Part shown: piece after piece, positions 1 to 64,000 of the stretch
Layout of the letters: each line of letters starts with the position of its first letter
Position numbering within the stretch: the first letter of the stretch is position 1
Virus record (IMG/VR): IMGVR_UViG_2833778570_000001
Coordinates: 14,239 to 78,238 of that record
DNA length: 64,000 nt
Origin: a virus
Taxonomy: Duplodnaviria > Caudoviricetes
Reading direction: 5' to 3' (one strand)
Made by a program: the position numbers and the translations under genes
Notes under the pieces: model-generated
The model's database searches: none
The model's input: only the letters and a program-made list of their open reading frames with translations
What the model was told of the DNA's origin: nothing

Positions 1-1
1 T

Positions 2-547
2 CCCAACCAGCAGGGCCTCGCCATCCAGGCGATGACGGACGTCTCACGGTACGTCAACGGCGTCCTGCCACCCCCGCCTCGGCTTGAAACCCCCGTGAAG
101 GAGTTCCGGGGGAGGGTGTTCAACTTCCCGATTTCCGTCACCGTCGCCTCGCGCCTTGGCGACCAGGTTCGCCCGCTCACGCCCGCGCACATCGAGGCCG
201 TCATCCCTCCACGAGAGACGGTGGAGCTTCGCGCGACAGTCGTGGGCGTCGGTGGCGCCAACACGACCTCCGCCCGGTTCGCGTCGAAGTCCGAGCGCAG
301 GGTACTTAGCCTGCGGACGGACGTGCCCACCGCGCAGAAGCTGGCGCACTTCCTCTACTCAGAGGTCGACATCACGGCGACGGTGCAGCGCGACGAGCAC
401 GGCCTCATCCACAGCGGTGTGCTGGATGGTTTCAGCGGCCTCACCAGCGCGCCCGACCAGCTCAAGGTGTGGCGCGAGTGGTTCCGTGAGGTGGGCGGTG
501 ACTGGAACGACATCGACGATGTCGAGCAGGAGCTGCAGCGTGTATGA
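2..547 (+). CDS. hypothetical protein, probably 5'-truncated by window edge; possible partner/antitoxin of the downstream PIN protein
   Basis: Frame is open from base 2; acidic C-terminus WREWFREVGGDWNDIDDVEQEL; stop overlaps the start of the PIN gene. Confidence 0.6.
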   Translation, partial: PNQQGLAIQAMTDVSRYVNGVLPPPPRLETPVKEFRGRVFNFPISVTVASRLGDQVRPLTPAHIEAVIPPRETVELRATVVGVGGANTTSARFASKSERRVLSLRTDVPTAQKLAHFLYSEVDITATVQRDEHGLIHSGVLDGFSGLTSAPDQLKVWREWFREVGGDWNDIDDVEQELQRV

Positions 548-1133
548 CGTGAAGAAGCTCCCGAGGCGCGCCCTGTGTGACACGGGCTTCTGGATTCGTG
601 CGCTTGGAGACCGGCCGAAGGACCCGCGCTCACCCCAGGCTGAAGCCTTCTTCAAGGCGATGGCGGACAACGGCCGTGAGATGCTCCTGCCGGCGCCGTG
701 CCTCGCGGAATTGATTCGCGGCAAGCCGGCCCTGACAATCCCGAGCACGCCCTCGGTCATCGTGGTGGGCTTCGACAGGATTGCGGCGATGGAGTTGGGC
801 AAGAGATTTCCCGCCTCCTTCATCAAGCAGCAGAAGGTGAAGTCGGGGTACGAAAAGGGCTACATCCAGTTCGACGCGATGATTGTGGCGTGTGCCATCC
901 GCCACAATGCCGAGTGCATCATCACCTTCGACAACCCGATGAAGGAGCTGGACTACGGCCCCGAAGTGCAGATGCTGTTCCGCAACGTTCGCGACTTCCA
1001 GCTCCCGCTGATGGCCTCCATCAACAAGTCCCAGGAGGCGGAGTCGGCGGCACCCGAGGACACTTCCCAGTCCACCGAGCGCTACGAAGAACTTGAGCCG
1101 GGACTCGGCGTCCGCAAGCTTGACCTCTCCTGA
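540..1133 (+). CDS. PIN-domain (VapC-like) ribonuclease
   Basis: Motifs LCDTGFW, LAELIRG, FDAMIVACA, IITFD match the PIN acidic residues; GTG at 540 with AGGAG 7 nt upstream. Confidence 0.8.
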   Translation: MYDVKKLPRRALCDTGFWIRALGDRPKDPRSPQAEAFFKAMADNGREMLLPAPCLAELIRGKPALTIPSTPSVIVVGFDRIAAMELGKRFPASFIKQQKVKSGYEKGYIQFDAMIVACAIRHNAECIITFDNPMKELDYGPEVQMLFRNVRDFQLPLMASINKSQEAESAAPEDTSQSTERYEELEPGLGVRKLDLS

Positions 1134-1286
1134 CTGGAAGTCGGGCTACGCCATGTGCTTCCACGTGAGGCGCTGGACGATGCGGCGGACGTTCGCGGAC
1201 GTCACGCCGAGTTCCCGGGCGAAGTGCAGACGGGCTGATGCTCGACTAGGCGTCAGGGCCCCGTTGACGTGAGGCAGATGGGGGCG

Positions 1287-1610
1287 TCAGCGCCTGGGCA
1301 TGAGCGGCGCGATGTCGATGTGGGCGGCCGTCTCCTGTTCTATCTTTTTCACCCGCTCCTCCGCTGAGGGGAGATCAATGCCGACGCTCCGGGCCGCCAT
1401 CAGGTATTCCTGCACGCTCAGGCCCGCTACAACGCGGGCGACAGCGAGGGCGTCAGACCCATCCGGAACCTTCGGGTCGCTCTCCAGGCGCCGGCAGAGC
1501 TCCAGGTCCGCGCGTAGCTCATCCCTGGCGCGACGGAGCCACTCTTGCCGGTTTTCCTGCATCTGAGACGTGTTCGACATGGCTGGGTGTCCTTTCGACG
1601 TGTTCGACAT
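1287..1610 (-). CDS. hypothetical protein (107 aa; alternative in-frame start at 1580)
   Basis: ORF track; GAAAGGA RBS plus ATG duplicated by a 30-bp tandem repeat. Confidence 0.6.
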   Translation of the reverse strand: MSNTSKGHPAMSNTSQMQENRQEWLRRARDELRADLELCRRLESDPKVPDGSDALAVARVVAGLSVQEYLMAARSVGIDLPSAEERVKKIEQETAAHIDIAPLMPRR

Positions 1611-1626
1611 GGCTGGGTGTCCTTTC
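1567..1626. repeat. perfect 30-bp tandem duplication spanning RBS and start codon
   Basis: gacgtgttcgacatggctgggtgtcctttc x2 (1567-1596, 1597-1626). Confidence 0.95.
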
Positions 1627-1696
1627 GGGAGGTGAAGCCCCAGCAACGCACGCCCGTAGCGGCCGGGCAACCGGTCGCATCCAGCGCTCCCGGCCG

Positions 1697-2169
1697 GCCC
1701 TACCGCTTCTTCTTCTCCCGGGCGGCGATGGCTTCCGCAATGAGCGCCGCCATCATGGCACGTGCTTCCACGTGAGGCGCTGGATGATGCAGCGGGGTTA
1801 GTCTTCTCCCTCGGCCAGCTTCACGTAGTAGCTGAAGAGGCGCTCTGCGAGGCGCATGAGTTCCTCGCTGGACATCGCGTTGAGCGTTGCCGCGATGGAA
1901 CCCTCGTTCTGCTTGCCCGCGATGCGCGTCGCGTCCTGCTGGATGGCGTGGGCCTCCGGCCAGAGGTCCGGCGGATGGTGCTGCGGATCGTCCGCGAAGC
2001 CGAACTCCAGGATGGCGGCACTGAGGCGGTCGCGAAGCGGCGCGTCCATCGTCGCGAGAAGTTCAACAGCGTACCGCGTCTTCGAAAGGCCGTGAGCGTG
2101 CATTGGATCGAAGGTCATGCGCGCACTATAGCCCGCCCTACCGATTCCTCTTCTCCCGGGCGGCGATGG
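1697..2169. repeat. 35-bp direct repeat A (1697-1731 and 2135-2169, 2 mismatches)
   Basis: gccctaccg(c/a)ttc(t/c)tcttctcccgggcggcgatgg; minus strand encodes IAAREKxxR-stop. Confidence 0.9.
1798..2118 (-). CDS. hypothetical protein (106 aa)
   Basis: ORF track; natural-looking amphipathic helical composition. Confidence 0.55.
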   Translation of the reverse strand: MTFDPMHAHGLSKTRYAVELLATMDAPLRDRLSAAILEFGFADDPQHHPPDLWPEAHAIQQDATRIAGKQNEGSIAATLNAMSSEELMRLAERLFSYYVKLAEGED

Positions 2170-2172
2170 TGC

Positions 2173-2855
2173 TCAGGGCTGGCGCCGGATGCTGGCCGGC
2201 TGCTTCTTCGCACCCTGCACCGGCGCGTAGCAGCCGCCCTTGTGCTCGACGGAGTTCTTCGGGCACGGCGGCGAGTCCTTCAGTTCCAGCCAGCATCCGC
2301 CGTTGATCTCGCGCGAGGGCGACTGACAAGGCGGCTTGGCCTGCCCCTCCAGCGGACCGTCCGGCATGCTGAGGCGGCGCTCGATGGTCTGCGCACGCAG
2401 GGTGGACGCGCCGGCAATCATGTTCGCCATCACCACGTCGCCCACGGTGGCGGGCACGTACTCCACCAGCGGCGCGGGCTCGGCGGGGGCGGCTTCGGCG
2501 CGCTCACCTGGACGGCTAGGAGGACGCCAGCAGCTGCTAGCGAGACGGCCGCGAGGAGGCGTAGGCTACGCCCACCGCGAGCAGGTGCTGGGGTGGGCTC
2601 CAACTGGAGGCGCGGCGCCACCGGAGCGCGGCCCGACAGCAGGTGCGCCAGCTTCCGGGGTGTCCCTAGCGCCGCCTGTACCGCGTCCGCGATGTCCTCC
2701 GTCACGTCGGCCACTTCCTCCACGTCGCTGGCGGGCGCCGCCGGGCAGGACTCCATCTCCAGGGCGATGAGGGCGGGGGAGGAGAACGTGCGGACGCGCA
2801 GTTCCAGGTCCACCTGGGGCGCCAGGTCCGTCCTCGCCTGTGGGCACCAGGACAA
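2173..2855 (-). pseudogene. frameshifted membrane-anchored protein with the Cys-rich C-terminal domain seen on myxobacterial Ser/Thr kinases (start uncertain)
   Basis: TM segment LRLLAAVSLAAAGVLLAV in one frame; PLEGQAKPPC..EINGGCW..PPCP..EHKGGCYAPV in another frame closed by an upstream TAG near 2563; frame switch near 2490-2510. Confidence 0.55.
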
Positions 2856-3042
2856 GGCTGGGCGCCCCTGTCTCCTCGTGGCGGGCCTCGTTGAGCCGGC
2901 TGCGGCTCCCCTGCCTGCAGACGCCTTCCGCAACGGTGCCCAGACGCAGCAGGTAGCAAGCCTGTTCTCGGCATGCGTCCTGCTCTTGGCCTGCGCTCTC
3001 GCGCCGAACGCCTTCGCTCCGGCGCGCCACCCAGGACACCTC

Positions 3043-3981
3043 TTGAGCCCGCGCCTCCACTCTTCCCCGCCCCGCTTCGCCCTCCTTCTTCTCGTTGCCG
3101 TGGCAGCCCTGCGATGCGGCCCGTCCGAGGACCTGGACGAGGGTCCGCCCACGCGGCCTCCTGTCTCGCAGGACGGAGGCTCCTCGGACGGCGGAGCGAG
3201 CCAGGTGGACAGCGGCATGCCCATTCAGGACGGGGGTTCCACGCCTCGTGATAGCGGGAGCGACCCTATCTGCACTCCTTCCTGCTCCAGCAGATCCTGC
3301 GGACCGGATGGCTGTGGCAGGACGTGCGGGACGTGCCGGAGCGGCACCACGTGCAGCGGCGGCAGCTGCGTCTGCGTCCCCCAGTGCAACGGCAAGACGT
3401 GCGGCTCGGATGGATGTGGCGGCACCTGCGGCACCTGCCCCGCCAACGCCACCTGCAGCGCCGCAGGCGACTCCTGCGCGTGCGCGCCGGGCTACGTGCC
3501 CAACCAAGCGCACAACGGCTGCGTCCGCGTCGGCGGGGCCTGCGAGGGCGTCAGCCAATACGGCTACTGCTCCGGCGACACCTGGGTGCGCTGCGACGCG
3601 CAGGAGGGCATCGTCACCATGGAGTGCGGCCCGGGCCGGTGCAAGCGGCTCGACTCCGCCGGCACCGGCGCCTGCACCTGCGGCAGCATCGACGCCAACG
3701 GCGTATGCGCTACAGCCTCCGGCGCAAGCGCCGCGACGCCCCGCGTCCACTTCACCTGCGCGACGAGCGCGGGGGTGCTCCTCGCCAGCAACTGCACTGT
3801 GGAGACAGGCTCCTCCGCGGGCTTCTGCTCCACTTTCGTGACGGCGTACGGCAACCAGACGTCATGTTTCTGCGGAACTTGCTCTGTCCCTGGGCGCAAC
3901 AACCAGTGCGGCTCGCTGTGTGGCAAACCGTCGGACTGCCGCTACTACTCTCAGGGCAACTTCCACACCTGCGGCTTCTGA
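3043..3981 (+). CDS. Cys-rich repeat lipoprotein (myxobacterial type)
   Basis: Hydrophobic signal ending ALRC, low-complexity linker, repeats CTPSCSSRSCGPDGCGRTCGTC / CVPQCNGKTCGSDGCGGTCGTC; TTG start inferred. Confidence 0.75.
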   Translation: MSPRLHSSPPRFALLLLVAVAALRCGPSEDLDEGPPTRPPVSQDGGSSDGGASQVDSGMPIQDGGSTPRDSGSDPICTPSCSSRSCGPDGCGRTCGTCRSGTTCSGGSCVCVPQCNGKTCGSDGCGGTCGTCPANATCSAAGDSCACAPGYVPNQAHNGCVRVGGACEGVSQYGYCSGDTWVRCDAQEGIVTMECGPGRCKRLDSAGTGACTCGSIDANGVCATASGASAATPRVHFTCATSAGVLLASNCTVETGSSAGFCSTFVTAYGNQTSCFCGTCSVPGRNNQCGSLCGKPSDCRYYSQGNFHTCGF

Positions 3982-4271
3982 CCTTCCATGAGTTCGGCGG
4001 CCTCCGTAACAGGCTCTTGGGGGAAGGCATCCCCCACGAGGATGCCGCCCTTGCCTGGCAGACGTCTGATGCGAGCCGGGCGCCTGCCACGCCAAGCGCC
4101 CGGCCAATTTCAACGGTCTCGGATTTGGACCTATGAGTGACGGTCTTGTTGCCCCAACTGACCTTCCCCAAGCACGGCATGGCTGCTCTTCATCAGGGGT
4201 AGGGCCGACTTCAACTCCTGAGTCCTGACGCGCGTCGCTCTGCATCAGCCTGTCGCAGGCGCCGACTCAAC

Positions 4272-6647
4272 CTAGTTGTTGAATCCAATGGCGCCGCGTG
4301 TCTGCACAGGTATCGTTTTCCAACTCCCGGCTGCTCCAGTGCCCAACTGCCCACTGTAGTTCGTTCCCCAGGCCCAGATGGTGCCGTCTGACTTCCGCGC
4401 GATGGAATGGTCGTTTCCGGCTGCGACGCCAACAACTCCGGTGAGTCCCTGCACTTGCACGGGGGTCAGGCGGTTCGTCGTTGTTCCATCACCAAGCTGG
4501 CCTCTATCGTTGTAGCCCCAGGCCCAAACGGTTCCGTCGGATTTGACCGCCAAGGAATGAGCTGTGCCAGCCGCTATGGCGACAACGTCGGTGAGTCCTG
4601 GAATCCGAACAGCATCGTGCGAATCCGTTGTCGTCCCTATGCCCAGTTGGCCGGACGAATTAGAGCCACAGGCAATAACTGTTCGGTCGGGCATTAATGC
4701 CAATGTGTGCAACGTGCCTGCCGAGATCGCCGTACTTGCCGTCAGCGCCCAAACCCTGACGGGCACGGCGCTATATTGTCCAATCATGTAGCTGCAAAGC
4801 TGACCATCTAGATTGTAGCCCCAGGCAAATACGGTCCCGTCGGTCTTTTGGGCAAAAGAAAAATAGCCGCCGACGGTGATGGAGCGCACGCCCGTGAGTC
4901 CGGGAACCATCATGGGGGTGTAGCGACTTGCGGATGGCTCATCGCCCAGTTGGCCGAAGCCGTTGTCGCCCCATAGCCAGACCGTCCCGTCGTCTTTGAG
5001 CGCTGCCGTATGATCGCGCTGGGATGCGATGGCTATAATGTTTGTGAGGCCCTGGACTGGCTGTGCAGTGGTGTTTCCCGTCCCTCCGTTCCCCTGCTGA
5101 CCGTAATAGTTCGGCCCCCAAGTCCATACCGTTCCGTCATTCTTCAATACAGCGTTGTGCCTTTCTCCTGCAGCTATGGCGACTGCGTTCGTCATCCCTG
5201 GCACCTGGGCTGGATAGGGCCGATCCTCCTCAGCCCCATCGCCTAGCTGGCTGTAGTAGTTGCCTCCCCAGGCCCACACAATCCCATCCGACATCAAGGC
5301 AAGCGAATGGTTGTAACCGCCCTGCAGATTCTGGACTGATGCGGTACTGCAGGCAATGCCGGCTTGAAGTGTGAAAGACTGCGTGGCGGAGAGCCCAAGG
5401 GCGTTGAGGGCAGTAACTGTTACCGTGGGCGGAATTCCGTCGGGCAAGCAGTCGTCGGCCGTCCAGATGACTTCGCTGGTGTTGGTCGTGCTCGTGGCCG
5501 CATGCAGGGTGCCTGAGTTGGCGGCCCACGTGAAAGACAACGGGCTGCCCTGAGGATCATTCGCGCGTACACGGAAGACGACGGTGCCGTCGATAGGAGG
5601 AACCGTGGTTCTTGACTGGAAGGCGTCCAGAAATGATGGACGAATGTAGCCGGTAGTGGGAGTGCCGGTGTGGATGGTCAACTTGCGAATCCCCTGGCCG
5701 CCGCGGCCGTCCCTTACGTCAATGACGAACGTGCAGGTGCTGCTGGTGAGCGGTGCTGAAGGGGTGAAACTCGGCCTGGAGGTCGTGGCGTGCGTCCAGG
5801 AGCCGGCGCAGTTGGACGACCACTCAATACTGAGAATGTCGCCATCACTGTCGTAGGGCCAGGTGAAAAACTCGATGGGCTGCCCGACTGCAATGGCTGT
5901 GGGGATGGCCGCAATGCCATCTACGATGGGCCAGTGGTTGACCGAGATGTTGACGGCTGCGCTGCCGTTCTCTGGGGCCACCATGACGGTGACGCTGATG
6001 CCGGACAGGGTGCCCTTGGAGTTCACTACCCAGAGTCTCAATTCAACCGGGCCTGAATACGCCGGTGCCGTCCAACTAGTCGTGAGGCTGAAAGGGTCAC
6101 TGAAAGTGCCTGCGTCGGCACCCCATTCGTATGTGAGTGTATCGCCCGGATTGGTGGAGTCGGCGACAGCTTGTAGTTCTATTTGTCCTCCATGCGCCAC
6201 GGTTCCGGCGCTGGCGACAAGGGAGAGGATACGGGGCGCGGTGTCCTCTGCGGGAAGTGGCGGATTCGCTTCCTGAAGCATGAGGGTAATGGCGGTCGTC
6301 TGGCCAGCCACGACTGCCACGTCCGTTGCTTGGCCCAGATAGAGCAGGGTATTGGAGTTGTCGAAGGCCATCGCGCTGAAGGTGCGTGAGTTGCCCGCAG
6401 GCAGATTTCCCAGTACCCCACCCCACTGGCCGCCCGTCTTCACCAGGGCATCGATGCGCGTCGTCATGCCCGGGCCAGATGTGATGAGATCCACCCGGGT
6501 GATGTCGCCGGCGCTCAGCGTCTGGGGCAGTGACACCACGGCTTGGGCGCTGCCCTCCTGCACTGCCGGGGCAGTGCTGCACCCGGATAGGGCCAGCACC
6601 ACGCCTATGGCCAGCAGTGCCAGCCTTCTTCGCTTCTCACTTTTCAT
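4272..6647 (-). CDS. RCC1-repeat lipoprotein with Ig/PKD-like domains
   Basis: Start MKSEKRRRLALLAIGVVLALSGC (lipobox); multiple HSLA.KSDGTVWAWG.N..GQLG RCC1 repeats. Confidence 0.9.
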   Translation of the reverse strand: MKSEKRRRLALLAIGVVLALSGCSTAPAVQEGSAQAVVSLPQTLSAGDITRVDLITSGPGMTTRIDALVKTGGQWGGVLGNLPAGNSRTFSAMAFDNSNTLLYLGQATDVAVVAGQTTAITLMLQEANPPLPAEDTAPRILSLVASAGTVAHGGQIELQAVADSTNPGDTLTYEWGADAGTFSDPFSLTTSWTAPAYSGPVELRLWVVNSKGTLSGISVTVMVAPENGSAAVNISVNHWPIVDGIAAIPTAIAVGQPIEFFTWPYDSDGDILSIEWSSNCAGSWTHATTSRPSFTPSAPLTSSTCTFVIDVRDGRGGQGIRKLTIHTGTPTTGYIRPSFLDAFQSRTTVPPIDGTVVFRVRANDPQGSPLSFTWAANSGTLHAATSTTNTSEVIWTADDCLPDGIPPTVTVTALNALGLSATQSFTLQAGIACSTASVQNLQGGYNHSLALMSDGIVWAWGGNYYSQLGDGAEEDRPYPAQVPGMTNAVAIAAGERHNAVLKNDGTVWTWGPNYYGQQGNGGTGNTTAQPVQGLTNIIAIASQRDHTAALKDDGTVWLWGDNGFGQLGDEPSASRYTPMMVPGLTGVRSITVGGYFSFAQKTDGTVFAWGYNLDGQLCSYMIGQYSAVPVRVWALTASTAISAGTLHTLALMPDRTVIACGSNSSGQLGIGTTTDSHDAVRIPGLTDVVAIAAGTAHSLAVKSDGTVWAWGYNDRGQLGDGTTTNRLTPVQVQGLTGVVGVAAGNDHSIARKSDGTIWAWGTNYSGQLGTGAAGSWKTIPVQTRGAIGFNN

Positions 6648-7098
6648 GGACGACTCCAGCGCGTGGGACGGGGCCTTCCGCCAGCGAGCAGGCCCTTCCG
6701 GCCACGCCCCCGGTGGACCACCGGCGGAAGGTGAGCCGAACTCTATGGGGAGTCGCTTGCTCCACGCGCCTGGGTCACCCTCGCGTCGGGGGAAGTCGTT
6801 GGAGACTTCGTGCACGCCGCCCCTTCTTGTCGTCCAGGAGGGCAATTGTGCGGCGACAGCTGTCGCGCTCTCGCGCGGTTCGGGCATTCGTCGAGAGCCC
6901 ACTGCACGTCGTCTGATCATGGCCTGAGACTTCCGGCCGGGCGCCGAAGACGTCCCGCTTCCAGAGCTGCGGATTGACGGCCCAGCCTCCGTGGACGGCC
7001 GTCCCGGACACCGGATGGGGCAGTGCCCCCGCTCCAGAGGGAATGACCAGGGCACACGCGCTGCACAGCTCCGGAGGGACACGCCGCACGGAGCCAGC

Positions 7099-8136
7099 AT
7101 GGACCCCATCTCACGCAGCCGCACCGCTCTCCTCCCCACCACCTACCGCGAGCCCGCTGAGCAGCCCCAGCGCTCCACGCCGAAGCCCAAGGTCCTGGAG
7201 AGGGCAATCAACACCATCGACGCCTTCACCCCGCACACGCCCACCCAGAAGGCGCTCGTCGACCAGGCCCGCCGCGCGACGTCGCCCACGGCCATCACCA
7301 TCCGCTCGCCGGCCGAGGGCCTGACGCAGGCGGAGAGCGAGCCGCGAGTCTCCGCTCAGGGAATCTTCGGGGACATCGGCAAGGGGCTGTCGAAGCTCGG
7401 GGACCGAGTGCTGGACGGCGTGGCGGGCATTGGCAAGGGCATCTACGACAGCGTCAAGGGCACCCTGAAGAACACCTGGGAGATGGCGGAGACGGCCGGC
7501 AAGGGCCTCGCCAACATCTTCACCGGCCGCTTCAAGGAGGGCTTTGCGCAGCTCGGCTTGAGCGTGCTGAAGGGCATCCAGACACCGACGGACGGGCTGC
7601 TGCGCCTCGGCGGGAGTGTTCTCAGCGCCATTCAGACGATGCTCTTCATCGAGCCCGCCAGCCGCAAGCTGACGGGCGACGAGCTGGCGGCGCTGCACAA
7701 GGTGTACGGGGACTCCATCGACTACACGCGCATCGAGATCAAGGAGGGCAACGCGGGCCTCCTCACCATCGGCGGGCGCCCTTTCACCCACGGCGACACC
7801 ATCTACATCCCGAAGGACTCGCTCCCTCTGACGCCGGAGCTGCTCGTCCACGAGACGGCCCACGTGTGGCAACACCAGAACGGGGGCAACGACTACATGA
7901 GCGAGGCGTTGGTGGCGCAGCTCTTCGGCGACGGCTACAACCTCGGGAAGGCCCTCCGGCAAGGCAAGTCGTGGGAGGAGATGAACCCGGAGCAGCAAGC
8001 GGAGTTCATCGAGTTGGCCTTCGGCCAGGGCTGCTTTGAAGAGCCGCCTGCGCCGTTCAAGATCGACGGCAGGGACTACACCCAGCAGTTCGAGGCCGCG
8101 AAGGAGTCCCTCCGCGCCGGCCAGGGAGCACCGTGA
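7099..8136 (+). CDS. DUF4157/eCIS-core-like HExxH zinc metallopeptidase-domain protein
   Basis: RPFTHGDTIY..LLVHETAHVWQHQNGG..NPEQQAE motif set. Confidence 0.75.
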   Translation: MDPISRSRTALLPTTYREPAEQPQRSTPKPKVLERAINTIDAFTPHTPTQKALVDQARRATSPTAITIRSPAEGLTQAESEPRVSAQGIFGDIGKGLSKLGDRVLDGVAGIGKGIYDSVKGTLKNTWEMAETAGKGLANIFTGRFKEGFAQLGLSVLKGIQTPTDGLLRLGGSVLSAIQTMLFIEPASRKLTGDELAALHKVYGDSIDYTRIEIKEGNAGLLTIGGRPFTHGDTIYIPKDSLPLTPELLVHETAHVWQHQNGGNDYMSEALVAQLFGDGYNLGKALRQGKSWEEMNPEQQAEFIELAFGQGCFEEPPAPFKIDGRDYTQQFEAAKESLRAGQGAP

Positions 8137-8549
8137 CCATGCGCCTCCATCGAATCCTGCCGCTCGCGCTCGTCCTCCTCCAGGTGGCCTTCCTCACCGC
8201 CTGCCAGCCGCCCCTGGAGGTTGCACTCGCATCGAGCAGCGAGCGCCTGCCGAGCCCCACGTTCCTGATTGAGGAGCCGTCCCAGGATGGCGGCCCTCCG
8301 CGGTACGACGTCATCCGCGTGGTGACCGAAGAGGGGAAGACGGTGTGGCACGTGCGCGCGCTCTCCTTCGGCGGGACGCGCGGACACCGCGTCGTCTACG
8401 GCGAGGTGCCGGACGGCTTCGAGACGGTGGAGCCCGTCCAGCCGCTGCAAGCGGGGCGGCTCTACAGCATCGGGGTCTCGGGTGAGGGCTCCGGTGCGTT
8501 GCGCTTCGTCACCGGGCAGGACGGCAGCGTCCGCCCCGAGAAGGAGTAG
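8133..8549 (+). CDS. lipoprotein, coupled to the upstream peptidase-domain gene
   Basis: Lipobox FLTAC; overlapping stop/start. Confidence 0.75.
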   Translation: MTMRLHRILPLALVLLQVAFLTACQPPLEVALASSSERLPSPTFLIEEPSQDGGPPRYDVIRVVTEEGKTVWHVRALSFGGTRGHRVVYGEVPDGFETVEPVQPLQAGRLYSIGVSGEGSGALRFVTGQDGSVRPEKE

Positions 8550-8639
8550 CGCTCAGGTCGTCCCGCGCGCCCTACCCAACAGGGCGCTCCATCAGCCGCG
8601 ACTTAACTAGCAGCTTTGACCGTGCTGTCATGGATTGCC

Positions 8640-9281
8640 ATGACAGCTGCTTTCACCTTCCGCTGCCTCGCGAGCGCTGCCGCGCTTCTCTCTCTCGTCG
8701 GGTGCGGCTCGGCCACCATCGGCGGGGGCGGCAGCCCGGCGCGCGCGAAGTGGGTCGGGTCCGTCGTCAGGACACCAGACGGCGGGCAGCTCCGCACGAC
8801 CATCTACTACGGGCCCTGGCAGTGCAGCGCCGCGTTCCTGTCCCGGTGCGAGTCGAAGTGCTCGGCACAGGGGCTCCCCCTCATGGGCTGCATCTGGCTG
8901 GCCGACATCAAGGGCGACTGGCAGGGCCGCTACCTCTTCATGCCCGCAGAGGCCGGGGGCCGCCTCGCCATCACCCACTGCTGCTGCGACTACCCGGCCG
9001 TGCCTGACGGCGAGGCGCAGCGGAGAATTTGGGAGCGCGGTCGCACGGCCTTCCGGCGCGACTGGAGCACCGAGTTCGGCGACTGGCCGAAGACGGGCAA
9101 GACGAGCTGGCCCGGCCACCACATCTACGACCTGCTGCACGGAGGCCCTCCGCTCGCTGCGGGCAACATCCTCCCTGTCCCGCCCGACGTACACCTCGAC
9201 TTCAACAGCGCCTACCCCGCCTGCTACGCCCCCAGGGGAAAGTGGCTGGCACCAGGCCCTGAGCGGCCCTACGTGGACTGA
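8640..9281 (+). CDS. lipoprotein toxin with C-terminal HNH-type nuclease (SitA-like)
   Basis: Lipobox LVGC; Cys-rich TIYYGPWQC..C..KC..GCIWLADIK region; WPGHHIYDLLHGG..NILPVPPDVH; followed by an SMI1/KNR4 gene. Confidence 0.75.
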   Translation: MTAAFTFRCLASAAALLSLVGCGSATIGGGGSPARAKWVGSVVRTPDGGQLRTTIYYGPWQCSAAFLSRCESKCSAQGLPLMGCIWLADIKGDWQGRYLFMPAEAGGRLAITHCCCDYPAVPDGEAQRRIWERGRTAFRRDWSTEFGDWPKTGKTSWPGHHIYDLLHGGPPLAAGNILPVPPDVHLDFNSAYPACYAPRGKWLAPGPERPYVD

Positions 9282-9291
9282 GGGCGCCATC

Positions 9292-9750
9292 ATGACCATG
9301 GACAGCCTGCTGAAGGAGTTCTCACGCCTCCACTTCCCCCGCCCACCAGCCGCTCCTGCGGACATTGCCGCCTTCGAGTCCCGCGTCGGATGGAAACTGG
9401 ATACGAACCTGCGCGCCTTCTACCTGCATTCCGATGGCGGAACGCTCTTCGAGGAAGAGCCCGACGCGAGCTACCGCATCCTCTCGCTCGCGGAGATCCG
9501 CCGGGCACGTGTTGCCATCATGGGCCGGGACGCCGACGAGTACGGGGCGCCATCGCAGTACACGCTGGTGGACATGCAGGACACCAACTACGTCATCCTG
9601 GATGTGGCCCAGCTGGCTGGAGGCGCGTACCCGCTCTTCGATGCGTGGCACGAGACCTATCCAGTAGCGAAGCGCATTGCTTCCTCGTTCGCGGAGTTCC
9701 TGGAGCGCGCGATGCGGAGCGACGGCTTCTCGTACTGGCTGGGCGAGTGA
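9292..9750 (+). CDS. SMI1/KNR4 family immunity protein
   Basis: PA.PADIAAFESRVGWKL...LRAFYLHSDG and IASSFAEFLE motifs; directly downstream of the toxin. Confidence 0.85.
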   Translation: MTMDSLLKEFSRLHFPRPPAAPADIAAFESRVGWKLDTNLRAFYLHSDGGTLFEEEPDASYRILSLAEIRRARVAIMGRDADEYGAPSQYTLVDMQDTNYVILDVAQLAGGAYPLFDAWHETYPVAKRIASSFAEFLERAMRSDGFSYWLGE

Positions 9751-9799
9751 GTACCGCCCGCGCGTGGCGCGCCTCCCCCAGGCGTGCGATGTCCGCGCC

Positions 9800-10141
9800 G
9801 TGCCCAGCCACGACAAGACGAAGACGCCCCCGGAGCGCCGTCGCGCGCCCGCCGGCACCACCGTGCGCATCGACGGGCTGCGCCTCTCCCGCGAGGCCTG
9901 GGCGAAGGTGGAGTCACTGACGGCCCAGCTGCGCCGCGCGGGCATCCCCCGTGCCCGGCCGTCCGGCGCGCTGGATCTGCTGGTCCTGCACCCGGAGGTG
10001 GCCGCGCGAGTGTTGGCCGGAGGCTGCCGCGTCTACCGCTGCGCCACCTGCGAGGCTTGGCTGGACGCAGCGGGCGCGCTGGCCCATCAGGACGCGCTAC
10101 CAACGCACGAGGTGCAAGGCTTCAGCGTGCCGGTGGCGTGA
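9800..10141 (+). CDS. small hypothetical protein with CxxC..H zinc-finger-like tail (start uncertain)
   Basis: YRCATCEAWL...LAHQ; GTG start inferred. Confidence 0.5.
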   Translation: MPSHDKTKTPPERRRAPAGTTVRIDGLRLSREAWAKVESLTAQLRRAGIPRARPSGALDLLVLHPEVAARVLAGGCRVYRCATCEAWLDAAGALAHQDALPTHEVQGFSVPVA

Positions 10142-10145
10142 AACA

Positions 10146-10181
10146 CAACGGCCCGCTCCGATGCTCTGGAGCGGGCCGTTG
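10146..10181. terminator. bidirectional intrinsic terminator between convergent genes
   Basis: Perfect 14-bp stem caacggcccgctcc / ggagcgggccgttg with 8-nt loop; U-rich tail on the minus strand. Confidence 0.75.
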
Positions 10182-10183
10182 CA

Positions 10184-10396
10184 CTACAGGCCGAACGTGT
10201 ACCGGATGCCCATGCCCGCCATCCGCTCGCGGGTGGTGGACTCGGCGAAGGCGAAGACGCCCAGGTTCTGCCGGAGCCGCGCCCCACCCTCCAGGCGCGC
10301 GTACGCGCCCGTGAGGGAGGAGACGCCGGCCTGGGCCTCCAGGTAGCCGGTCCGCACCGGCACGTCGCTCAGCACCCGCGACAGCCCCGCGGCTAC
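10184..10396 (-). CDS. small beta-strand-rich protein ending the lysis cassette (start uncertain; GTG at 10375 gives 63 aa)
   Basis: GYLEAQAGVSS / AYARLEGGAR / LGVFAFAES / MAGMGIRYTF; a second conserved copy at 28855-29058 supports coding. Confidence 0.6.
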   Translation of the reverse strand, partial: VAAGLSRVLSDVPVRTGYLEAQAGVSSLTGAYARLEGGARLRQNLGVFAFAESTTRERMAGMGIRYTFGL

Positions 10397-10908
10397 TGCT
10401 GCCCGCGGGGCATCGAAGGGACCGCGCCCTCCACGGCCGACTTCGCGGCGACGGCTCCGAGCGCGACGGAGAGGGCCTGCTCCTGCACCTTCTCCTCCGC
10501 CTTCTGCTCGCCGTGCAACGCGGAGAACTGGAGCTTCGCCAGCGCCTGCTCCGTGGGCTTGAGCGGACGCCAGCCGTTCGCCTTCATCCAGCTGTCGATG
10601 ACCTCCAAGCCCTTGGCGGCTTTGTTCAGTGCGGTGTTCTCCGGGTCCTCGGCGGCGATGTCCTCGACGACGTGGAAGGCGTGGTAGGCGCCCAGGGCGA
10701 TGCGCCGCTTGCGCCGCTCGGTGAGCCAGGTGCCGCCAGCGAAGAGACCGATGGCGCCCGTCACCGCGCCGAGCACGATGCCGATACTGGTGGGCGTGAG
10801 CAGCGCGTCCAGGATGCTGGAGCTGGCGCCGGTGGACGCCTGGGCGAAGGCCACCGGCGCGGAGAGGACGACCGCGAGGCACGCGGCCAGGGTGAGACGC
10901 TTCTTCAT
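10393..10908 (-). CDS. lysis-region membrane protein (signal peptide plus one TM; holin-like candidate)
   Basis: MKKRLTLAACLAVVLSAPVAFA signal, TM IGIVLGAVTGAIGLFAGG, then TERRKRR. Confidence 0.65.
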   Translation of the reverse strand: MKKRLTLAACLAVVLSAPVAFAQASTGASSSILDALLTPTSIGIVLGAVTGAIGLFAGGTWLTERRKRRIALGAYHAFHVVEDIAAEDPENTALNKAAKGLEVIDSWMKANGWRPLKPTEQALAKLQFSALHGEQKAEEKVQEQALSVALGAVAAKSAVEGAVPSMPRGQQ

Positions 10909-10983
10909 TGTGTTGCTCCTTCTGGGGGTGTGGGGCTCCCGGGAGCGCCCCGGGCAGGCGCCGGCAGCTGCCGGACGAATGCG

Positions 10984-11307
10984 TCAGGTGGCCGCGGAGG
11001 ACTCGACGTCCGCCTTCATTGCTTCCGCGCGCAGCGCCAGCGCTTCCGGCAGCCACAACTCGCCCTCGGCGCCGTACTTCCACACGCCACGCTCGTCGAG
11101 GGGCTCGCCCAGTTCCTCCGAGCAGATGCGCATGAAGTCGAAGGCCAGGTCGTAGTGGCTCGGGTGGACGAAGTGCCGGAGCGTGATGGAAGCGGTGTTC
11201 CTCCCGTTGTGCGGAGTACTCGCGGTTGCGATGTCTTTGCGGACGGCCGTGCGGAATTGATCCAGCAGCTGTTCGCGGTCGACGCTGAGCTTCTGGGTGG
11301 CAGGCAT
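10984..11307 (-). CDS. hypothetical phage protein (107 aa)
   Basis: ATG with AGGAG RBS in a leader duplicated at 11847-11889. Confidence 0.6.
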   Translation of the reverse strand: MPATQKLSVDREQLLDQFRTAVRKDIATASTPHNGRNTASITLRHFVHPSHYDLAFDFMRICSEELGEPLDERGVWKYGAEGELWLPEALALRAEAMKADVESSAAT

Positions 11308-11889
11308 GCAGGTGCTCCTGGTGGCGCTACGGGTGGGATTGAGAGACGGTGGGCCGCTGCCGGCGGAAAGCGTCAGACGCGCGGCATCCAGTTCCACTTG
11401 CCGGGCACGGGCGCCTCGGTGGGGGCCTGGGACACGTTGGCCGCCGTGAACGGCAGGAAGCGGGGCGGCTTCACCAGGAGCTCCACGGTGCCGTCGTCGT
11501 TGACGGCGGTGATGTCCGCCGCGCACACCACCTCATCGCGCTGGTAGTGGACGGCCCGGCCCACGCTGGGCTTCTGGCCCGGCGGCACCACCGGGGCGCC
11601 CTTCACGGACGCGACCGGCGTGTTGATGGCCTCGGCGACCGCGAGCCAGCCGGCGCGCACCAGCGTGGAGCACTTCTCGAACGGGGGCAGCTCGGCGCCC
11701 GTCACCGCGGAGCGTCCGCCGGTGACACCGCCGTAGCACTGGTACAGCACCAAGGCAGTGGCGAGCTTCCCGGGGTTCGCCTGGGCCAGGGCCTTCTCGG
11801 CGGCGGTGATGAGTTCGGCGGGCGGCGTGTACGGCGCGGACGTCGACATGCAGGTACTCCTGGTGGTGCTGCGGGTTGGACTGCGAGAC
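11305..11889. repeat. 43-bp duplicated 5' leader (11305-11347 and 11847-11889, 6 mismatches)
   Basis: catgcaggt(g/a)ctcctggtgg(c/t)gct(a/g)cgggt(g/t)gga(t/c)tg(a/c)gagac preceding two adjacent genes. Confidence 0.85.
11373..11849 (-). CDS. hypothetical phage protein (158 aa)
   Basis: ATG with RBS; C-terminal PSVGRAVHY..AADITAVNDDGTVEL..W.W.PR segment of a type common in phage proteins. Confidence 0.65.
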   Translation of the reverse strand: MSTSAPYTPPAELITAAEKALAQANPGKLATALVLYQCYGGVTGGRSAVTGAELPPFEKCSTLVRAGWLAVAEAINTPVASVKGAPVVPPGQKPSVGRAVHYQRDEVVCAADITAVNDDGTVELLVKPPRFLPFTAANVSQAPTEAPVPGKWNWMPRV

Positions 11890-11976
11890 AGAGACTCAAC
11901 GGCGCGGCAGCCAGCGCGGGTGGTCGCACTGGCCCAGGCGCCGGCCGCACAGGCGGCATCGAGGAGGTGAGCCCAT

Positions 11977-12537
11977 TCAGCCCTCCAGCGGCGCTTCGGA
12001 GGGGGCCCACTGCGCGCGGCGCTGGAGGACGTCGGCGCCGTAGTCCTTGCCGGTGGTGAGGGCGTCCATCGCGGTGATGGCGTCACGCTCCGTGACATCG
12101 TCCGGCAGCGCGCGCAGCACGGCCTCCACCTTCTCCTGGCTGGCGTTGTAGCTGGCCACCGCGCCGGCGAGACGCACCCGGGCCGAGCGCGCGCTGTGCC
12201 GCTTGTCGAAGTCGCGGATGCGGTCGGCCAGCAACTCCGCGCCATAGAGGATGTTCGCGCCCGGGTCCTGCCACGCGGGGCGCCCGTCCGGCATGAGCCG
12301 CGCGAGGAAGGCCCGGTGGTACCGGCGGTCAATCTGCATCAGCCCGTGTCCGTTGCCCTTATCGCCCAGGCCGGCGGGCCCGCGCGGCTTGAGCCACAGT
12401 CCACCCATGGACTCGCGTTCGCAGACGGCCGCCAGCAGGTACGGACACAGGCGCGTCACCGTGGACGCGGCGTGAAGCTCGCGGCTCCACTGCGCCAGGT
12501 GCTTCGGCAGGCGCTGCTCCAACTCAGCGAGGGTCAT
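11977..12537 (-). CDS. endolysin, SLT-type lytic transglycosylase
   Basis: LLAAVCERES (catalytic Glu), GHGLMQID, NILYGAELL, ASYNA motifs. Confidence 0.85.
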   Translation of the reverse strand: MTLAELEQRLPKHLAQWSRELHAASTVTRLCPYLLAAVCERESMGGLWLKPRGPAGLGDKGNGHGLMQIDRRYHRAFLARLMPDGRPAWQDPGANILYGAELLADRIRDFDKRHSARSARVRLAGAVASYNASQEKVEAVLRALPDDVTERDAITAMDALTTGKDYGADVLQRRAQWAPSEAPLEG

Positions 12538-12890
12538 GGCGTCACCACCATCGGGAAGCGGGCGCGGTACCAGCGGCGCCACAGCGGGTGCACGGCGAAG
12601 ACGGCGCAGCCGACGAGCGCCGAGTACGAGCCCTTCGCGGCGAAGTAGGCGAACCACGCCACTTCCTTGCCGACGAAGTAGAGGGCCGCCATCCGGAAGC
12701 ACTCGACGGAGGGGACGGGCCGCGCAGCCTCCGCCTCGGCCATGCGAGACGAGACGGAGGCGTGGTGAAAGCCGAGCGCCACGGCCAGCGCGCCCAGCCA
12801 CTCCAGCGCGTTCGCGCGCGTGCAGAGGTTGACGGCGATGAGGACGGCGTAGACGACGGCCGCCTCCAGGTGCCAAGTGCGAAGTTTCAT
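12534..12890 (-). CDS. multi-TM membrane protein, holin candidate
   Basis: Three to four hydrophobic segments; coupled directly upstream of the endolysin. Confidence 0.6.
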   Translation of the reverse strand: MKLRTWHLEAAVVYAVLIAVNLCTRANALEWLGALAVALGFHHASVSSRMAEAEAARPVPSVECFRMAALYFVGKEVAWFAYFAAKGSYSALVGCAVFAVHPLWRRWYRARFPMVVTP

Positions 12891-13000
12891 CGTGCAGGCT
12901 CGCGAGGCGCTGGAGTCGAAGGCCCGCCGGAGCGCCACGCTGCCAGGACCAGAAAGGCGCACGCGGCGAGCACGTGCGCGGCGAAGAGGGAGAGGCTCAC
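12887..13000 (-). CDS. 37-aa single-TM peptide
   Basis: GTGA and ATGA overlaps with both neighbours; hydrophobic core. Confidence 0.45.
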   Translation of the reverse strand: MSLSLFAAHVLAACAFLVLAAWRSGGPSTPAPREPAR

Positions 13001-13551
13001 CGGCGCCTCGGCGGAGAGGCGGGCTCGGGTGCGTCCTGTACCTGCTGATGCTGCGCGGGCACCTGGGCCTGGACGAACCACCGGCCGCACTCGCGCAGGC
13101 CCGCGAGGCCCAGCAGCCCGACGATGGCGCCCAACACCCACAGCGCCCCGGCCTGCCGGGAGTTGCGGTGCTCCTGCGCGTCCTGGCGCTCCTTCAGCAC
13201 CGGGACGACCTTCACCGACTCCTTCATCTCGGAGACCTGCGTCGCGAGTTGCTCCACCTTCTCGCGCAACTCCGGGACGGCACGCACCGCAGGCGTGTGC
13301 TCCGTCACCCGCCGGTCCAAGTCCCCGATGCGGTCCTCGAGCCGGTGCACCTGCTCGGCCGTGGCCATGCGCTCGCCGATGCCACGCACCTCGACATGCA
13401 CGCCCTCCACCACCCGGTGGAGGTCCACCGCCATCCGCTCAGCGGCCTTCAGCGCGGCCCCCGCGCGCTCGTTCGTCGCCTCCTGTTGGGCGGCGAGCCG
13501 GGCGAGGTCCTCACGGACGGTGTCAGGTGTGCGGCGGGGAGCGGGGGGCAT
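12997..13551 (-). CDS. coiled-coil protein with C-terminal TM (XhlA/holin-like lysis protein)
   Basis: Heptad-rich region followed by ALWVLGAIVGLLGLAGL. Confidence 0.65.
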   Translation of the reverse strand: MPPAPRRTPDTVREDLARLAAQQEATNERAGAALKAAERMAVDLHRVVEGVHVEVRGIGERMATAEQVHRLEDRIGDLDRRVTEHTPAVRAVPELREKVEQLATQVSEMKESVKVVPVLKERQDAQEHRNSRQAGALWVLGAIVGLLGLAGLRECGRWFVQAQVPAQHQQVQDAPEPASPPRRR

Positions 13552-13606
13552 ACCGCCGCATGGTCAACGCTCGCGTGGACGGCGTCCGGCACAGCCAGTG
13601 ACCACC

Positions 13607-13636
13607 CATAGATGGGGCACGCATGCCCCATCTATG
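13607..13636. promoter_or_regulatory. perfect 12-bp inverted repeat between divergent genes (operator or hairpin)
   Basis: catagatggggc-acgcat-gccccatctatg. Confidence 0.5.
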
Positions 13637-13696
13637 AAATCAGGGACGGCCGTGCGACAGATCTACGTTCGGCAACACTCTGGAGACAGCGCACCA

Positions 13697-14200
13697 ATGG
13701 AATCGTTCTGGGAGAAAGTCATCCTCCTCATGATTGACAAGCTGCTTCTGGCGGCAGCAGGAGCAGGCATTGTCTTCTACTTCTCGCGAGCATTGGAGCG
13801 CTACAGACGGGACCAGTCAGTCAGCAGTGAACTCGGGAAACTCCGAGCACAAGCCTTCGCGAAAATACTCGCCGCATTGTCGTCGAACCACATGATTCTT
13901 ACCCAGGCCCTTGAGCACCGACACACCGCTCAAATTCCAGATACCGACGCACTGCTGCTGGCCCGATCAAAGGAGCAATTGGAACGACTACGCGACGTGG
14001 TCCTCGAAGGAATAGGACTAATGGACAAGCCTGTAGGGACGTTGTTTTCAAATTACGCAACAGCATTTGGCGAATTTGACCTGTCCGAAAAAGCATTACT
14101 CGAAATGACCGACGAACAAATCGAAGCAAAGCTCAAAATCATTCGCGCCATGCGAGAACAACTAGCGGCCTACATCCCTCCTATTCCAAGGGTCGACTAA
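13697..14200 (+). CDS. moron: N-terminal TM protein, opposite strand, lower GC
   Basis: VILLMIDKLLLAAAGAGIVFYF TM; visibly AT-richer than its flanks. Confidence 0.75.
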   Translation: MESFWEKVILLMIDKLLLAAAGAGIVFYFSRALERYRRDQSVSSELGKLRAQAFAKILAALSSNHMILTQALEHRHTAQIPDTDALLLARSKEQLERLRDVVLEGIGLMDKPVGTLFSNYATAFGEFDLSEKALLEMTDEQIEAKLKIIRAMREQLAAYIPPIPRVD

Positions 14201-14219
14201 GTGGTGCGGATTGGGCCAC

Positions 14220-14759
14220 TTACGCTGTCACACCGACTGCCCTCTCTTTCCCGACGCCGAGCAGCCAGTCACGAAAGGCGGGCCAGGAGTTCTCGGTGAT
14301 GAGCCCTCGCACGAAGGCGTTCGCCTGCCACTCGCGGATGAGCCCCTCGCCGCGCTGGAGTAGCCAGGGCCTCTCGCGGGCGGTCCGCTGCTCCAGCATG
14401 TACTTCTCGAACTCGGCCACCGTCTCCTCGAAGGTGGCCAGCGGGTTGTAGACGAGCCAGTCGTAGCCCTTGTCCTTCGCGTAGAAGCGCTCGTCCTGGG
14501 CCGCCATCTCGACGGTGGAGTACTTCCCCCAGTCGTCGCTGCTACCCGGGGCCGCGCCCCCGGACTCCATTTGCAGCAACTCCTGCTCGAGCGCCGTCTT
14601 CTTCACCAGCGTGGCGGAGTTCACCTCGGCGGCTGCGCGCGACAGCGCGGCCGAGGCGTCCAACTGCCCCTTGATGCGGGCGATCTCCAGCCGCAGGTCC
14701 CGCTTCCGGGCCTCGGCGGCGTTGATGGCGTAGACGTCGCTCTGCGTGAGGGCGGGCAT
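14220..14759 (-). CDS. hypothetical tail-associated protein (179 aa)
   Basis: Directly follows the tail fibre gene with an AGGAG RBS. Confidence 0.7.
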   Translation of the reverse strand: MPALTQSDVYAINAAEARKRDLRLEIARIKGQLDASAALSRAAAEVNSATLVKKTALEQELLQMESGGAAPGSSDDWGKYSTVEMAAQDERFYAKDKGYDWLVYNPLATFEETVAEFEKYMLEQRTARERPWLLQRGEGLIREWQANAFVRGLITENSWPAFRDWLLGVGKERAVGVTA

Positions 14760-14768
14760 GGCCGACTC

Positions 14769-16898
14769 CTAGATGGGCTGCTTGATGTTGTGGCTGAGGA
14801 GGCCCGCGGACTCGTAAGTGCGGGCCCCGTGCACGGTGAGCTTCACGACGGCGCCCTCCCCTTCCGGCGCCACGCGGCGGACCAAGCCCGGGCGCAGTCC
14901 CTCCAGCAGTTCGCCGGGACGCAATGCGCGCAGCTCCGTCCAGCCCGCGAAGCGCCGGTAGACGAGGTGGTTGGGCGTTGCCACCAGGACACGGCCGTCG
15001 GTGAGCTCCACCCGCCAGCGCGCGGCGCGGTGGATGGAGGCGGCCACCACCTCGAATACGCCCACGCGGCGCGTGTCCTCGTGCTGGGTGAGGACGCGCA
15101 TACCCGGGCGAAGGGACGCCGCTGGTACCTCCCGCCTGTCCTCCAGGGCAATGGGCGTCTCGGGCGCGACGCACGTGCCGCCCGTCCCGCCGGAGCCGCC
15201 TCCCTCGCCGCCCGAGGGCCCCCCGCCGAAAGGCGAGGCAGTGGACTTCGCGAAGTTGATGCCCACCCCGGCGTTGTAGACGGGCGAGAACCACATGGAG
15301 GCGCTCACGCCGTAGACGCCGTGCACCTCACAGAGGAGCGCGACGTACTCCCCCAGGTTCTGCCCCCAGAGTCCCGCGAGGGCCGCCGGGGACTGGAAGG
15401 TGTGGCTGATGGCGACGCGGTTGAGCGCGTTGCCCTCCACGGCCGAAGCGTACTTCCGGTCCGGCAGGGGGATGTAGCGCGTGCCCCGGTACGTGGCGCT
15501 GACGCTGCTGTAGTAGTCCACCTTGAGGTAGCGGAGCGCATCCAGGTTGTCGTCGATGCTGGAGGGCTGGATGAAGAAGTGGTGCACCAGCCAGGAGTGG
15601 ACGATGGGCGTCGTGTACCGGAAGTAGTCCGTGCACTGGACGTCCAGCCTGTCGATGAGCGGTGCGCCTCCGCGCACGCCCGTGTTGTTGCTGCCCCGGT
15701 AGTGGACGCGCCCCGCGGCCGACGTGCCGTCCAGCGCCTGGTTCGCCCTGAAGAAGGGCGTGTCCAGGAGGTAGCTGCCGATTTGGACGTTTCCACCGGC
15801 CGCCTTGAAGGCGGTGCCCACGTTGTCCAGCTTCGCTCCGGCCACGGGCACGCCGTTGCCGTCCTCCGCATAGTTGGACGTCTGGAGGGTGTTGGCCACC
15901 AGCAGGTCGAACGTCACCATCTTCCGCATGGAGACGGCGTCCAGGTACACGGCCTTCCCCGTGTCGGAATTGGCGGCGTTGATCTCGAAGTACAGCTGGA
16001 CGCCGGTGCACCCCGCCGGGCAGGTGCCCTTCACCTTCACGCGCTGGTACGAGGTGGTGAGCGTGACGAAGGTGCTCGTGGACTGGCCGCCATAGGCACC
16101 GCTGGCATCCTCCCAGAGGAGAATCAGGTTGGCGCCAGGCTGGGCGAGCGCGGCGGAGGACTTCACCCAGGCCTCCGCGTAGAAGGAGTCCCCCGCGGTG
16201 CATTTGATGCGTCCTCCCGGGGCAGCGCTTTGGAAGCCGCCGATGAAGTTGAGCCCCGTGAATCCACCACCGCTGGGCACCACCAGCTTGCGGCACCGGC
16301 GCCCCTCCTTCGCGTTGACGGGCTCCTCCACCAACGCGTCGCCCTCGGGGGACTTCCCCTGCGCATCCGCCTCCGAGTAGCCGTTGGGCACCAGGTTGTC
16401 CGTGGGCGGCAGCAGCAGGTGGGTGAAGCTGATGGCCGCCGTCGCCACCGCGGCACTGGTGACGGAGCTGGCCGACATGTGCCTGGCGTAGACGCTGCCG
16501 GTGGGGACGTTGGAGAGGTCCGCCACGGCCATGGTGACGGTGTCCGGGTCGGCCACCACGCCACCACCGAGGACACGCCAGCTGCTCTGGCTACCGTTGG
16601 TGTAGAGGGCCTGGACGGCGCACTGAACCTCCGTCTGCAGCGTCAGCTTCAGCGGCGCCACCCACCGCCTTTCCGAGGGGCCGAACTTCCGCGGCTCCAG
16701 CAGGTAGCTGTCGGTGTTGTTGGGGTCGCTGCCCTCGTAAACCACTACCTGGAAGCCCGAGAGGAGGTGCGCGGGGAGCACCTCGTCGTGCGTCCAGCGA
16801 ATGTCCAGGTAGCGCGACTTGATGAGCTGCGGAGAGCGGACGCCGTCCACCTCGCGGTCGTAGATGCCGGCCGCTTCCTCCTGCTCGCGCGAGCGCAT
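14769..16898 (-). CDS. tail tip/receptor-binding protein (gpJ C-terminal-like half) with C-terminal Hint domain
   Basis: CBM-like NLVPNGYSE module, gpJ-type LQTSNY..GAKLD segment, Gly linker, then CVAPETPI..ATPNH..LTVHGARTY..LSHN-IKQPI. Confidence 0.8.
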   Translation of the reverse strand: MRSREQEEAAGIYDREVDGVRSPQLIKSRYLDIRWTHDEVLPAHLLSGFQVVVYEGSDPNNTDSYLLEPRKFGPSERRWVAPLKLTLQTEVQCAVQALYTNGSQSSWRVLGGGVVADPDTVTMAVADLSNVPTGSVYARHMSASSVTSAAVATAAISFTHLLLPPTDNLVPNGYSEADAQGKSPEGDALVEEPVNAKEGRRCRKLVVPSGGGFTGLNFIGGFQSAAPGGRIKCTAGDSFYAEAWVKSSAALAQPGANLILLWEDASGAYGGQSTSTFVTLTTSYQRVKVKGTCPAGCTGVQLYFEINAANSDTGKAVYLDAVSMRKMVTFDLLVANTLQTSNYAEDGNGVPVAGAKLDNVGTAFKAAGGNVQIGSYLLDTPFFRANQALDGTSAAGRVHYRGSNNTGVRGGAPLIDRLDVQCTDYFRYTTPIVHSWLVHHFFIQPSSIDDNLDALRYLKVDYYSSVSATYRGTRYIPLPDRKYASAVEGNALNRVAISHTFQSPAALAGLWGQNLGEYVALLCEVHGVYGVSASMWFSPVYNAGVGINFAKSTASPFGGGPSGGEGGGSGGTGGTCVAPETPIALEDRREVPAASLRPGMRVLTQHEDTRRVGVFEVVAASIHRAARWRVELTDGRVLVATPNHLVYRRFAGWTELRALRPGELLEGLRPGLVRRVAPEGEGAVVKLTVHGARTYESAGLLSHNIKQPI

Positions 16899-16908
16899 GC
16901 CCTCCCGT

Positions 16909-19389
16909 TTAGGGAGGCGGCGTGGACGAAATCCCCAGCGTGAGGGTGGCCGGCACCGTGGGCACGGACACCACCAGGGCGCTCGCCGCGCCGGTGCTGT
17001 AGTTGCCCGAGGTGTCGATGGCCTTCACGTGCACCAGGTGGTTGACGCCCGGCGGCGGCAGTGCCCACTCGTAGGTGGTGGCGCGCACCTTGCCGATGAG
17101 GGTGCCTGCCTCCCAGCTGGCGCCGTAGCGCAGCTCGTAGGTGTCCCTGTCCAGGTCCGGCACCTCCGCCCAGCGCAGCGTCGCGGTGCTGCCGTTGAGG
17201 GCACAGGTGAGGCCCGTCACGTCGGAGGGCGGCGCAGCCTTGCCCACGACGGTGTAGCTGGCCGAGGCGTAGGTGGTGACGAGGCCGTTGAGGACGGCGG
17301 CCACCTGCACGGTGTACGCGCCCGGCAGGCAGTCCAGCAACTCCCAGTAGTGCGTCTGCACCGGCGTCTCCAACGTCCAGTTGCCGCCCTCGCGCTGCCA
17401 GCGCACCCGGTACTCGGTGGCGGTGGCCACCTGCGTCCACCGGGCCGTCGCCATGACTTTCACGCCGCCATTCGTCGTCTTGTACAGCGACTCGCCCACC
17501 GCAAGGCCTGCGGGTGGCGCAGACAAAGGCAGCACGGACGTAGGCAGCGGCTGCAGCTTCACTCCGTACTCCACCTCCGCGTACTTCCCCGGCTCGTGGC
17601 GCAGGGCGGTGATTTCGTAGAGGTGCGGCTCCACCTCCGCCACGTTGAGGATGCGCCAGAGGGTGGGCGTCAAGTCGGACGCGGCCAGCACCCAGACGGC
17701 CTGGGGCTGGGGCGCGGCAGAGAAGGGCGTGGCCACGGTGAGGGCGCGGTAGGGCGCCGGTGCGAGCGCGGCCAGCGGGCGCTCCTCCACGGTGCCATCC
17801 GGTAGCACTGCGGAGAGGGCGTACGTCTTCCCGGCTTCCAGGGTGACGTCCGCGTCGAACTCCACCTGGCTGGCGGTGGCAGCCACCACGCGCCCGCCCC
17901 ACCGGCGTCCGGCCCGGTACGGGTCCTGGAGCTTCACCACGGCGCCGGGGTTGCGCATGGCGCCCTCGAAGCCGGTGCGGAACGTCACCGTCTCCGTCTC
18001 CAGCCTCTCGGTGAGGAGGAGCCACCGGCCCACGCGCTGCGCCTGGCCCCGGGAAGTACAGCCGAGCGCCACCACCTCGGTGGGGTTGTAGCCGTAGGTG
18101 GCGAGGCCCTCCTCGTCGGTGACGTACTCCTGCGCCGCCTTGAAGTGGTTGTCCGGGTCATTCCACGTCACCAGCGCGACGGTGTGCCGCGCGCGCTTCC
18201 CGCTGGAGGCGTAGGTGAAGAGGCCGTCCACCACGTTGGCCGGCGTGAAGAGGTACTCGGCGTCGCGCGGCGCGTCCTGGGCGACGAAGACGGCGCCGGA
18301 GGCCCAGTACGTCATGCCTCTGAAAACGGACGCGAGGTTGTTGATGACCTTGTACGCGTCCTCCTGCGTCTGGAGGTAGAGGTTGCAGCGGAAGCGCGGC
18401 TCCGTGCCGCCCTTCCCGTCCGGCACCAGCTCGTCGCAGTACTTCGCCACCGTGTAGAGGCCCCATTTGTCCACCGCGGCCTCGTTGAGGTAGCGGCCCA
18501 GGCCGTAGCGCTTCGTCGTGAGGAGGTCGTAGAAGCACCAAGCCGGGTTGTCCGTCCAGGCCACCTTCCACGTGCCGTCCCAGGTGCCCTCGTACGTCCG
18601 GGCCACGGGGCTGTAGTTGCTGGGCACGCGCACCCGCAGCCCGCGAATCCGGTAGCTGCGCGTGGGGATGTTGCTGAACTGGCTGGCCGCCACCTGCAGC
18701 GCGCACAGCGCGGTGTTGGGGAAGCTGAGCTTCTCGTCCAGCAGCGTCGCGTAGGACTTCCAGATGACCTTGTTCTGCGTCGTCACGCTGTCCGCGTCCT
18801 CGCTGACGCGCGTGACGCGGATGTCCCAGGGCGGAGAGCCCGTCAGCTCCACGCGAAAGGTGCGCTCGTAGGGGCTGGTGCACTTCCCCCGGAAGAGTTC
18901 GGCGTCCTGGAAGGACTGCACCACGTACCCGCCCCCGTTGCTCTGCACAGCGATGGAGACGAGGACGCGGGTGGGCTTCAAGTCGCCCGTCGTGGGGTCC
19001 TGGTAGGTGAGCTGGGGCACCTGGAGGGTGACGCGCACGGCGTCCACCTCCGGGTCCGACACCGTGCGCACCACCGGCGTGGCGCGCTTCACCTCGACGC
19101 CCACGGAGTGCTCCGCCTCGCCGGAGGGGAAGCCTGGGATGTACTCCTGCGACTGGGTGCCCTTCACGTCGTACACGGTGACGCCCGTGAAGTTGAAAGT
19201 GCCGTCGGGATTCTGGATGGCGACGCCGTCCAGGTAGACGGACTTCAGCCCGTCCACGAGGCCCTGAATCTCCCCCTCGCATAGCAAGTCCACCACGCGC
19301 GCCTTGGAGCTGGACTTCAGTGTGTTGGGAGACTCGACAGGGGTGCGCTGAGCGCCGCCCTCCCCTTTTCCGCCGCTGCTGCCGCCCAT
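16909..19389 (-). CDS. central tail fibre / host specificity protein J (N-terminal part)
   Basis: DLLCEGEIQGLVDG, WTDNPAWCFYDLLT..RYGLG, EPRFRCN, F..ANVVDG.F.Y motifs of lambda gpJ family; FN3-like C-terminus. Confidence 0.92.
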   Translation of the reverse strand: MGGSSGGKGEGGAQRTPVESPNTLKSSSKARVVDLLCEGEIQGLVDGLKSVYLDGVAIQNPDGTFNFTGVTVYDVKGTQSQEYIPGFPSGEAEHSVGVEVKRATPVVRTVSDPEVDAVRVTLQVPQLTYQDPTTGDLKPTRVLVSIAVQSNGGGYVVQSFQDAELFRGKCTSPYERTFRVELTGSPPWDIRVTRVSEDADSVTTQNKVIWKSYATLLDEKLSFPNTALCALQVAASQFSNIPTRSYRIRGLRVRVPSNYSPVARTYEGTWDGTWKVAWTDNPAWCFYDLLTTKRYGLGRYLNEAAVDKWGLYTVAKYCDELVPDGKGGTEPRFRCNLYLQTQEDAYKVINNLASVFRGMTYWASGAVFVAQDAPRDAEYLFTPANVVDGLFTYASSGKRARHTVALVTWNDPDNHFKAAQEYVTDEEGLATYGYNPTEVVALGCTSRGQAQRVGRWLLLTERLETETVTFRTGFEGAMRNPGAVVKLQDPYRAGRRWGGRVVAATASQVEFDADVTLEAGKTYALSAVLPDGTVEERPLAALAPAPYRALTVATPFSAAPQPQAVWVLAASDLTPTLWRILNVAEVEPHLYEITALRHEPGKYAEVEYGVKLQPLPTSVLPLSAPPAGLAVGESLYKTTNGGVKVMATARWTQVATATEYRVRWQREGGNWTLETPVQTHYWELLDCLPGAYTVQVAAVLNGLVTTYASASYTVVGKAAPPSDVTGLTCALNGSTATLRWAEVPDLDRDTYELRYGASWEAGTLIGKVRATTYEWALPPPGVNHLVHVKAIDTSGNYSTGAASALVVSVPTVPATLTLGISSTPPP

Positions 19390-19390
19390 G

Positions 19391-20449
19391 TCAGTCCACC
19401 ACCGTCGGGTCCGCCTTCTTCACGTTGTGGCTGAGGAGGCCGTCGGAGACGTAGGTGTGCGCGCCGGCCACGGTGAGGCGCACCACGGGCCCGTGCTCGC
19501 CCCGCGTCACCTGGCGCACCACGCCCGGCCGCGTGCCCACCAGCCGCACGCCGGCCGAGAGGTGGCGCAGCTCCATCCAGGCGTCCTCCGTCCGCACGCG
19601 GTGGTTGCCGGTGGCCTCCAGGCGCCGACCGTCCTCCAGCTCCAGCAACCACCGCACGCCTTCGGCGGGCTCCGCAGCGGTGACGAGGAAGTCTCCCCAC
19701 TCCAGCGTCTCCTCGTCCTGGGTGCGCACCAGCATGCCCACCTGGACTTCGCCCGCGGGCACCTCGCGCCCGTCCGCCAGGAGAATCGGCACCCACGGCG
19801 CGGGGCACGTGCCGCCGCCCGCTGGGGTTCCGCCGGGCCCCGTCTGCCCGCTGCCACCACTGCCCCCGAAGCCGCCGTCGGACCACTCAGTGACGAAGCC
19901 GGCGGAGACGACGCAGCTGCCCACTTCCATCTCTCCGTAGCAGATGGGCACCGGGTGGCCCTGGGCGAGCGTGTTGACGGGGCCATTGAAGACGTAGCTG
20001 GGCTTGTTGGCGTCGTCCTCGTCGGGCCCGGTGGCGGTGGGCGGGGCGAAGAGGAGCTGCGAGACGCCGCCCACCACCAGGGAAATGCCCGCGGTGATGA
20101 GGGGCACGCCCGCGCCGTACCCGTAGACGGTGAGGACGGCGCCGGCGGCGATGAGCACCGCGCCCGCTACCACCTGGAACCAGCCGGACTTCGCCCCGGC
20201 CAGGGCCGGCATGAAGGTGAGGACACGCGCGCCGGTGGGCATGCCCAGGTCGTCCTCACCGACGTCCCGCTTGCCCGCGAAGACGTGGTAGCCGGGCTCG
20301 CTGTTCTCGGCCAGGTAGCGGCGGAAGCCGTCGCAGACGGCGGAGAGGGCCCGCACCGCCTCCGCAGGCGAGGGCACGGAGAGGTCCAGCTTCCACACGC
20401 GCCCGAAGCGCTTCCCCAGGGGCCCGCCCAGGACGATGGTCGTCAGCAT
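19391..20449 (-). CDS. tail assembly protein I (ubiquitin-like) fused to a C-terminal Hint domain
   Basis: LGGPLGKRFGRVWKL...SPAEAVRAL, SYVFNGPVNT.AQGHPVPICYG (gpI); then Gly linker and CPAPW..ATGNH..LTVAGAHTY..LSHN-VKKADPTVVD. Confidence 0.88.
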   Translation of the reverse strand: MLTTIVLGGPLGKRFGRVWKLDLSVPSPAEAVRALSAVCDGFRRYLAENSEPGYHVFAGKRDVGEDDLGMPTGARVLTFMPALAGAKSGWFQVVAGAVLIAAGAVLTVYGYGAGVPLITAGISLVVGGVSQLLFAPPTATGPDEDDANKPSYVFNGPVNTLAQGHPVPICYGEMEVGSCVVSAGFVTEWSDGGFGGSGGSGQTGPGGTPAGGGTCPAPWVPILLADGREVPAGEVQVGMLVRTQDEETLEWGDFLVTAAEPAEGVRWLLELEDGRRLEATGNHRVRTEDAWMELRHLSAGVRLVGTRPGVVRQVTRGEHGPVVRLTVAGAHTYVSDGLLSHNVKKADPTVVD

Positions 20450-21174
20450 CGGGAAGCGTGCCTCACGACGCGTTGGGTGATGCGCTCCCAGAAGCCGGAG
20501 TACGTCTCCCGGCCGGACAGGCGCCCCATGACGTGGTGCAGGAGGACGTCCCCGCCCAGGTACACGCCTGCGTGGTTGGGCACCGGGGCGCGCAGTTGCA
20601 TGAGGAGGACGTCGTGCTCGCGCGGGGCTTTGCCCGTCACGTCCACGAAGCCCGCGCGGCCGAAGCCCTCCAGGTAGAGGTTGCCGCCCTTCGCCCACCA
20701 GTCGTCCGGGCGCTCGAAGTCGGGCAGCGCCAGGCCCAGGCGCTCCCAGTAGTAGTCCTGGATGAGGGAGTAGCAGTCGAGGACGCCATGGCTGAAGGTG
20801 CGGCCCACCAGCGGCGGGCGGTAGCCGTCCGGGAAGTAGAGGCGCCAGTGCCCCACCGGGACGTTGAGGATGAGCCAGGGCAGGCCCCAGCGCTCCATCA
20901 TCACCCTGTCGGCCTCACTCGGTTCCGGCGCGGCGTTGGGGTGGGAGTGCACCACCGCCACCACCTCGCCCTCCCCTTCTGCCTGAGCGTAGTCCTCCGG
21001 AGCTAGGACGAAGTGCGCCTGGCCGGCGGCGAGGTTCCGGCAGGGGCGGTACCGCTGGGCGCCGTCCACCAGCACCACGAGGCCGCAGGACTCGCGGGGG
21101 TAATCGGCCTGGGCGTGGGTGAGCGCGGCGCTCAGGACGTCATCAGCCAGCGTCAGCCGGCAGGGGTCGCTCAT
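20443..21174 (-). CDS. tail assembly protein K (JAB/MPN plus NlpC/P60)
   Basis: ESCG, VHSHP..PSEAD (JAMM); LDCYSL, HAGVY, LHH (NlpC/P60). Confidence 0.92.
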   Translation of the reverse strand: MSDPCRLTLADDVLSAALTHAQADYPRESCGLVVLVDGAQRYRPCRNLAAGQAHFVLAPEDYAQAEGEGEVVAVVHSHPNAAPEPSEADRVMMERWGLPWLILNVPVGHWRLYFPDGYRPPLVGRTFSHGVLDCYSLIQDYYWERLGLALPDFERPDDWWAKGGNLYLEGFGRAGFVDVTGKAPREHDVLLMQLRAPVPNHAGVYLGGDVLLHHVMGRLSGRETYSGFWERITQRVVRHASRC

Positions 21175-21307
21175 GCAGACATCGTGGCCACGAGCGTGGA
21201 CGGCATCCATCTCAGACCGGACACAGAGGGGCTGTTCGGCCTGCATTCGGAAGCACCTAAATCCGCCCAAATTGAGGCCACGGTCCTAACGGCGCTACAT
21301 TCCAACA

Positions 21308-22042
21308 ATGACCTGGCAGCAATATGAACGAGCCATTCTGGAGAAGTTCTGGCGCGAGTTTCAGCCACCTCACTTCCGCGTGGAGCCATCAGGGGGAAAC
21401 AGGCATTATTATACCGGTCGCCATTCAGGTGAGCTGAGACAACTGGATGTAGCAGTCTACCGACGAGACGCGACTGCTCCGTTCTTGGTGGTTGACGCAA
21501 AGCATTGGCAGAACACTCTCGACATCAGCGACGTCGAGTCGTTCATAAGCTTCGTGGACGATGTCGGAGCCACCCAGGGCGTGCTTGTTGCGAGTTCTGG
21601 TTTCTCTGAAGCTTCACCCCGCCGAGCGGCAGGAGCACCTGTGCCGATTCATTTGGAGATCGTCACGGCGAAGGAGGCATTGGAGTTGGATTGGCTCTGG
21701 CTGGGGCGAAAGCTCTTCCCGCAGGATTGGGCCTACCACCGTCATTTGGGCCATGCACTTCGCCTTATTGAAGGCAGCGGATCCGCAGCAGCGATTTCAG
21801 ATGCGGTGGAAGGGGTTCCATTTGAGGAATGGGAGGCGGCCGTCAGCTTCGCGATCAACCAACACCGCAGAGAAGCGCAGCATTTTCTCATTTGGGTAGC
21901 GACAAAGCACGACGACAGTGGATGGAGGTTCAATGCCGCCCGCCATCTCGCAGAAATCGGACTGCTTACTGAATCCATCCGAAGCCAAGTCGTCGCCCTT
22001 GAAACGGACCCAACGGCATGCGCGATACTTGATGAAATGTAG
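21308..22042 (+). CDS. Mrr-like PD-(D/E)xK restriction endonuclease (moron)
   Basis: QLDVAV..LVVDAKHW..DISDVESF..D.GAT.GVLVASSGFS typical of Mrr_cat; lower GC, opposite strand. Confidence 0.75.
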   Translation: MTWQQYERAILEKFWREFQPPHFRVEPSGGNRHYYTGRHSGELRQLDVAVYRRDATAPFLVVDAKHWQNTLDISDVESFISFVDDVGATQGVLVASSGFSEASPRRAAGAPVPIHLEIVTAKEALELDWLWLGRKLFPQDWAYHRHLGHALRLIEGSGSAAAISDAVEGVPFEEWEAAVSFAINQHRREAQHFLIWVATKHDDSGWRFNAARHLAEIGLLTESIRSQVVALETDPTACAILDEM

Positions 22043-22262
22043 AAATCACACAGCAGCTATCCGCTGAACCGTCCAAGGTAGGCCCTTTCCATCCACCAAC
22101 CGAACGGCCACCGCCGTCCGCGCCAGCCATTCACTTGCACTGGCTTGCCTCGGCAAAGAGTCCCGGGACCTCCCGGAGCGTCGCCATGCCTTTGTAGGAG
22201 GCCGAAGGGGAGAGCCCAGAAGACGGCTCCATGCGTCGTACGTCTACTCCGGGAGCTCGTAC

Positions 22263-23525
22263 CTGAGCCATCCCCTCATATGAAACCGAGCGCTTCTTTG
22301 AAGACAGGGTGCTGATGGAGGAGTTCGGCGAAGCGCTCGACGAGAGGCCGCAATCGCTCCTCCTTCATCATGGGAATGGCTTGGTAATACATGCAGCCCT
22401 GCCGGAAGAGCGAGTAGGTGCGTGTCTTGACGGTATTGGCCTTCAAGCCCTTCTCCATCCCGAGACTCTCCCCCGCGGCGCCCAGCAGCGTCAGCAGCAC
22501 CTGGGCCAGGGCGCTCACCAGCAGCAGCCTGTCTCTGCGCTCGGGACTCTTCACGCGCACCGTGGACAGTCCCATCCCGAATCTCAAGTCCTTGACGTCC
22601 CGGAACGTCTCCTCGCACGAGAAACGCCGGGCGTAGAGGTCCACCACCTGGCGCGCGCTGGCGGCTCCCAGGCTGGTGGCCAGACACCACGGCTCCTTCA
22701 TGCCCTTCTGGCGCACCAGCACCACCGCGGGCACCGGCGTGCGGTCCGCCGTCACGTGCACGTCCGTCAGCTTCTTGGCGTGCCCGCTGGTGGGAATCCA
22801 CCTGGCCGCGGGACACCCGGTGCCGCCGGCCACCTCCACCCGCACGTCCTTGCGAAAGCGCACCACGTACTCGAAGCCCGCCTGGGCCAAAAGGGCGTAC
22901 AACCGCTGGTCCGCGAAGCCCCGGTCCGCCAGCACCGTCACCTTCACCCCTTCGGGCACGCACTCCTTGAGCCGCAGCAGCAGCTCATCCTCCGCCTGGG
23001 CGCGGTTGCCCGCCAGCGCGCTCTTCTGCAGCGTCAGCCACAGCAGGGGCGTGGTGCGTCCATGCGAGGTGACGAGGCTGGCCACCAGGGTGGTGTGGTC
23101 ATCGGCCTCGAAGTCCGTCCAGTCCAGCGCCACCAGCGCTTCGGTGCGCTCGGCCAGCACGTACGGCACCCACGAGGCCGCCAGCTTCCACACGTCCACC
23201 GCCTCGTTGGACAGCAGTCGGTCCACCTGCTTGATGCCGTGCTTCTCACGCCGCCTCGCGCCCACGCCAGCGCCTGGCCAATGGCGTGCACCGACAGCGA
23301 CGCGGCGTGCACCACCCCCAACGTCGCGTGCGCCAGCGACAGCACCCTCTTGGCGTGCAGGTCCTCCTCGAACAAGCTCTCCAGGAACCTCAGCACCTGC
23401 TCTTCGTTGATGGCCACCTTGCGTCCCAGCATGGCCTCTCTTCCTGCTCCCCACCACTCCGCCTCGCACGGGCCTGGCAGGCAGGCGGCTGGCGATCAGC
23501 TTGCCGAAATGAGGGGATCTCTCAG
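22263..23525 (-). mobile_element. IS4-family insertion sequence, IS10-like ends, 1263 bp
   Basis: 17-bp terminal IRs ctgagccatcccctcat / ctgagagatcccctcat (2 mismatches); 9-bp TSD agctcgtac at 22254-22262 and 23526-23534. Confidence 0.92.
22276..23432 (-). pseudogene. IS4 DDE transposase with a frameshift near 23250
   Basis: N-part ..HAIGQALAWARGG and C-part KHGIKQVDRLLSN..VALDWTD..LADRGF..YARRFSCEETFRDVK lie in different frames. Confidence 0.8.
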
Positions 23526-24724
23526 AGCTCGTACAGCAGGGTGTCGAGCAGTGCGATCCGACATCTCCAGACCCGCGCCTCAACCGGCACCAGTGGACGT
23601 GAAGCGGCAAACCAGGGAAAGGACCAAAGGGTGTCGAGGAACTTGACGTAGGTGGTCGCGCTGGTCGGGACAGTTCCGAAGACCTGCCAGAGACGCCTTC
23701 GGTTGGCGTTGTTGACCGAGAGGAAGACGTCCGGCCGTTTCATGGCGAGAAGGCGGGTGGCAGCTCCCAACCCAACACCCCTCAGAGCAAGAACTCCGTC
23801 GAGGTAGGCCTCAACCACGTCGTGCGACACACGCCCCCTGACTGGAACAGCATCCAAGAAGCGCCCCAACTGCTTGGGAGAGTCGGTGGTGAGCTGCTTG
23901 AAGTAGCCCGCCCCTTGCATTCGCCCAAAGTAGCCGGTGGTGTCCCGCCCCCATCCAGCCACCAGCTTGCGCTCATCTTCTGGCATTGAAGCGAACGCTG
24001 GCCAACGATGGAACGCTTCCCGACAGGCTTCGGCCTCCCCTAGATAAGAGCCGTCCGGGTGATCGAAAACGCGAATCTCAAAACCGTTAGCCAGAGCCCG
24101 CCTCTCCTGACGAGCGATGAGGGCATAATATCCCGCCCAGTCGCAACTTAGGTCTCCCAGGCACACTGCGGCGTTAGCAGGCAAAGGCTGGGGCGCCTTC
24201 TTTATTGGAGGCTTAGGCCTGCTTTCATACAATTCATGATATGCGGCCAACCATGCCGCGCTTGGCGTGAATGCACGCGGGTCGTGCCAAGCTGCATCCA
24301 CAAACGAAAGCAGGGTGCCCGCAGCATTGCACTGAGCATCTCCCTCAAAAAGGACGTTCAGTTCCGTGTTCCCATGAAAGCCTCCCCGGGTGAAGTTCGA
24401 AGATCCCCAGAGAGCACGCACCTGCCCTCCGCGTCGTCCGACAAGCAACTTCGGATGGAAGACACCAGAGGTGTCCTCAATGACACGAAGGACTTTAGCA
24501 TTGCCAAGTTCGACCAGAACCTGGGGCTCGGTCTGAGCGAAGTGGATCCCGATAACGGCCCGGCGGACACGCTCAAGGGGTAGGCACTTCCAATGCTCTG
24601 CTGTTCCTCCAGCCGAGCTAGCCCACGCGTAAACCAAGTCAATATCCGAGGCCCAAGCCACAAGCCTGCGAAGCGCATCCATCGTATCTGCTGTAGATGC
24701 CAAGACCGTGAAATTCTCTGCCAT
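23522..24724 (-). CDS. PLD-like (HKD) domain nuclease, restriction-endonuclease-like; stop codon supplied by the IS end
   Basis: FHPKLLV..LWGSSNFTRGGF..NTELNV motif; removing the IS restores the C-terminus YELPE-stop. Confidence 0.8.
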   Translation of the reverse strand: MAENFTVLASTADTMDALRRLVAWASDIDLVYAWASSAGGTAEHWKCLPLERVRRAVIGIHFAQTEPQVLVELGNAKVLRVIEDTSGVFHPKLLVGRRGGQVRALWGSSNFTRGGFHGNTELNVLFEGDAQCNAAGTLLSFVDAAWHDPRAFTPSAAWLAAYHELYESRPKPPIKKAPQPLPANAAVCLGDLSCDWAGYYALIARQERRALANGFEIRVFDHPDGSYLGEAEACREAFHRWPAFASMPEDERKLVAGWGRDTTGYFGRMQGAGYFKQLTTDSPKQLGRFLDAVPVRGRVSHDVVEAYLDGVLALRGVGLGAATRLLAMKRPDVFLSVNNANRRRLWQVFGTVPTSATTYVKFLDTLWSFPWFAASRPLVPVEARVWRCRIALLDTLLYEL

Positions 24725-24980
24725 ACAATTGGCCTCCAGGCCAAAGAGCGTCGCAGAAAATGAGACATCCAACCCAGATGCCCCACCGCGTCTACCGCCG
24801 TTGCGTCACCAATGCCGACCAAATGACCATTATGCTGTTGGGAAAAATAGCAGTGCTCCCAGAGCCCCAGAACTGTGTGGACATGACTTTGGCGGCTCAC
24901 ACCATAGGTCATATTATCCAGAGAGGTACCGGTCTACTTCAACGACCGACCAGTAGACTTCCGCGAAGAAGAAGTCGCTC

Positions 24981-25889
24981 TCAGATGACCTCAAACGCAG
25001 GTTCTGCGTTCTCTGTGACACGAGTCGCCAGCACGCTTTTCCGCCGCAAGGGGTCCGCCTTCGACCGGTCCTTCGCGCTCTTCTGGACGAGGTCGGCGCG
25101 GTGAATCACCTCGCTCGCCTGAGCCTTCACATCCTTCACGGCCACGAGGCCACACGAGGATGACAGGTGACGAGGTTCCCCTTTCACTTTGACCGTTTCC
25201 CCTGAGAGCGATGCCAGCGCTGCACCCATGCGCCTCTGAGCCTGTTCCAGTGGCGTTGCTGGCATAACAACGACGACCTCGTCACCGCCCTTCCGGTAGG
25301 CGTCCCCAACATCGGACACGGCCTTCTCGATGGCATGGAAGAAGGCCTTGATGGCTTCGTCCCCCGTTGCATGGTCGCCGTCTTCGTTGAACGCCTTGAG
25401 CCCGTTCATGTCGAGGTAGGCCACCGACACCGGCGACTCCTCCTGGATGTTCATGATGGCAATCGCCAAGTCGCGCTCCGCATGGCGACCGTCATAAAGG
25501 ATTCCAAACGGTTCATGCAGACGAGTGGAACGAAGCTGGTCCTGCAGCTCCGCCAACCGGAGACGGCCCAAGTGCCCCAGTTCCAACTCTACACTCTGGC
25601 CATCTAGGAGCCTTGAGACAAACTCCGCGCGACCGAGTCGCTCCCTCCGCTCAAGTTCCTCTGCAACCGCGTCGAGGCCGCCACTGCCTGGCACGTAAAG
25701 GCTCTTCCTGATGTCGGGGCCATTGATCATCCCCCTAAAGAAGAGGGAGAGGACCATCTGTACTTCCTTTGCAGCCTCGAATGATCCCCCTCCCCCTCTC
25801 GGGAATTGCCTACTGACCCACCGAGTCTGCTCGAACCGGGCAAGAAATTGTAATTCCAGGAAGCGAGCATCATTTTTGTACTCTGCCAT
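24981..25889 (-). CDS. GGDEF (diguanylate cyclase-like) protein with unknown N-terminal domain (moron)
   Basis: VAYLDMNGLKAFNE..DHATGDEAI, AYRKGGDEVVV, SSSCG, RADLV. Confidence 0.85.
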   Translation of the reverse strand: MAEYKNDARFLELQFLARFEQTRWVSRQFPRGGGGSFEAAKEVQMVLSLFFRGMINGPDIRKSLYVPGSGGLDAVAEELERRERLGRAEFVSRLLDGQSVELELGHLGRLRLAELQDQLRSTRLHEPFGILYDGRHAERDLAIAIMNIQEESPVSVAYLDMNGLKAFNEDGDHATGDEAIKAFFHAIEKAVSDVGDAYRKGGDEVVVVMPATPLEQAQRRMGAALASLSGETVKVKGEPRHLSSSCGLVAVKDVKAQASEVIHRADLVQKSAKDRSKADPLRRKSVLATRVTENAEPAFEVI

Positions 25890-26022
25890 GCCGAATGAAT
25901 CCCCAGTTCACCAAGGCGGGCAACGGCCCGTCTTGATGAACAACAATAGAAGAAGTTGGCAGGGCGACAAGCTCGCAACGAGCCGCCAGCCGGGTCTGAA
26001 TCCACCCGGAAGGAGTCGGAGT

Positions 26023-26718
26023 TCAGCGGATGAGTCCCACTGCCGGGAACCCTCCGTACGGCAGGACGGCAGCGACTCCGAAGCGCAGCTTGCAACTGGC
26101 GAGGCGCTTCCCGCACCGGTCCTCTATGGCGCTGGACGTAGGCGTGTCGTTCACCTTCGCCACTGGCGGCCCCGCGTAGCCGCAGCCCTCGCCGCGGTAC
26201 TCCCAGGGGCACAGCTGCGTGATGATGCGCAAGGGGATGCGGACGCCATCCAGGTCGCACTTCGCAGCCAGGCTGAACTCGATGACGTGCTTGTTCTCCA
26301 CCGTCTTCTGGTCCACCACGAACTCGTCGTCCGGGAAGGCGTCCAGCGGCGAGGCGGTGGGGTTGATGCCTCCGGGGAAGTTCACCGCATCCAGGTAGCG
26401 GACGAAGGTGCGCTTCCGCAGGACGCGCGCGCCCAGCAGATCGTTCAGGTCCCTCGCCATGGCGCCGATGGTGCCGGCGACGTTGGCGAGCGTCAGGGTG
26501 GGCCGGGGTAGCCGCCCCATGCCGGACTTGTCGAAGCCCTTCACCTGGATAGCCCAGGGCTCGTACGCCATGCCCTGCCAGACGACGGGCCCGCGGAGGC
26601 CGTTGGTGCCCGCGTGGAAGTGGCTGACGCCCCCGCCAGGCAGGTTGGTGGCGTCCAGGACGAAGAGCTCCACGAGGGCCCCTGCGTCCAGCCTTTGGAT
26701 GTCGCTGGCGATGCTCAC
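26023..26718 (-). CDS. minor tail protein L
   Basis: VELFVLD, VWQG..Y, PRPTLTLAN, RKRTF.RYLD..NF and Cys cluster CPWEYRGEGC..D.CGKRLASCKLRF. Confidence 0.92.
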   Translation of the reverse strand: MSIASDIQRLDAGALVELFVLDATNLPGGGVSHFHAGTNGLRGPVVWQGMAYEPWAIQVKGFDKSGMGRLPRPTLTLANVAGTIGAMARDLNDLLGARVLRKRTFVRYLDAVNFPGGINPTASPLDAFPDDEFVVDQKTVENKHVIEFSLAAKCDLDGVRIPLRIITQLCPWEYRGEGCGYAGPPVAKVNDTPTSSAIEDRCGKRLASCKLRFGVAAVLPYGGFPAVGLIR

Positions 26719-27302
26719 CCTGCCTCCTCCTGGAACGTCGCGGTGAAGTCGTAGGCGTTGAAGCCCTTCGCGGTGCGGTGCCACTCCTCGCACACGACGT
26801 GCGCCGCCAGCTCGCCCGCGCCGGTGAAGGTGAGCGCGGCCCCGGTGGCTGGCGCCACAGCGAAGGTGACGAGCCCCGAGGCGGAGAGCACGTAGGCGGT
26901 CCCCGCCACCTGGGCGACGCCCGCGACGTAGATGGTCGGCGGCGCCGTCCAGTTCGTGGCCGGCACCAGCAGCTCCGGCGTCTCCGGGGACAGCGGTCGC
27001 CGCAGGAGCCACTGCGTCCGGGCCCCGTCCCCCGCCCCGAAGGGCTGCACGGCGACGGACCAGGCCGTGTCCGGGGTGACGAACTCGAAGGGCTCGACGC
27101 CCGCGCGTGCGCGCAGGAAGGCCTCCAGGGCGTCCGCGTTTAACTTCGCGAGGTTAGAGAACTGGAGGGCCCAGCGCCGCAGGACGGGGTTGAGGCCGTC
27201 CCCTGAGCGCTGCGAATAGCCGTCGCCGAACTGCGCCCTGCGCACGCGCGGCGCCGCGTCCGCCTGGGCGCCATAGTCGGGGGTGAAGGGGAAGCGCTCC
27301 AT
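26715..27302 (-). CDS. minor tail protein M with an internal inserted domain
   Basis: FGDGYSQR..DGLN..W, FLRARAGVEPFEF.P and C-terminal TATFQE of gpM; extra FGAGDGARTQW..LVTFAVAPATGA segment. Confidence 0.85.
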   Translation of the reverse strand: MERFPFTPDYGAQADAAPRVRRAQFGDGYSQRSGDGLNPVLRRWALQFSNLAKLNADALEAFLRARAGVEPFEFVTPDTAWSVAVQPFGAGDGARTQWLLRRPLSPETPELLVPATNWTAPPTIYVAGVAQVAGTAYVLSASGLVTFAVAPATGAALTFTGAGELAAHVVCEEWHRTAKGFNAYDFTATFQEEAG

Positions 27303-27615
27303 GCCTACCGCCTCCCGCCGAGATCCAGCCTGCTCATCCAAGCCATCTTCGGCGGAGGCGTGGACGACGGCCCCAGAGCGGCACTTCTGCCTGGCACCAG
27401 TTGGATACCAGGGTTTGTCCGCGCTTTATGTGGCGAGCCCCTGCGATGAGAGTGCGCCTGTCGTAGGTGTTCACCGCGCCCCGCCCTGGTTCGGAGCTGA
27501 CCCGGGCCAGCGAGCGTAGACAACGAGGCGGGCCACTCCGGCCCGATCGTCGAAAGCTGGTATGAGAGTTGATGGCTGGCTATCGACCAGCATGTCCATT
27601 CACTGGAGCATTTGA

Positions 27616-28407
27616 ATGCCTTCGAAGCACTTCCTGACTGCTTGCTCAGTTCTCACGCTCTTGGTCGCACTCCCCACGACTCCGGCACTGGCTGAGCCGT
27701 GGTATGGGGATTCCCCCGATCTGGCCTTGCGGAGCTGCCAGCATCTCTATGCCATGGGCGTCCGGCGCTCAGGCGTCTACTTTCTCAAGCCCGATGGCAC
27801 GCAGGCCCTCACTACGTACTGCGACATGGAGACGCAAGGGGGAGGGTGGGCGATGGTCTACAACAGCGTGCTCGGCACCAACACAACCGACTTCTGGAAC
27901 ATCCCCTATGCGGAGCGCCTGGGCCGCCGCGGCCGACCCAGCTTGGATTCCAACTTCTATGAGGGCAGCCTCTATCTCTACCGCAAGACAGAGTTCACAG
28001 ATGCTGTCAGGTATATGGATGTCGTCGAGGATCTTCGAGGCAAGACTGCCATCCTTTTCACGGCCCGGACTGATGGGTTCAATTCCAGCACGATGAGGTT
28101 CCATGGGCCCCAGCAACTTGGTGGTAGTCTTGCTGTCTACGACAGGCAGTTTTCTTCGGGATGGGCGTCTCCGGATTACGATGGCGATGCTACTTCTCTG
28201 GCGCAGTGTTCGCTCAATTACGCGAATGTCACGCAGCATTACTCTGGCTGCTGGGCATATAATCTCGGTGCCGATGCCGAAGCCCCAATTGAGGATGGCA
28301 GGGTTGGACCTCATTTGAATAGCTCCGTGGCGGTTGAACTCGGGCTTGTAACCGACGGCACGCAGCACACGCGTGTCCGCCGCATTACGCGCTTCGTGAG
28401 GTGGTAG
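27616..28407 (+). CDS. secreted fibrinogen-like YCDxxxxGGGW domain protein (moron)
   Basis: Signal peptide; RSC..SGVYFLKPDG..TYCDMETQGGGWAMV. Confidence 0.8.
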   Translation: MPSKHFLTACSVLTLLVALPTTPALAEPWYGDSPDLALRSCQHLYAMGVRRSGVYFLKPDGTQALTTYCDMETQGGGWAMVYNSVLGTNTTDFWNIPYAERLGRRGRPSLDSNFYEGSLYLYRKTEFTDAVRYMDVVEDLRGKTAILFTARTDGFNSSTMRFHGPQQLGGSLAVYDRQFSSGWASPDYDGDATSLAQCSLNYANVTQHYSGCWAYNLGADAEAPIEDGRVGPHLNSSVAVELGLVTDGTQHTRVRRITRFVRW

Positions 28408-28439
28408 TGCCAACGTAGGGCTCTCGTCAGACGGACGGA

Positions 28440-28849
28440 GCCCGGCTGTACGCGGCGGGCCACGCTGGTGGCGGATGCGCGGGCGGGCGCGAAGCTGCTC
28501 TTCCGCGCGTCGCTGCTGGCCGCGGGCACGAGCCGCGAGGAGGCCTTCCTCGCCGAGGCGCTGGAGCGCGACGCGACCTTCGCGCCCGCGCGAATCCGCC
28601 GGGGCGAGCTGCGGCTGACCACGGATGCCCGCGCCGCGCTGGAGGACTTTGAGGCGGTGCTGGCCCTGTCGCCCGCGGACGTGGATGCGCCGCGAGGCGG
28701 AGCGCGTGGCCCTTACGCGCAAGGCCGCCACCGCCGTCGTGCGCGCAAGCCGCACGGACGCCGCCCGGCGGCTGCTCGCGGAGTTCTGCGCGCGCACGCC
28801 GGAGGATCTGGACGCGCGGCTGGAACTGGCCGGGCTGCACCGCAGGTAG
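28440..28849 (+). pseudogene. TPR-like gene fragment, apparently frameshifted
   Basis: ARIRRGELRL..AALEDFEAVLALSPADVDA, then in another frame PEDLDARLELA; no clear start. Confidence 0.45.
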
Positions 28850-28854
28850 CCGTC

Positions 28855-29058
28855 GCCGCGGGGCTGTCGCGGGTGCTGAGCGACGTGCCGGTGCGGACCG
28901 GCTACCTGGAGGCCCAGGTGGGCGCGTCCTCCCTCACGGGCGCATACGCGCGCCTGGAGGGCGGGGCGCGGCTCCGGCAGAACCTGGGCATCTTCGGCTT
29001 TGCGGAGGGCAACGCCCGCGAGCGGATGGCTGGCATGGGCATCCGGTACACGTTCGGC
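28855..29058 (+). repeat. 204-bp diverged copy, inverted relative to 10190-10393 (lysis-terminal gene)
   Basis: First 64 bp identical, remainder highly similar; an imperfect version of the downstream hairpin is also retained. Confidence 0.9.
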
Positions 29059-29166
29059 TCGCAGTACAGCAGCCCGCTCCGAAGCATTGGGGCGAGCTGC
29101 TGCCCTCACCAAGCAAGCAGTGTCCTCGCAGAAAATCACCAAGAACAAACTGCGAGAATTTGGCAC

Positions 29167-30453
29167 CTAGTGAGTTTCTGGCCCAGCCACGACAGCGCCT
29201 GAACTCTTGCGGCCAGCATGGATAATATAGTTCAACGCCATATTGGCAGGCCGGGTCTCAGTATCGCCCCCCCCGACCCCGTGACCATGGCCCCCGCCGG
29301 AAATACCGTGCCCACGGTCCAAACGCGGCTCTCCGGGAGTATTGTCGGCACTATGCAGCGTCTGTACCCCATCCGACTCCAAAACAATGCCGCCATGCGA
29401 GTGAGAGCCATCGCCAGTCACTTTGAACGGCACCTTAGGCATGGCTGTCGCATAACCCTGAACCGATCCGAGCTGCCGGTTCGCGCCATCCACATCGCGA
29501 TTTTCCCCATCTCCACTTCCATTCAACCCTCGCACAAAACGCCCACGCAGATCAGGCACACGGAAGTGCTCAAACTTAGCCCCATAGACGTCTTGAATAA
29601 CGACGGCGAGCTCCGGATATGCCTTTGCACTGTAGAACCCCCCATCACACAGTAGCCAACCATCAGGGGGCGTCGTCCCGGCAAACGCCACGACAGATCC
29701 AATCGGAATTGGCGCTGCCTCTCTCTTAACCGGCGGAGCAAGCGCAGGAAAATGATACACAATCTGCCCTTCCTCCGAATCAACCGTAAGCGTTGCGCTC
29801 TGCGCGACGCGGAATCCACCCTCAAGCCCCATCTTGCGAGAGCAGACCATATTAACTGCTCTATTCGTAATGGTCCCCCCACGCAGAGCCATTTCTGCCA
29901 GAGATCCAGTGCAAGAAAATGCCCCCGCAGGACTCATCTGAAGTCGTTCGAGTCGCACAGAGGAGCCTTGGCTTCCATGACTAAGTGACATGGCAAACGC
30001 ACCATAGTCTGGGCGCATCGAGTAGCGAACCTGAAGTCCTCGAACTCCAAGCGCCATGCACTGATTAAATGCATCCCACGCCTTGGGATTGATACGTTTG
30101 ATATTTACCTGCAACTCACTCTTGACGTTCACAAGCTCAGAGTCTTCTCGCGTAAACAGCTTGGCCGTAGCTTCAGCTTCTTCTTTCGAGTAATGGCCGC
30201 CCAGCGAGAATGGTCCAAAGCCGACTCCCCCTCCTCCCCCGGCAGCCGCGCTTTGCGAACGACTCTCGCTCTCAAGGATCGCAGCCCGAACGTCCGAGAG
30301 CTGAAGCGACGAATTCTTTTCGCTGTAATAGTCGTAGACCCCCTGTCGCAGTATCTCCACACAATAGCTCTGCTCTGCATGAGCCGAACTCGCCATTGTC
30401 GTCACAGCGACCATGAGCGCAACACAGTTCACTTGGAGTCGCGTCCGAATCAT
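29167..30453 (-). CDS. secreted protein with C-terminal phage tail collar domain (moron)
   Basis: Signal peptide ending SAHA-E; PIGSVVAFAG..PDGWLLCDG..YPEL..PDLRGRFVRG..ETRPANMALNYII; lower GC. Confidence 0.8.
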   Translation of the reverse strand: MIRTRLQVNCVALMVAVTTMASSAHAEQSYCVEILRQGVYDYYSEKNSSLQLSDVRAAILESESRSQSAAAGGGGGVGFGPFSLGGHYSKEEAEATAKLFTREDSELVNVKSELQVNIKRINPKAWDAFNQCMALGVRGLQVRYSMRPDYGAFAMSLSHGSQGSSVRLERLQMSPAGAFSCTGSLAEMALRGGTITNRAVNMVCSRKMGLEGGFRVAQSATLTVDSEEGQIVYHFPALAPPVKREAAPIPIGSVVAFAGTTPPDGWLLCDGGFYSAKAYPELAVVIQDVYGAKFEHFRVPDLRGRFVRGLNGSGDGENRDVDGANRQLGSVQGYATAMPKVPFKVTGDGSHSHGGIVLESDGVQTLHSADNTPGEPRLDRGHGISGGGHGHGVGGGDTETRPANMALNYIIHAGRKSSGAVVAGPETH

Positions 30454-30638
30454 TGGCGCCCCTCATTATCACTAGAGTGATTCACTTTTTGGGAGCCTTC
30501 GCCAGACCAAGCGCTCCGAGTCGACCCGTCCCACTCGCCCCCCGAATCCTCGCCAGCCCAAACCTTGTTTTTGACGCATCCAGCAAGCAAAAGAGCAAGC
30601 GCACTCATCAGAATCCACTCCCGACGAAATCGTCGCAT
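30450..30638 (-). CDS. small lipoprotein (62 aa), coupled to the collar-domain gene
   Basis: GGAAAGG RBS, MRRFRREWILMSALALLLAGC lipobox, ATGA overlap. Confidence 0.55.
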   Translation of the reverse strand: MRRFRREWILMSALALLLAGCVKNKVWAGEDSGGEWDGSTRSAWSGEGSQKVNHSSDNEGRQ

Positions 30639-30843
30639 TTTGCCTTTCCGAATCAGTACTTCGAGGGGCTCTCGATAAAGATCATCGCCACCGCGACATG
30701 GACGTACTGCATCGAAAACTATATCCAGCACAGAGGAGGACATGAGGAGTGCCCTTGAGGGCTGGGTGTTCATGACCCCTGGAGGCAGCCTTTACCCGTC
30801 GAGAGAGTAGGCCAATCAGCCACATAGGGTGGTTAGCATCAGC

Positions 30844-33800
30844 CTACCTCCCCCGGACGAACGTGTACGTCATCCCGCCTGGAGCCATCTCCTCTCGCAT
30901 CACCTTGCGCACGGCGTCGGCGAGGCGTCGGCCGAGGCGCTCGGCCTCCGCGCGCCCGCCCTCCCCTGACGCGCTCACCTGGGAGGAGCCGTCCGCGTTG
31001 ACGGTGATGTAGAGGGTCTGGCTCACGTCCCCTCCCCCGAGCGCCTCGTTGGGGACGATGCGGCCAGAGCTGGAGGGGATGAAGAGCTCCGGCCCGAGCT
31101 CGCCTACCAGGTGCGCTTGGGACGCGCGGACGGACCCACCGGACGCGTGCGCACCGCCCAGCATGAATCCGTAGGTGCTGCTCATGTCCGCGCCGCCCAC
31201 CAGGGTGGAGCCGCTGCCGGACGACACCGTGCCGCTGAGGGCGTCCATGCCCAGGTTGACGAGGGCCATGAAGGCCTTCTGCGCCGCGAGCCGCGCCAGG
31301 TCCTTCAGGATGCCGTCCACCAGCGACGAGAACTCCAGCCGGCCCGTGGTGACGAAGTTCGCGAAGGCGTCCGCCATGTGCTGCGTGGCCGTGCCGACAA
31401 TCTCCTTCGTGTAGCTGAAGCCACCGTGCAGCTGGTCCTGGAGGCGCTCCACCTCCTGCCGGTACTGCTCCGCGGTGATGCGCCCCTCGGCGAAGAGCTG
31501 CTTCACCATCTCCAGCCGCTTCTGCAGCTCCGCCGTGGGGTTGAGCTGCTTGGCGAGCTGGTCCATTTCCGTCTTCAGCGCTGCCTCGGCCTTCCCTTCC
31601 GGCGTCCACATCGCCCGGGCCTTCTTCATGGCCGCTTCGAACTCCGCGGCCTTGAGGCGTCCCGCCTCCAGCTCCTCGCGGAGGACCTTCTGGGCCTGGC
31701 TGTACTTCTCCGTGTCCTGGTTGCCCAGCTCGCGGTTGAGGCTCTGGAGCACGCGCGCCCTTTCCTCCTCCGCCTTCTTCACCCGTTCCGTCTCCTCCTT
31801 CTGCTTCCGGATGGCCTCCAGCTGAGCGATGGCCGCGTCCGCCCGCGCCCTCATCTTCGGATCCGTCATCGAGCGGTACTCGTCGGAGAGCTGCTTCGCC
31901 TCGTCCTTCGTCTTGCCGAGGGTGCGCGCCTCCTCCTCCAGGTTCATCAGCCACTGTTCTTGGCGCTTCAGCAGCTTCTCCCGGGCCTTCTCCTCCTGCT
32001 CAGCCTCCTTGAGCGAGGTCTTCGTGTTGGCGGAGTTCTCCTTCGCGGCGGCCGCACCTGCTCTCGCTTCCTCCGACCGTGCCTCCTTCAATCTCTGAAG
32101 GCCCTTTTCGATGTCCGCGACGCGTTGCTGCTGGGCCGCAAGGTCCTTCTCAAGAGGGACCAGCTTCTCCTCGATCTGCGGCGCGAACCTGGGGTCTTTT
32201 CGGGCACGGGTGAAGTCCTTGGTGTCGGCGAGTCCCCACCGGTAATTCACCGTCATGATCAAGTTCTGCTTTTTCTTCACCTCGTCAGCAAGGCGCGACA
32301 CCTCGGCTCTGGCATTGGCAAGGTCCTCGCGCGTCAGCTTTTCGTAGACGGCGGACAGCTTGCCGACGCTGTCCACCTCTTCGGTGAGGAGATCCTGATA
32401 CCGCCCGCCCAACGTCGCCATCTCGGCCTTCGCGATGTTGAGCGCGGTCGCTGCCCGGGCTTGGTCCTGAAGGGCCCGGGTTTCCTTCAGCAGCTCAACG
32501 ATGATTTGGCTTCCTCGGCTCGCGTTCGACCCGGACTCCTGTGCGAACTGGCGCGTCTTCTCGCGAGCTTCGTCAGCCGCCCGTCCAAGTTCATGAAAGG
32601 CCGCCACTGCAAGAGTGAGCGCTCCCGTGATGATTCCGATGGGCCCACCCATGAAATCCAACGCCGCCTTGCCGGCCCGCGCGGCCACGGATGCCCCCTC
32701 GATGGCTGCCGCTTCCTTTACCTTCGCCAAGGCCAGCTCCGTGGACGCCAGCGTCGCCTTCTTCGTCGCCGACATCAGGCCGCCCTCAACAGCCGCCGAG
32801 GCCTGCAGCGCCGCGTACTTCTTCTCCAACATTGCCTGGGCAGAGCGCAGCGCGGCGATGCGGCTTTCGTCAGCGGACCGGGTGTACTTCGCCTCGGCAA
32901 GCGCCGCGTTCGTCGCCGACTCACGCGCCTGGTTGAGCGCTGTGGCCTTCGACACCAGCCCCTTCACCCACTCCTGAGCCCACGCCGCGCCCCGCATTGC
33001 GGCCACCACGACCAGTGCCTCCCCAAAGAGCTTCACCGCGTAGGTCGCCGTGTCGAAGTTCTCCGTCAGCGCGCGGATGCCCGGCTCCGCGGCTGAAAGA
33101 ATGTCGCTACCCACCTCGCCCTGGAGTTCTGAGAAACGCGCCCGGAGCTGGTCCAGGGCGAACTGCGGCGTCGAGGCCATCTTCTGGAAGGCCGCCTCGG
33201 TGCGTCCGGCGGAGTCCTGCATGTGCTTCAGCGAAGCCGCGAAGTCTGCGGACGCGGTACCAGTGAGCGTCATCACCGGCAGCAGCGCTTCTACCCCGCC
33301 GAAGAGCATGGCCATCTCCTCGGCGCTGCCGTGGGTCTTCTGGTTCACCTCCTCCAGGAAGCCCGCCAGTCCGCGGGCCTTGAGGGCGGTGACGGAGAAC
33401 TCCAAGCCGAGGGCGTTCGCGAGCTTCGATGCCTCCTGGGACGGCTTCGCGACGGCTGCAATGATGGCGCGCAGTCCCTCCATGGAGGTGGACGTCTGGA
33501 TGTTGTTCTTCGTCAGCGCGCCTGTGGCCGCGAGCAGCTCCGCGAGGCTGACTCCCGTTTGGGAGGCGATAGGGGCCACCCGACCGATGAAGCGCGAGAG
33601 GTCCTCGATGCTCGTCTTCCCGTCCGCCGCGGAGACGAACATCATGTCCGCCGCCTGGGTGACGTTGCGCAGCTGGCTCCCGTAGCTGGCCATGACGCCC
33701 GTCAGGCCGTCCGCTGCCGTCCTCACGTCCGTCACGCCGCCGATGGCCAGCTTGTTGGACACGGTGAGCAACTCCGTGGCCTTCGCCGCGTCGCTCGCAC

Positions 33801-34557
33801 CCGCGCTGAGGATTTCGTAGAGCGCCCCGGCCTGGTCCGTGGGCGTCCGGCCGAACTGGTTTCCCAGCTCCTTCACCTTCGCGGTGAGCGAGTCCATCAT
33901 CCCGAGTTGGTCCTGCTCAAGCACCGTGGACACCTGGGCCATGGCCGTCGAGAAGCGCAGCGCCTCCTCGGTGGCGCTCTTGATGGCAGCCCCCGCCGCC
34001 GCGACGCCAAGGAACTGGCCCGCCAGGCTCTTCATCCCGTCCGCGAACTTGCTCACCGGAGGCTCGGCCTTCGCGGCCTCCTCCCGCACCTTGCGGAGGG
34101 CGTCCGCTACGCCTTCCTTCTGCTTCCCCATCTCGTCGAAGCGCTTGTTGAGGGACTCCACGTGCGTCAAGAAGCGCGACAGCGCGGACGTGTCCGCGAG
34201 CGCTGCCTGGAGCTTCCCAGCCGCCCCTCCGAGGGACATGAGCTGGGCCTCCAGTGCCCCCGTCGCCGTCGCGGTCGCAGTAAAGGCCGTCTGAATCTTC
34301 GCGGCCGACTGCTCCAGTACCGAGAGGTGCGAGGTAGCGGACCGGATGTCGGCCAGGGCCTTCGTCGTGTTGCCCAGGCTCCGCGTCGCCTGGGCGAATG
34401 CCTTGCTGAGGGCCTCGGTCGCCGTCTCCAAGCCCGTCGTCTTCCGCTCCGTCTTCTCGGCAGCCGCTTCCACGCCACCCAGCGTCGTGACGGCCTCCTT
34501 CGCGTCGGAAGTGTCGATGCGGATGCTCAGCTCAGCCAGGTCGAAGCCGCCGGACAT
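30844..34557 (-). CDS. tail tape measure protein (TP901-type core, lambda-type C-terminus)
   Basis: 1237 aa, Ala-rich helical; LAELSIRIDT N-terminus; HASGGSV..HLVGELGPELFIP C-terminal motif. Confidence 0.95.
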   Translation of the reverse strand: MSGGFDLAELSIRIDTSDAKEAVTTLGGVEAAAEKTERKTTGLETATEALSKAFAQATRSLGNTTKALADIRSATSHLSVLEQSAAKIQTAFTATATATGALEAQLMSLGGAAGKLQAALADTSALSRFLTHVESLNKRFDEMGKQKEGVADALRKVREEAAKAEPPVSKFADGMKSLAGQFLGVAAAGAAIKSATEEALRFSTAMAQVSTVLEQDQLGMMDSLTAKVKELGNQFGRTPTDQAGALYEILSAGASDAAKATELLTVSNKLAIGGVTDVRTAADGLTGVMASYGSQLRNVTQAADMMFVSAADGKTSIEDLSRFIGRVAPIASQTGVSLAELLAATGALTKNNIQTSTSMEGLRAIIAAVAKPSQEASKLANALGLEFSVTALKARGLAGFLEEVNQKTHGSAEEMAMLFGGVEALLPVMTLTGTASADFAASLKHMQDSAGRTEAAFQKMASTPQFALDQLRARFSELQGEVGSDILSAAEPGIRALTENFDTATYAVKLFGEALVVVAAMRGAAWAQEWVKGLVSKATALNQARESATNAALAEAKYTRSADESRIAALRSAQAMLEKKYAALQASAAVEGGLMSATKKATLASTELALAKVKEAAAIEGASVAARAGKAALDFMGGPIGIITGALTLAVAAFHELGRAADEAREKTRQFAQESGSNASRGSQIIVELLKETRALQDQARAATALNIAKAEMATLGGRYQDLLTEEVDSVGKLSAVYEKLTREDLANARAEVSRLADEVKKKQNLIMTVNYRWGLADTKDFTRARKDPRFAPQIEEKLVPLEKDLAAQQQRVADIEKGLQRLKEARSEEARAGAAAAKENSANTKTSLKEAEQEEKAREKLLKRQEQWLMNLEEEARTLGKTKDEAKQLSDEYRSMTDPKMRARADAAIAQLEAIRKQKEETERVKKAEEERARVLQSLNRELGNQDTEKYSQAQKVLREELEAGRLKAAEFEAAMKKARAMWTPEGKAEAALKTEMDQLAKQLNPTAELQKRLEMVKQLFAEGRITAEQYRQEVERLQDQLHGGFSYTKEIVGTATQHMADAFANFVTTGRLEFSSLVDGILKDLARLAAQKAFMALVNLGMDALSGTVSSGSGSTLVGGADMSSTYGFMLGGAHASGGSVRASQAHLVGELGPELFIPSSSGRIVPNEALGGGDVSQTLYITVNADGSSQVSASGEGGRAEAERLGRRLADAVRKVMREEMAPGGMTYTFVRGR

Positions 34558-34666
34558 GATGATCCTTGGTTGCTGCAGGGGAAGTTGGGAATGACAGGGT
34601 CACGCGGGGCACCCTGGCGGACTTGCCCAGTGGCGACGAGCGATGGCTTGTGGTCGGCTTCCGACC

Positions 34667-35245
34667 ATGCGCGCACACCTCGTCCTCATGGGCCTGCTGT
34701 CCCTCTCCGCATGCGACCGGCGGGAGAAGGAGATGGAGCAGGCGCGGATCGCCAGCGTCCAACGCGAGAATGAGAAGTACGGAGGCGACGACCTGAGCTG
34801 GGAAGCTACAGGCGAGCGCCACACCACGTTTCTGCTTGTGCGGAACTACGGCACGCAAGACCCAGCGCAGATCCGCGAGGCGATGCTGAAGGGCCTCCCA
34901 GGCCTTGATGCGGGTAAGGAGGAGATGGAGCGAGACGGGTTTACCCACATCGGCCTTCGAGACCGCGACACTGGCATCGTGATGACCAAGCCGGTGGCGG
35001 AGCTTCGCGGCGCAGCAGCTGCGGTCGTAGAAGCCGGCGGTGCACCAGGGCCAGCCGAAGCTGGCGCCCCCGTTCCTTCGTGGGCGACGAAGCCTCCTGC
35101 CACCTTCAAGGACGCGAAACAGGCATCCTGCGCCGAGAAGGGCGCGCAGGCCTGCTGCTCGTATATCAGCAGCAAGTGCGTCTACCTTCTCTGCAGAGAC
35201 ACGTCGTTCAAGGCGTGGGGTGAGCAGCACACCAGTTGTAAGTGA
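34667..35245 (+). CDS. moron lipoprotein with Cys-rich C-terminus
   Basis: Lipobox LSAC; opposite strand between tail chaperone and tape measure genes. Confidence 0.75.
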   Translation: MRAHLVLMGLLSLSACDRREKEMEQARIASVQRENEKYGGDDLSWEATGERHTTFLLVRNYGTQDPAQIREAMLKGLPGLDAGKEEMERDGFTHIGLRDRDTGIVMTKPVAELRGAAAAVVEAGGAPGPAEAGAPVPSWATKPPATFKDAKQASCAEKGAQACCSYISSKCVYLLCRDTSFKAWGEQHTSCK

Positions 35246-35277
35246 ATTGGTCTCCACGCGCATCCCGCGGCTGGGCT

Positions 35278-35637
35278 TCACTTCTTCGAGACTTCGACCA
35301 GGAACGCTTCATCCAGCCGTCGGAGCAACTGCACCTCGAAGGGCGTGGGCCTGTTGCCGGAGAGGCGCCCCCAGGACTCCATGTCCGGGAAGGAGATGGG
35401 GTTGAGGGTGAAGGCGCCGGCGCCGCGGGCGTTGGACAGATCCGCGAACCACCCCCAGACGTGGGCGAGGGCGTCAGGCAGCGGGGGCGCCTCCAGCAGC
35501 TCCGGCGGCGGCTTCCCGGTGGCGCGCTCCACCTGCTCCAGGTGGGCGCGGACGGAGACGCCCTCCGCATCGGTGCGGCTCAGGCGGAATTCGTGGCGGG
35601 CGAAGACGAGGAGTCGCTCGCCCTCTCCTCGAAAAAA
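35278..35637 (-). CDS. tail assembly chaperone gpT-like region, reached by -1 frameshift
   Basis: -1 frame after T TTT TTC reads RGEGERLLVFARHEFRL..PPLPDALAHVWGWFADLS..NPISF..EVQLLRRLD. Confidence 0.8.
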   Translation of the reverse strand, partial: FFRGEGERLLVFARHEFRLSRTDAEGVSVRAHLEQVERATGKPPPELLEAPPLPDALAHVWGWFADLSNARGAGAFTLNPISFPDMESWGRLSGNRPTPFEVQLLRRLDEAFLVEVSKK

Positions 35638-36035
35638 CTCGCGCGGTCCTGCACCGCCTCGTCCACCTGGCGGCGCAGCCAGGGATGGGCGGTGAAGAGG
35701 CGCCGGGCGTTGTCCGGCGTGAGAGGCACCGCCGCACCGCCCTCCATGACGCCCGTCCAGGAGGCGGTGCAGGCCACCAGCAGCTCCAGCGCGTCGGCCT
35801 CCATGTCCCGGGGCGGCTCCTGCCGAGCGCGGCGGCCGGCGCGCGGCGCGCTGGCGGTGACCTTCTCGATAATGGCGCGCGTGGCCTCGCGGTAGCGGGG
35901 CGAGTCCGCACTGGCCACCTCCACCTGCATGCCGGTCGGCTGGCCGGTGATGGGATGGAGGATGTCCACGGCGAGGGTGTCGTGGCGGATGAGGCTGGAG
36001 AGGTCGAAGCCGGAGGTGGCGGGGGCGGTGCTCAT
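35580..36035 (-). CDS. tail assembly chaperone gpG-like
   Basis: LHPITGQP, LLVACTASW, FTAHPWLRRQVDEA..RASFF; lies between tail tube and TMP. Confidence 0.85.
   Translation of the reverse strand: MSTAPATSGFDLSSLIRHDTLAVDILHPITGQPTGMQVEVASADSPRYREATRAIIEKVTASAPRAGRRARQEPPRDMEADALELLVACTASWTGVMEGGAAVPLTPDNARRLFTAHPWLRRQVDEAVQDRASFFEERASDSSSSPATNSA
35631..35637 (-). other. programmed -1 ribosomal frameshift heptamer U UUU UUC
   Basis: In-phase X XXY YYZ site near the end of gpG; -1 frame open to 35278. Confidence 0.8.
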
Positions 36036-36082
36036 GCGGGACTCCTGGTGGTGAGGGGAGGAAGGGCTGCGCAGGCCGCGGG

Positions 36083-37231
36083 CTACGCGTTGCTGCGCTG
36101 GTAGAGGATGGAGGCGCCGGACGCGGAGTCGAGCAGCGCCGTGAAGGGCATGGACACCTGGACGGGGCCTTCCTTCGGGTTGTCGAGCTCGCCGCCCGTG
36201 TACTTGAGGCGGGGAACCCGGAGGGTGTGGAAGTCCGTCCCGTTGACGTCCTGGAGCACCACCTCCAGCGAGGACTCAGCCTCGTCCAAGAACTTCGCCA
36301 GCAAGTCCTGCCCCATGAAGTAGGCGCTGAGGGTGCCGGAGACGCCGAAGCCGCCCTCGTGAATCTCCGTGGCGGAGCGCTGGCCGATGACGCCCTTCGT
36401 GGAGCGTCCGTTGGTGATGTCCAGGTCCAGGGACGTGACGTTGGCCACCAGCTGCCCGCCCTCGCGCAGGCTGCCGGTGAAGGCGTCGAAGGGGCTGTTG
36501 GTGCCCGGGGGCGTGACGGTGGCCGCGTGCGACGCCGTGGCCATCTGCATGTCCTTGCCCAGCAACGCGAAGGTGCCGGTGATGATCTCCTCGGGCTTGA
36601 TGGAGAGCTTCAGCGAGTCCACCGCGCAGCCGCGGTAGAGGGCGTACTGGTTGATGTCCGTGAAGGCGCGCTCGAAGGAGAACGTCTTCAGGACGGTGCC
36701 GGACTTCAGCAGGCGGCCCACCAGCGCCACGGTGCGCCCGGCGGCGGCCGCGTCGTCCTCCAGCTCCAGGTCCACGGTGAGGGCCAGCGCGGTGACGGCC
36801 TCGACGCGCGCGCGGCCGTTGTTGCCCGCTTCCGCGAAGCCGGACACCAGCACCTGGTCCCCAGGCAGGAAGCCATCCGCGAGGAAGCTGCCGGCGGTGC
36901 GCATGAAGGCGCCGGTGGCCGCGTCGGCGGAGAGGGAGACGCTGCCGGTGGTGGCCGAAGCCCAGGTGCCGCTGAGGGCGGCCTCCAAGAGGTCATCGAA
37001 GGTGCCGAGGGAGAGCTCGACGCCGATGTCCCCGCCGACGCTCACCATGCCGTGGCGCAAGTCGGAGAGGTGCCTGTCGGCGCGAATCTCGTTGGACTGG
37101 TAGTTGGCCTTCGAGAGGTTGAGGCCGGTGCTGGTGAAGCGCAGGGCCTTGTAGGTGGTGCTGGCCGCGACGCCGAAGCTGGCCTCGGAGGTGAAGCGCA
37201 GCGCGGTGCGCTGGCCGGAAGCGGAAGGCAT
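36083..37231 (-). CDS. major tail tube protein
   Basis: QSNEIRADR, VGGDI.VELS..FDDLLEAALSGTW, TFSFERAFTD motifs; position in the module. Confidence 0.85.
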   Translation of the reverse strand: MPSASGQRTALRFTSEASFGVAASTTYKALRFTSTGLNLSKANYQSNEIRADRHLSDLRHGMVSVGGDIGVELSLGTFDDLLEAALSGTWASATTGSVSLSADAATGAFMRTAGSFLADGFLPGDQVLVSGFAEAGNNGRARVEAVTALALTVDLELEDDAAAAGRTVALVGRLLKSGTVLKTFSFERAFTDINQYALYRGCAVDSLKLSIKPEEIITGTFALLGKDMQMATASHAATVTPPGTNSPFDAFTGSLREGGQLVANVTSLDLDITNGRSTKGVIGQRSATEIHEGGFGVSGTLSAYFMGQDLLAKFLDEAESSLEVVLQDVNGTDFHTLRVPRLKYTGGELDNPKEGPVQVSMPFTALLDSASGASILYQRSNA

Positions 37232-37261
37232 GGGTTTCTCCTGTCGCGCGAGGCGACGGTG

Positions 37262-37681
37262 CTACGCGTGGACGAGCCAGAAGACGGAAACGGGACGCAT
37301 CCACCAGGGCTCCTCGCGGAGGCCGGGCCCGGCGGAGGCGGACAGGATGCGGACGACGGTGGTGCCCGCCTGCAGCGAGGTGCCGCGCGCGAAGCCGTCG
37401 CACACGGCCTGGGCGGCGGTGTTGGCGGTCCCGGCGCCCTCGCCCAGGGGGAAGAAGAGGGACACCTGGAAGACGCCCGGGTGGCGCGTCTGCGCGTCCA
37501 GGCCCAGGCCGGCAGCGGCCGTGCGCGCGGGCAGATGGTCCACCCGCGCCCAGGGCGTGCCCTCCTTCGGGGCGTAGACAACGTTGGGGAAGGCGATGTT
37601 GTCCGCCCCCACCACGGGCGCCAGCACCGCCGTGGCGTGCGCCTCCAGTGCCCGGGGGATGTCCAGGAGGACGGCACTCAC
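37262..37681 (-). CDS. tail terminator-like protein
   Basis: IAFPNVVY.P, GVFQVSLFFPLG.G..A..F.RGT; position in the module. Confidence 0.75.
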   Translation of the reverse strand: MSAVLLDIPRALEAHATAVLAPVVGADNIAFPNVVYAPKEGTPWARVDHLPARTAAAGLGLDAQTRHPGVFQVSLFFPLGEGAGTANTAAQAVCDGFARGTSLQAGTTVVRILSASAGPGLREEPWWMRPVSVFWLVHA

Positions 37682-38097
37682 TTCGCCGCCTCCTCGAGGA
37701 TTTCATTCACCTGGGCCAGGGTGGTGCGCACCATCCCCTTCGGGGCCTGCTGGCTCCAGCCGAACTCCAGCCGGCGGGCGTAGGGGAGGTTGTTGGTGAT
37801 GTAGACGGTCTCGCCCAGTTCCACCCCCTCCAGCTTCGCGCCCTCGCGGGAGACGACGGCGCTGCCGTCCTTGTCCTCCGCGTCCACGGTGCCTGCGGGC
37901 CTGTCGCCCAGCCCCACCTGCCAGTTGCCCCGGAAGCGGCCAGTGTCCACCGGGGAGGCGGTGACAACGTTGGCCAGGATGCCCAGCGCCGTCTTGCGCA
38001 CCACCTCGTTGGCGCGGGCCTCAGTGGCCTTCACGAAGGCCTGCACCTGCGTCGAGAAGCGGGCGCCCTTGCGGATGCGCCTGTCCACCTTCGTCAT
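37678..38097 (-). CDS. HK97 gp10-like neck/tail completion protein
   Basis: SPVDTGRFRGNWQVG, ITNNLPYARRLEFGWSQQAPKGMVR. Confidence 0.88.
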   Translation of the reverse strand: MTKVDRRIRKGARFSTQVQAFVKATEARANEVVRKTALGILANVVTASPVDTGRFRGNWQVGLGDRPAGTVDAEDKDGSAVVSREGAKLEGVELGETVYITNNLPYARRLEFGWSQQAPKGMVRTTLAQVNEILEEAAK

Positions 38098-38480
38098 GCG
38101 GACACCCGGAGGTTGAAGAGGATGGGGGTGCCGCCCAGCTGCGTCGGCGGGTCGGTCCGCAGCACGCGCCAGGTGCGGCCCTCCAGTGGCCCCACGGTGT
38201 CGCCCGGCGCCGGCACCACCGGCAGGCCGCCGGCCGCGACGAGTACCTTCCGCCGGTCCGCGCGCGTGGTGCCGCCGTCGGTGAGGCTGTCGCCCTCCTT
38301 GTCTTGGCCGCTGTCCGCCTGCACCAGCACCTGGACGGGGTACGCCGCGGTGGACGCCACCACCTTCGCCGTGGCCACGTCGTACGTGCCCGGCCCGGCC
38401 CGCGTGAGGGTGGCCTGCTGGCCGTAGCGCTTCACCAGCGCCAGCGACTTGGCGGCGAGCCTGTCCGCCTGGGCGCTCAT
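38094..38480 (-). CDS. head closure / head-tail joining protein
   Basis: LVKRYGQQATLTR..G.YD; coupled to both neighbours. Confidence 0.7.
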   Translation of the reverse strand: MSAQADRLAAKSLALVKRYGQQATLTRAGPGTYDVATAKVVASTAAYPVQVLVQADSGQDKEGDSLTDGGTTRADRRKVLVAAGGLPVVPAPGDTVGPLEGRTWRVLRTDPPTQLGGTPILFNLRVSA

Positions 38481-38968
38481 CCGCGCACCGTGGTGTGGAC
38501 GCGGATGCCGCTGGGGCTGCCCTGGATGAGGGGCCCCAGCAGCGCCAGCACCTGGGAGGGGATGGGCCGGTGCGTCTCCTTCGACGTCTTCAGCGGGCCC
38601 ACCTGCACGCCCTCGTCCACCACAGGACCGAGGCCAGCCGTCCAGTCCTCGCCCAGCAGTCGGAAGGCGAACTCCGCCACCGCGGACTTCACCCGCCGGG
38701 GGACGGCGTCGGCCGCCAGCGGGCACCCGTCCAGCACCACGCCCCGGCGCGGCCAGGCCAGGGCCTGCTCCGCGTCAGCGCGCGCGCCCAGCCACTCGCA
38801 GCGGGAGTCCAGGACAGACGTCGCCCACTTCAGATGCCGCTCCTTTGTCTCGGTGTCGGCGGCGGCCCAGGCGTCGTTGTGGCCGCGCGCCGCGTGGTAG
38901 GCGTCCGCCTCCACGACGTCGCAGTAGGAGTCGGCGAGCGGGCCGCCGGGAGTGCTGTCGAGTGACAT
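38477..38968 (-). CDS. head-tail adaptor (DnaT-like phage family)
   Basis: ADSYCDVVEADAYH, WLGAR..QALAWPR..VP..VK.A.AE.A. Confidence 0.75.
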   Translation of the reverse strand: MSLDSTPGGPLADSYCDVVEADAYHAARGHNDAWAAADTETKERHLKWATSVLDSRCEWLGARADAEQALAWPRRGVVLDGCPLAADAVPRRVKSAVAEFAFRLLGEDWTAGLGPVVDEGVQVGPLKTSKETHRPIPSQVLALLGPLIQGSPSGIRVHTTVRG

Positions 38969-38989
38969 GGGCAGGTCCTCGTGCGCGGA

Positions 38990-39433
38990 CTACTTCGCCG
39001 CCTTGCCGGCCTTGGGCGCCTTCTCCTGGGCCTCGGCAGTGGGCGCCTCGGTGGCCGAGGTGCTGGTGCCCTTCCCAGCGCCCTCCGCGCGCGCCAGCCG
39101 GGCCTCCAGGTCCTCCCGCGCGCGCCGCGTCGCCTCCAGTTCGGCCTGGAGGTCCTCCATCGCGGTCCGCACGCGCGCCAGGTCCTTCTCGCTCACCGCC
39201 GCCTCGCCCGCAGAGGCGCCCTTCCACTGGCTCTCCTCCCACTTCTCCCGGGCCGCCTCGAAGTCCCGCGAGTCGCGCGGGTACGCCGAGTGGTACGTCG
39301 CCAGGATGCCGAGCGCGGCCGACGCATCCGCCGGCACCCGCGCCACGCCATCCACGAAATCGAAGCCCGCGAGGACGCACGACTGCCCCGCCCTCGGGCC
39401 CACCAGCTTCACTTCCACGACACGAGCAGCCAC
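38990..39433 (-). CDS. hypothetical virion-associated protein
   Basis: ORF with RBS after the major capsid gene; C-terminal coiled coil. Confidence 0.65.
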   Translation of the reverse strand: MAARVVEVKLVGPRAGQSCVLAGFDFVDGVARVPADASAALGILATYHSAYPRDSRDFEAAREKWEESQWKGASAGEAAVSEKDLARVRTAMEDLQAELEATRRAREDLEARLARAEGAGKGTSTSATEAPTAEAQEKAPKAGKAAK

Positions 39434-39549
39434 GGAGTACTCCTAGGGAATGCGGCCAGCGCCCGCCGGCCGCGAGGTTGTGAGGTGCAGCGCCAGGCAC
39501 GCTGGCCGCGAGGACGCGCAAGGCGCGCCCGGGTCCTGCCCCGCCACTG

Positions 39550-40467
39550 CTAGTTGGTGACGCCCTTCGCCACGGCGAGCGCGAGGTCGCTGTACACGGC
39601 CAGGCCGCAGTAGAACTTCACGCGGGTGATGGACTCGTCCTTCGTCTCGGACTCGCCGATGTTCTTCACCTGGATGCCCATGGCCTTCTTCGCGTGCAGG
39701 CCGGCGATGCCCACCCGCTGGCTGCCATCATCCAGGCAGCCAGCGACGATGCTGGTGGACGTCGTGCTGCTGCCCTGCGTCTGGTTGGTGGGCATCCAGT
39801 CGTTGCGGAAGACGGGGACGCCCTCGTACTCCAGCACCTCCTCGCCGCTCGGCAGCTTCAGCGTCTCGACGATGCCGGCGCCGCCCTGGCCGCGCAGCAG
39901 CGACTTCAGCGAGCGGATGGTGCGGCCGTGCATCATCAGGAAGTCCACCTTCCCGTCCTTCGCCTTCACCGCGTCCAGCAGCTCGTCCAGCATCTCGAAG
40001 GAGAGGGCCCCGCCGTTGGCGCCCGCCGTCAGCGTCTGGCCCGAGCTGGCGAGGCCCAGGAGGCCGACGAACTCATCGTTGGCCCCCGTCCCGTTGATGA
40101 GGAGGTTGGAGTACTTCCGGCCCACCGCCTTGGCCTTGCCGGCCACCTGCACGGCGAGCTGGTCCGTCGTGTCCGAGTGCGTGGCCTCGATGAAGTTGTC
40201 CACCTCGGCGTCGCCGACGATGCGCTTCAGAGGGCTCGTCACCTGGGTGAAGGTGGTGGCCGCCTTGGCGGTGATGGAGCTGCCGACGCCGAGCATCTGC
40301 ACGTCGCCGAGGACGTTCTCCCGGTTGTAGACGGCCGCGGGGCCCTCGACGGGCTCGAAGGGGAGGACGCCGAAGAAGCGGTCCACCGTGACGATGTTCT
40401 CGACGATGCCGGCCACCAGGTCGTTGTTCGACAGCTTGGCGGCCTCGGAAAGGATGACGGAAGGCAT
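39550..40467 (-). CDS. major capsid protein
   Basis: 305 aa after the scaffold; LPFEPVEG..YNRE, DAEVD.FI, EYEGVPVFRND, RVKFYCGLAV. Confidence 0.85.
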   Translation of the reverse strand: MPSVILSEAAKLSNNDLVAGIVENIVTVDRFFGVLPFEPVEGPAAVYNRENVLGDVQMLGVGSSITAKAATTFTQVTSPLKRIVGDAEVDNFIEATHSDTTDQLAVQVAGKAKAVGRKYSNLLINGTGANDEFVGLLGLASSGQTLTAGANGGALSFEMLDELLDAVKAKDGKVDFLMMHGRTIRSLKSLLRGQGGAGIVETLKLPSGEEVLEYEGVPVFRNDWMPTNQTQGSSTTSTSIVAGCLDDGSQRVGIAGLHAKKAMGIQVKNIGESETKDESITRVKFYCGLAVYSDLALAVAKGVTN

Positions 40468-40583
40468 GGAAAGGCTTTCTTCCTCGCGTGAGAGGGAAAA
40501 GAAGACGAGTGGGCGGACGCGCTACGGCGAGGGCTGGGGAAAGCCCGGTGGACGCGTCTGATTTGGAGGGAGAGTGACTGCGT

Positions 40584-40631
40584 CCGGGCATCCCGCCCGG
40601 TTTGCTTCAGGCCGCATCCCGCGCACCTGAA
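40584..40631 (-). promoter_or_regulatory. twin hairpins with identical C-GGGAU-G loops in the scaffold-capsid intergenic region
   Basis: On the minus strand: ttcagg-t-g-cgc GGGAT gcg-g-cctgaa and ccgggc GGGAT gcccgg. Confidence 0.5.
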
Positions 40632-40635
40632 ACGG

Positions 40636-41388
40636 CTACTTCAACTCGGCCAACCCCTTCGCGATGCGCTGCGTAGAGGAGAGCTTCTCACTGCCGGGCG
40701 TCCCGCCCGTTTTGCCCCCCGGCGGCGTCCCGCTGCCGGAGGAACCCGAGCTTTCGAAGGCCCGGGCGAAGTCCGGATTCTTCTTGAGCTCCGCGACGAA
40801 CTCCCGCGTCGTCACGTAGCCGCCCGACTTGTTGACGCGAGGCTCACCCTTCGCGTCGACAATTCGAGCCAAGAAGTCACCGTCTTCCTCAATCACTTTC
40901 ACATAACGCTCGACGTAAGGCAACAGCAGCGACGTGCTCCCCTTCGCGTCGGCGATGGCGGCCAGCGCCTCCGCGTGCGCGACGCGCTGGTGGTACGTGG
41001 TGCGCATGCGCTCGATGGTGGACTCCTTCTCGGTGAGCGTCTTGGAGTGCCCGGCCTCCAGCTCCGCGCGCTGCTTCTCCCACTCGGCCGCGCCCTCCCT
41101 CCCCTTCTGCGCCTCGGCCAGCTGCGCGCGCAACTCGCCCACCTGCTTCTCCGCGTCCTCGGGCGTCTTCCCCAGCTTCTGGTAGCCGGCCACCTGGGTC
41201 TTCAGCTCCTTCACCGCGTCGCGCTCCTTCTTCAGCGCGGTGCTGAGGCTGGTGGTGTCCATGCGCTTCGCCAGGTCCGCGTCGAGGAGGTGCTTCGCGC
41301 CCTCCCCTTCCCCCTTCGCGTACAGCCCGCGGAACTTCTCCGGGACGATGTCCAGCGTGTCCAACTCCTGCTGCCACTCGAATTCCAC
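40636..41388 (-). CDS. capsid scaffolding protein
   Basis: GTG with GAAAGG RBS; charged coiled coil; Gly/Ser-rich C-terminus ..RIAKGL. Confidence 0.8.
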   Translation of the reverse strand: MEFEWQQELDTLDIVPEKFRGLYAKGEGEGAKHLLDADLAKRMDTTSLSTALKKERDAVKELKTQVAGYQKLGKTPEDAEKQVGELRAQLAEAQKGREGAAEWEKQRAELEAGHSKTLTEKESTIERMRTTYHQRVAHAEALAAIADAKGSTSLLLPYVERYVKVIEEDGDFLARIVDAKGEPRVNKSGGYVTTREFVAELKKNPDFARAFESSGSSGSGTPPGGKTGGTPGSEKLSSTQRIAKGLAELK

Positions 41389-41417
41389 GTGTCTGCCTTT
41401 CTCGGCCCGGTGGCCGA

Positions 41418-42635
41418 CTACAGCTGTGCCTTCTTGAAAGCGGCGGCCTCGGCGGCGCGCAGCTCGTCCAGGGTGAGCGTCTTGCCGCTGGCATCGGTGA
41501 AGCTGCCAAGGCGGAGTCCTGCATCCCGGAAGAGGCGACCGCGCGCGGGTCCCAACACCTCGTCCTGGAAGCTTGTGGGCTGACGGCGCAGCCAGTCCTC
41601 GTAGGACAGGCCCTTGGGCGCGGAGCCGATGTTCTCCTTGGCCCAGCGCTCGCGGATGCGCTTCACCGCCGCGCCGCGCTCCTTCTCCGTCATGTCCTTC
41701 CAGGCCTCGCCAGCCTTGGACTTCGCCTCGGCCCGGAAGTCGATTTCCCGGTTCCGCCTGTCGCGCGTGTCCCGGACGGTGGGCCTGTCGCCCACGAGGC
41801 GCACTCCGTCGATGACGGGGATGGTCGTTGTCCGGCACCGGGGGTGGAAAGGAGGCCGCTTCCCTTCCCGCACGGGGAACTCCTTCCCATCCAGCGACAT
41901 GCACAGCAGCGTGGTGCGCCCGTCCAAGGTCGCAACCAGACGCACAGCCGTCACGAGGTCGGCGTTGGCCCGGTACACCTCCTCCCGGGCCTGGGTGGCC
42001 ACGTGGTTGAGGGAGGTACGCACCATCGCGTCCGCGCCCCGCCGGGTCACCTCCAGGACGCCGTCCGAGTAGGACGCGGAGCGAGTGCCCATGATGTCCC
42101 GGACGATCTGCGACGTCGTGCGCCCCTCCACCACGCCCGCCTGGACGGCGCGGTCGATGCGCACCAGGTCCGCCTCCGCAATCCCCTTCACCCAGGACTC
42201 AAGGACGGCGCCGTTGAAGGGCCGCGAGAAGACGGCCGCCTCCAGCACCTCCGCCGTGGGCGCGGCGATGGAGACATCCACGATGAGCGTCTCCTCCAGC
42301 AGGGCCGCCTGCCACCGCGCCTCGTACGCCGCGAAGGAGGCAGCCTCCTCCTGCAGCGTGCTGGAGAGGGCGGCGTAGGCGCCGGCCCGGAGGGTGCGCA
42401 CCTCGGACAGCAGCCCGGCGATGCGCTCCGTCGTCTCGCGGCCGGCGTCGTACCCGCCCGCGTCCTCAATGGTCTGGAGGCGCGCGGCGAGCTGCTCCGT
42501 GAGGCGCCCCTCCGTGTCGTTGAGGAGGCCCACCACGCGCCGGGCCACGCCGGCCTTGTAGCGCTCCAACTGGACGGCGTGCGCGACGGAGCGCTCCAGC
42601 AGATCCTCGTTGGCGGTGGGGCGGACGGTGCTCAT
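41418..42635 (-). CDS. minor head protein (SPP1 gp7 / Mu gpF-like)
   Basis: MVRTSLNH, VATLDGRTT..C..LDG, PPFHPRCR motifs. Confidence 0.9.
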   Translation of the reverse strand: MSTVRPTANEDLLERSVAHAVQLERYKAGVARRVVGLLNDTEGRLTEQLAARLQTIEDAGGYDAGRETTERIAGLLSEVRTLRAGAYAALSSTLQEEAASFAAYEARWQAALLEETLIVDVSIAAPTAEVLEAAVFSRPFNGAVLESWVKGIAEADLVRIDRAVQAGVVEGRTTSQIVRDIMGTRSASYSDGVLEVTRRGADAMVRTSLNHVATQAREEVYRANADLVTAVRLVATLDGRTTLLCMSLDGKEFPVREGKRPPFHPRCRTTTIPVIDGVRLVGDRPTVRDTRDRRNREIDFRAEAKSKAGEAWKDMTEKERGAAVKRIRERWAKENIGSAPKGLSYEDWLRRQPTSFQDEVLGPARGRLFRDAGLRLGSFTDASGKTLTLDELRAAEAAAFKKAQL

Positions 42636-42799
42636 CGGGCACCACCCTGGCGTGCATCCGCGCCCAGCTCGATGAAGGCCCGCCGGGCCGTCCAGTCGTG
42701 CAGCGCGTCTCCCCATGCCTCGGGGAGCACCTCCATGAGAGGGTGGGCGACGACGTTGTGCACGAAGCGCCAGAGGCGGGCGCGCAGGGCCGGCGTCAT
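42632..42799 (-). CDS. 55-aa hypothetical protein
   Basis: ATGA overlaps at both ends; HNVVAHPLME..LHD.TA. Confidence 0.6.
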   Translation of the reverse strand: MTPALRARLWRFVHNVVAHPLMEVLPEAWGDALHDWTARRAFIELGADARQGGAR

Positions 42800-44271
42800 G
42801 CAGCCCTCCCGCCGACGGGCAGCTGCTGGCCCTGCGGCACTTGGCCACCCGCTGCCGGCGCCGTGCGCAGGCTGCCCAGCGCGGGACCCTCGCTCGCAAG
42901 GCGCTCCCCGTCCACCTCCACGTCGAAGTCGGCCATGAGGACACCGCGGCGCTTGAGCTCCGCCAGGAAGGCGTCGCGGGAAATCTCCCGGGCCGCCCGC
43001 GCCTTGAAGAGGACGTCCAGGCCCTGCGCGTCGGACTCGGAGATGCCGAAGTCGGTGTGCACCTCCACCTTCAGCTTCGCGTCCTCCACCTCCAGCCCCA
43101 GCCACCGGGCCGCGAAGTAGAAGGCCAGCTCCAGCGCGTCGCTGAAGGACTCCGCCATGGCCTGCAGCTCGGAGTGGGCCTGGGCGGTGTTGATGGACTT
43201 TTCGGTGGCCGTGGGAGTGCCGGAGCGCCGGACGAGGAGCTCCACGCCCAGCATGGCCATCTCGTCCTTCAGGTCCTCCAGGTCCTGCCGGCCAGCCGTG
43301 ATGGCCGCGCCGGTGTGCTCCACGTAGTAGAACTTCCCCTGCGGACTGCTTGTGGTGAGGAGCGCGTGGGGCCCCACCGTCACCTTCCCCGAGCCTCGCC
43401 CCTCCCCTTCCCCGCGGTCCTGCTCCAGCCCCGAGGCCGCCAGCATGGGGAAGCGCGCCACGGTGAGGACGTTCCGCTGGTCGCTGGCGGACTGCCAGTG
43501 CTCCACGTTCTTGTCCGCCAGGTCCATCAGTGGAGGCTTCGCGGCGCACAGGGCCGTGCGCTCCCCGGCGTACCAGGTGACGAGGGGGATGAAGCCCAGC
43601 GTGTTGGGGCCGCTCGCTGCCTGCTTCCACTCGCTGGTGCCGCTGCGCTCGTAGACGGCCCAGGTGTCGCGCTCGAGGACGCGCACCCGCTCCACCTGCA
43701 CCTCTTCGAAGCCGTCCCGGCGCGTCTCGCATTCGCGGATGCGCACGTGGGTGAGCACCTCCACCCCGCCCACCGTTTCCGCATACGCGGCGATGAGGGA
43801 CTCGGCGGAGACGTGCACGAAGTACGGGCGGAGGCCGGCGCGCTGCTCGTCCTCCAGCGTCCGCACCGTCTCCGGATCCACCACCGGGAAGTCCACGAGG
43901 ATGTGGGCGAGGCCCTTGGACAGGCCATCCCGGAAGACGCCGCGGGCCCAGGCGGTGATGTCGCTGCCCTGCCTGTCCACGTCGTCCACCAGGACACGCA
44001 GCGGCTCGGGCGCGGAGTCGCCCAGGCGCACGGGCTTGGCGAAGGGCTTCGCGGCGAGGTTGCGCACCGTCTTGCCGAAGACGTTGAGGAGGACGGCGCG
44101 CGCCAGGCGCTCCTTGTACGCGTCCTCCTCCTCCGCGTGGTAGCGCGGCAGGTAGGTGCGGCCAGCGGCGCGCATGGTGCTGGTGCCGCCCAGGAGGGCC
44201 AGGACGAGGGCCCACGCGGGCTGCATGGCCCGGTAGGCGCTGCTGGGGGTGCTGACGTCGGCGGCACTCAT
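42796..44271 (-). CDS. portal protein (DUF4055-like)
   Basis: LLGGTSTMRAAG..YLPR..EEEDAY..RL.RA, KPPLMDLA..N..HWQ..SD, TATE motifs. Confidence 0.9.
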   Translation of the reverse strand: MSAADVSTPSSAYRAMQPAWALVLALLGGTSTMRAAGRTYLPRYHAEEEDAYKERLARAVLLNVFGKTVRNLAAKPFAKPVRLGDSAPEPLRVLVDDVDRQGSDITAWARGVFRDGLSKGLAHILVDFPVVDPETVRTLEDEQRAGLRPYFVHVSAESLIAAYAETVGGVEVLTHVRIRECETRRDGFEEVQVERVRVLERDTWAVYERSGTSEWKQAASGPNTLGFIPLVTWYAGERTALCAAKPPLMDLADKNVEHWQSASDQRNVLTVARFPMLAASGLEQDRGEGEGRGSGKVTVGPHALLTTSSPQGKFYYVEHTGAAITAGRQDLEDLKDEMAMLGVELLVRRSGTPTATEKSINTAQAHSELQAMAESFSDALELAFYFAARWLGLEVEDAKLKVEVHTDFGISESDAQGLDVLFKARAAREISRDAFLAELKRRGVLMADFDVEVDGERLASEGPALGSLRTAPAAGGQVPQGQQLPVGGRAA

Positions 44272-44762
44272 TCCGCAGGCTCCATGCGGCGGATGGCCGC
44301 CTCACCGCGCACCGCGGTGAAGACGCTCGCCACCACGTGGCCCTGCATGGCGGACGGGCCGGAGAGCAGCAGGTGCAGCACCTCCGGCCGCTCGGCGTTG
44401 AGGGTTTCGCGGACGGAGGCCTCGTCGGTGCGCGACAGCCGGGCAGGCCCGCCCGGGTGGGTGTGCCAGTCGCCCAGGTAGCGCAGGCGCGGGCGCAATC
44501 GTTCGAGGAGGCGGTTGTCGTGGAGGCGATCCGCGTCGTAGCCCACGCGTCCGCGCATGGCATTCCGCCCGGGGCCGGTGATGGCGAGTACGTGGGCCTC
44601 GCCGTCCACCACGGCGCCCAGCAGCAGGCCGCCCGTCTCCAGCGGGGCGCGCACCCGCGCCAGGCGCAGGGCCTTGGCCAGGACGCCGGGCGCCAAGCGC
44701 ACGCGGTACCCGTCCGAGACGTAGAGGGCCGGCGCGGACGCAGTCGGCAGGGGGCAGGCCAT
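44268..44762 (-). CDS. JAB/MPN (Prok-JAB, Cap3-like) metalloprotease
   Basis: ETGGLLLG..ITGPG..YLGDWHTHP..LSRTD complete JAMM motif; coupled to terL (TGATG) and portal (ATGA). Confidence 0.88.
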   Translation of the reverse strand: MACPLPTASAPALYVSDGYRVRLAPGVLAKALRLARVRAPLETGGLLLGAVVDGEAHVLAITGPGRNAMRGRVGYDADRLHDNRLLERLRPRLRYLGDWHTHPGGPARLSRTDEASVRETLNAERPEVLHLLLSGPSAMQGHVVASVFTAVRGEAAIRRMEPAE

Positions 44763-46318
44763 CACCGGTAGCTCCTCACCTGGAAGGTGGCCGTGCCCTC
44801 GCCGAGCATCAGCTCCGTCAGCGCCCACACCACCGCGTCCATGCGGTTGGGGCTCCAGTCCGACTCACCCGGCACCCACGTCGTCTGCTCGTCCTCCAGG
44901 GCAGCGAGGCGCACCACGTGGTGTGCCATCCCGCGCTCGTAAAGGGCGGCCACCGGTGCCGCGCGCTTCGCCTTGCCGCGCGTGGCCGTCACCACCTTCA
45001 CGGTGACGTGCTTCTTCATCTCGCGCGCCTTGGTGCGGACGTTCGTCTCCACCATGTCGCCGCCATAGTTCTTCTCGCCCACGACGGCGTCCGCGCGCTC
45101 CTTCTCGTAGAGGGCCAACGCCTTCGCCGCCCAGCCCTCCGCGGAGTACTTCCCCGAAGCATCCAGCCACACGTAGGCGTGGCCGTTGCTGGCCTTGCCG
45201 GCGCAGACGATGCCCACCTCGTCGTTGTCGGGCCCGTCGCCACCGGCCGGATCCACCGCCACCACCACGCGCACCATGGGCAACGGCTTGCCCTCGGCGT
45301 CCTTCGGGAGCTCGGCGCGGCTGTTGTCCAGCAGCTCCTGAGTCCACAGCGCGCCCACCGCCGCGGCCTTGAAAGCCTCCTCCACCGTCGCCGGGTACTC
45401 GCGGCGGAAGTCGTGGATGCCCTTCTCGTAGACGGAAATCTTCGCCCGGCGCCAGGCGAGCTGCGCGTCGGCCAGCTCGAAGCCGTGCGCCTCGCGGCAG
45501 AGGGCGGCGTACCGTTCCTCCTCGCTGGTGCGCTCGAAGCCCGGCGGCACCTCGCGCCGGTATTCCTCCTGCCAGAACCACGGGACGAAGATGAGCTCGA
45601 AGTCGTTCTCCCCCTTCTGCGCCGCCATGCACAGGTGGTGGAAGAGGCCCTGGGGCCCGTCGCTGGTGCTCTCCAGAATGACTTCGGTGCCCGGCGCCGT
45701 GGGCACGCCCTCCATGACGCCGCGCATGTGCGTCGCGGCGTTCGGCCAGAAGGCCACCTCACTGCCGTGGAAGTACTGGATGGTGGAGGAGCGGCCCGTC
45801 CCCTTCGCGCCCGCGGTGCCCACTTTGTAGCCGGAGGACAGCTTGTCGAAGAGGAGCTCCTTCGCGTTGGAGGCGCTCGTCGAGGGCTTCACCAGGGCCG
45901 GGACATGGTCGTGGTACCGCTTCGCCATGTCGAAGAGGTTCACCGTCGCCGCGTCCTCGTGCGTGAGGATATAGGCGCGCACGCCCTTCAGGTGGCTCAC
46001 CTTCCAGTAGAAGCGCGCTTCCACGTACGTGCTGCAGCCCTGCTGGCGCCCCTTCAGGACGATGGCGCGCACGAAGCCCCGGCGCTTCAGCTGCGCCTCC
46101 AGCCGCTCGTGGATGTACAACTGCGCGCGGTTGAGCTTCAGCGCCGGCAGCTCCCCGCCCGTCACCTCCTTCGGGCGGATGCGCAGGCACCGCGAGGCGT
46201 AGTGCGGGAAGTCGTCCTTCAGGCGCTGGCGGATCCGCTTCTCGCGCGGGGAGAGAGGCTTGCGGCGCGCCCCTTGGTGGGGCGGCTCGGCCGCACGGCA
46301 ACGGGCGCGGGCGCTCAT
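44762..46318 (-). CDS. terminase large subunit
   Basis: VLKGRQQGCST (Walker A), FHGSEVAFW, LESTSDG, VAVDPA nuclease motif, SPNRMDA. Confidence 0.92.
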   Translation of the reverse strand: MSARARCRAAEPPHQGARRKPLSPREKRIRQRLKDDFPHYASRCLRIRPKEVTGGELPALKLNRAQLYIHERLEAQLKRRGFVRAIVLKGRQQGCSTYVEARFYWKVSHLKGVRAYILTHEDAATVNLFDMAKRYHDHVPALVKPSTSASNAKELLFDKLSSGYKVGTAGAKGTGRSSTIQYFHGSEVAFWPNAATHMRGVMEGVPTAPGTEVILESTSDGPQGLFHHLCMAAQKGENDFELIFVPWFWQEEYRREVPPGFERTSEEERYAALCREAHGFELADAQLAWRRAKISVYEKGIHDFRREYPATVEEAFKAAAVGALWTQELLDNSRAELPKDAEGKPLPMVRVVVAVDPAGGDGPDNDEVGIVCAGKASNGHAYVWLDASGKYSAEGWAAKALALYEKERADAVVGEKNYGGDMVETNVRTKAREMKKHVTVKVVTATRGKAKRAAPVAALYERGMAHHVVRLAALEDEQTTWVPGESDWSPNRMDAVVWALTELMLGEGTATFQVRSYR

Positions 46319-46914
46319 TCCAGCTCCCCCAGCGCGTCCTCGTGGCTGAACTGGACGGTGGTTTCCACCTTGTCGACGAAGAGGCGCAGGTGCTTGCCCA
46401 GCAGCTCCAGCGACTTCGGCTTGTCCCACAGCTTCACCTTGGCCACGGTGCCGATGGCCTCTCCGTCCACGGTGAGCTGCTCCACCTCGATGGAGGAGAT
46501 GGCCCGGCGCAGGTGGGCCGGCATCTCCTTCAGCGGCAGCAGGGCCCCCGTGGGGCTGAAGGCGTCGCCGATGTCCGTCCGGGCGATGAGGAGCAGCTCG
46601 CGCAGGACGTCGTCCGCCTTCACCTCGACGCGCTCGGCCCGGGCGGCCTTCGCGGCATCTACCGCCGCCCGGACCTTGGGATTGCTTAGCAGCTTCGAGG
46701 CCGTCACCTCCGCGGACCGCTCGGAGTAGCCAGCGCGGATGGCGGCCTGCTTCCCGTTGAGGTCGACCAAGTACTCCTGGACGAAGCGCTCCTGGTTCGC
46801 CGTCAGCGCCTGGGCGCGCGACTCACCCGCCGGCGTCTTCCGGCTGCGGCGCGTGCTGAGCTTGCGAGGAGGCGTCCTACCCACGCCGCCGAGTCTCCGG
46901 TGTCGCGTGGACAA
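46315..46914 (-). CDS. terminase small subunit
   Basis: QERFVQEYLVDLNGKQAAIRAGYS..A..LL.NP, KVKLWDKPKSLELLGKHL. Confidence 0.9.
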   Translation of the reverse strand: MSTRHRRLGGVGRTPPRKLSTRRSRKTPAGESRAQALTANQERFVQEYLVDLNGKQAAIRAGYSERSAEVTASKLLSNPKVRAAVDAAKAARAERVEVKADDVLRELLLIARTDIGDAFSPTGALLPLKEMPAHLRRAISSIEVEQLTVDGEAIGTVAKVKLWDKPKSLELLGKHLRLFVDKVETTVQFSHEDALGELE

Positions 46915-46991
46915 CGTCCGGCTTGGGCGCGGGAGGCCGCCCCTTCTTCATGGGCACCGGGGCCTTTCCCCCGGCTCACCACGGAGAAGTC

Positions 46992-47204
46992 ATGCACCTG
47001 CTCTATTGCCCTGCCTGCCGCACCCACCGACCCGCGGACATGCGCCACTGGTGCTCTGGCCTGGAGGAGCTGCGCCAGCGCGCCGAGCGGCTCAGGACCT
47101 GTCCGCACACCTACGCATCCCGGGTCCCGGGCACGCAGAACTGGCACTGCTCGGACTGCGACTACCTCGGCCCGAGCCCCAAGGGGACCCGAGAGCGCGG
47201 CTGA
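46992..47204 (+). CDS. small Cys/His-rich (zinc-binding) protein
   Basis: GGAGAAG RBS; CPAC..C..CPH..HCSDC. Confidence 0.5.
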   Translation: MHLLYCPACRTHRPADMRHWCSGLEELRQRAERLRTCPHTYASRVPGTQNWHCSDCDYLGPSPKGTRERG

Positions 47205-47209
47205 CGCCT

Positions 47210-47587
47210 TCAGCCCTGTCGCTCGAGTTCGTCGCCCCACAGCGCGAGCTGCCCTTCCGGCTCCGACCGCGTCCGCGGGGCGCGAGGGGTCGGCTCTACC
47301 TGGGCTGCCGAGGGCGGCTCCTTCAGGGCGTAGCCCTGGGCCGCCTTCCGGAGCCTGTCCTGGGCACGCGCGAACTCCTCCTCATCCCCGTCGCCCGCCT
47401 CCGCGTAGGCCAGGGCTGCGGCCGTCAGCCTGTCCCAGGGCGTGGCGTAGGGCTCGCGCAGCGGCTCCGACATGGACTGCCCGCGCCGCTGCCGCATGAG
47501 GTGCCCGTGGCAGCGCCGGTGCCTAGGCGCCCGGGGCCGGGTGCAGTCGACTTCGGAGCACTGGTCTGGGGAGCGGCAAGAGGACAT
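47210..47587 (-). CDS. hypothetical phage protein with N-terminal Cys/His cluster
   Basis: C..C..C..CHGH then MSEPLREPYATPW; a degenerate second copy lies at 49480-49674. Confidence 0.55.
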   Translation of the reverse strand: MSSCRSPDQCSEVDCTRPRAPRHRRCHGHLMRQRRGQSMSEPLREPYATPWDRLTAAALAYAEAGDGDEEEFARAQDRLRKAAQGYALKEPPSAAQVEPTPRAPRTRSEPEGQLALWGDELERQG

Positions 47588-47766
47588 GGACGCCCCTACT
47601 GTGCCGCAGCCCCAGGCGACGTGCGAGAGAAGCGGCACTCCACCCTCGCTTTGGGCACCTCCGCCTGGTTCTCCTGCAACTGAATGGCCACGCACTGGTG
47701 GTAACATCCGATGGCTGCGCGTGGACCAGTGCCAGTCCCGCTCTCGAACTCGCCAGGAGGGAAGAC

Positions 47767-48573
47767 ATGAGCGCAATCCAACTCACGACGGACCGCGACT
47801 ACAAAGCTTGGCGCGGCAAGAATACCGTCGGCTTCATCGCGAATATGACGAAGACGCGGCTCGCGTCCTACTATGTCATCCACAACATCAAGTGCACCCT
47901 CATCAAGCCGGGGTCGGCACGCTCAAACGCCCCTGGCGCATTCACCGAACGAGGCTATCTCAAGACGGTGGGACCGACGGTCGAGAGCGTCATCGACTGG
48001 GGGCATCGCGAGGGCTTTCCGTTCACATCGATGCGGCCATGCCAAGGGTGCCTTAAGGGCGCGAAGCTGCCCCTTCCAACTGTCGCATCGCTCTCTCGTC
48101 CTTTCGACCCGGCACGAATGCCGAAGGACTTCACGAAGGGCTCCGAATATGCGTCGCGGGAGGAGACCCTCGCCCTCCGCGAGAAGGCAACAAAAGGCCA
48201 CCACGAACTGCTCGTCAATCTGCATAAAACACTGACGACATCTGACTGGACAGACCTGGACGAAATTCCGACTGCCATTGACCTCTGGGCTCGAAGCCCA
48301 AGGAGCCGAAAGCGCGTCATCTTCGAGGCCAAGACGCTAGGGAGCCAAGTGGACCAAACACGCTCCGGCCTCGCCCAGTTGCTCGAATATCGACACGTCC
48401 ATGGGGCACCCGGGGACGATTTGTGCCTCGTCGTTGATGGACCACTTCGTGAAAAACGAAACGAAATTCTAGCCGCCTCAGACATTTCCGTCCTTTGGCA
48501 TGACGGACATCGATTCCAAGCCTCTGGCAATGCGTCCCGGAGCTGGCTGACAACCCTCATTAACAAGCACTGA
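47767..48573 (+). CDS. PD-(D/E)xK nuclease-domain protein (moron)
   Basis: IDLW..VIFEAKT..Q.R.GLAQLLEY; N-terminal H..C..C..C cluster; lower GC, opposite strand. Confidence 0.7.
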   Translation: MSAIQLTTDRDYKAWRGKNTVGFIANMTKTRLASYYVIHNIKCTLIKPGSARSNAPGAFTERGYLKTVGPTVESVIDWGHREGFPFTSMRPCQGCLKGAKLPLPTVASLSRPFDPARMPKDFTKGSEYASREETLALREKATKGHHELLVNLHKTLTTSDWTDLDEIPTAIDLWARSPRSRKRVIFEAKTLGSQVDQTRSGLAQLLEYRHVHGAPGDDLCLVVDGPLREKRNEILAASDISVLWHDGHRFQASGNASRSWLTTLINKH

Positions 48574-48925
48574 TGACAGACCAGTCCGCACGACCTCCAG
48601 ACAATCCCTGTCCGTGCGGCAGCTCTGCTCCAGATCGGTCAGAGAGTTGCTTCAATCCTCCGTAGGTCAGCCCCGGGAAGCGCTCCAGGACGGCACGGCA
48701 GGTCCTCGCGTTCTCGGTGGCAGGCGCAGGGCGTCCTTGCTCACCGCCCTTCGTCAGCTGCGAATCCGGCAGGCAGGAGACGGCGACGCCATTCCGGTCT
48801 TGAACCACCCAGCACGTGACGCCGCGCTCGTCGTCGTGCCAGACGTGGACTTCGGAGTTGCTGGACGGGCGTCCATCCGGGCACCCCGTGAGACAGAGTG
48901 CGACCAGAGCCAGAGTGGCCTTCAT
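48560..48925 (-). CDS. small phage lipoprotein with C-terminus fused to a relic repeat
   Basis: MKATLALVALCLTGC lipobox; GVTCWV..VSCLP. Confidence 0.55.
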   Translation of the reverse strand: MKATLALVALCLTGCPDGRPSSNSEVHVWHDDERGVTCWVVQDRNGVAVSCLPDSQLTKGGEQGRPAPATENARTCRAVLERFPGLTYGGLKQLSDRSGAELPHGQGLSGGRADWSVISAC

Positions 48926-49176
48926 GTCTCTTCCTGGGGCTCGGGCTTCAGAGGCACCGGCAGCGCGCCCGAGGAGGGCAGCGGGTCCAGGAACTCGATG
49001 CCGTTGCCGTGGAGGACGACGCGCCGCCCGCCCAGGCTCGACACGTCGATCTCCTGCCCCGTGGGCTTCAGGATGATGGTGCTCCACTCGCCGTTGCGGT
49101 GGCGGACGCCCACGAAGTGGGCGAAGTCCACGGTCTCCCAGGGCCTGAGTGAGGCCACGCGCTCGTTGGTCGCCAT
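48922..49176 (-). CDS. hypothetical protein (84 aa)
   Basis: ORF track; coupled to the downstream lipoprotein. Confidence 0.55.
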   Translation of the reverse strand: MATNERVASLRPWETVDFAHFVGVRHRNGEWSTIILKPTGQEIDVSSLGGRRVVLHGNGIEFLDPLPSSGALPVPLKPEPQEET

Positions 49177-49221
49177 CCTCGCAGCGTCACCTGCGGCGTG
49201 GACAGGGTCCGGCGTTGGTCC

Positions 49222-49464
49222 TCATGGACCTGGCTGCGGCGGCTCCATCCCGGAACAGGCCGAGAGCCTCTTCGACCCGGCATAGGCGAGCCCGGGGAAG
49301 CGCTCCAGGACGGCGCTGTGGTGCACCCCTTCGCGGAGCAGCTCCAGCGCCTTCGCCCGCTGCTGGCGCCGGAGCCGCGCGGGCGTCAGCCCCTCCGGCC
49401 GGTCCGGACCGAGGTCTCGCGGATCCGGTCCCTCGTCCCACAATGGTTTGCGGCAGCAGGCCAT
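49222..49464 (-). CDS. hypothetical protein (80 aa), possible HTH-like C-terminus
   Basis: RAKALELLREGVHHSAVLERF; partial paralogue at 48641-48694. Confidence 0.45.
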   Translation of the reverse strand: MACCRKPLWDEGPDPRDLGPDRPEGLTPARLRRQQRAKALELLREGVHHSAVLERFPGLAYAGSKRLSACSGMEPPQPGP

Positions 49465-49803
49465 GCCCCCTCACCGTGCCTAATCCCGGGCCCGTCCGCA
49501 CGGAACGCGCTGACAGCCACGCCGGGGGCGGTCCTGGGCGAGGGAGAACTCCTCCTCGTCTCCGTCGTCCGCCTCCGCGTAGGCCAGGGCCGCAGCCGTC
49601 AGCCGCTCCCAGGGCGTGGCGTAGGGCTCGCGCAGCGGCTCCGACATGGACTGCCCGCGCCGCTGCTTCAGCATTGCATCGCACGCTTCGGCCCCAATAT
49701 CCGAACAGACCCGACCCCTTTCCAGTCAGCCACGCCGCGGAGAGGCCCGCCCCTGGAATGCCCGGAGTGAGGCAAGCGCCGCTGCCTCACTCGCCAAGTT
49801 CTT

Positions 49804-51126
49804 TCACGCCGCCGCCGAGTCGGGCTCCTTCACCACATCAACGATACGTGGGTGATAGCTATCAATCGACCGGCCAATCACGCTCGCGCAACGGCGGAAA
49901 TTCCCCTGCTCACCTTCAATGCTTATTTCCAGAGCAATGCGCGCCGCGAGGTTGTCGTCAATCTGAGGACCAGCCATAGTCAAAACCTGCCGCATGACAT
50001 ACCAGCGATTATGAGACCTGCCCATCTCGGCCGCAGCCAATACGACCGCCGCCTTCGTAGACATATCGCCCTTTGCATACAGACTGAGCATCCGAGCAGC
50101 GACCACGTCGCAGAATGCCCATGTAAATCCAGTTTCTCGCACCCACCGACAATACGCAGCAGCGATGACCCCGCCGAGGCCTGCGTCGCGCTCAATCAAC
50201 GCCCCAAGCTTCGGCTCGTCAAGTGAACTATAAATCGGATCATTCTCACTAGTATTCGTCGACTCCTCCATATGGCGCGCGAAGTCTTCGAGTTGCGCCA
50301 CATCCCATGTGGAGATGGTCTCAAGCAGCTTCAACCATTCCGCTTCCTGAGTCGTTGGAGTGACCGGGGTTGTCGGAGTCTTCAGTACCGTGAAAAGGGC
50401 GGCACGAAGTAGTCCAATATCCTTGAAGCGCTTGTTCGGAGTTTGTTCGGTCGCCTTCTCGATAACCCGACCAACCGGGCCCGGCCCGGTCTGCCTCATA
50501 AATGGCACACGTGGCTTCCCGACAAAGATGTCGTGAAGAATGCACCCCATCGCGTAGATGTCAGCCGTGGCAGTCACCGCCCCAAATTGCTTAGTCTGCT
50601 CAGGGGCCATGTACCCACTGGTTCCCCACGCAGAATCTGTAGACGTAAGCTTCGTAGTGACTGAACTGCTAGGCGGAAGAGCAAGCCCGAAATCAGACAG
50701 CTTCCACTTCCCCTCATGGAGCAGCACATTCTGAGGCTTCAGGTCGCGATGAGTGTAGCCAAGCGAATGCACATGATCGAGTGCGTTCAGAATGTCAGCA
50801 AGAGCATTGGCATTCAGCACACCCGTCGAATGGTCCTCATCAATCTGAACCGAATATGACCTGTCAGCGAGCGGCATCAAGTACGACGGCTCGGCCGAAA
50901 CGAGGTCTGAGTCAATCACAGGAATGACAAAGTCGCCGCCCAGATGAGACTGAATTTTGACTTCGCGGATGAAGCGCTGCCTCGCCTTTGGGATGTCAGC
51001 AGAAGGGATGCCAGGGCTCGGAGCAAAGATTTTACGTGCAACGATGCGTCCATCCTCCAGCTGCACTCGCTCAACACGTCCAAATCCTCCATTCGCAATT
51101 GCATCTATGATCTTAAAATTCAGCAT
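49804..51126 (-). CDS. Hanks-type Ser/Thr protein kinase (moron)
   Basis: GGFGRV, VARK, RFIRE, HRDLKPQN, DFG, GTSGYMAPE, DIYAMG all intact; lower GC; no TM segment. Confidence 0.92.
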   Translation of the reverse strand: MLNFKIIDAIANGGFGRVERVQLEDGRIVARKIFAPSPGIPSADIPKARQRFIREVKIQSHLGGDFVIPVIDSDLVSAEPSYLMPLADRSYSVQIDEDHSTGVLNANALADILNALDHVHSLGYTHRDLKPQNVLLHEGKWKLSDFGLALPPSSSVTTKLTSTDSAWGTSGYMAPEQTKQFGAVTATADIYAMGCILHDIFVGKPRVPFMRQTGPGPVGRVIEKATEQTPNKRFKDIGLLRAALFTVLKTPTTPVTPTTQEAEWLKLLETISTWDVAQLEDFARHMEESTNTSENDPIYSSLDEPKLGALIERDAGLGGVIAAAYCRWVRETGFTWAFCDVVAARMLSLYAKGDMSTKAAVVLAAAEMGRSHNRWYVMRQVLTMAGPQIDDNLAARIALEISIEGEQGNFRRCASVIGRSIDSYHPRIVDVVKEPDSAAA

Positions 51127-51368
51127 CTATCCCCCGGGTAGCGTGCCAAGCAGGCACTCGTTCTCCTGCCTGCTTACACCAACAAGGTCCCCGGGGCAGT
51201 GTAGTCAGACGCCATACCGAGGCGAGGAATGGCGCCGTTTCGATTTGGCTGGGGCTGCTGGCGTACATGTAGGAGAATCTGCGTGCTACCAGCCGCAGTA
51301 TTCCTAGCAGCAAGCGCAGCGAGGATGCAGTCCGCCTCTGCGCCGGTCCCCATCCCCAGGGCGGCACG

Positions 51369-51902
51369 TCAAGGCTTCTTCCCCGGGTAGCTAGCCGGCA
51401 TGGCGAGGGCCGCGAGCCCACGCAGCGGCCGGGACGGGGCCTTCTTCGGCGCCTTCGACTTCCGCTCCCTGGGCGCGCGGGAAGCGACGGCTGCGGGCGG
51501 CACCGGAGGCGGAGGCGGCGCCAGCGCGTCCTGGGCGCGGACGGCTGCGGCGAGCGGATCATCCCCCCAAGAGAGCTCCACAAGGACGGACGGCGCCCCG
51601 TGGGCCTGGGCGTACACCCAGCGCACCAGCGGTGAGGCGTCGTCCAGGCGCAGCTGCCGGGCCACCTCGTCGCGGATGCTCTTCATGGAGATAGGGAGGT
51701 TGTCCCCGCTGTCGAGCGCCCTCGGGGACACGCGCGTGAGGCGCACCACCAGGAGCGCGGGCCCGCTCCAGCCCGGCCACAGTAGGTTGGTGGCATCGCG
51801 CTGCCCCTTCGCGCGGCGGTGGCGCTGCATGTGGTGCTCGCGCCGGTTGGAGGTGTTCACCGTCGCCAGCGGCACTTCGAACGTGATGCGCGCGCATGTC
51901 AT
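51369..51902 (-). CDS. RusA-like Holliday junction resolvase
   Basis: VRLTRVSPRALDSGDNL..SMKSIRD..LRLDD. Confidence 0.75.
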   Translation of the reverse strand: MTCARITFEVPLATVNTSNRREHHMQRHRRAKGQRDATNLLWPGWSGPALLVVRLTRVSPRALDSGDNLPISMKSIRDEVARQLRLDDASPLVRWVYAQAHGAPSVLVELSWGDDPLAAAVRAQDALAPPPPPVPPAAVASRAPRERKSKAPKKAPSRPLRGLAALAMPASYPGKKP

Positions 51903-52083
51903 TGAGCGCTCCAGCAGGACTCGGCCATTGGCTCCACTGACCACGAGAAGGGGGGACTCTCAACTTGGTAAGTTGGGGCTTAGCTGGCCGGCCCTGCTGC
52001 TCCCCCTCCCGCCTCCCTCACGAATAGCGGTGCGGCGGGCGTTCATCGACGCATCCCTGCGGGGCGTCCGGCCCGCTCATGAT

Positions 52084-54648
52084 TCAGCCGCGGCGGTCCA
52101 CCGCGTCGCCCATGGCGAGGATGAACTCGCTAGGCTCCGTCCCGGCCCAGAGGACATGCAGCGAGCGGCGGCAGCGCGAGAGCGCCACCAGGAACAGGCG
52201 CAGGTCGTCCTCGCGTCGCGTTTCCCGGTGCAGTTCACTCTTCACACTGCTGAAGTCCGGCATGCGGTCACGGTCCGCTCCCACCACGATGCAGAGCTCG
52301 AACTGCTGGCCCTTGACTTGCCGCGCCGAGCTGAGGGTGATGGCCTTCTGGGGCGTCCGTCGGCCCTCGCCATCGGGCTGGTGGTGCTGGATACCGTCGG
52401 ACACAAGGAAGGTGCCCACCCGCTCCAGGAGGGCACCGTCGAAGCCGATGACGCCCACATCCCGGGGCTTGCCCCCGCTGTCGAGGTAGCTGCGCACGAG
52501 GTCGCGCACCTGGGCGAACATGACCTGCTCCCCCGCAAACCCGCTGACGATTGGGCGCTCGCCGTTGTTCCCCTCGCTGCCCGTCTGGAAGGCGCCCCAG
52601 TTGTCGACAAGGCCGAGCGTCGGGTAGGCAGTGATGAGCTGGTGAAGGGCGGCGACGATCTGGCGGGTGCTGCGAAAGTTCTGCTCCAGACGAGTGCCCT
52701 GGAAGCGCACGTCGGTGTCGAAGCCAATGTCGCGCAAGCTGGGGTAGCGGGCGTAGACGGCTTGCGCTTGGTCGAAGCACATCATCATCCCCTCGGGCCG
52801 CTTCACCAGGTGGCGCAGGAGCGTGAGCTGGTTGCGGAAGAAGTCCTGCGCCTCGTCGAGGATGAGGTAGTCGAAGCCGTCCTCCGGCTTGCGGTACTGC
52901 TGCCACACCGTCTTGGACACCTCCTTGATGGCGTCGTTCGTCAGGTCGTCCGAGTCCACGAAGCCAAGGCTCCGGAGCGTATCGTTGTAGATGGTCGCAA
53001 TCTCCCAGACGAAGCGTTTGAAGGGCTTCTCCGATGCGGCCAGCCACCAGCCTGCGGGCCGCTTCTCGTTGAGGTAGGTGGTGAGGTCCGCGATGTCCCG
53101 AGCTTTGATGAACTGGCTGATCTCGGTCTCGATTTCCCAGAGCCCGTTCTTGCTGCGGGCGTCGAACTGAGACCAGAGGGACTCGTACTCCCCCCCGGTG
53201 AGTCGGCGCCGCGCCTCGTCGACGGCGAGCTGCAGGGCCGCGTGGCGGTTTGCGTCCCCCTTCTCCGCTCGGTAGGCGGCGAGCGGCTCAATGCCGAGTT
53301 CATCCACCTTCACGAAGCGGGCGCACCAGTCGTGGAGGCTGGTGATTGCGATGTGCTGTGGATGGGAAGGGGCGAGAAAGCGCTCCATGCCCAGCCCGCT
53401 GACCTGCTCTAGCACCTTCACTCCAAGGTCGGGGTTGAAGACCAGGAAGCCGATGCGTGCCCGCTGCCCCTGCTCCTCCGCGCGCCTCGCCACGTAACCT
53501 GCCCGCATGACGGCCGTGAACGTCTTGCCCGTGCCGGGGCCACCCTGCAGGCGGATGGGGGCGTCGCGCTCCGTCTTCACCACTGAAGCCTGCTGCGGGG
53601 TGAGCATGGCGAGCGCGGACTCGAAGCTCTGCCCCAGGGAGGCAGAGCGCCCCGTGGCGCTCATCTGGTAGACCTCGAGTGTCGTCAGGCGCTGCGCACG
53701 CCGACGCGCCTCGGCGATGAGCTTGTGCTGGAAGGCGCGCTCGACAGCTTCGTACTGTCCCTCGGTGAGGTGGTCCATCAGACCGATGAGGTCGTCCTCA
53801 ATGCGCATGCCGAGAACCTGCCGCATGAGGTGCTGGTCAGTAATGCCGAGTTCGCGCAACCGATTGAGGGGGAGCCACCCGTCACGGAGCGGCACCTCGG
53901 GTGGTGGCGTCTCCGTGATTCGCGGCCGGTCCAGTGGCTCAAGCTGCTCGCGCATCCCGTGTGCCGCCTCCTGCAGCTTGCGGTAGCCCGACATCTGCTG
54001 CTCGGGCGGCTGCCGGATTGAGGCAGAACCAGCGTGCGTGGCCCAAGGCTTGGCGTCGAACAGTCCCAGCACCGCCGCGAAGCCCGGTGTCTCCACGAGG
54101 AAGTGGAGGCGGTGGTAGTCGCCCGGTGCGAAGATAGAGTGGATGCTCTTCTCGCGGAGGTACTTGAGGCCTGCCCGCTCGCGCGATGAGTCGATGTTGG
54201 CCACGTCGAGCACACGTCGGAAGAGCGACTCCCAGTCACGGTCGGTAACGAACTCCTCGACGACGTCGCCCGGGAGGATCACGTCGTGCCACGTCTCCTT
54301 CGGTGCCCCGTCGGCGGCGGGCGACACGTCGAAGATGCCCGTCACCCCCGATAGGATGCTGGCCGCACGGAAAAGTCGGCCGGCCACCTCGAAGTCCAGG
54401 CTGCTGCGGTTGATGGGCGGCGGGGTTCGGTCTACGTACGCCATCGCTTCGGCCAATGCAGCGTGCCCCTTCGCCCCCAGCCTTCTCAGCAATCGCTCGC
54501 TCAGCCACACCGTGTTCACGCGTGTCCCCCGCCAGGTGATGTCTTCGCGCGATAGTGCAGGTGCGCCATGGGCAGGGTCAACGCGGTTCACCTCACCTTC
54601 TACCCGCGCCCCTAGGGCTTTCCGTGGCTGGGGGATGCAACGGACCAC
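52084..54648 (-). CDS. UvrD/Rep-like SF1 helicase with long unknown N-terminal region (start may be the GTG at 54591)
   Basis: LQGGPGTGKT, LILDEAQDF, FDQAQAVY, NFRST, VKGQQF, FLVALSR motifs. Confidence 0.88.
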   Translation of the reverse strand: MVRCIPQPRKALGARVEGEVNRVDPAHGAPALSREDITWRGTRVNTVWLSERLLRRLGAKGHAALAEAMAYVDRTPPPINRSSLDFEVAGRLFRAASILSGVTGIFDVSPAADGAPKETWHDVILPGDVVEEFVTDRDWESLFRRVLDVANIDSSRERAGLKYLREKSIHSIFAPGDYHRLHFLVETPGFAAVLGLFDAKPWATHAGSASIRQPPEQQMSGYRKLQEAAHGMREQLEPLDRPRITETPPPEVPLRDGWLPLNRLRELGITDQHLMRQVLGMRIEDDLIGLMDHLTEGQYEAVERAFQHKLIAEARRRAQRLTTLEVYQMSATGRSASLGQSFESALAMLTPQQASVVKTERDAPIRLQGGPGTGKTFTAVMRAGYVARRAEEQGQRARIGFLVFNPDLGVKVLEQVSGLGMERFLAPSHPQHIAITSLHDWCARFVKVDELGIEPLAAYRAEKGDANRHAALQLAVDEARRRLTGGEYESLWSQFDARSKNGLWEIETEISQFIKARDIADLTTYLNEKRPAGWWLAASEKPFKRFVWEIATIYNDTLRSLGFVDSDDLTNDAIKEVSKTVWQQYRKPEDGFDYLILDEAQDFFRNQLTLLRHLVKRPEGMMMCFDQAQAVYARYPSLRDIGFDTDVRFQGTRLEQNFRSTRQIVAALHQLITAYPTLGLVDNWGAFQTGSEGNNGERPIVSGFAGEQVMFAQVRDLVRSYLDSGGKPRDVGVIGFDGALLERVGTFLVSDGIQHHQPDGEGRRTPQKAITLSSARQVKGQQFELCIVVGADRDRMPDFSSVKSELHRETRREDDLRLFLVALSRCRRSLHVLWAGTEPSEFILAMGDAVDRRG

Positions 54649-54783
54649 CGAGCGAAGTCACCCCTCTCCCCACATCTCCCGGGTGGGGCGATTTCCGGGC
54701 CAGCCAGGGCAGACTCGTACAACCAGGACCGGTGCGCGGCAGGTAGTTCAACGTGAGCCCCGAACTGCCGCAGGCCAGCAGAA

Positions 54784-55263
54784 TCACCGCATCACATCCA
54801 GAGTGACTCGAATCCGCCACAGCCCCGACGCGCCCTGCCTGCCAGCCATGAGCGGCGCGAGCACCTGCGCTTTCCACTCGTCGGACGGCAGCCATGCGCC
54901 TGCGTCTCCGGCGTTGACGTCGTAGACAGCGAGGGCCAGGCCGACGCGCTTCAGGTCCACCCAGTGCGTGTGGCGGCACTGGGCGCGCTCCGGCGCGGTG
55001 TCCCACGTACCGCGGAACTGGACGAACGTCAGGCCCAGCAGGTCGCCCACCGGGAACCCCTGGTGCACATGGAAGCGCTGTGACTGCGCCGTCAGCGCAG
55101 CCTGCATCACCGTGGGCGTCGTCCATGGCTTCGGGAAGTGCGGACGAAGCCCCATGACGGGAGCGCCGAGCACCGATGCGAGCGCGCCCGGGCCGCAGTT
55201 GGCGCCCCACGTGGCGTGTGCGGCAAGGAGATCCGGAGGAGTGAAGAGGGGCGGGCAGCTCAC
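54784..55263 (-). CDS. papain-fold (C39-like) cysteine peptidase candidate
   Basis: NCGPGALA (Cys), HTHWV (His), VYDVN (Asp); GTGA coupling to the replication gene. Confidence 0.55.
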   Translation of the reverse strand: MSCPPLFTPPDLLAAHATWGANCGPGALASVLGAPVMGLRPHFPKPWTTPTVMQAALTAQSQRFHVHQGFPVGDLLGLTFVQFRGTWDTAPERAQCRHTHWVDLKRVGLALAVYDVNAGDAGAWLPSDEWKAQVLAPLMAGRQGASGLWRIRVTLDVMR

Positions 55264-56570
55264 GGGCTCACCTCCAGGGCGGCGAGGGATGCTCCGCGTG
55301 CAAGAGGCTCCACCCAGCCGGAGACGCTGTCCGTCGTGAGGCGCGGCACGTCCGCCTCCAGCCGCGCCGCGCAGGCCCGGCACAGCGGGTGCCCCCACAC
55401 CACCAGGGCGGACACCGCCCCGCATGCGGTGGCACACGGGGCGCTTGGCTCCTCACCGCGGCCGACGCTCAGCTGCGCGCGGCGACGAGCCTCCGCAGGG
55501 GACAGCTGAACCACGCCCGCGCTGCCCACCTCCGCCCCGCCCTGCCCCGGGACGTGCCGGCGCCACACCTCGGCGCCGACGAAGGCCCGGGCCGCGCACA
55601 CCGGCTGGCGAGCCTGCCCCCAGGCATCCTCCAGCCACGCCAGCCAGGCCGCGCGCAGGCGACCCTCGTCGCATCCGACGGCGGCCAGCGCGTCCGCGTA
55701 CCAGGTGGCCCAGCCCGGCGGGGGCGCTTCGGGGATGGCGCGGCCGAAGCGCCGACAGCGCTCCTCCTGCGTCCACGCGAAGAACACCTTGTCCGGACTC
55801 GGCGCGTCGTCCTCCATCCACTTCGGCCGCGCCTTGCGGACGACGGGAGCCGCCGGGACAGGGGCTGCCGCCGGGGCCGTGTCCCCTCCGGCGCGGGACA
55901 GGGGGACGGGGGACATGTCCCCGGGGACAGGGGGACAGGGGACAGGGGACACGTCGCGCGCGCTTTCAGCAGCAGCACGCTTCTTCTGTCGCTGCTTCTG
56001 CTTCTTCAACCTCTCTTTCTTTCTACGCTTTTCGTCTTTCGACGCTGCTGCTGCTTCCCCCCTCCCCCCCTTCATGTCCCCGGCTGTCCCCGGGGACAGG
56101 GGGGACATGTCCCCGGGGACAGGGGGGACAACCATGGGGACAGCGGGGAGGGACATGCTGGGGACTGCTGGCGCGGGGACGCGGAGGGACGGGGCGAGGA
56201 GCGCGACGGCTTGCACGAAGCCCGCCAGCTCCGCTTCGGCACGCAGACGGGCCTCTCGCTCGTGTTGCAGCGCCTCGTCGCAATGGGCGAGCTCGGCGCG
56301 CACCTGCTCCAGTTCGTCGGCGTGGGGGCAGGACTCGTCGCCCGGAAGCTGGAGGCCGATGTCCGGCGCGACGTCCGTGGGCGTTGGCCAGCGCGCCTCG
56401 GGCGGCAGTTCGCCGGGAATCCACCGGCCCGCCTCCTCCTCGCTGACGAGCTGGCCGGACAGCAGGCGCACCAGGCCCGGGGGCACCGGCTCCCCTTCGG
56501 CGATTTCCGGGGGCTGTGGAGGCACGGGGCGACGGCGTGGGCGGGCAGGAGGCGTGGGGCAGGTGCTCAT
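55260..56570 (-). CDS. putative replication initiator containing iteron-like repeats
   Basis: Internal GGGGACA repeat clusters around a basic KRRKKERLKKQKQRQKKR segment; position downstream of the helicase. Confidence 0.65.
   Translation of the reverse strand: MSTCPTPPARPRRRPVPPQPPEIAEGEPVPPGLVRLLSGQLVSEEEAGRWIPGELPPEARWPTPTDVAPDIGLQLPGDESCPHADELEQVRAELAHCDEALQHEREARLRAEAELAGFVQAVALLAPSLRVPAPAVPSMSLPAVPMVVPPVPGDMSPLSPGTAGDMKGGRGEAAAASKDEKRRKKERLKKQKQRQKKRAAAESARDVSPVPCPPVPGDMSPVPLSRAGGDTAPAAAPVPAAPVVRKARPKWMEDDAPSPDKVFFAWTQEERCRRFGRAIPEAPPPGWATWYADALAAVGCDEGRLRAAWLAWLEDAWGQARQPVCAARAFVGAEVWRRHVPGQGGAEVGSAGVVQLSPAEARRRAQLSVGRGEEPSAPCATACGAVSALVVWGHPLCRACAARLEADVPRLTTDSVSGWVEPLARGASLAALEVSP
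55880..56170. repeat. iteron-like cluster, probable phage replication origin
   Basis: Palindrome TGTCCCCGGGGACA at 55916, 56085 and 56108, many GGGGACA half-sites, and a T-rich spacer at 55981-56040. Confidence 0.7.
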
Positions 56571-56843
56571 GGTGTGGTGTCCTGCTCAGCAAGAAGGGGC
56601 GACGCCTCCGGCTGCGGGCAGCACGCGGGTGGGATGGGGCTGTCCACGCAGTCGGCCAGGGCCGCGACGCCGTGGCGGCAGGTGGGCCAGGGGCCGGAGT
56701 GCTTCGCGCGCACGGACTCCGAGGCGACGCGCGGCACATGGGGCGACGGCCAGCCGTCGTAGGTGACGGCGTCGCCCAGGCGGGTGGCCCCGCAGTGCTC
56801 GCAGCGCACGGCGGGCAGGCGACAGCGGCTCAAGGAGACACCC
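56567..56843 (-). CDS. small Cys-rich hypothetical protein (start uncertain)
   Basis: RCEHCG..TCRHG..CC; overlaps both neighbours. Confidence 0.4.
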
Positions 56844-57492
56844 CGGTGGCGCAGGTGTGCGGCGGGCACCCGGGCGCGGTGCAGTGCCAGGTCCGGCACG
56901 TGGAGCACTTCGTCAGCGCGCGCCGGCAACCGCACATGCGGAGGACGCGCTCGCGGAGGGAGGCAGGCTCGCGACCACCGCTGCGCGCGGCAAGGGCCTC
57001 GTAGGCGGCCCATCGTGCCTTGCCCTCCCCGACGACGGCACCCAAGGCGAGGCGCACGCGGGCCAACACCGGCGCGGGAACCTCCCACAGCACGTCCGCA
57101 GGGCCGGGCTCGCAGGCGACGGGCTCCGGCAGCGCCACTACGTCCTCAAGCCACAGGCCCGCCGGGCCCACGTACCAGCGCGACTGCCGCTCACCATCCG
57201 GCCACAGCGACACCGCGGAGACGCGCGCCACCGCCACCACCGCGCACGTCGGCAGCTCGTCCGCAGGCGGAGCGCTGACGCCCGGCCCGTGCCAGGAGGC
57301 CATCCAGTCCTTGAGTTCCGGCACGTACTCCGCCGCAGCGCACACCGCGACGTAGGCGCCCAGCACGTCCGCTGGCGGGGCGCGGTGCAAATTGAGCACC
57401 GGCGCGTTGCGGACCTGGAGGGCCCAGCACCACGGCTGGGGCGCGGTGACGCCGTAGATGGGGACACGCATGGGGGCGTCGCAGGGGCTCAT
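56830..57492 (-). CDS. ASCH-like domain protein with C-terminal Cys cluster
   Basis: VTAPQPWCWAL, AVVAVARV, SRWYVGPAGLWLEDVVALPEPVAC; paralogous to 62473-62913. Confidence 0.7.
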   Translation of the reverse strand: MSPCDAPMRVPIYGVTAPQPWCWALQVRNAPVLNLHRAPPADVLGAYVAVCAAAEYVPELKDWMASWHGPGVSAPPADELPTCAVVAVARVSAVSLWPDGERQSRWYVGPAGLWLEDVVALPEPVACEPGPADVLWEVPAPVLARVRLALGAVVGEGKARWAAYEALAARSGGREPASLRERVLRMCGCRRALTKCSTCRTWHCTAPGCPPHTCATGVSP

Positions 57493-59213
57493 GCCGCCCT
57501 CCGGTTCTTCAGGAAGGCCTCGGCCAGCTTCCGCACGCGGCCCTCGTCCGTCTCCAGCCGCTCCATGAGGCTGGCCTGCGGATCGCGGATGCCCTCCATC
57601 TGGTTGCGCTTGATGCCGAGGACGTCCGCCACCACCGGGTCGGAGCCGGAGTCGGACACCAGGAAGTACGCCATGACGGGGTCCGGCTGGCCGTCGCGGT
57701 GGACGCGGCCGCATGCCTGCTCGTGCACGCCGGGGCTCCAGTCCAGCTCGCCGAACACCACCGTGCGGCAGCAGTGCTGGAGGCCGTCGAGTCCCGCGCC
57801 CGCGCGCAGTGACATGATGAGGATGGGCGTCTGGCCCGACTTGAAGCGCTGGGCCTGCTCCTCCTTCTGCGCGGGGCTCTCCTGGCCGGTGAAGATGGCC
57901 GGGGAGTACTCCGCGAGCCGCTCGCGCCAGATGCTGTACACCTCGTGGTGCCAGCCGTAGAGCAGCACGCGCTCGCCGTTCTCCACCAGCATGCGGACGA
58001 ACTCCGCGACGAAGGGCGCCTTCGCGATGCCCGTGGCCTGCCGCAGGCGCCAGGACAGCTCCCCAGACGCGTGGAGCCGCTCCTCGGGCTTCACCCCGCC
58101 CTGAGCGAGGATGATGCGGGCGAGCTCCGCGGCCTTGTCCTGCACCTCGTCGAGCACCCGCGTGTCCGACTCCACGGTGTGCACGTCGCGTGAGAGGGAC
58201 GGCAGCTCCCGCCCGACGTCCTGCCGCGTGCGGCGCAGCATGAGTCCCGCGTCTCGCAGGTACGTGCCGAAGGCGCGCGGGTCCTTGAAGTTGAGCTTCT
58301 CGTCCACGCCGGTGCACCACTCCCGGCTGAACTCCTCGCGCGTCCCCAGCACCCCGGGCTTGAGGGCGTCGAGGACGTGAAACATCTCCCCGCCGTAGTT
58401 GTAAATGGGGGTGGCGGACAGGCCGATGACGAAGGGCGTGCGCTCCGCCAGGTAGTGGGCGGCCCGGTACTTGTCCGACTCGGGCCCACGCCGCAGCTCC
58501 TGGCACTCGTCAAAGACGATGGAGCGCACACCCGCGTTGGCCAGCGTGTCCGCCCAGCCCGACAGCTTGTGGTAGTTGAGAATGAGGACGTCGGGCCAGG
58601 GCAGCTTCCGCCCGCCGCGCCCGCGGGTGACGTCCTCCGGCGTCGCGCGCTTCGCCACGTGCACGCGCAGACGCGGGAGGAAGCGTGCCAGCTCACGCTG
58701 CCACTGCCGGGGCAGGTGCGTCAGCGTCACCACCACGGCGGGCAGCGTGCGCGTGTCAGTGAAGCCCGTCAGCGCGGAGGCCGTCTTCCCCAGGCCCACG
58801 TCATCCGCCAGCAGTAGGCGCTGCAGGCGCAGCCACATGTCCGCCGCCTTCCGCTGGTACTCGCGGGGCGGGACATTCATCGCGAAGTCGGGCGCCTGGT
58901 ACTCGGCGGCCAGCAACTCCGCCACCTGCGCTTCACGCCGGGCGTGCTCGCGCGCACCGCGCCGGAGGAAGGCCTGGGCCTCCTTCCCCACCACCTCCAT
59001 GGGGTAGCGCTCCAGGAACCACTCCAGCTCGCGCGCTGTCTCCGCGGTGGCGGCCAGGAGGACTTCGCCGACGTCGCCCTTGTTGATGCGGTCGAAGACG
59101 CGCTTCAGGCGCACGGCGACGTGGGGCTCCGCCTGCACCACCCACGCGGGCCGCTCACCACCGCGGCTGCCCAGCTTCCGCGCCTCCAGGCGCACCGTCC
59201 CGAACGTCTTCAC
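57489..59213 (-). CDS. SNF2-family (SF2) helicase
   Basis: LLADDVGLGKT, FDECQ, LSATP, GLDGLQ, Q..GRVHRDGQ. Confidence 0.92.
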   Translation of the reverse strand: MKTFGTVRLEARKLGSRGGERPAWVVQAEPHVAVRLKRVFDRINKGDVGEVLLAATAETARELEWFLERYPMEVVGKEAQAFLRRGAREHARREAQVAELLAAEYQAPDFAMNVPPREYQRKAADMWLRLQRLLLADDVGLGKTASALTGFTDTRTLPAVVVTLTHLPRQWQRELARFLPRLRVHVAKRATPEDVTRGRGGRKLPWPDVLILNYHKLSGWADTLANAGVRSIVFDECQELRRGPESDKYRAAHYLAERTPFVIGLSATPIYNYGGEMFHVLDALKPGVLGTREEFSREWCTGVDEKLNFKDPRAFGTYLRDAGLMLRRTRQDVGRELPSLSRDVHTVESDTRVLDEVQDKAAELARIILAQGGVKPEERLHASGELSWRLRQATGIAKAPFVAEFVRMLVENGERVLLYGWHHEVYSIWRERLAEYSPAIFTGQESPAQKEEQAQRFKSGQTPILIMSLRAGAGLDGLQHCCRTVVFGELDWSPGVHEQACGRVHRDGQPDPVMAYFLVSDSGSDPVVADVLGIKRNQMEGIRDPQASLMERLETDEGRVRKLAEAFLKNRRAA

Positions 59214-59593
59214 AGCAGGCCTCCCCTCAGCACAGCTACGCGCACGGGCTTGCCCTGCATGAGGGCCGGCAAGCTGTCGTGGCGGCTGCGGGTGGTGACG
59301 AGCAGGAGGGCGTGGATGTCCTCCCGCTCCGCGTAGCGAAGAAGCTGGCGGGTGACCTCGGACAGGCCCCCGTCCACCTTCACTTCGAGGCCCACGTGGG
59401 CCTCCGTCAGCAGGAAGTCGATGCGGCCCGCCTCCCCCAGCCGCACCTCACGCTCGAAGGGGATGCCCGCCTCCGTCAGCACCTGGGCAAGCGCCTCCTG
59501 AAGGAGGGCCTCCCCAGCGCAGCGGAAGCGGTGGCGGGTGACGAGGGCGCGCACCTGCTCCAGCGCCGTCATGGCGAGCGTGGGCGCGCTCAC
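59210..59593 (-). CDS. small PD-(D/E)xK nuclease
   Basis: FEREV..GRIDFL..VGLEVK..RQLLRY. Confidence 0.75.
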   Translation of the reverse strand: MSAPTLAMTALEQVRALVTRHRFRCAGEALLQEALAQVLTEAGIPFEREVRLGEAGRIDFLLTEAHVGLEVKVDGGLSEVTRQLLRYAEREDIHALLLVTTRSRHDSLPALMQGKPVRVAVLRGGLL

Positions 59594-61833
59594 GCCGCGT
59601 ACCCCTCGAAGCCCGGGCGGAACCAGAAGTCGCTCACCAGCGACCAGCCGTGGCCCAGCTTCGACTTCAGCGCGGCGAGGAGCTGCTCCTCCTGCCACAC
59701 GAGGGCACCGCCCGCGGGGATGCCGTCCCCCACCATGCTGCGCACGCGCGCGTCGCTGGAGGAGACGAACTCCAGCGGCTGCCCGTCCACCACCGGGGGC
59801 AGGCCCTGGAGGACGGCCAGTTCCAGCGTCGTGAGGGGTCGGTGCCAGCAGCCCGACAGCGGGGAGAGGATGGCCGGGGCCAGCGCGCCCTTGGGCGGCT
59901 CCCAGCCCTCGGCGAGCAGCGCCAGGGCCAGGTGGATGCTGATGACGGGCCGGGGCGCGGGGCGCGGATCCGCGATGGCTGCGGAGCCGTTGTCCACCTG
60001 GAGGCTGCCCGTCACGGTGCGCGCGGGCTGGTCCCACTCCAGCACGCCGTAGAAGCCGTTGCGGCAGGTGGGGCCGACGCCCAGCGCGTCGAGCGCCGCC
60101 GCCGCGCGCGAGTCCGCGAGCGCGGCCGGCGTGTTGCTGCTGCTCACCGTCGCGGAGCCGGAGACGGTGGGCGCCGGGGCATGCTCGTCCATGACTCCGA
60201 AGAGGCCGGGGCGGCCCGCGTAGGTGCCCGCGCCCGTGGCCGTCTGGCCCAGGCCGACGAGCTCCAGGACGCGCTGGTCCGCCACCGAGGGCGCGCCGCT
60301 GCCCGGGCGTGAGGCGGCCGTCACCGTGCCCGACGGGCTGCCCCATCCCGTCACCGCGTACTTGTTCCGGTGGCGCAGCGGGTTGTCCGTCCCCATGGCG
60401 ATGCCGTCCAGCCGTGGGTCCGCCACCGAGACGGGCGTGCTGCCGCCGGAGACGTATGGCATGCCGATGACGGTGCCCGCGGGCTCGCGCCAGTCGATGA
60501 CGCCGCAGGTCCCCGCGCGGCCGTCAGCGCGCAGGGCCAGCGCATCCAGGGGGCGGGCGTCGGCCACCACGGGCGCACCGGCCTGGACGTCCGTCGCGCC
60601 CGTCACCGTCCTGCCCGGAGCACTCCAGTCCTGCACGCGGTACTGGTCCGCGAAGCGTTCGCCGCGAGCGTGCGTGAGGGCCACCCCCTCCAGCGCGCGC
60701 GGGTCAGCCACGGCCGCGCCGCCGTTGTCGTGCCGGGCGACGCCGCGCACCGTGGGTGCCGGCCCGTCCCAGGCCGTCACGCCCGCCGCGCCCCGTCGCG
60801 GGGAATGCCCGAGCCCGAGCGCGTCCAGGGGACGCGGGTCCTCGACTGCGCACAGCCCCGCCCCCCCGGGCCCGGCTACTGTGGGCGCCGGCTCCGCCCA
60901 GGCCTGCACCGGGTGCCGACGGTGCACCTCGCGGCGCTGCTGGCCCTGCTGCACGGGCGTGCCGAGCTGCTCTTCCACCAGGTCGCGGAAGGGGCTCGTG
61001 TCCACGCCCGCCGGCCACAGTCCGCGCGCCTCCAGCCACGCCACCACGCCCCCGCGGGGCGGCAGGTCCCGCCAGTCCCCGCCCGGAGGCACCAGCGCCA
61101 GGCGCACCGCGTTCAGCCACTCGATGCGCGGCAGCTTGTGGTGCTTCCCCGCGCGCGGGTCGTCCGGGAACGGCAGCGGACCCAGCACCTCGCCCACGCC
61201 GCGCAGGCGCTTCTTGCTGGGCATCGCCACCGGCACCGGGCAGCGCTTCGCGTCGCGCCAGCAGATGGTGAGGCGCTGGCGGCGCTGGGCCAGCCCAGCC
61301 TCCTCGCCCAGGTCGTGCTCGACGACGGACACCTCGTAGCCCGCGCGGCGGCCCAGGCGCAGCACCTCCGCGAGGTTCTCCGGGCAGCGGTGCCGGTACG
61401 CCGGCACGTTCTCGATGACGACCATGACGGGGCGCTCGTCGCCCTTCCAAGCCGCCAGCACCTTGCGCGCGGCCTTCACCGCGAGCCGGTTCATGTCCTG
61501 GTACTTCTTCGTCGCCGCACGCTCCTTCGAGGTGAGCCGGGAGGCGCCCTTGCACGGGGGCGACCACTTCATGAAGTACGGGGCACGCGGGCCGAAGAAG
61601 GCACGCAGCTCGCGCGGACGCATGCGTCCGATGTCCGCGCAGAGGGACTTCGCGCCCGTCAGCTTCGTGAACGTGTCGCAGCGCTCCTGCTCGAAGTCGA
61701 TGCCGCCCACGTTGCGGACCGTCGCGCGGTGGCCGTCCACCTCCACCTGGGCGCAGTCCGCGCCGTACGCGCCGACGCCCGCGCCGCAGAAGAGGTATCC
61801 GACGGTGAACTCGTGCTCCTGGATGCAGCTCAT
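59590..61833 (-). CDS. DNA cytosine-5 methyltransferase with tandemly repeated variable region
   Basis: LFCGAG (I), SPPC (IV), IENV (VI), QRRQR (VIII), RPLTTLELAVLQG (IX), VGDGIP (X). Confidence 0.88.
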   Translation of the reverse strand: MSCIQEHEFTVGYLFCGAGVGAYGADCAQVEVDGHRATVRNVGGIDFEQERCDTFTKLTGAKSLCADIGRMRPRELRAFFGPRAPYFMKWSPPCKGASRLTSKERAATKKYQDMNRLAVKAARKVLAAWKGDERPVMVVIENVPAYRHRCPENLAEVLRLGRRAGYEVSVVEHDLGEEAGLAQRRQRLTICWRDAKRCPVPVAMPSKKRLRGVGEVLGPLPFPDDPRAGKHHKLPRIEWLNAVRLALVPPGGDWRDLPPRGGVVAWLEARGLWPAGVDTSPFRDLVEEQLGTPVQQGQQRREVHRRHPVQAWAEPAPTVAGPGGAGLCAVEDPRPLDALGLGHSPRRGAAGVTAWDGPAPTVRGVARHDNGGAAVADPRALEGVALTHARGERFADQYRVQDWSAPGRTVTGATDVQAGAPVVADARPLDALALRADGRAGTCGVIDWREPAGTVIGMPYVSGGSTPVSVADPRLDGIAMGTDNPLRHRNKYAVTGWGSPSGTVTAASRPGSGAPSVADQRVLELVGLGQTATGAGTYAGRPGLFGVMDEHAPAPTVSGSATVSSSNTPAALADSRAAAALDALGVGPTCRNGFYGVLEWDQPARTVTGSLQVDNGSAAIADPRPAPRPVISIHLALALLAEGWEPPKGALAPAILSPLSGCWHRPLTTLELAVLQGLPPVVDGQPLEFVSSSDARVRSMVGDGIPAGGALVWQEEQLLAALKSKLGHGWSLVSDFWFRPGFEGYAA

Positions 61834-61976
61834 GGACGGCTCCGGACGACAGCGACGGCGCCGAGCGCCGCGAAGAGGGAGAGGGCGACGAAGAGAAAGG
61901 CGCCCACGCGCGGCTCCGCGCGGGCGACGAGGTAGCCAGCGCACGTACCGGTCAGGAGGAAGCGCGTCGGGCTCAC
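61830..61976 (-). CDS. 48-aa membrane peptide
   Basis: GTGA/ATGA overlaps; hydrophobic segments. Confidence 0.45.
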   Translation of the reverse strand: MSPTRFLLTGTCAGYLVARAEPRVGAFLFVALSLFAALGAVAVVRSRP

Positions 61977-62476
61977 GACAGCGCCTCCCGGTAGAGCTGC
62001 GGCCGCAGGTGCCCAGCGAGGTACAGCGGATGCCGGGGCTCGCCCGCGCCGGTGAGCGCGAGCGCATGCACCGGGTGGTACCGGCACAGGAGCGCCAGCA
62101 CCGCGGGCGCGCGCTGGGGCACCAGCCGGTGAGCGCCCCAGGCTCCGACGATGAGGGAGGCCTCGCGCGCGGCGGACTCAAGGGCCGCGTCGTTGAGCGG
62201 GCCCACCGCATCCTTCGCGGGCATCAGGTCCGCCGGGTCGGTGGCCCTGAAGGCGAACAGGTTGCAGAGCGTGAGCGCCCCGTAGCCCCAGGCCTGCGCG
62301 AAGGCCACGCAGCGGCGCAGCGTCGGATCGTCCTGCTGCCCATCGGCAACGGACGGGTTTAACATCACGAAGAGGACGCGGCGGTCATCCATCGCGGACC
62401 AGCGGCGCCAGAGGCGGTACCGGTACAGGCCGCACTCGCTCAGCGTGGCGCCGGCATCCAGGTAGCGGAGCGTCAT
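61973..62476 (-). CDS. DUF1643 family protein
   Basis: YRYRLWRRW..FVMLNPSVAD..DDPT.RRC..FA..WGYG..NLFA.RATDP..AWG..PRHPLY. Confidence 0.85.
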   Translation of the reverse strand: MTLRYLDAGATLSECGLYRYRLWRRWSAMDDRRVLFVMLNPSVADGQQDDPTLRRCVAFAQAWGYGALTLCNLFAFRATDPADLMPAKDAVGPLNDAALESAAREASLIVGAWGAHRLVPQRAPAVLALLCRYHPVHALALTGAGEPRHPLYLAGHLRPQLYREALS

Positions 62477-62913
62477 CGAGCCGCCCCCTGCGCGACCGAC
62501 CACGCGGCGCGCACCAGGCGGAGGACGTCATCGGGCAGCACCCACAGCCCCTGGGCGCCGCGGCAGGCCACGGGCTGGATAGGCGTCCTATCCGCGAGCC
62601 ACAGCCCCGTCTCGCCCATGTACCAGCGGCTGGGACGGAAGGCCGTCTTGCGCGTCACCGCCTCCACGCGCGCGACGCCGATGATGGCGCCGGCCGGGTG
62701 CTCTGCCTCCGTCGGCACGCGGAGCCCGAACTCAGACGCCATGGCGTCGGCGTTGTCCTGGTCCCACGTCTTCCCGTTGTGGATGGCGAGCCACGAGCCG
62801 ACAGGAGGCGCTGGGAAGCGCGGGCCCCGGTTCTCCACGTCCTTATCGGCATGGACGACCGCCCATCCCCAGGGCCGCCAGAGAGTGATTCCGCGGATCC
62901 GAACCTCACCCAC
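62473..62913 (-). CDS. ASCH domain protein
   Basis: ITLWRPWGWAVVH..KDVENR..LAIH.GK, GAIIGVA, CRGAQGLW. Confidence 0.85.
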   Translation of the reverse strand: MGEVRIRGITLWRPWGWAVVHADKDVENRGPRFPAPPVGSWLAIHNGKTWDQDNADAMASEFGLRVPTEAEHPAGAIIGVARVEAVTRKTAFRPSRWYMGETGLWLADRTPIQPVACRGAQGLWVLPDDVLRLVRAAWSVAQGAAR

Positions 62914-64000
62914 GGACCACCTCCGGCATCTCGTCCCAGGTGCGACCATCGAGGACGCGGCCGGCCGCCGTCTTTCCGACCGCGAAGAGCGTGTGGCACT
63001 CGCCGCCCACCGGCAGCGGCTCCGTGGGGAAGGTCACCTCCGGCACGCGGCAGCAGCGCGTGCTGTCTGCCGGCATGCCCTCCGGCACCGGCTCATAGAG
63101 CGCATCCACCTCCGGCTCCGTCATCACGCAGCAGGGCTTCCACGCGCCCCACTGCTTGAAGAAGAAGCGCACGTCCGCGCCCACACACTGGTCGCGCAGG
63201 CGCCGCGCCCAGACGGGGTGCATGGGCCGCGCGCCCGGCCCGGACTCGCCCCCGACGACGACCCAGTCCAGCCCCCGACTCCCACCGACTGCCGGAAGTA
63301 CGTGGTGGTGAACCGGTCCGTTCCAGCCGCTGGTCTGCATTCGCCACGGGATGAAGCGCGCAAGGTCCACCGCCCCGAGGAGTGGTTCGCAGGACAGCCA
63401 CCGCACCGCAGCGGGCGTGCGCAGCAGCTCCGGGATGCGCTCGTCGGCACGCTGCTGGTCCTCCACCGACACGCCCAGCCACACGTTCGGCAGCGGCCAG
63501 CGCGGGTCTCCCGGCTCCAGCTTGAGCCCACGCCGCGTCGCCTCCATAGCGGCGATGGACAGCACCTGGCCCCGGAAGTCCTCGCTGCCCACGGTGCGCG
63601 CCATGACGTCCGCGCGCTTCGTCAGCACCTGGAAGGTGTGCCGCCGCGCGAGCGCCATCACCGCGAACACCCTCGCGATGTCCTTCACCTGGAGCTCCTC
63701 GTGGAAGAGGTCGCTCATGCTGTTGACGAAGACGCGCCGGGGCTTCCGCCAGTGGAGCGGCTCCAGCAGCTTCTCCGCGTCGAGCACCACCTTGCCCGTC
63801 CACCGCGGGCCCGCCGGGGTGCTCTTCACGAGCCCCTCATAGGCCTGCCCCGGCCCCGACAGCCGGATGGCCATGCGCTCCGCGTAGCAGCCGCCCTTGC
63901 GCGCGCCGGGAGTGCCGCCACCGCAGCCTGGGGAGACGCGGGAGCAGCCGCGTGTCGGGTTCCACACGACGTCCGTCCACTCAATGGCCGTCTCAGCCAT
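62906..64000 (-). CDS. DUF5131 (phage Gp37/Gp68) family protein
   Basis: TAIEWTD..WNP..GC..VSPGC..CYA, FVNSMSDLFH, FQVLTKR, LSCEPLLG, WVVVGGESG..ARPM, FFFKQWG. Confidence 0.9.
   Translation of the reverse strand: MAETAIEWTDVVWNPTRGCSRVSPGCGGGTPGARKGGCYAERMAIRLSGPGQAYEGLVKSTPAGPRWTGKVVLDAEKLLEPLHWRKPRRVFVNSMSDLFHEELQVKDIARVFAVMALARRHTFQVLTKRADVMARTVGSEDFRGQVLSIAAMEATRRGLKLEPGDPRWPLPNVWLGVSVEDQQRADERIPELLRTPAAVRWLSCEPLLGAVDLARFIPWRMQTSGWNGPVHHHVLPAVGGSRGLDWVVVGGESGPGARPMHPVWARRLRDQCVGADVRFFFKQWGAWKPCCVMTEPEVDALYEPVPEGMPADSTRCCRVPEVTFPTEPLPVGGECHTLFAVGKTAAGRVLDGRTWDEMPEVVRG

What the first reader, a model, noticed from the sequence alone, without database searches (positions are those of the whole stretch)
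14769..15240. Second, paralogous Hint domain caps the receptor-binding tail protein
Seen: the 709-aa tail tip protein ends in GGGPSGGEGGGSGGTGGT|CVAPETPI..ATPNH..VKLTVHGARTY..LSHN|IKQPI (Hint 14787-15173). By manual alignment about half the residues are identical to the gpI Hint, and the same GGT-C junction is used. In both copies the block-F position that is usually a catalytic Asp is Lys/Arg. Established: many tail fibres end in a self-cleaving S74 chaperone at this position. Inference: Hint is a functional analogue (removable folding chaperone or maturation switch), or it attaches a ligand to the fibre tip. Retention of two copies with intact motifs argues for selection rather than a parasitic intein.
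Basis: partly seen in the sequence, partly recalled or inferred. Interest (0 to 1): 0.75.

Follow-up and report, generated by a model that had tools for sequence, protein, structure and literature searches.

The report
Self-processing Hint cap on tail fibre
The outermost tail-fibre protein of this myxobacterial prophage ends in a small intein-like (Hint) domain that keeps all the residues needed to cut itself off; it is one more member of a large, apparently unstudied family of such caps on phage tail proteins, and cutting has not been shown.

Summary
Observation confirmed. The 709-aa protein (14769-16898, minus strand) ends in a Gly-rich linker, GGT|Cys576, a 129-residue Hint domain, His703-Asn704, then IKQPI and the stop. 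The domain is 53% identical to the one that ends gpI (E 2e-36). It folds as a mini-intein (pLDDT 90.6; Z 20.4 to the NpuDnaB intein, 19.9 to the Clostridium thermocellum BIL domain).

It is not a splicing intein: +1 is Ile, the block-F Asp position is Lys, and there is no endonuclease. It fits type-A bacterial intein-like (BIL / PT-HINT) domains.

It belongs to a large family. In 132 relatives Cys1 and the block-B His are kept in all, and His-Asn in 99%. Lys sits at +1 or +2 in 143 of 146. Most members cap phage tail proteins.

- The 709-aa protein is the split-off distal half of a J-like central fibre.
- 41 of 43 homologous fibre ends carry the Hint.
- The two that lack it stop right after the poly-Gly linker.
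- The gpI and fibre Hints are old, separate lineages, and they need not co-occur.

Most likely the domain is a self-removing maturation cap. Ligation through the lysine stays open. Cleavage is unproven.

This scan has met the same family before on other DNA (53 notes in at least 47 genomes).

The parts
14769..16898 (-). 709-aa distal central-fibre protein (split-off C-terminal half of a gpJ-like protein), including the stop codon
   Evidence: ORF list. In P0044 (1380 aa) and P0098 (1500 aa) the gpJ part, this protein's N-part and the Hint lie in one chain. NCBI names close homologues 'Hint domain-containing protein'.
16554..16811 (-). FN3-like beta domain (residues ~30-115)
   Evidence: AlphaFold model mddeb89470636, strands at pLDDT 80-89. 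BLASTP links residues 22-131 to the FN3-rich parts of other J-like proteins. The fold class is inferred and was not searched separately.
15915..16406 (-). Carbohydrate-binding-module-like jelly roll (residues ~165-328)
   Evidence: VIA-align Z 11-13.6 to CBM4-2, CBM61, CBM16, CBM22 and to phage fibre or tailspike domains (CBA120 TSP4, Kp7 gp52, phi812 baseplate). Weak NCBIfam GTA_spike_fiber hit and phrog_30740 minor tail protein hit.
15231..15701 (-). 'Pre-Hint' beta-sandwich domain (residues 400-556) that travels with the Hint
   Evidence: pLDDT ~85. It is followed by Gly linker plus Hint in 41 of 43 homologous loci. The Atlas lead to the J C-terminal receptor-binding domain Ig_GpJ_C scores only 0.78. 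Pfam and PDB sequence searches give no support.
15174..15230 (-). Gly-rich linker FGGGPSGGEGGGSGGTGGT (residues 557-575), the N-extein end
   Evidence: Read from the DNA. pLDDT is below 50. Across the family the median Gly content of the 12 residues before Cys1 is 42%.
14787..15173 (-). Hint / type-A BIL-like domain, Cys576 to Asn704 (block B TPNH with His644; block F VVKLTVHGARTY; block G LLSHN)
14772..14786 (-). Five-residue C-extein IKQPI, with the family-invariant Lys at +2 (Lys706)
   Evidence: (Lys at +1 or +2 in 143/146).
19391..20449 (-). gpI-like tail assembly protein carrying the other Hint copy (Hint 19424-19807; C-extein VKKADPTVVD 19394-19423)
   Evidence: phrog_32 tail assembly protein E 2e-54. 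Weak Pfam Lambda_tail_I hit. Hint alignment.
16909..19389 (-). gpJ-like proximal half of the central fibre (826 aa)
   Evidence: Pfam FNIII-A_GpJ 9e-38 and Phage-tail_3 1e-26. phrog_31 central tail fiber J 4e-286.
14220..14759 (-). 179-aa ORF of unknown family, 9 nt after the fibre stop; a conserved neighbour of many Hint-capped fibres
   Evidence: No Pfam, NCBIfam or PHROG hit. tblastn finds it directly downstream of the Hint in L003/4, L007, L008, L010, L011, L018-L022, L024, L028 and L042, but not in the M. xanthus 1080-aa class or in the Hint-less loci.

Best explanation
The last 134 residues are a type-A bacterial-intein-like (BIL / PT-HINT-type) Hint domain that acts as a single-use, self-removing cap on the distal end of the central tail fibre.

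Proposed course:
1. After translation, Cys576 attacks the Thr575 carbonyl (N-to-S acyl shift, helped by block-B Thr/His644). This gives a thioester at the end of the flexible Gly-rich linker.
2. No +1 nucleophile and no block-F Asp are present, so no branched splicing intermediate forms.
3. The thioester is resolved mainly by hydrolysis, or by an amine. The mature fibre is released, ending in ...GGTGGT.
4. Asn704 cyclisation detaches the IKQPI tail.

The cap is needed only transiently. It may keep the receptor-binding end soluble or unassembled, or it may time trimer or tail-tip assembly. That would make it work like the self-cleaving C-terminal chaperones of other fibres without being related to them.

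Shown here: the fold, the motifs, selection, the family-wide architecture, and natural Hint-less ends. Inferred: every chemical step, and the biological purpose.
For: - Hint fold and homology.
- Catalytic set conserved: Cys1 132/132, block-B His 132/132, His-Asn 131/132. These residues are invariant in 59 terminal-cap proteins and in 27 fibre homologues.
- dN/dS 0.13 for the Hint against L003 and L004.
- +1 is A/V/I/L/M/K in most members and never Cys. The F:4 position is K/R, never Asp. This matches type-A BILs, for which cleavage products dominate (PMC4031507, read).
- 91 of 146 family members have the Hint at the very C-terminus with a 2-20-residue tail, most often 4-6.
- The carriers are phage tail proteins: Phage-tail_3 in 18/59, Rcc01698_C, gpI, CBMs, and PHROG tail families.
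- Two natural homologues of the same fibre end 5-7 residues after the poly-Gly run, with no Hint in any frame or anywhere in their records. One of those records is 100% complete. One of the two homologues is sister (58% identity, SH-aLRT 95) to a Hint-bearing fibre. So a fibre ending at the linker exists in nature; whether those phages are infective was not tested.
Against: - No biochemical or proteomic datum exists for any member that I could find.
- If only N-terminal cleavage mattered, as in Hedgehog, the strict retention of His-Asn and of a Lys just after it would be unexplained.
- The fibre copy has Arg where 78% of the family has the block-F His (F:13) that aids Asn cyclisation in inteins.
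- Hint-less variants fit equally well with a retained, dispensable domain.
- The window's own sequence does not reach the Pfam PT-HINT threshold.
Confidence: 0.55

Rival explanations
1. Lysine-directed ligation ('side-chain splicing' or cross-linking). The thioester at Thr575 is attacked by an amine, not by water. The amine could be the epsilon-amine of the invariant Lys706, the free alpha-amine of Ile705 after Asn cyclisation, or a Lys of a neighbouring subunit or tail protein. The Hint then leaves, and the fibre end carries a short branched or peptide-linked tail or is covalently tied into the tail tip.
For: - Lys is at +1 or +2 in 143 of 146 family members. It is invariant in both copies here and in all 27 fibre homologues.
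- His-Asn is kept although the C-extein is only 4-6 residues, which suggests the C-terminal reaction matters.
- The Hint resembles Tetrahymena BUBL BIL2 (Z 19.8, TM 0.84-0.87). BIL2 is reported to form a Lys isopeptide without ATP (PMC8616854).
- Type-A BILs can ligate through the freed amine (PMC4031507).
Against: - No product has been observed.
- Lys may instead be catalytic, structural, or simply part of the last strand.
- The tail has low model confidence (pLDDT below 50), so geometry cannot be judged.
- For type-A BILs, cleavage dominates over ligation (PMC4031507).
- Hint-less natural variants end in unrelated tails (RGYYTP, IRVN) without the xKxx peptide.
Confidence: 0.22
2. Retained reactive or structural tip. 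The Hint stays on the virion as the outermost knob. It would be either a plain binding or structural domain, or a latent thioester 'warhead' that couples the fibre covalently to a nucleophile on the host surface on contact.
For: - It sits at the very tip of the receptor-binding fibre, next to a CBM-like domain and a possible J-type receptor-binding domain.
- The catalytic residues are conserved.
Against: - A purely structural role does not explain invariant Cys1, His and His-Asn.
- The same cap is on gpI, which works in tail assembly in lambda-type phages (established knowledge) and is not a surface tip.
- The long floppy Gly linker is a poor connection for a receptor-binding knob.
- Hint-less fibres exist.
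Confidence: 0.1
3. Decaying or parasitic mini-intein remnant with no function for the phage.
For: - Inteins are frequent in phage genes.
- The domain is intein-sized and its closest solved relatives are DnaB and RecA mini-inteins.
Against: - There is no homing endonuclease, no insertion into a conserved host site, and only a 5-residue C-extein with no +1 nucleophile.
- dN/dS is 0.13.
- The motifs are intact in 131-132 of 132 relatives.
- The same architecture is kept on unrelated tail proteins and across three myxobacterial genera.
Confidence: 0.03

Closest known systems
Type-A bacterial intein-like (BIL) domains / Pfam PT-HINT (PF07591); solved example Clostridium thermocellum BIL, PDB 2lwy
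   Same: - Mini Hint fold (Z 19.9, rmsd 1.6 over 130 residues).
- Cys1, block-B His and C-terminal His-Asn present; no +1 nucleophile; no endonuclease.
- It lies in a variable surface protein, not in a conserved enzyme.
- Family relatives pass the PT-HINT gathering score.
- The profile hits 2lwy at E 5e-5.
   Different: - The classical examples precede a sizeable C-terminal domain (toxin, adhesin). Here the C-extein is 5 residues, with a near-invariant Lys.
- The carrier is a phage tail fibre.
- The window's own sequence does not reach the PT-HINT threshold.
- Activity is untested.
Tetrahymena thermophila BUBL1 BIL2 (PDB 6TMM / 6Y75)
   Same: - Hint fold (Z 19.8; TM 0.84-0.87).
- The N-extein ends in a Gly-rich stretch.
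- A lysine amine is a possible acceptor of the thioester (PMC8616854).
   Different: - BIL2 lies between two ubiquitin-like domains, and its acceptor Lys is in the downstream Ubl. Here there is no Ubl on the fibre and only a pentapeptide downstream.
- Sequence identity is 14-16%.
- Isopeptide formation here is speculation.
Class 1 mini-inteins (NpuDnaB 4o1r, Ssp DnaB, Mtu RecA)
   Same: - Best sequence and fold matches: E 1.2e-7, Z 20.4, 24-28% identity.
- Blocks A, B, F and G can be aligned.
   Different: - +1 is Ile, not Cys/Ser/Thr.
- Block-F Asp is replaced by Lys.
- It is not inserted in a conserved host protein, so canonical splicing is excluded.
Peptidase_S74 intramolecular chaperone domains of tailspikes and fibres (endosialidases, T5 pb1); from established knowledge
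   Same: - Position at the C-terminal end of a fibre.
- Presumed single-turnover self-removal after it has served during folding or assembly.
   Different: - Unrelated fold and chemistry: a Ser-Lys dyad protease with a trimeric helical chaperone, against a Cys thioester and Asn cyclisation in a Hint beta-fold.
- A chaperone role for the Hint is not shown.
Hedgehog C-terminal autoprocessing (Hog) domain, PDB 1at0
   Same: - C-terminal Hint that cleaves at its own N-terminus through a Cys thioester and passes the N-terminal product to an outside nucleophile.
- Z 18.2.
   Different: Hog has a sterol-recognition region and no terminal His-Asn. The phage domain keeps His-Asn and has no extra region.

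Membership tests
Hint (Hedgehog/intein) superfamily | All-beta horseshoe Hint fold | tested here: met
   AlphaFold pLDDT 90.6. Foldseek TM 0.85-0.88 to DnaB mini-inteins and BIL2. VIA-align Z 17-20 to more than 20 inteins, BIL and Hog.
Hint (Hedgehog/intein) superfamily | N-terminal Cys/Ser nucleophile and block-B (T)xxH | tested here: met
   Cys576 and T642-P-N-H644 are present. Cys1 and His are kept in 132/132 relatives.
Type-A BIL / PT-HINT | C-terminal His-Asn | tested here: met
   His703-Asn704 are invariant in A1, A2 and A3.
Type-A BIL / PT-HINT | No nucleophile at +1 | tested here: met
   +1 is Ile here. Across the family it is A/V/I/L/M/K in most, Ser or Thr in 9/146, Cys in 0.
Type-A BIL / PT-HINT | Match to the curated Pfam model PF07591 above its gathering score | tested here: not met
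   The window's Hint gives no PT-HINT hit even at E up to 10; only sub-threshold Vint, Hint and Intein_splicing hits appear. Relatives found with the family profile do pass, for example P0024 at 43.7 bits and P0056 at 34.7 bits against a cut-off of 27.7. Membership therefore rests on profile and fold, not on the Pfam model.
Type-A BIL / PT-HINT | Autocatalytic N- and/or C-terminal cleavage | not testable with these tools
   Needs expression and mass analysis.
Canonical (class 1) intein | Cys/Ser/Thr at +1 and ligation of two functional extein halves | tested here: not met
   +1 is Ile and the C-extein is IKQPI followed by the stop.
Canonical (class 1) intein | Block-F Asp (F:4) that coordinates the splicing steps | tested here: not met
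   Lys takes this place in the fibre and Arg in gpI. Across the family it is K/R in 75% and Asp in 0.
Peptidase_S74 intramolecular chaperone | S74 fold and sequence with a Ser-Lys dyad | tested here: not met
   The terminal domain is a Hint at Z 20. No S74 hit appears in Pfam at E up to 10. The resemblance is positional only.
BUBL-type BIL (Tetrahymena BIL2) | Flanked by ubiquitin-like domains; forms a Lys isopeptide | tested here: inconclusive
   The fold is similar (Z 19.8). No Ubl was found in the fibre model. The chemistry cannot be tested here.
Lambda J-type central tail fibre | Contiguity with the gpJ core (FNIII-A_GpJ, Phage-tail_3) and a distal receptor-binding part | tested here: met
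   The gpJ core lies in the preceding gene. In P0044 and P0098 the gpJ core, this protein's N-part and the Hint are fused in one chain. Similarity of the pre-Hint domain to the J receptor-binding domain Ig_GpJ_C is only an Atlas lead at 0.78.

The most novel reading that the evidence does not exclude
The Gly-linker / Hint / x-Lys-x-x module is a phage-encoded, ATP-independent protein ligation device. The Hint thioester at the fibre end is captured by the invariant lysine, either its own tail or a Lys of a neighbouring tail protein. This would give an isopeptide-branched or covalently cross-linked fibre tip, a chemistry so far reported only for a ciliate BIL. The same module on gpI would tie or time tail-tip assembly in the same way.
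Probability: 0.2. Interest if true: 0.8.

Novelty: new member of a known kind. Interest (0 to 1): 0.45.

Why it matters
If these caps really process themselves, a very large set of phage tail fibres and tip proteins mature by thioester chemistry that nobody has characterised. The profile search found 11,782 cluster representatives at E up to 1e-3.

That would affect three things:
- how receptor-binding proteins are annotated (the mature end is not the gene end);
- how they are expressed for structural or host-range work;
- whether a natural, compact, C-terminal self-cleaving or self-ligating tag exists that tolerates any Gly-rich N-extein.

This particular locus adds useful material:
- two diverged copies in one tail module;
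- natural Hint-less comparators;
- cultivable hosts (Corallococcus, Myxococcus) in which C576A, N704A and K706A mutants could be tested.

Tried and rejected
- Single-sequence Pfam, NCBIfam and PDB searches gave only sub-threshold or spurious hits. The WAVE1 hits, for example, came from the Gly-Ser linker. They were replaced by a 9-sequence profile.
- tblastn of the Hint against 50,697 GenBank phage records gave one weak hit in an unannotated faecal phage. No cultured, proteomically studied phage with this cap was found.
- Six literature searches found no study of Hint or BIL caps on phage tail proteins. The terms were BIL + phage tail; Hint + tail fiber; Hint + tail protein; intein-like + prophage; BUBL; and BIL alone. 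The 'Hint' mentions in phage papers concern terminase, helicase and RNR inteins.
- The pre-Hint domain could not be assigned. Pfam and PDB sequence searches were empty. Only an Atlas lead points to Ig_GpJ_C.
The tail has low confidence anyway.
- I rejected a recent tandem duplication of the two Hints (tree).
- I rejected obligatory pairing of the two Hints.
- I rejected a frameshifted hidden Hint in the two Hint-less loci.
Full report
**What is there**

The window is a high-GC prophage held as an IMG/VR provirus record of 78 kb. Its closest relatives are in Corallococcus. The tail genes lie on the minus strand in this order:
- a gpI-like protein (19391-20449);
- a gpJ-like protein of 826 aa (16909-19389; Pfam FNIII-A_GpJ and Phage-tail_3, phrog_31);
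- 10 nt later, the 709-aa protein of the finding (14769-16898);
- 9 nt later, a 179-aa ORF of unknown family (14220-14759).

The 709-aa protein ends in FGGGPSGGEGGGSGGTGGT, then Cys576, a 129-residue domain ending in His703-Asn704, then IKQPI and TAG. I read this directly from the DNA.

**Is it a Hint domain, and is it like the gpI copy?**

BLASTP of the two C-terminal domains gives 70/132 identities (53%), E 2e-36. Single-sequence searches are weak: Vint 20 bits, Hint 17.8 bits, both below Pfam's cut-offs.

A profile of nine copies from five prophages (A1) gives clear matches in the PDB:
- the NpuDnaB mini-intein over its whole length (4o1r, E 1.2e-7);
- the Clostridium thermocellum bacterial intein-like domain (2lwy, 5e-5);
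- Mtu RecA mini-inteins.

The AlphaFold model is confident (pLDDT 90.6). It superposes on mini-inteins, on 2lwy and on Tetrahymena BIL2 with TM 0.83-0.88 and Z 19.8-20.4.

**What kind of Hint?**

Three features rule out canonical splicing:
- The +1 residue is Ile.
- The C-extein has five residues.
- In the alignment with the RecA mini-intein, the block-F Asp position is Lys (Arg in gpI).

There is no endonuclease insert. Cys1, block-B TxxH and the terminal His-Asn are present. This is the definition of a type-A BIL domain. For these, reviews report that N- and C-terminal cleavage dominates and that weak ligation can occur through the amine freed by Asn cyclisation (PMC4031507; PMC7765530). The Pfam model for this type, PT-HINT, is passed by family relatives but not by the window's own sequence.

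**The family**

A profile search of 1.84 billion cluster representatives found these numbers of proteins:

| E-value limit | Proteins |
|---|---|
| 1e-3 | 11,782 |
| 1e-10 | 1,037 |
| 1e-30 | 97 |

Among the best 146:
- 91 carry the domain at the very C-terminus, with a tail of 2-20 residues, most often 4-6.
- Lys is at +1 or +2 in 143.
- +1 is never Cys.

In 132 well-aligned domains:

| Position | Residue and frequency |
|---|---|
| Cys1 | 100% |
| Block-B His | 100% |
| Terminal His-Asn | 99% |
| F:4 | Lys or Arg 75%, never Asp |
| F:13 | His 78% (Arg in this fibre, His in gpI) |
| 12 residues before Cys1 | 42% Gly (median) |

Of 59 terminal-cap proteins, 18 have Phage-tail_3. Others have Rcc01698_C, gpI, CBM or FN3 domains, and the PHROG hits are tail families. 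NCBI already calls the close homologues 'Hint domain-containing protein'. BFVD holds phage proteins labelled Hint, Tail protein I and Tip attachment protein J that resemble the model.

They are not peculiar to this phage.

**What the carrier is**

BLASTP shows that P0044 (1380 aa) and P0098 (1500 aa) contain, in one chain, a gpJ core, the N-part of this 709-aa protein, and the Hint. The 709-aa protein is therefore the split-off distal half of a J-like central fibre.

Its model (pLDDT 75.6) has these parts:

| Residues | Feature |
|---|---|
| ~30-115 | FN3-like domain |
| 165-328 | Jelly roll resembling carbohydrate-binding modules and phage fibre domains (Z 11-13.6) |
| 330-410 | Poorly modelled stretch |
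| 410-555 | Beta-sandwich, the 'pre-Hint' domain |
| 557-575 | Gly-rich linker |
| 576-704 | Hint |

A language-model search suggests that the pre-Hint domain resembles the C-terminal receptor-binding domain of J. The score is 0.78, so this is a lead only, and sequence searches do not support it. 'Receptor-binding' is thus plausible but inferred.

**Coupling and dispensability**

With an alignment of the pre-Hint domain (A4) I collected 43 loci from genomes and viral contigs. In 41, the same ORF continues through a Gly run into the Hint.

Two loci are different. In L023 and L030 the ORF stops 5-7 residues after the poly-Gly run and is followed at once by a lysozyme gene. No Hint is present in any frame or anywhere in their records, one of which is rated 100% complete. 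On a tree of the pre-Hint domain, L023 is sister to the Hint-bearing L041 (58% identity, SH-aLRT 95).

So a fibre ending where Hint N-cleavage would leave it occurs in nature, and the Hint has been lost or gained within this fibre family.

**The two copies**

- Both gpI and the fibre carry a Hint in the window, L003, L004, L007 (Pyxidicoccus), L008 (Myxococcus), G001 and G006.
- In G005, gpI ends without a Hint while the fibre has one.
- In M. xanthus-type elements with a different tail module, only the 1078-aa fibre has one.
- gpI-type Hints from three genera are 64-68% identical to the window's gpI copy. Fibre-type Hints are 54-58% identical to the fibre copy. Cross comparisons give about 50%.
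- On a tree of 101 domains the two types fall in separate groups with moderate support (SH-aLRT 83-91).

They are old paralogues that follow their carriers. They are not a recent duplication, and they are not an obligatory pair.

**Selection**

Against two prophages about 92% identical in protein, the Hint has dN/dS 0.13. The rest of the fibre has 0.13-0.20. More distant pairs are too saturated to use.

**Mechanism**

I think the most likely reading (0.55) is a single-use, self-removing cap:
1. An N-to-S acyl shift at Thr575-Cys576 forms a thioester.
2. The thioester is resolved without a branched intermediate, and the Hint is released.
3. Asn704 cyclisation detaches the pentapeptide.

The purpose would be to hold or time the folding or assembly of the receptor-binding end. 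This works like the S74 chaperones of other fibres, but the fold and the chemistry are unrelated.

The main rival (0.22) is ligation through the invariant lysine, or through the freed alpha-amine. It would explain why His-Asn and Lys are kept next to a tiny C-extein, and it has a precedent in Tetrahymena BIL2 (PMC8616854). A retained reactive or structural tip (0.10) and a decaying intein (0.03) are less likely. None of the chemistry has been shown for any member.

**Novelty**

The domain type is known, and databases flag these proteins. I found no paper on Hint caps of phage tail proteins.

This scan has reported the same family many times on other DNA: 53 notes in at least 47 genomes, including a follow-up on this prophage's gpI copy. 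My results were obtained independently and agree with those notes.

This locus is therefore a new member of a known kind.
- the split-J reading of the 709-aa protein;
- the tight coupling of the Hint to the pre-Hint domain;
- the natural Hint-less ends;
- the non-obligatory pairing with the gpI Hint;
- the conserved 179-aa neighbour.

Noticed in passing
window 14220-14759 (-); also L003 8415-8948, L007 10136-10657, L008 10124-10645, L042 3944-4495: A 179-aa ORF with no Pfam, NCBIfam or PHROG match starts 9 nt after the fibre stop; TAGGAG serves as both the stop codon and a Shine-Dalgarno-like site. It is conserved (36-92% identity) directly after Hint-capped fibres in many loci of the ~700-aa class and some of the 1047-1131-aa class. 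It is absent from the M. xanthus 1080-aa class and from the two Hint-less loci. It may be a fibre assembly partner.
   Followed up: partly
L023 961-3528 and L030 2554-3525: These are homologues of the same fibre end that stop just after a 12-14-residue poly-Gly run (tails RGYYTP and IRVN), followed by a lysozyme gene. Their whole records hold no Hint.
   Followed up: yes
P0038, P0133, P0087, P0080 (wide-search hits): These proteins consist of 3-5 or more tandem Hint domains joined only by HN-K-G(-G)-C junctions, so each domain's C-extein is the next domain's N-extein. What such arrays produce is unexplained.
   Followed up: no
P0040, P0042, P0052, P0056, P0077, P0102 and others (clade, SH-aLRT 97): A distinct clade of the same Hint family (FLSHN[VIM]K...) is not terminal. 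It is followed by 40-490 further residues without Pfam matches. One member (P0069) has RTX repeats upstream.
   Followed up: partly
P0008 (501 aa, Logan assembly): This is a close homologue whose reading frame changes within the last strands of the Hint (…TYESADSSATTSSS…). It is either a broken copy or an assembly error.
   Followed up: no
L007 3695-4426 and L008 3692-4414 (and the equivalent gene upstream of gpI in the window): A gpK-like protein with Prok-JAB plus NlpC/P60 domains directly precedes the Hint-bearing gpI in the related prophages.
   Followed up: no
L005 18183-19237 and L006 15614-17521: An AHH nuclease with an Imm11 immunity gene lies a few kb downstream of the Hint-capped fibre in the M. 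xanthus elements. This looks like toxin-immunity cargo next to the tail module.
   Followed up: no

What the first reader, a model, noticed from the sequence alone, without database searches (positions are those of the whole stretch)
19391..20449. Ubiquitin-like tail protein gpI carries a C-terminal Hint (intein-like) self-processing domain
Seen: after the normal gpI end (..GSCVVSAG) there is a Gly-rich linker and a 128-aa domain (19424-19807). It has Cys1 (GGT|CPAP), block B ATGNH, block F VRLTV..HTY and terminal SHN, followed by only VKKADPTVVD. Established: lambda gpI is a beta-grasp/ubiquitin-like protein next to the JAB protease gpK. Hint domains form a thioester at Cys1, and those with a non-nucleophilic +1 residue (Val here) behave as BIL-type cleavage domains rather than splicing inteins. 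Ubl-Hint fusions are known from ciliates. Inference: this gpI may self-activate its C-terminus as a thioester with no E1 enzyme, allowing release, or covalent ligation to another virion protein or small nucleophile, during tail tip assembly.
Basis: partly seen in the sequence, partly recalled or inferred. Interest (0 to 1): 0.85.

Follow-up and report, generated by a model that had tools for sequence, protein, structure and literature searches.

The report
Self-removing Hint caps phage tail plug
The tail-tip plug protein (gpI) of a myxobacterial prophage really does end in an intein-like self-processing domain, but that domain is a mobile cap shared with many phage tail proteins, and it probably cuts itself out and may leave a short peptide joined through a lysine, rather than activating the protein's ubiquitin-like domain.

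Summary
Observation confirmed: gpI (19391-20449, minus strand) ends in a Gly linker, a true Hint domain (C215-N342; model pLDDT 97, Z about 19 to inteins/BILs) and 10 residues. A 53%-identical second copy caps the distal tail fibre (14787-15173). All 8 full-length gpI found in 301 Myxococcia-class genomes carry it; none of 1,420 GenBank phage gpI matches does.

The 'E1-free Ubl activation' idea fails on anatomy. The beta-grasp domain ends at residue 85-86, 129 residues before Cys1, and in lambda and F-pyocin only the C-terminal plug is resolved in the particle. The thioester would sit on the plug end.

The Hint belongs to a mobile family capping gpI, gpJ and fibres. Cys1, block-B His and Asn are invariant (137/137), block-F Asp is usually Lys/Arg, and Lys at +1/+2 occurs in 130/137 (controls 2/20; Arg never substitutes). 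Best reading: a type-A BIL variant that excises itself and is resolved by its own tail, probably the Lys epsilon-amine. Plain cleavage is the main rival. No chemistry was tested. I found no paper describing it. The scan noted the same module earlier on other phage fibres.

The parts
20443..21174 (-). gpK: JAB peptidase (E28, H76-S-H78, S86, D89 intact) plus NlpC/P60 domain (C134, H201); the candidate protease that removes the gpI Ubl
   Evidence: Pfam Prok-JAB E 3e-19, NLPC_P60 E 5e-10; residues invariant in 9 loci; role proposed in PMC1779556, not tested here
20192..20449 (-). gpI residues 1-86: N-terminal beta-grasp (MoaD/SAMP-like) domain ending at G85-A86
   Evidence: VIA Z 9.9 to SAMP1 4hro (rmsd 2.4, 80 aligned), 9.1 to MoaD 1fm0_D, model range 1-86; G85 invariant
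19886..20191 (-). gpI residues 87-188: two hydrophobic helices and the tail-tip plug/anchor segment that homologues retain in the virion
   Evidence: helices H90-108 and H114-133; Kyte-Doolittle peaks 1.98 and 1.91; aligns to lambda gpI 9e7m chains of 90 aa
19808..19885 (-). Gly-rich disordered linker (189-214), ending at T214, the predicted acyl-donor residue
   Evidence: pLDDT under 50 over 173-213; sequence
19424..19807 (-). Hint domain, 128 aa: C215, T280/H283 (block B), R324 (F4), H331 (F13), H341-N342
19391..19423 (-). 10-residue C-flank; K344 (19418-19420) is the family-conserved +2 Lys
   Evidence: Lys at +1/+2 in 130 of 137 family members and 54 of 54 with tails of 6 aa or less
16909..19389 (-). 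gpJ-like tip protein, proximal half (826 aa), no Hint
   Evidence: FNIII-A_GpJ E 9e-38, Phage-tail_3 E 1e-26
14769..16898 (-). 709-aa distal fibre; matches the C-terminal half of a fused 1467-aa gpJ in a related phage (L006)
   Evidence: blastp E 1e-78 to L006 gpJ; a separate post-gpJ fibre gene also occurs in L003-L005, L008, L011
14787..15173 (-). second Hint domain (C576, T641/H644, F4 K686, H703-N704) followed by a 5-residue tail with K706 at +2
   Evidence: 53% identical to the gpI Hint, E 1e-37

Best explanation
The Hint is a mobile, self-excising C-terminal module (a type-A BIL variant) on the virion-retained plug of gpI, not on its ubiquitin-like domain. Inferred steps: (1) C215 attacks the T214-C215 bond, helped by T280/H283, to give a plug~thioester. 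(2) The thioester is resolved by an amine from the domain's own short C-flank, most probably the epsilon-amine of K344 (branched isopeptide intermediate, Lys standing in for the Cys/Ser/Thr+1 of inteins), less probably the alpha-amine of V343 freed by Asn cyclisation. (3) N342 cyclises and releases the 14-kDa Hint. The product is a normal-sized plug capped with about 1 kDa of tail peptide, with hydrolysis as a side reaction. Separately, gpK probably removes the N-terminal Ubl at G85/A86 (literature hypothesis). The same module processes the distal fibre. Shown: fold, intact catalytic set, conservation pattern, mobility. Inferred: every chemical step and any benefit to the phage.
For: Fold and catalytic residues are intact. 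In 137 non-redundant family members Cys1, block-B His and terminal Asn are 137/137 and the penultimate His 136/137. Removing a C-terminal domain needs only the Cys1 side (Hedgehog lacks the Asn end; own knowledge), yet His-Asn is kept even where 2-6 residues follow, so C-terminal chemistry is under selection. Lys is at +1/+2 in 130/137, and in 54/54 with tails of 6 aa or less. Where +1 is not Lys, +2 is Lys in 98/105 and Arg in 0, although Arg outnumbers Lys inside the domains (924 vs 697), which points to the amine rather than the charge. Control: bacterial PT-HINT domains have Lys there in 2 of 20 valid rows, and Asn/Asp at F4 in 20/20; this family has Lys/Arg at F4 in 99/137 and no Asp among its seven commonest residues there. 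Precedent: Tetrahymena BIL2, one of the closest structures (Z 18.9), splices via a Lys epsilon-amine isopeptide (PMC8616854), and type-A BILs ligate by aminolysis (PMC4031507). 48/137 members sit inside long proteins or in tandem arrays, where ligation would keep the chain whole. Hint-less gpI are nested within the Hint-bearing clade, so the mature plug does not need the domain itself. Purifying selection: dN/dS 0.17-0.21 in four of six pairs, fibre Hint 0.13.
Against: No activity was measured. Characterised type-A BILs give mostly cleavage products. Lys amines are poor nucleophiles at neutral pH, and the +1/+2 register varies, which is loose for a catalytic nucleophile. The conserved Lys could be structural or a general acid/base. 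The search profile contained the +2 Lys column (a few bits of at least 120, too small to explain 98:0, but not zero). Family members are related, so the counts are not independent events, and the controls include paralogues. dN/dS is about 0.6 in two pairs. Loss of the F4 Asp could weaken N-terminal activity.
Confidence: 0.47

Rival explanations
1. Plain self-cleavage: the thioester is hydrolysed (or thiolysed), leaving a free T214 C-terminus. The Hint is a removable maturation cap, like the S74 intramolecular chaperone at fibre ends, or a near-neutral mobile passenger tolerated in Gly-rich ends. The Lys is structural or helps catalysis.
For: Cleavage dominates in studied type-A BILs. 89/137 members lie within 20 residues of the C-terminus. 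The domain is gained or lost within one gpI clade and moves between gpI, gpJ and fibres (9 label changes, at least 3 forced by starred branches). S74 precedent.
Against: It does not explain why His-Asn and specifically Lys (never Arg) are kept ahead of 2-6-residue tails, nor the internal and tandem copies.
Confidence: 0.28
2. Trans-ligation: the thioester is attacked by a Lys or N-terminus of another tip protein (gpJ, gpL, tape-measure C-terminal piece, a neighbouring gpI) or by a small nucleophile, covalently stapling or modifying the tail tip.
For: BIL2 can conjugate to other proteins. Two tip proteins of the same phage carry the module, repeatedly (window, L003-L006, L008). The gpI C-terminal strands thread through gpJ hub domains in lambda. 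A second, divergent Hint-like extension occurs on three gpI elsewhere in the tree (hhalign probability 61%, E 8e-5).
Against: A cis Lys two residues from the active site would out-compete outside amines. Hint-less close relatives exist. No conserved acceptor was identified. There is no Hedgehog-like substrate-binding region and no F4 Asp.
Confidence: 0.12
3. The domain stays attached and works as a structural decoration, solubility or trimerisation aid, with little or no chemistry.
For: The host proteins are trimeric tip proteins. F4 Asp is absent and Pro is common at position 2. The linker could place the domain outside the tip.
Against: Catalytic residues are invariant while surface residues diverge to about 35-55% identity. 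Solved Hint domains are autoprocessing units. The copies-of-Hint complex prediction could not be run.
Confidence: 0.08
4. One reading: the Hint activates the Ubl of gpI as a thioester without E1 (as in ciliate BUBL), and gpK's JAB reverses the conjugation.
For: A real beta-grasp domain, an intact JAB next door, and structural closeness to BUBL BIL2.
Against: The Ubl C-terminus is 129 residues from Cys1 here and 118-139 in homologues. In lambda and F-pyocin only the C-terminal part of gpI is seen in the particle. Most family members have no Ubl. The -1 residue is not constrained to Gly (38/137). A Hint can only activate the residue directly before Cys1 (established mechanism).
Confidence: 0.02

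Closest known systems
Type-A bacterial intein-like (BIL) domains / Pfam PT-HINT (C. thermocellum BIL, PDB 2lwy)
   Same: Hint fold (Z 18.6, rmsd 1.7, 126 aligned), about 130 aa, Cys1, block-B TxxH, His-Asn end, no Cys/Ser/Thr at +1, no endonuclease.
   Different: F4 is Lys/Arg (Asn in 2lwy; Asn/Asp in 20/20 myxobacterial PT-HINT controls). A Lys is nearly fixed at +1/+2. It sits at the extreme C-terminus of phage tail-tip proteins behind a Gly linker, not before a toxin domain. The domain has no Pfam PT-HINT hit at E 0.05.
Tetrahymena BUBL1 BIL2 (PDB 6tmm/6y75), ATP-independent ubiquitin-like conjugation
   Same: Fold (Z 18.9); reported isopeptide ligation through a Lys epsilon-amine (PMC8616854); found in a protein that also contains a Ubl.
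   Different: In BUBL the Ubl C-terminus is the N-extein end and a second Ubl supplies the Lys. Here the Ubl is 129 residues away, the donor is a Gly-rich linker, and the candidate Lys is in a 10-residue tail.
Class 1 mini-inteins (Npu/Ssp DnaB, gp41-1, Mtu RecA)
   Same: Best structural matches (4o1r Z 19.8, 29% identity), blocks A, B, F, G.
   Different: +1 is Val (C/S/T in only 9/137 relatives), no F4 Asp, and not inserted in a conserved enzyme site.
Peptidase S74 intramolecular chaperones of phage fibres and spikes
   Same: C-terminal, self-removing module on trimeric tail proteins.
   Different: Unrelated fold and chemistry (Ser-Lys peptidase, triple beta-helix; own knowledge). No trimerising role is shown for the Hint.
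Lambda gpI / F-pyocin PA0640 tip plug (TAPI family)
   Same: Residues 1-188 are homologous, with the same M-L-K-I-J gene order.
   Different: No Hint: none of 1,420 GenBank phage matches covers 80% of the query.

Membership tests
Hint superfamily | Hint horseshoe beta-fold | tested here: met
   pLDDT 97.2; Foldseek E 8e-10; VIA Z 19.8, rmsd 1.8, 128 aligned
Type-A BIL | Cys/Ser at position 1 and block-B TxxH | tested here: met
   C215, T280, H283
Type-A BIL | Terminal His-Asn without Cys/Ser/Thr at +1 | tested here: met
   H341-N342-V343; C/S/T at +1 in only 9/137 relatives; definition from PMC4031507
Type-A BIL | Match to the curated PT-HINT profile | tested here: inconclusive
   No hit for the window domain; 7 of 13 close relatives match at E up to 0.05, best 3.5e-8
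Type-A BIL | Asn/Asp at block F4 (typical in the solved example and controls, not a formal criterion) | tested here: not met
   R324; Lys/Arg in 99/137 vs Asn/Asp in 20/20 controls
Type-A BIL | N- and C-terminal autocleavage and some splicing in vitro | not testable with these tools
   needs expression and MS
Class 1 intein | Cys/Ser/Thr at +1 | tested here: not met
   Val; A, L, I, W, T in gpI homologues
Class 1 intein | Insertion splitting a conserved host domain | tested here: not met
   gpI homology ends at residue 188; only 10 residues follow the Hint
Class 3 intein | Block-F Cys / WCT motif and no N-terminal Cys | tested here: not met
   F4 is Arg and Cys1 is present
BUBL (Ubl-BIL fusion) | Ubl C-terminal Gly directly before Hint Cys1 | tested here: not met
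   129-residue gap; 118-139 in homologues
BUBL (Ubl-BIL fusion) | Isopeptide ligation via a Lys epsilon-amine | not testable with these tools
   suggested by Lys conservation, no assay
Hedgehog Hint (Hog) | F4 Asp and a C-terminal sterol-recognition region | tested here: not met
   R324; 10-residue tail
Lambda gpI / TAPI | N-terminal beta-grasp with C-terminal Gly, Gly-rich helices, TAPI-C, between gpK and gpJ | tested here: met

The most novel reading that the evidence does not exclude
A widespread, undescribed phage subfamily of Hint domains performs Lys-branch protein splicing. Its own +1/+2 lysine epsilon-amine replaces the Cys/Ser/Thr+1 nucleophile, possibly helped by the basic F4 residue, and so installs isopeptide-linked caps or cross-links on gpI, gpJ and fibres during tail-tip maturation. 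That would be a new splicing mechanism class and a new virion modification.
Probability: 0.35. Interest if true: 0.85.

Novelty: new variant of a known kind. Interest (0 to 1): 0.62.

Why it matters
Self-removing C-terminal modules on phage tail proteins are known as S74 chaperones; a Hint version would add thioester chemistry to tail-tip maturation. gpI is the plug that holds the tape-measure protein until infection, and this version appears to be trimmed at both ends by different means (gpK at the Ubl, Hint at the plug end). If the conserved lysine is the nucleophile, this is a natural 128-residue, ATP-free isopeptide ligase and a splicing route outside intein classes 1-3, useful for making branched or ubiquitin-type linkages. 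It can be tested in E. coli with a handful of point mutants. If it only cleaves, it is a modest annotation point: an unannotated mobile BIL subfamily in tail genes.

Tried and rejected
Ubl activation without E1: rejected on domain order and virion structures. GGT|C as a ubiquitin-like motif: rejected, the -1 residue varies. Recent within-genome duplication of the two Hints: rejected; they are about 53% identical, and gpI Hints of related myxobacterial phages are closer to each other (60-65%) than to the fibre Hint of the same phage (45-54% in the window and L005), with L006 about equal (59-60%). Frameshift or artefact: rejected. No further close Hint copies in the 78-kb record. Pfam and PHROG have no family for the domain. 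Five literature searches aimed at a Hint on phage tail proteins found none; the hits read concerned terminase or RNR inteins, or the ordinary word 'hint'; the library lacks most subscription papers. ESM Atlas gave only generic viral Hint clusters below 0.9, a lead only. The fibre N-terminal part has no solved sequence relative. The gpI tree used P0001 plus 67 of the 120 other gpI rows and the Hint tree only 12 of 48 internal domains; both are quick, unrooted trees, so gain versus loss is not determined.

Full report
Setting. The window is part of a 78-kb virus record. Its gpI is 96% identical to a Corallococcus sp. AB030 protein and 93% to a locus in C. carmarthensis CA043D, so it is most likely a Corallococcus temperate phage or prophage. 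The minus strand carries a lambda-type tail module: tape measure, gpM, gpL, an inserted cassette, gpK (JAB + NlpC/P60), gpI, gpJ and a 709-aa fibre.

Observation. The 352-aa gpI matches tail assembly protein I over residues 2-188 (PHROG 32 E 2e-54; lambda gpI E 1e-21). Profile libraries see the domain only faintly. An AF2 model (pLDDT 97.2) matches Npu DnaB intein (Z 19.8, rmsd 1.8, 128 aligned), Tetrahymena BIL2 (Z 18.9), C. thermocellum BIL (Z 18.6) and Hedgehog (Z 18.5), while unrelated folds score 3.5 or less. A second copy, 53% identical, ends the fibre gene at 14787-15173.

Conservation. About 17 other gpI-Hint fusions at 38-96% identity occur in Corallococcus, Myxococcus, Pyxidicoccus and metagenomes. 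In 301 genomes of the class, all 8 full-length gpI found carry an intact Hint. None of 1,420 GenBank phage records with a gpI match covers 80% of the query, so no deposited phage shows this fusion. dN/dS for the Hint is 0.17-0.21 in four of six pairs and about 0.6 in two; the Ubl is more constrained (0.03-0.08 in close pairs).

The ubiquitin idea fails on anatomy. The full-length model has three separate parts. The first is a beta-grasp domain at 1-86 matching SAMP1 (Z 9.9) and MoaD (Z 9.1-9.5), whose C-terminus aligns with G85-A86. The second is two hydrophobic helices plus a plug segment, disordered in isolation. The third is the Hint. Cys1 is 129 residues after the Ubl Gly here and 118-139 in ten homologues. 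A Hint activates only the residue directly before Cys1 (established mechanism), here T214. In lambda only gpI 134-222, or 101 onward, is resolved in the tail tip (PMC12617516; PMC11101478). In F-pyocin the N-terminal domain is proteolytically removed before the tip joins the tube (bioRxiv 10.64898/2026.02.24.707460). Iyer et al. proposed that gpK's JAB releases the Ubl (PMC1779556); the JAB and NlpC residues are intact here. The Ubl and the Hint therefore act at opposite ends of the plug.

A mobile family. A profile of 13 domains finds 137 proteins at E up to 1e-30 and 2,101 at 1e-10 among 1.84 billion representatives. Most top hits end in Gly linker, Hint and a short tail, on gpJ-like proteins, fibres and other tail proteins; others are internal or tandem. 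Related phages carry it on gpI and fibre (L003-L005, L008), gpI and a fused gpJ (L006), or fibre only (L011). On a tree of the domains, gpI copies are interspersed with gpJ/fibre copies (9 changes, at least 3 forced by well-supported branches). On a gpI tree, six Hint-less proteins lie within the Hint-bearing clade, and three distant gpI carry a divergent Hint-like extension (hhalign 61%, E 8e-5, a lead only). The module is optional and exchangeable, which fits a unit that leaves the mature protein. The trees are unrooted and do not tell gain from loss.

The mechanistic signal. In 137 non-redundant domains, Cys1, block-B His and the terminal Asn are invariant. Cys/Ser/Thr at +1 occurs in 9, F4 is Lys/Arg in 99, and Lys is at +1 or +2 in 130, against a 3.3% background. 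All 54 domains with six or fewer trailing residues have this Lys; when +1 is not Lys, +2 is Lys 98 times and Arg never. Myxobacterial PT-HINT controls have Lys there in 2 of 20 valid rows and Asn/Asp at F4 throughout (the script printed 2/21 with one mis-parsed row; paralogues included). Simply shedding a C-terminal domain would need neither the Asn nor a Lys. Type-A BILs cleave mostly but can ligate through the freed alpha-amine (PMC4031507), and BUBL BIL2 is reported to splice through a Lys epsilon-amine (PMC8616854). I therefore infer N-S shift at T214/C215, capture by K344 (or the V343 alpha-amine), Asn cyclisation and release of the Hint, leaving a plug capped by about 1 kDa. That the basic F4 residue lowers the pKa of this amine is speculation. 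Caveats: nothing was assayed, the profile included the +2 column, and family members are not independent.

Odds. Self-excision with own-tail ligation 0.47 (about 0.35 epsilon-Lys, 0.12 alpha-amine); plain cleavage or near-neutral cap 0.28; ligation in trans 0.12; retained inert or chaperone domain 0.08; Ubl activation 0.02. Self-processing of some kind is thus about 0.87.

Novelty. It works like a type-A BIL and meets that group's formal criteria, but differs at F4, in the fixed Lys and in its context. It fails membership of class 1 and class 3 inteins, Hedgehog and BUBL. Literature searches found no description on phage tail proteins. Earlier notes of this scan report the same Gly-Hint-Lys module on other phage fibres and baseplates; they are unchecked AI notes and not independent support. 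One of them (e1-5648047) gave the lead of splicing through a basic residue, which I then tested by counts. Verdict: real feature, new variant of a known kind, interest 0.62.

Noticed in passing
window 14787-15173 (-): Second Hint of the same family at the end of the distal fibre; F13 is Arg instead of His, F4 is Lys, +2 is Lys.
   Followed up: yes
window 14769-19389 (-): gpJ is split into an 826-aa proximal gene and a 709-aa distal gene 11 nt apart; one related phage (L006) has them fused in a 1467-aa protein ending in the Hint.
   Followed up: partly
window 21308-25889: About 4.7 kb inserted between gpL and gpK: Mrr-like nuclease (21308-22042 +), DDE transposase (22276-23610 -), PLD-like protein (23522-24772 -) and GGDEF protein (24981-25889 -). 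The same slot holds a KAP/AAA NTPase in L005 and another gene in L011, so it looks like a cargo hotspot.
   Followed up: partly
window 27616-30453: Between tape measure and gpM: a fibrinogen-C domain protein (27616-28407 +) and a tail-collar domain protein (29167-30453 -).
   Followed up: no
window 26715-27341 (-): gpM carries a DUF2460-like insertion (208 aa); homologues in L006-L008 and L011 are 375-839 aa long, with no hit to this Hint profile.
   Followed up: partly
proteins P0049, P0098, P0081: Distant gpI with a different, divergent Hint-like extension (Cys1, no block-B His, ending His-His-Asn then Lys at +1 or +2); possibly an independent acquisition.
   Followed up: partly
proteins P0021, P0037: gpI homologues with an unrelated C-terminal extension of about 140 aa and no Pfam hit, so the gpI C-terminus tolerates appended domains.
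   Followed up: no
proteins P0149, P0151, P0154, P0159, P0160, P0187: Tandem arrays of Hint domains separated by 2-8 residues that usually include a Lys.
   Followed up: no
L010:3977-5110 (P0039); P0123, P0158: A Hint 58% identical to the gpI copy is fused to an unrelated helical protein with no PHROG match.
   Followed up: no
protein P0008; loci L031, L032: P0008 has an apparent frameshift inside the Hint; L031 and L032 are broken gpI remnants in myxobacterial genomes.
   Followed up: no
L051 (G415:C653:1860-2252): A PT-HINT-type domain (F4 Asn) that also follows a poly-Gly run and ends His-Asn-Met-Lys: a similar junction layout in another Hint subfamily.
   Followed up: no

Follow-up and report, generated by a model that had tools for sequence, protein, structure and literature searches.

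We identified a putative 164-residue isopeptidase of the JAB/JAMM superfamily encoded between the large terminase gene and the portal gene of a provirus whose nearest kin are prophages of Corallococcus and Myxococcus. The protein resembles Cap3, and the virus lacks the enzymes with which Cap3 is usually encoded. Comparison with sister prophages indicates that the gene is an accessory cargo. Of the readings considered here, the most probable, though by no means certain, is that the JAB is a phage-borne deconjugase countering Cap2-type conjugation.

The window, i.e. the whole stretch of 64,000 nucleotides analyzed here, represents most of a 78-kb IMG/VR provirus (G+C 68%). The features relevant for this work are as follows.

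46315..46914, minus strand: small terminase subunit (terS), with which the co-directional head block begins (Terminase_2, 2.1e-39; phrog_51)
44762..46429, minus strand: large terminase subunit (terL; Pfam Terminase_6C, 1.9e-10; phrog_979/38/2)
44772..44777, minus strand: GAGGAG Shine-Dalgarno-like motif, 9 nt 5' of the JAB ATG and within the 3' end of terL, read from the sequence
44268..44762, minus strand: predicted orphan Cap3-like JAB/JAMM isopeptidase gene, 164 aa, with an ATG start (assigned by profiles, alignment and fold)
42796..44271, minus strand: portal protein (DUF4055, 1.6e-40; phrog_145 portal, 1.9e-134)
41418-42944, minus strand: MuF-like minor head protein (profile matches)
40636-41904, minus strand: scaffold (profile matches)
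39550-40467, minus strand: major capsid protein (profile matches)
20443-21270, minus strand: tail assembly protein gpK, JAB plus NlpC/P60 (Prok-JAB, 3.8e-19; NLPC_P60, 6e-10)

The JAB gene overlaps both of its neighbors, as claimed in the original prediction. The stop codon of terL and the JAB start codon have one base in common (TGATG at 44764-44760), and the JAB stop codon overlaps the start of the portal gene (ATGA at 44271-44268). A longer, GTG-started frame is possible (44828); the orthologues nonetheless align from the ATG. On the minus strand, no promoter-like or terminator-like site was found in the span from terS to the capsid gene, and the first terminator-like site of the head block does not occur before 39382. 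Since the block contains no internal site of either kind and the genes overlap, co-expression of the JAB with the packaging genes, late in infection, is plausible. A prohead protease was not recognized in the head block with Pfam and PHROGs profiles.

The protein matches the Pfam family Prok-JAB (PF14464) with an E-value of 3.5e-13 and 49.9 bits (cut-off 25) and also passes the cut-off of the JAB family PF01398 (27.4 versus 22.5 bits). The complete JAMM motif that had been read in this 164-residue protein is indeed present. The site is intact with the layout E42...H100xH102...S110..D113, and these five residues are invariant in an alignment of 39 sequences of relatives. The sequence blocks ETGG, TGPG and DWHTHPGG are all found. 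In PADLOC the protein was matched best by models for CBASS JABs (1.4e-16), and the matches span most of the model length. Among NCBIfam models, those closest to it are TIGR02256, a Cap2-3 fusion and the Cap3 model. TIGR02256 is labelled 'integrative and conjugative element protein' in IMG; one of its members, VC0181, is the Cap3 of V. cholerae. The JAB fails the curated equivalog cut-offs for Cap3 (NF050170, 35.5 versus 200 bits; TIGR02256, 50.3 versus 127.6 bits), and no PHROGs family was assigned to it.

An AF2 model of the JAB, built on the alignment, reached a pLDDT of 92 and a pTM of 0.87. A Foldseek search with this model returned 189 PDB structures at E<=1e-3. Cap3 in complex with CD-NTase ranks first among them (9ild_A; E 4.5e-11, TM 0.79/0.85), ahead of Rpn11 and CSN5. 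By its profile matches, its motif and its MPN fold the protein is a member of the JAB/JAMM (MPN+) superfamily.

Matches in the protein databases fall into two groups separated by a sharp drop. The first comprises orthologues, found only in Corallococcus and Myxococcus (59-93% identity), and the second consists of many JABs annotated as 'TIGR02256-family' (35-48% identity). To characterize the closest non-phage homologues we tallied their neighbors at 80 metagenomic loci, where the gene directly upstream was scanned in 51 cases. It matched ThiF in 35 of the 51 and Prok-E2_B in 14, and a phage family in none. These domains identify the upstream genes as Cap2, and the nearest cellular relatives of the phage JAB are thus genuine Cap3s. 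Sequence, fold and neighborhood together bear out the description of the protein as a Cap3-like, stand-alone JAB.

A phylogeny against Cap3 and gpK had been proposed with the original prediction. In the maximum likelihood tree the JABs of 12 myxophages form one starred clade among several Cap3 clades; the tail JAB of gpK lies far outside them as the outgroup, on a branch of length 7.1. The stem of the myxophage clade is long (1.47 changes per site), and the specificity of the JAB may have drifted from that of Cap3. Recent capture from the CBASS of the host itself was considered and rejected: the JAB is only 31-37% identical to the Cap3s of Myxococcaceae, which belong to separate starred clades. 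A tblastn search with the JAB against 50,697 deposited phage genomes yielded no match.

The whole 78-kb provirus contains two JAB domains, the one at the terL-portal junction and that of gpK in the tail module, so the two proteins are separate, as originally stated. The former consists of a single domain and has neither the NlpC/P60 fusion nor the place between gpL and gpI that characterize gpK-type proteins. A profile search of the whole provirus found neither a ThiF E1 nor a SMODS cyclase. With a custom Cap2 HMM nothing was found in the window, and the positive controls (L017 and L023) were matched. The absence of E1 and E2 genes beside the JAB, noted at the outset, thus extends to the whole provirus, which has no ThiF or Cap2. 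Neither the operon partners of Cap3, Cap2 (E1-E2) and CD-NTase, nor the E1 of a Bil-type system accompany the gene.

A deconjugase of this type could alternatively be directed against a different ubiquitin-like system (Bil-type or another set of E1, E2 and Ubl) and strip Ubl from virion proteins during assembly. The JAB fold is common to Rpn11, CSN5 and other Ubl-cleaving enzymes, the enzyme, encoded among structural genes, would be produced at a time when virion proteins are accessible, and the long stem branch leaves room for a change of substrate. Hor et al. have raised the possibility, purely as speculation about gpK, that DUB domains carried by phages act against Bil (10.1101/2023.09.04.556158). 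We consider this alternative unlikely, however: the nearest sequence relatives are Cap3s adjacent to Cap2 and not DUBs of Ubl operons, and the best solved match is a Cap3 bound to CD-NTase. The known target of Bil, moreover, is the tail fiber, and gpK already provides the phage with a tail JAB. From the comparison with Cap3s and gpK, the evidence points to conjugates of Cap2 and CD-NTase rather than to Bil-type Ubl conjugates.

The junction between terL and portal proved to be a variable slot. In all 11 sister proviruses from IMG/VR the JAB gene lies next to the portal gene, on its upstream side. Two of them (L011 and L012) keep it there despite a different type of terminase (checked in L011), and a third (L008) does so although the TerL of the window has no match in it. 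The JAB travels with the portal junction. None of the 12 proviruses has a broken JAB reading frame, even at identities as low as 62%. The slot contains the JAB alone in the window and in L003. In seven others and in C. carmarthensis (L037) the JAB is followed by a 178-aa HslV/proteasome-beta-like peptidase with intact Thr1/Asp17/Lys33 residues. The two do not form an obligate pair: the peptidase is missing from the window, and in seven further viral contigs it occurs with no JAB gene in the surrounding 5 kb. The window is the Corallococcus-type, JAB-only form of the slot, coupled directly to the portal gene.

A sister prophage in Corallococcus sp. RDP092CA (L038) amounts to a natural deletion of the JAB. 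Its TerL and portal protein are each 91% and its capsid protein is 94% identical to those of the window, and its slot is occupied by an unrelated 279-aa ORF. This genome has no match to the JAB at E<=1e-3, and the ORF itself returned nothing from Pfam, PADLOC, PHROGs or Atlas. In more distant relatives (portals 38-40% identical) terL abuts the portal gene and the slot holds no JAB; one of these has an endonuclease VII-like gene instead. Omega values of the JAB for close pairs (0.21-0.33) are slightly more relaxed than those of the portal (0.12-0.32). Taken together, the sequence comparisons characterize the JAB as accessory cargo, dispensable for the head and kept under purifying selection.

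Similar orphan genes occur in other phages. We scanned IMG/VR for their recurrence, covering only contigs with a YLGDWHT-type motif. The 24 contigs comprise 11 myxophages, five true CBASS operons with Cap2, and eight orphans. In seven of the eight the orphan JAB is located in a head or packaging module of an unrelated phage. The gene orders of these seven and the setting of the eighth (L190) are the following.

L015: TerL, JAB, small ORF, portal, prohead protease
L016: Mu gpG-like, JAB, Mu protease I
L019: JAB, TerL, portal
L021 and L022: T7-like portal, small ORF, JAB, protease, capsid
L013 and L014: 'head closure' protein, JAB
L190: orphan JAB among small early-like ORFs

In the free tree the orphan phage JABs are scattered among the Cap3 clades (four changes needed), which suggests independent capture by each phage lineage. 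An AU test did not reject a single clade of all phage JABs (p 0.23), and thus independent capture and spread between phages both fit the data.

The recurrent placement in head modules raises the question of a structural role. The JAB might be an accessory protease of morphogenesis that processes a phage protein while heads are assembled or filled with DNA, for instance by trimming the C-terminal tail of the portal, the MuF or scaffold protein or some other head protein. In the 12 proviruses the gene is always found in the head and packaging block next to the portal gene, the orphan relatives of unrelated phages are located in head modules as well, three of them beside prohead protease genes, and the present phage has no recognized prohead protease of its own. 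These points are set against the RDP092CA prophage, which has an unrelated ORF in place of the JAB and TerL, portal and capsid proteins that are 91-94% identical, and against the more distant relatives in which terL is joined straight to the portal gene. The HslV-like peptidase or the endonuclease in the slot of other phages is also the behavior expected of cargo. A morphogenetic function is therefore rather improbable. Processing of the phage's own Ubl or Hint products, offered as a second option in the original prediction, is likewise disfavored, because gpK has its own JAB and because a near-identical head module exists without the gene.

Potential targets of a Cap3-like deconjugase exist in the host family. 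Type II CBASS operons were found in roughly a tenth of the sampled Myxococcaceae species genomes. Cap2-type genes (Prok-E2_B) are present in 14 of 201 species-representative genomes, and about 10 further Myxococcaceae genomes contain an operon of a CHAT protein, a C25-like peptidase, CD-NTase, Cap2 and Cap3. The CD-NTase and Cap2 of the host operon match the PADLOC models PDLC00822 (8e-139) and PDLC00848 (5e-200), respectively, and the CD-NTases of those approximately 10 operons end in ...GRFA. The phage JAB is present in five of the 201 species genomes. Among these five lysogens Cap2 was found by PF14461 in only one. The genome whose prophage JAB is 93% identical to that of the window also encodes a Cap2-Cap3 pair of its own. 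The suggestion that the gene is an anti-defense candidate is strengthened by its character as dispensable cargo under selection, by the missing E1 and E2 partners and by the type II CBASS of the host family.

That the gene is what is left of a captured piece of CBASS, decaying or selfish and without a present role, or one that tunes host CBASS for the benefit of the lysogen, would agree with its patchy distribution (5/201 species genomes), with the variable slot content and with the lysogen that has its own Cap2 and Cap3, but is very improbable given five invariant catalytic residues, an unbroken frame in all 12 proviruses, omega values of 0.2-0.3 and a tight translational coupling in a late operon, which speaks against expression in the lysogen.

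For the anti-CBASS role we infer substrate, timing and effect on defense as follows. A lineage of temperate siphoviruses of Myxococcaceae would have taken a Cap3-type JAMM isopeptidase from a type II CBASS-like operon. Carried alone, the enzyme would be translated together with the late head and packaging proteins. It would then act by cleaving conjugates, isopeptide or thioester-derived, that the Cap2 (E1-E2) of the host forms with the C-terminus of CD-NTase. In this way the priming that raises the cyclic nucleotide output would be undone, and CBASS would be damped at the stage of infection when it is firing. A caveat to this mechanism is that Cap3 is required for defense against some phages.

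The proposed chemistry has a precedent in the host system. Cap2 conjugates the C-terminus of CD-NTase to targets and thereby enhances signaling and defense, and Cap3 cleaves these conjugates, so that loss of Cap3 results in more conjugation (PMC10097602). According to a recent preprint, prohead proteases can set off CBASS at a late stage of infection (PMC12991175). Since the present phage has no recognizable prohead protease, this part of the rationale may not apply to it.

Known anti-CBASS proteins are the phosphodiesterase Acb1, the sponges Acb2/Vs.4 and Acb4, and the effector inhibitor Gp15 of ICP3. To our knowledge, every anti-CBASS factor described so far targets the nucleotide signal or the effector. 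Gp15 is a protein of the virion module (10.1101/2025.07.23.666291). Full-text searches of the literature did not find a description of a stand-alone phage Cap3 or of a deconjugating anti-CBASS factor. What is new here would be the combination of a known enzyme family with a new genomic setting and a presumably inverted role. A broader proposal, which we put forward tentatively, is that homologues of Cap3 encoded without its usual partners form a new class of phage enzymes directed against CBASS. They would mimic the 'off' enzyme of the host and erase Cap2-made CD-NTase conjugates. Lodged in the head and packaging modules of several unrelated lineages, they would be made when late structural or protease triggers fire CBASS.

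If this holds true, a viral mimic of Cap3 attacks the ubiquitin-like priming step and is a bacterial counterpart of the deubiquitinases of eukaryotic viruses. It would also be a natural tool for the real function of Cap2 conjugation and its reversal by Cap3, which was left open in 2023 (PMC10097602). That such genes recur in the head modules of phages with no close relationship provides a testable link between capsid morphogenesis and the triggering of CBASS. If the JAB processes a phage protein instead, it would represent a new kind of accessory protease of the head.

Among known systems, the phage JAB is most similar to Cap3 (NF050170/TIGR02256; 9ILD). Both are single domains of approximately 160 residues, and they have the JAMM site and the blocks ETGG, GPG and DWHTHPGG in common. 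The phage protein differs in having no Cap2, CD-NTase or effector nearby, in scoring far below the curated family cut-offs and in forming a long-stemmed clade of its own. Its gene, furthermore, belongs to a phage and lies where terL and portal meet, and the presumed role of the protein is reversed in that it would serve the virus and not the host. Like gpK of phage lambda, it is a phage protein that contains a JAB domain whose metal site is intact; gpK, in contrast, is a fusion of JAB and NlpC/P60 and has gpI and gpJ as its neighbors in the tail module. With Acb1, Acb2/Vs.4, Acb4 and Gp15 it would have the purpose of blunting CBASS in common, but it would act upstream of their point of attack, on the Cap2-made CD-NTase conjugate, by imitating a regulator of the host.

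The gap between JAB (the Cap3-like JAB/JAMM isopeptidase gene) and the portal gene is occupied in sister prophages by a gene for an HslV/proteasome-beta-like Ntn peptidase of 178 amino acids:

L002:6492-7028, + strand, HslV/proteasome-beta-like Ntn peptidase, between JAB and portal

The same peptidase is found in L004, L005, L006, L007, L009 and L010 as well as in Corallococcus carmarthensis (L037). Its N-terminus reads M-TCIAGVV, the positions corresponding to Thr1, Asp17 and Lys33 are invariantly Thr, Asp and Lys, and it matches phrog_1040 (7e-21). Since the peptidase is missing from the window and occurs without JAB in seven other viral contigs, it is cargo separate from JAB.

Two further occupants of the terL-portal slot were observed:

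L038:4165-5004, + strand, unrelated 279-aa ORF
L035:3182-3913, + strand, endonuclease VII-like gene (phrog_1035)

The first lies within the near-identical head module of Corallococcus sp. RDP092CA (L038) and had no match in Pfam, PADLOC, PHROGs or Atlas. Its final nine residues, HEDALGELE, are also the C-terminus of the small terminase, and this shared end hints that recombination took place at a repeated sequence. The phage of L035 is a distant relative whose portal shares 36% identity; insertions at the junction of terL and portal are thus accepted in further phage lineages too.

The tail module of the window is split between gpL and gpK by three genes (22276-25889, - strand):

26023-27012, gpL, one flank
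24981-25889, - strand, GGDEF diguanylate cyclase
23522-24772, - strand, PLD-like protein
22276-23610, - strand, DDE transposase
20443-21270, gpK, other flank

This interruption looks like inserted cargo together with a mobile element. The original prediction had also considered the phage's own Hint product as a target of JAB. Such a product is not established; the 709-aa protein encoded downstream of gpJ (14769-16898, - strand) matches Hint/Vint only weakly, below the cut-off (E 0.006).

A small conserved ORF that precedes terS, on the upstream side of the packaging genes, is partly duplicated as a 145-nt direct repeat (copies 90% identical, 2174 nt apart). The copies enclose a 2-kb stretch, and kinase and helicase genes are also located in this upstream region:

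47348-47492 and 49522-49666, repeat copies
47698-48573, + strand, 291-aa ORF within the enclosed stretch, no Pfam family
49804-51126, - strand, Ser/Thr protein kinase (Pkinase, 1.6e-29)
52084-54648, - strand, UvrD-like helicase, 854 aa

In the host family, a type II CBASS operon that includes unusual additional genes was found in approximately 10 of 201 sampled species genomes:

L077:1341-9589, - strand, type II CBASS operon with extra genes (relatives L074-L080)

The additional genes precede CD-NTase, Cap2 and Cap3; they are the gene for a zf-HC2/TPR/CHAT protein of 990 aa, a small ORF and the gene for a C25-like peptidase of 474 aa. A SAVED-domain protein is part of a second variant of the operon, seen in L081-L083.
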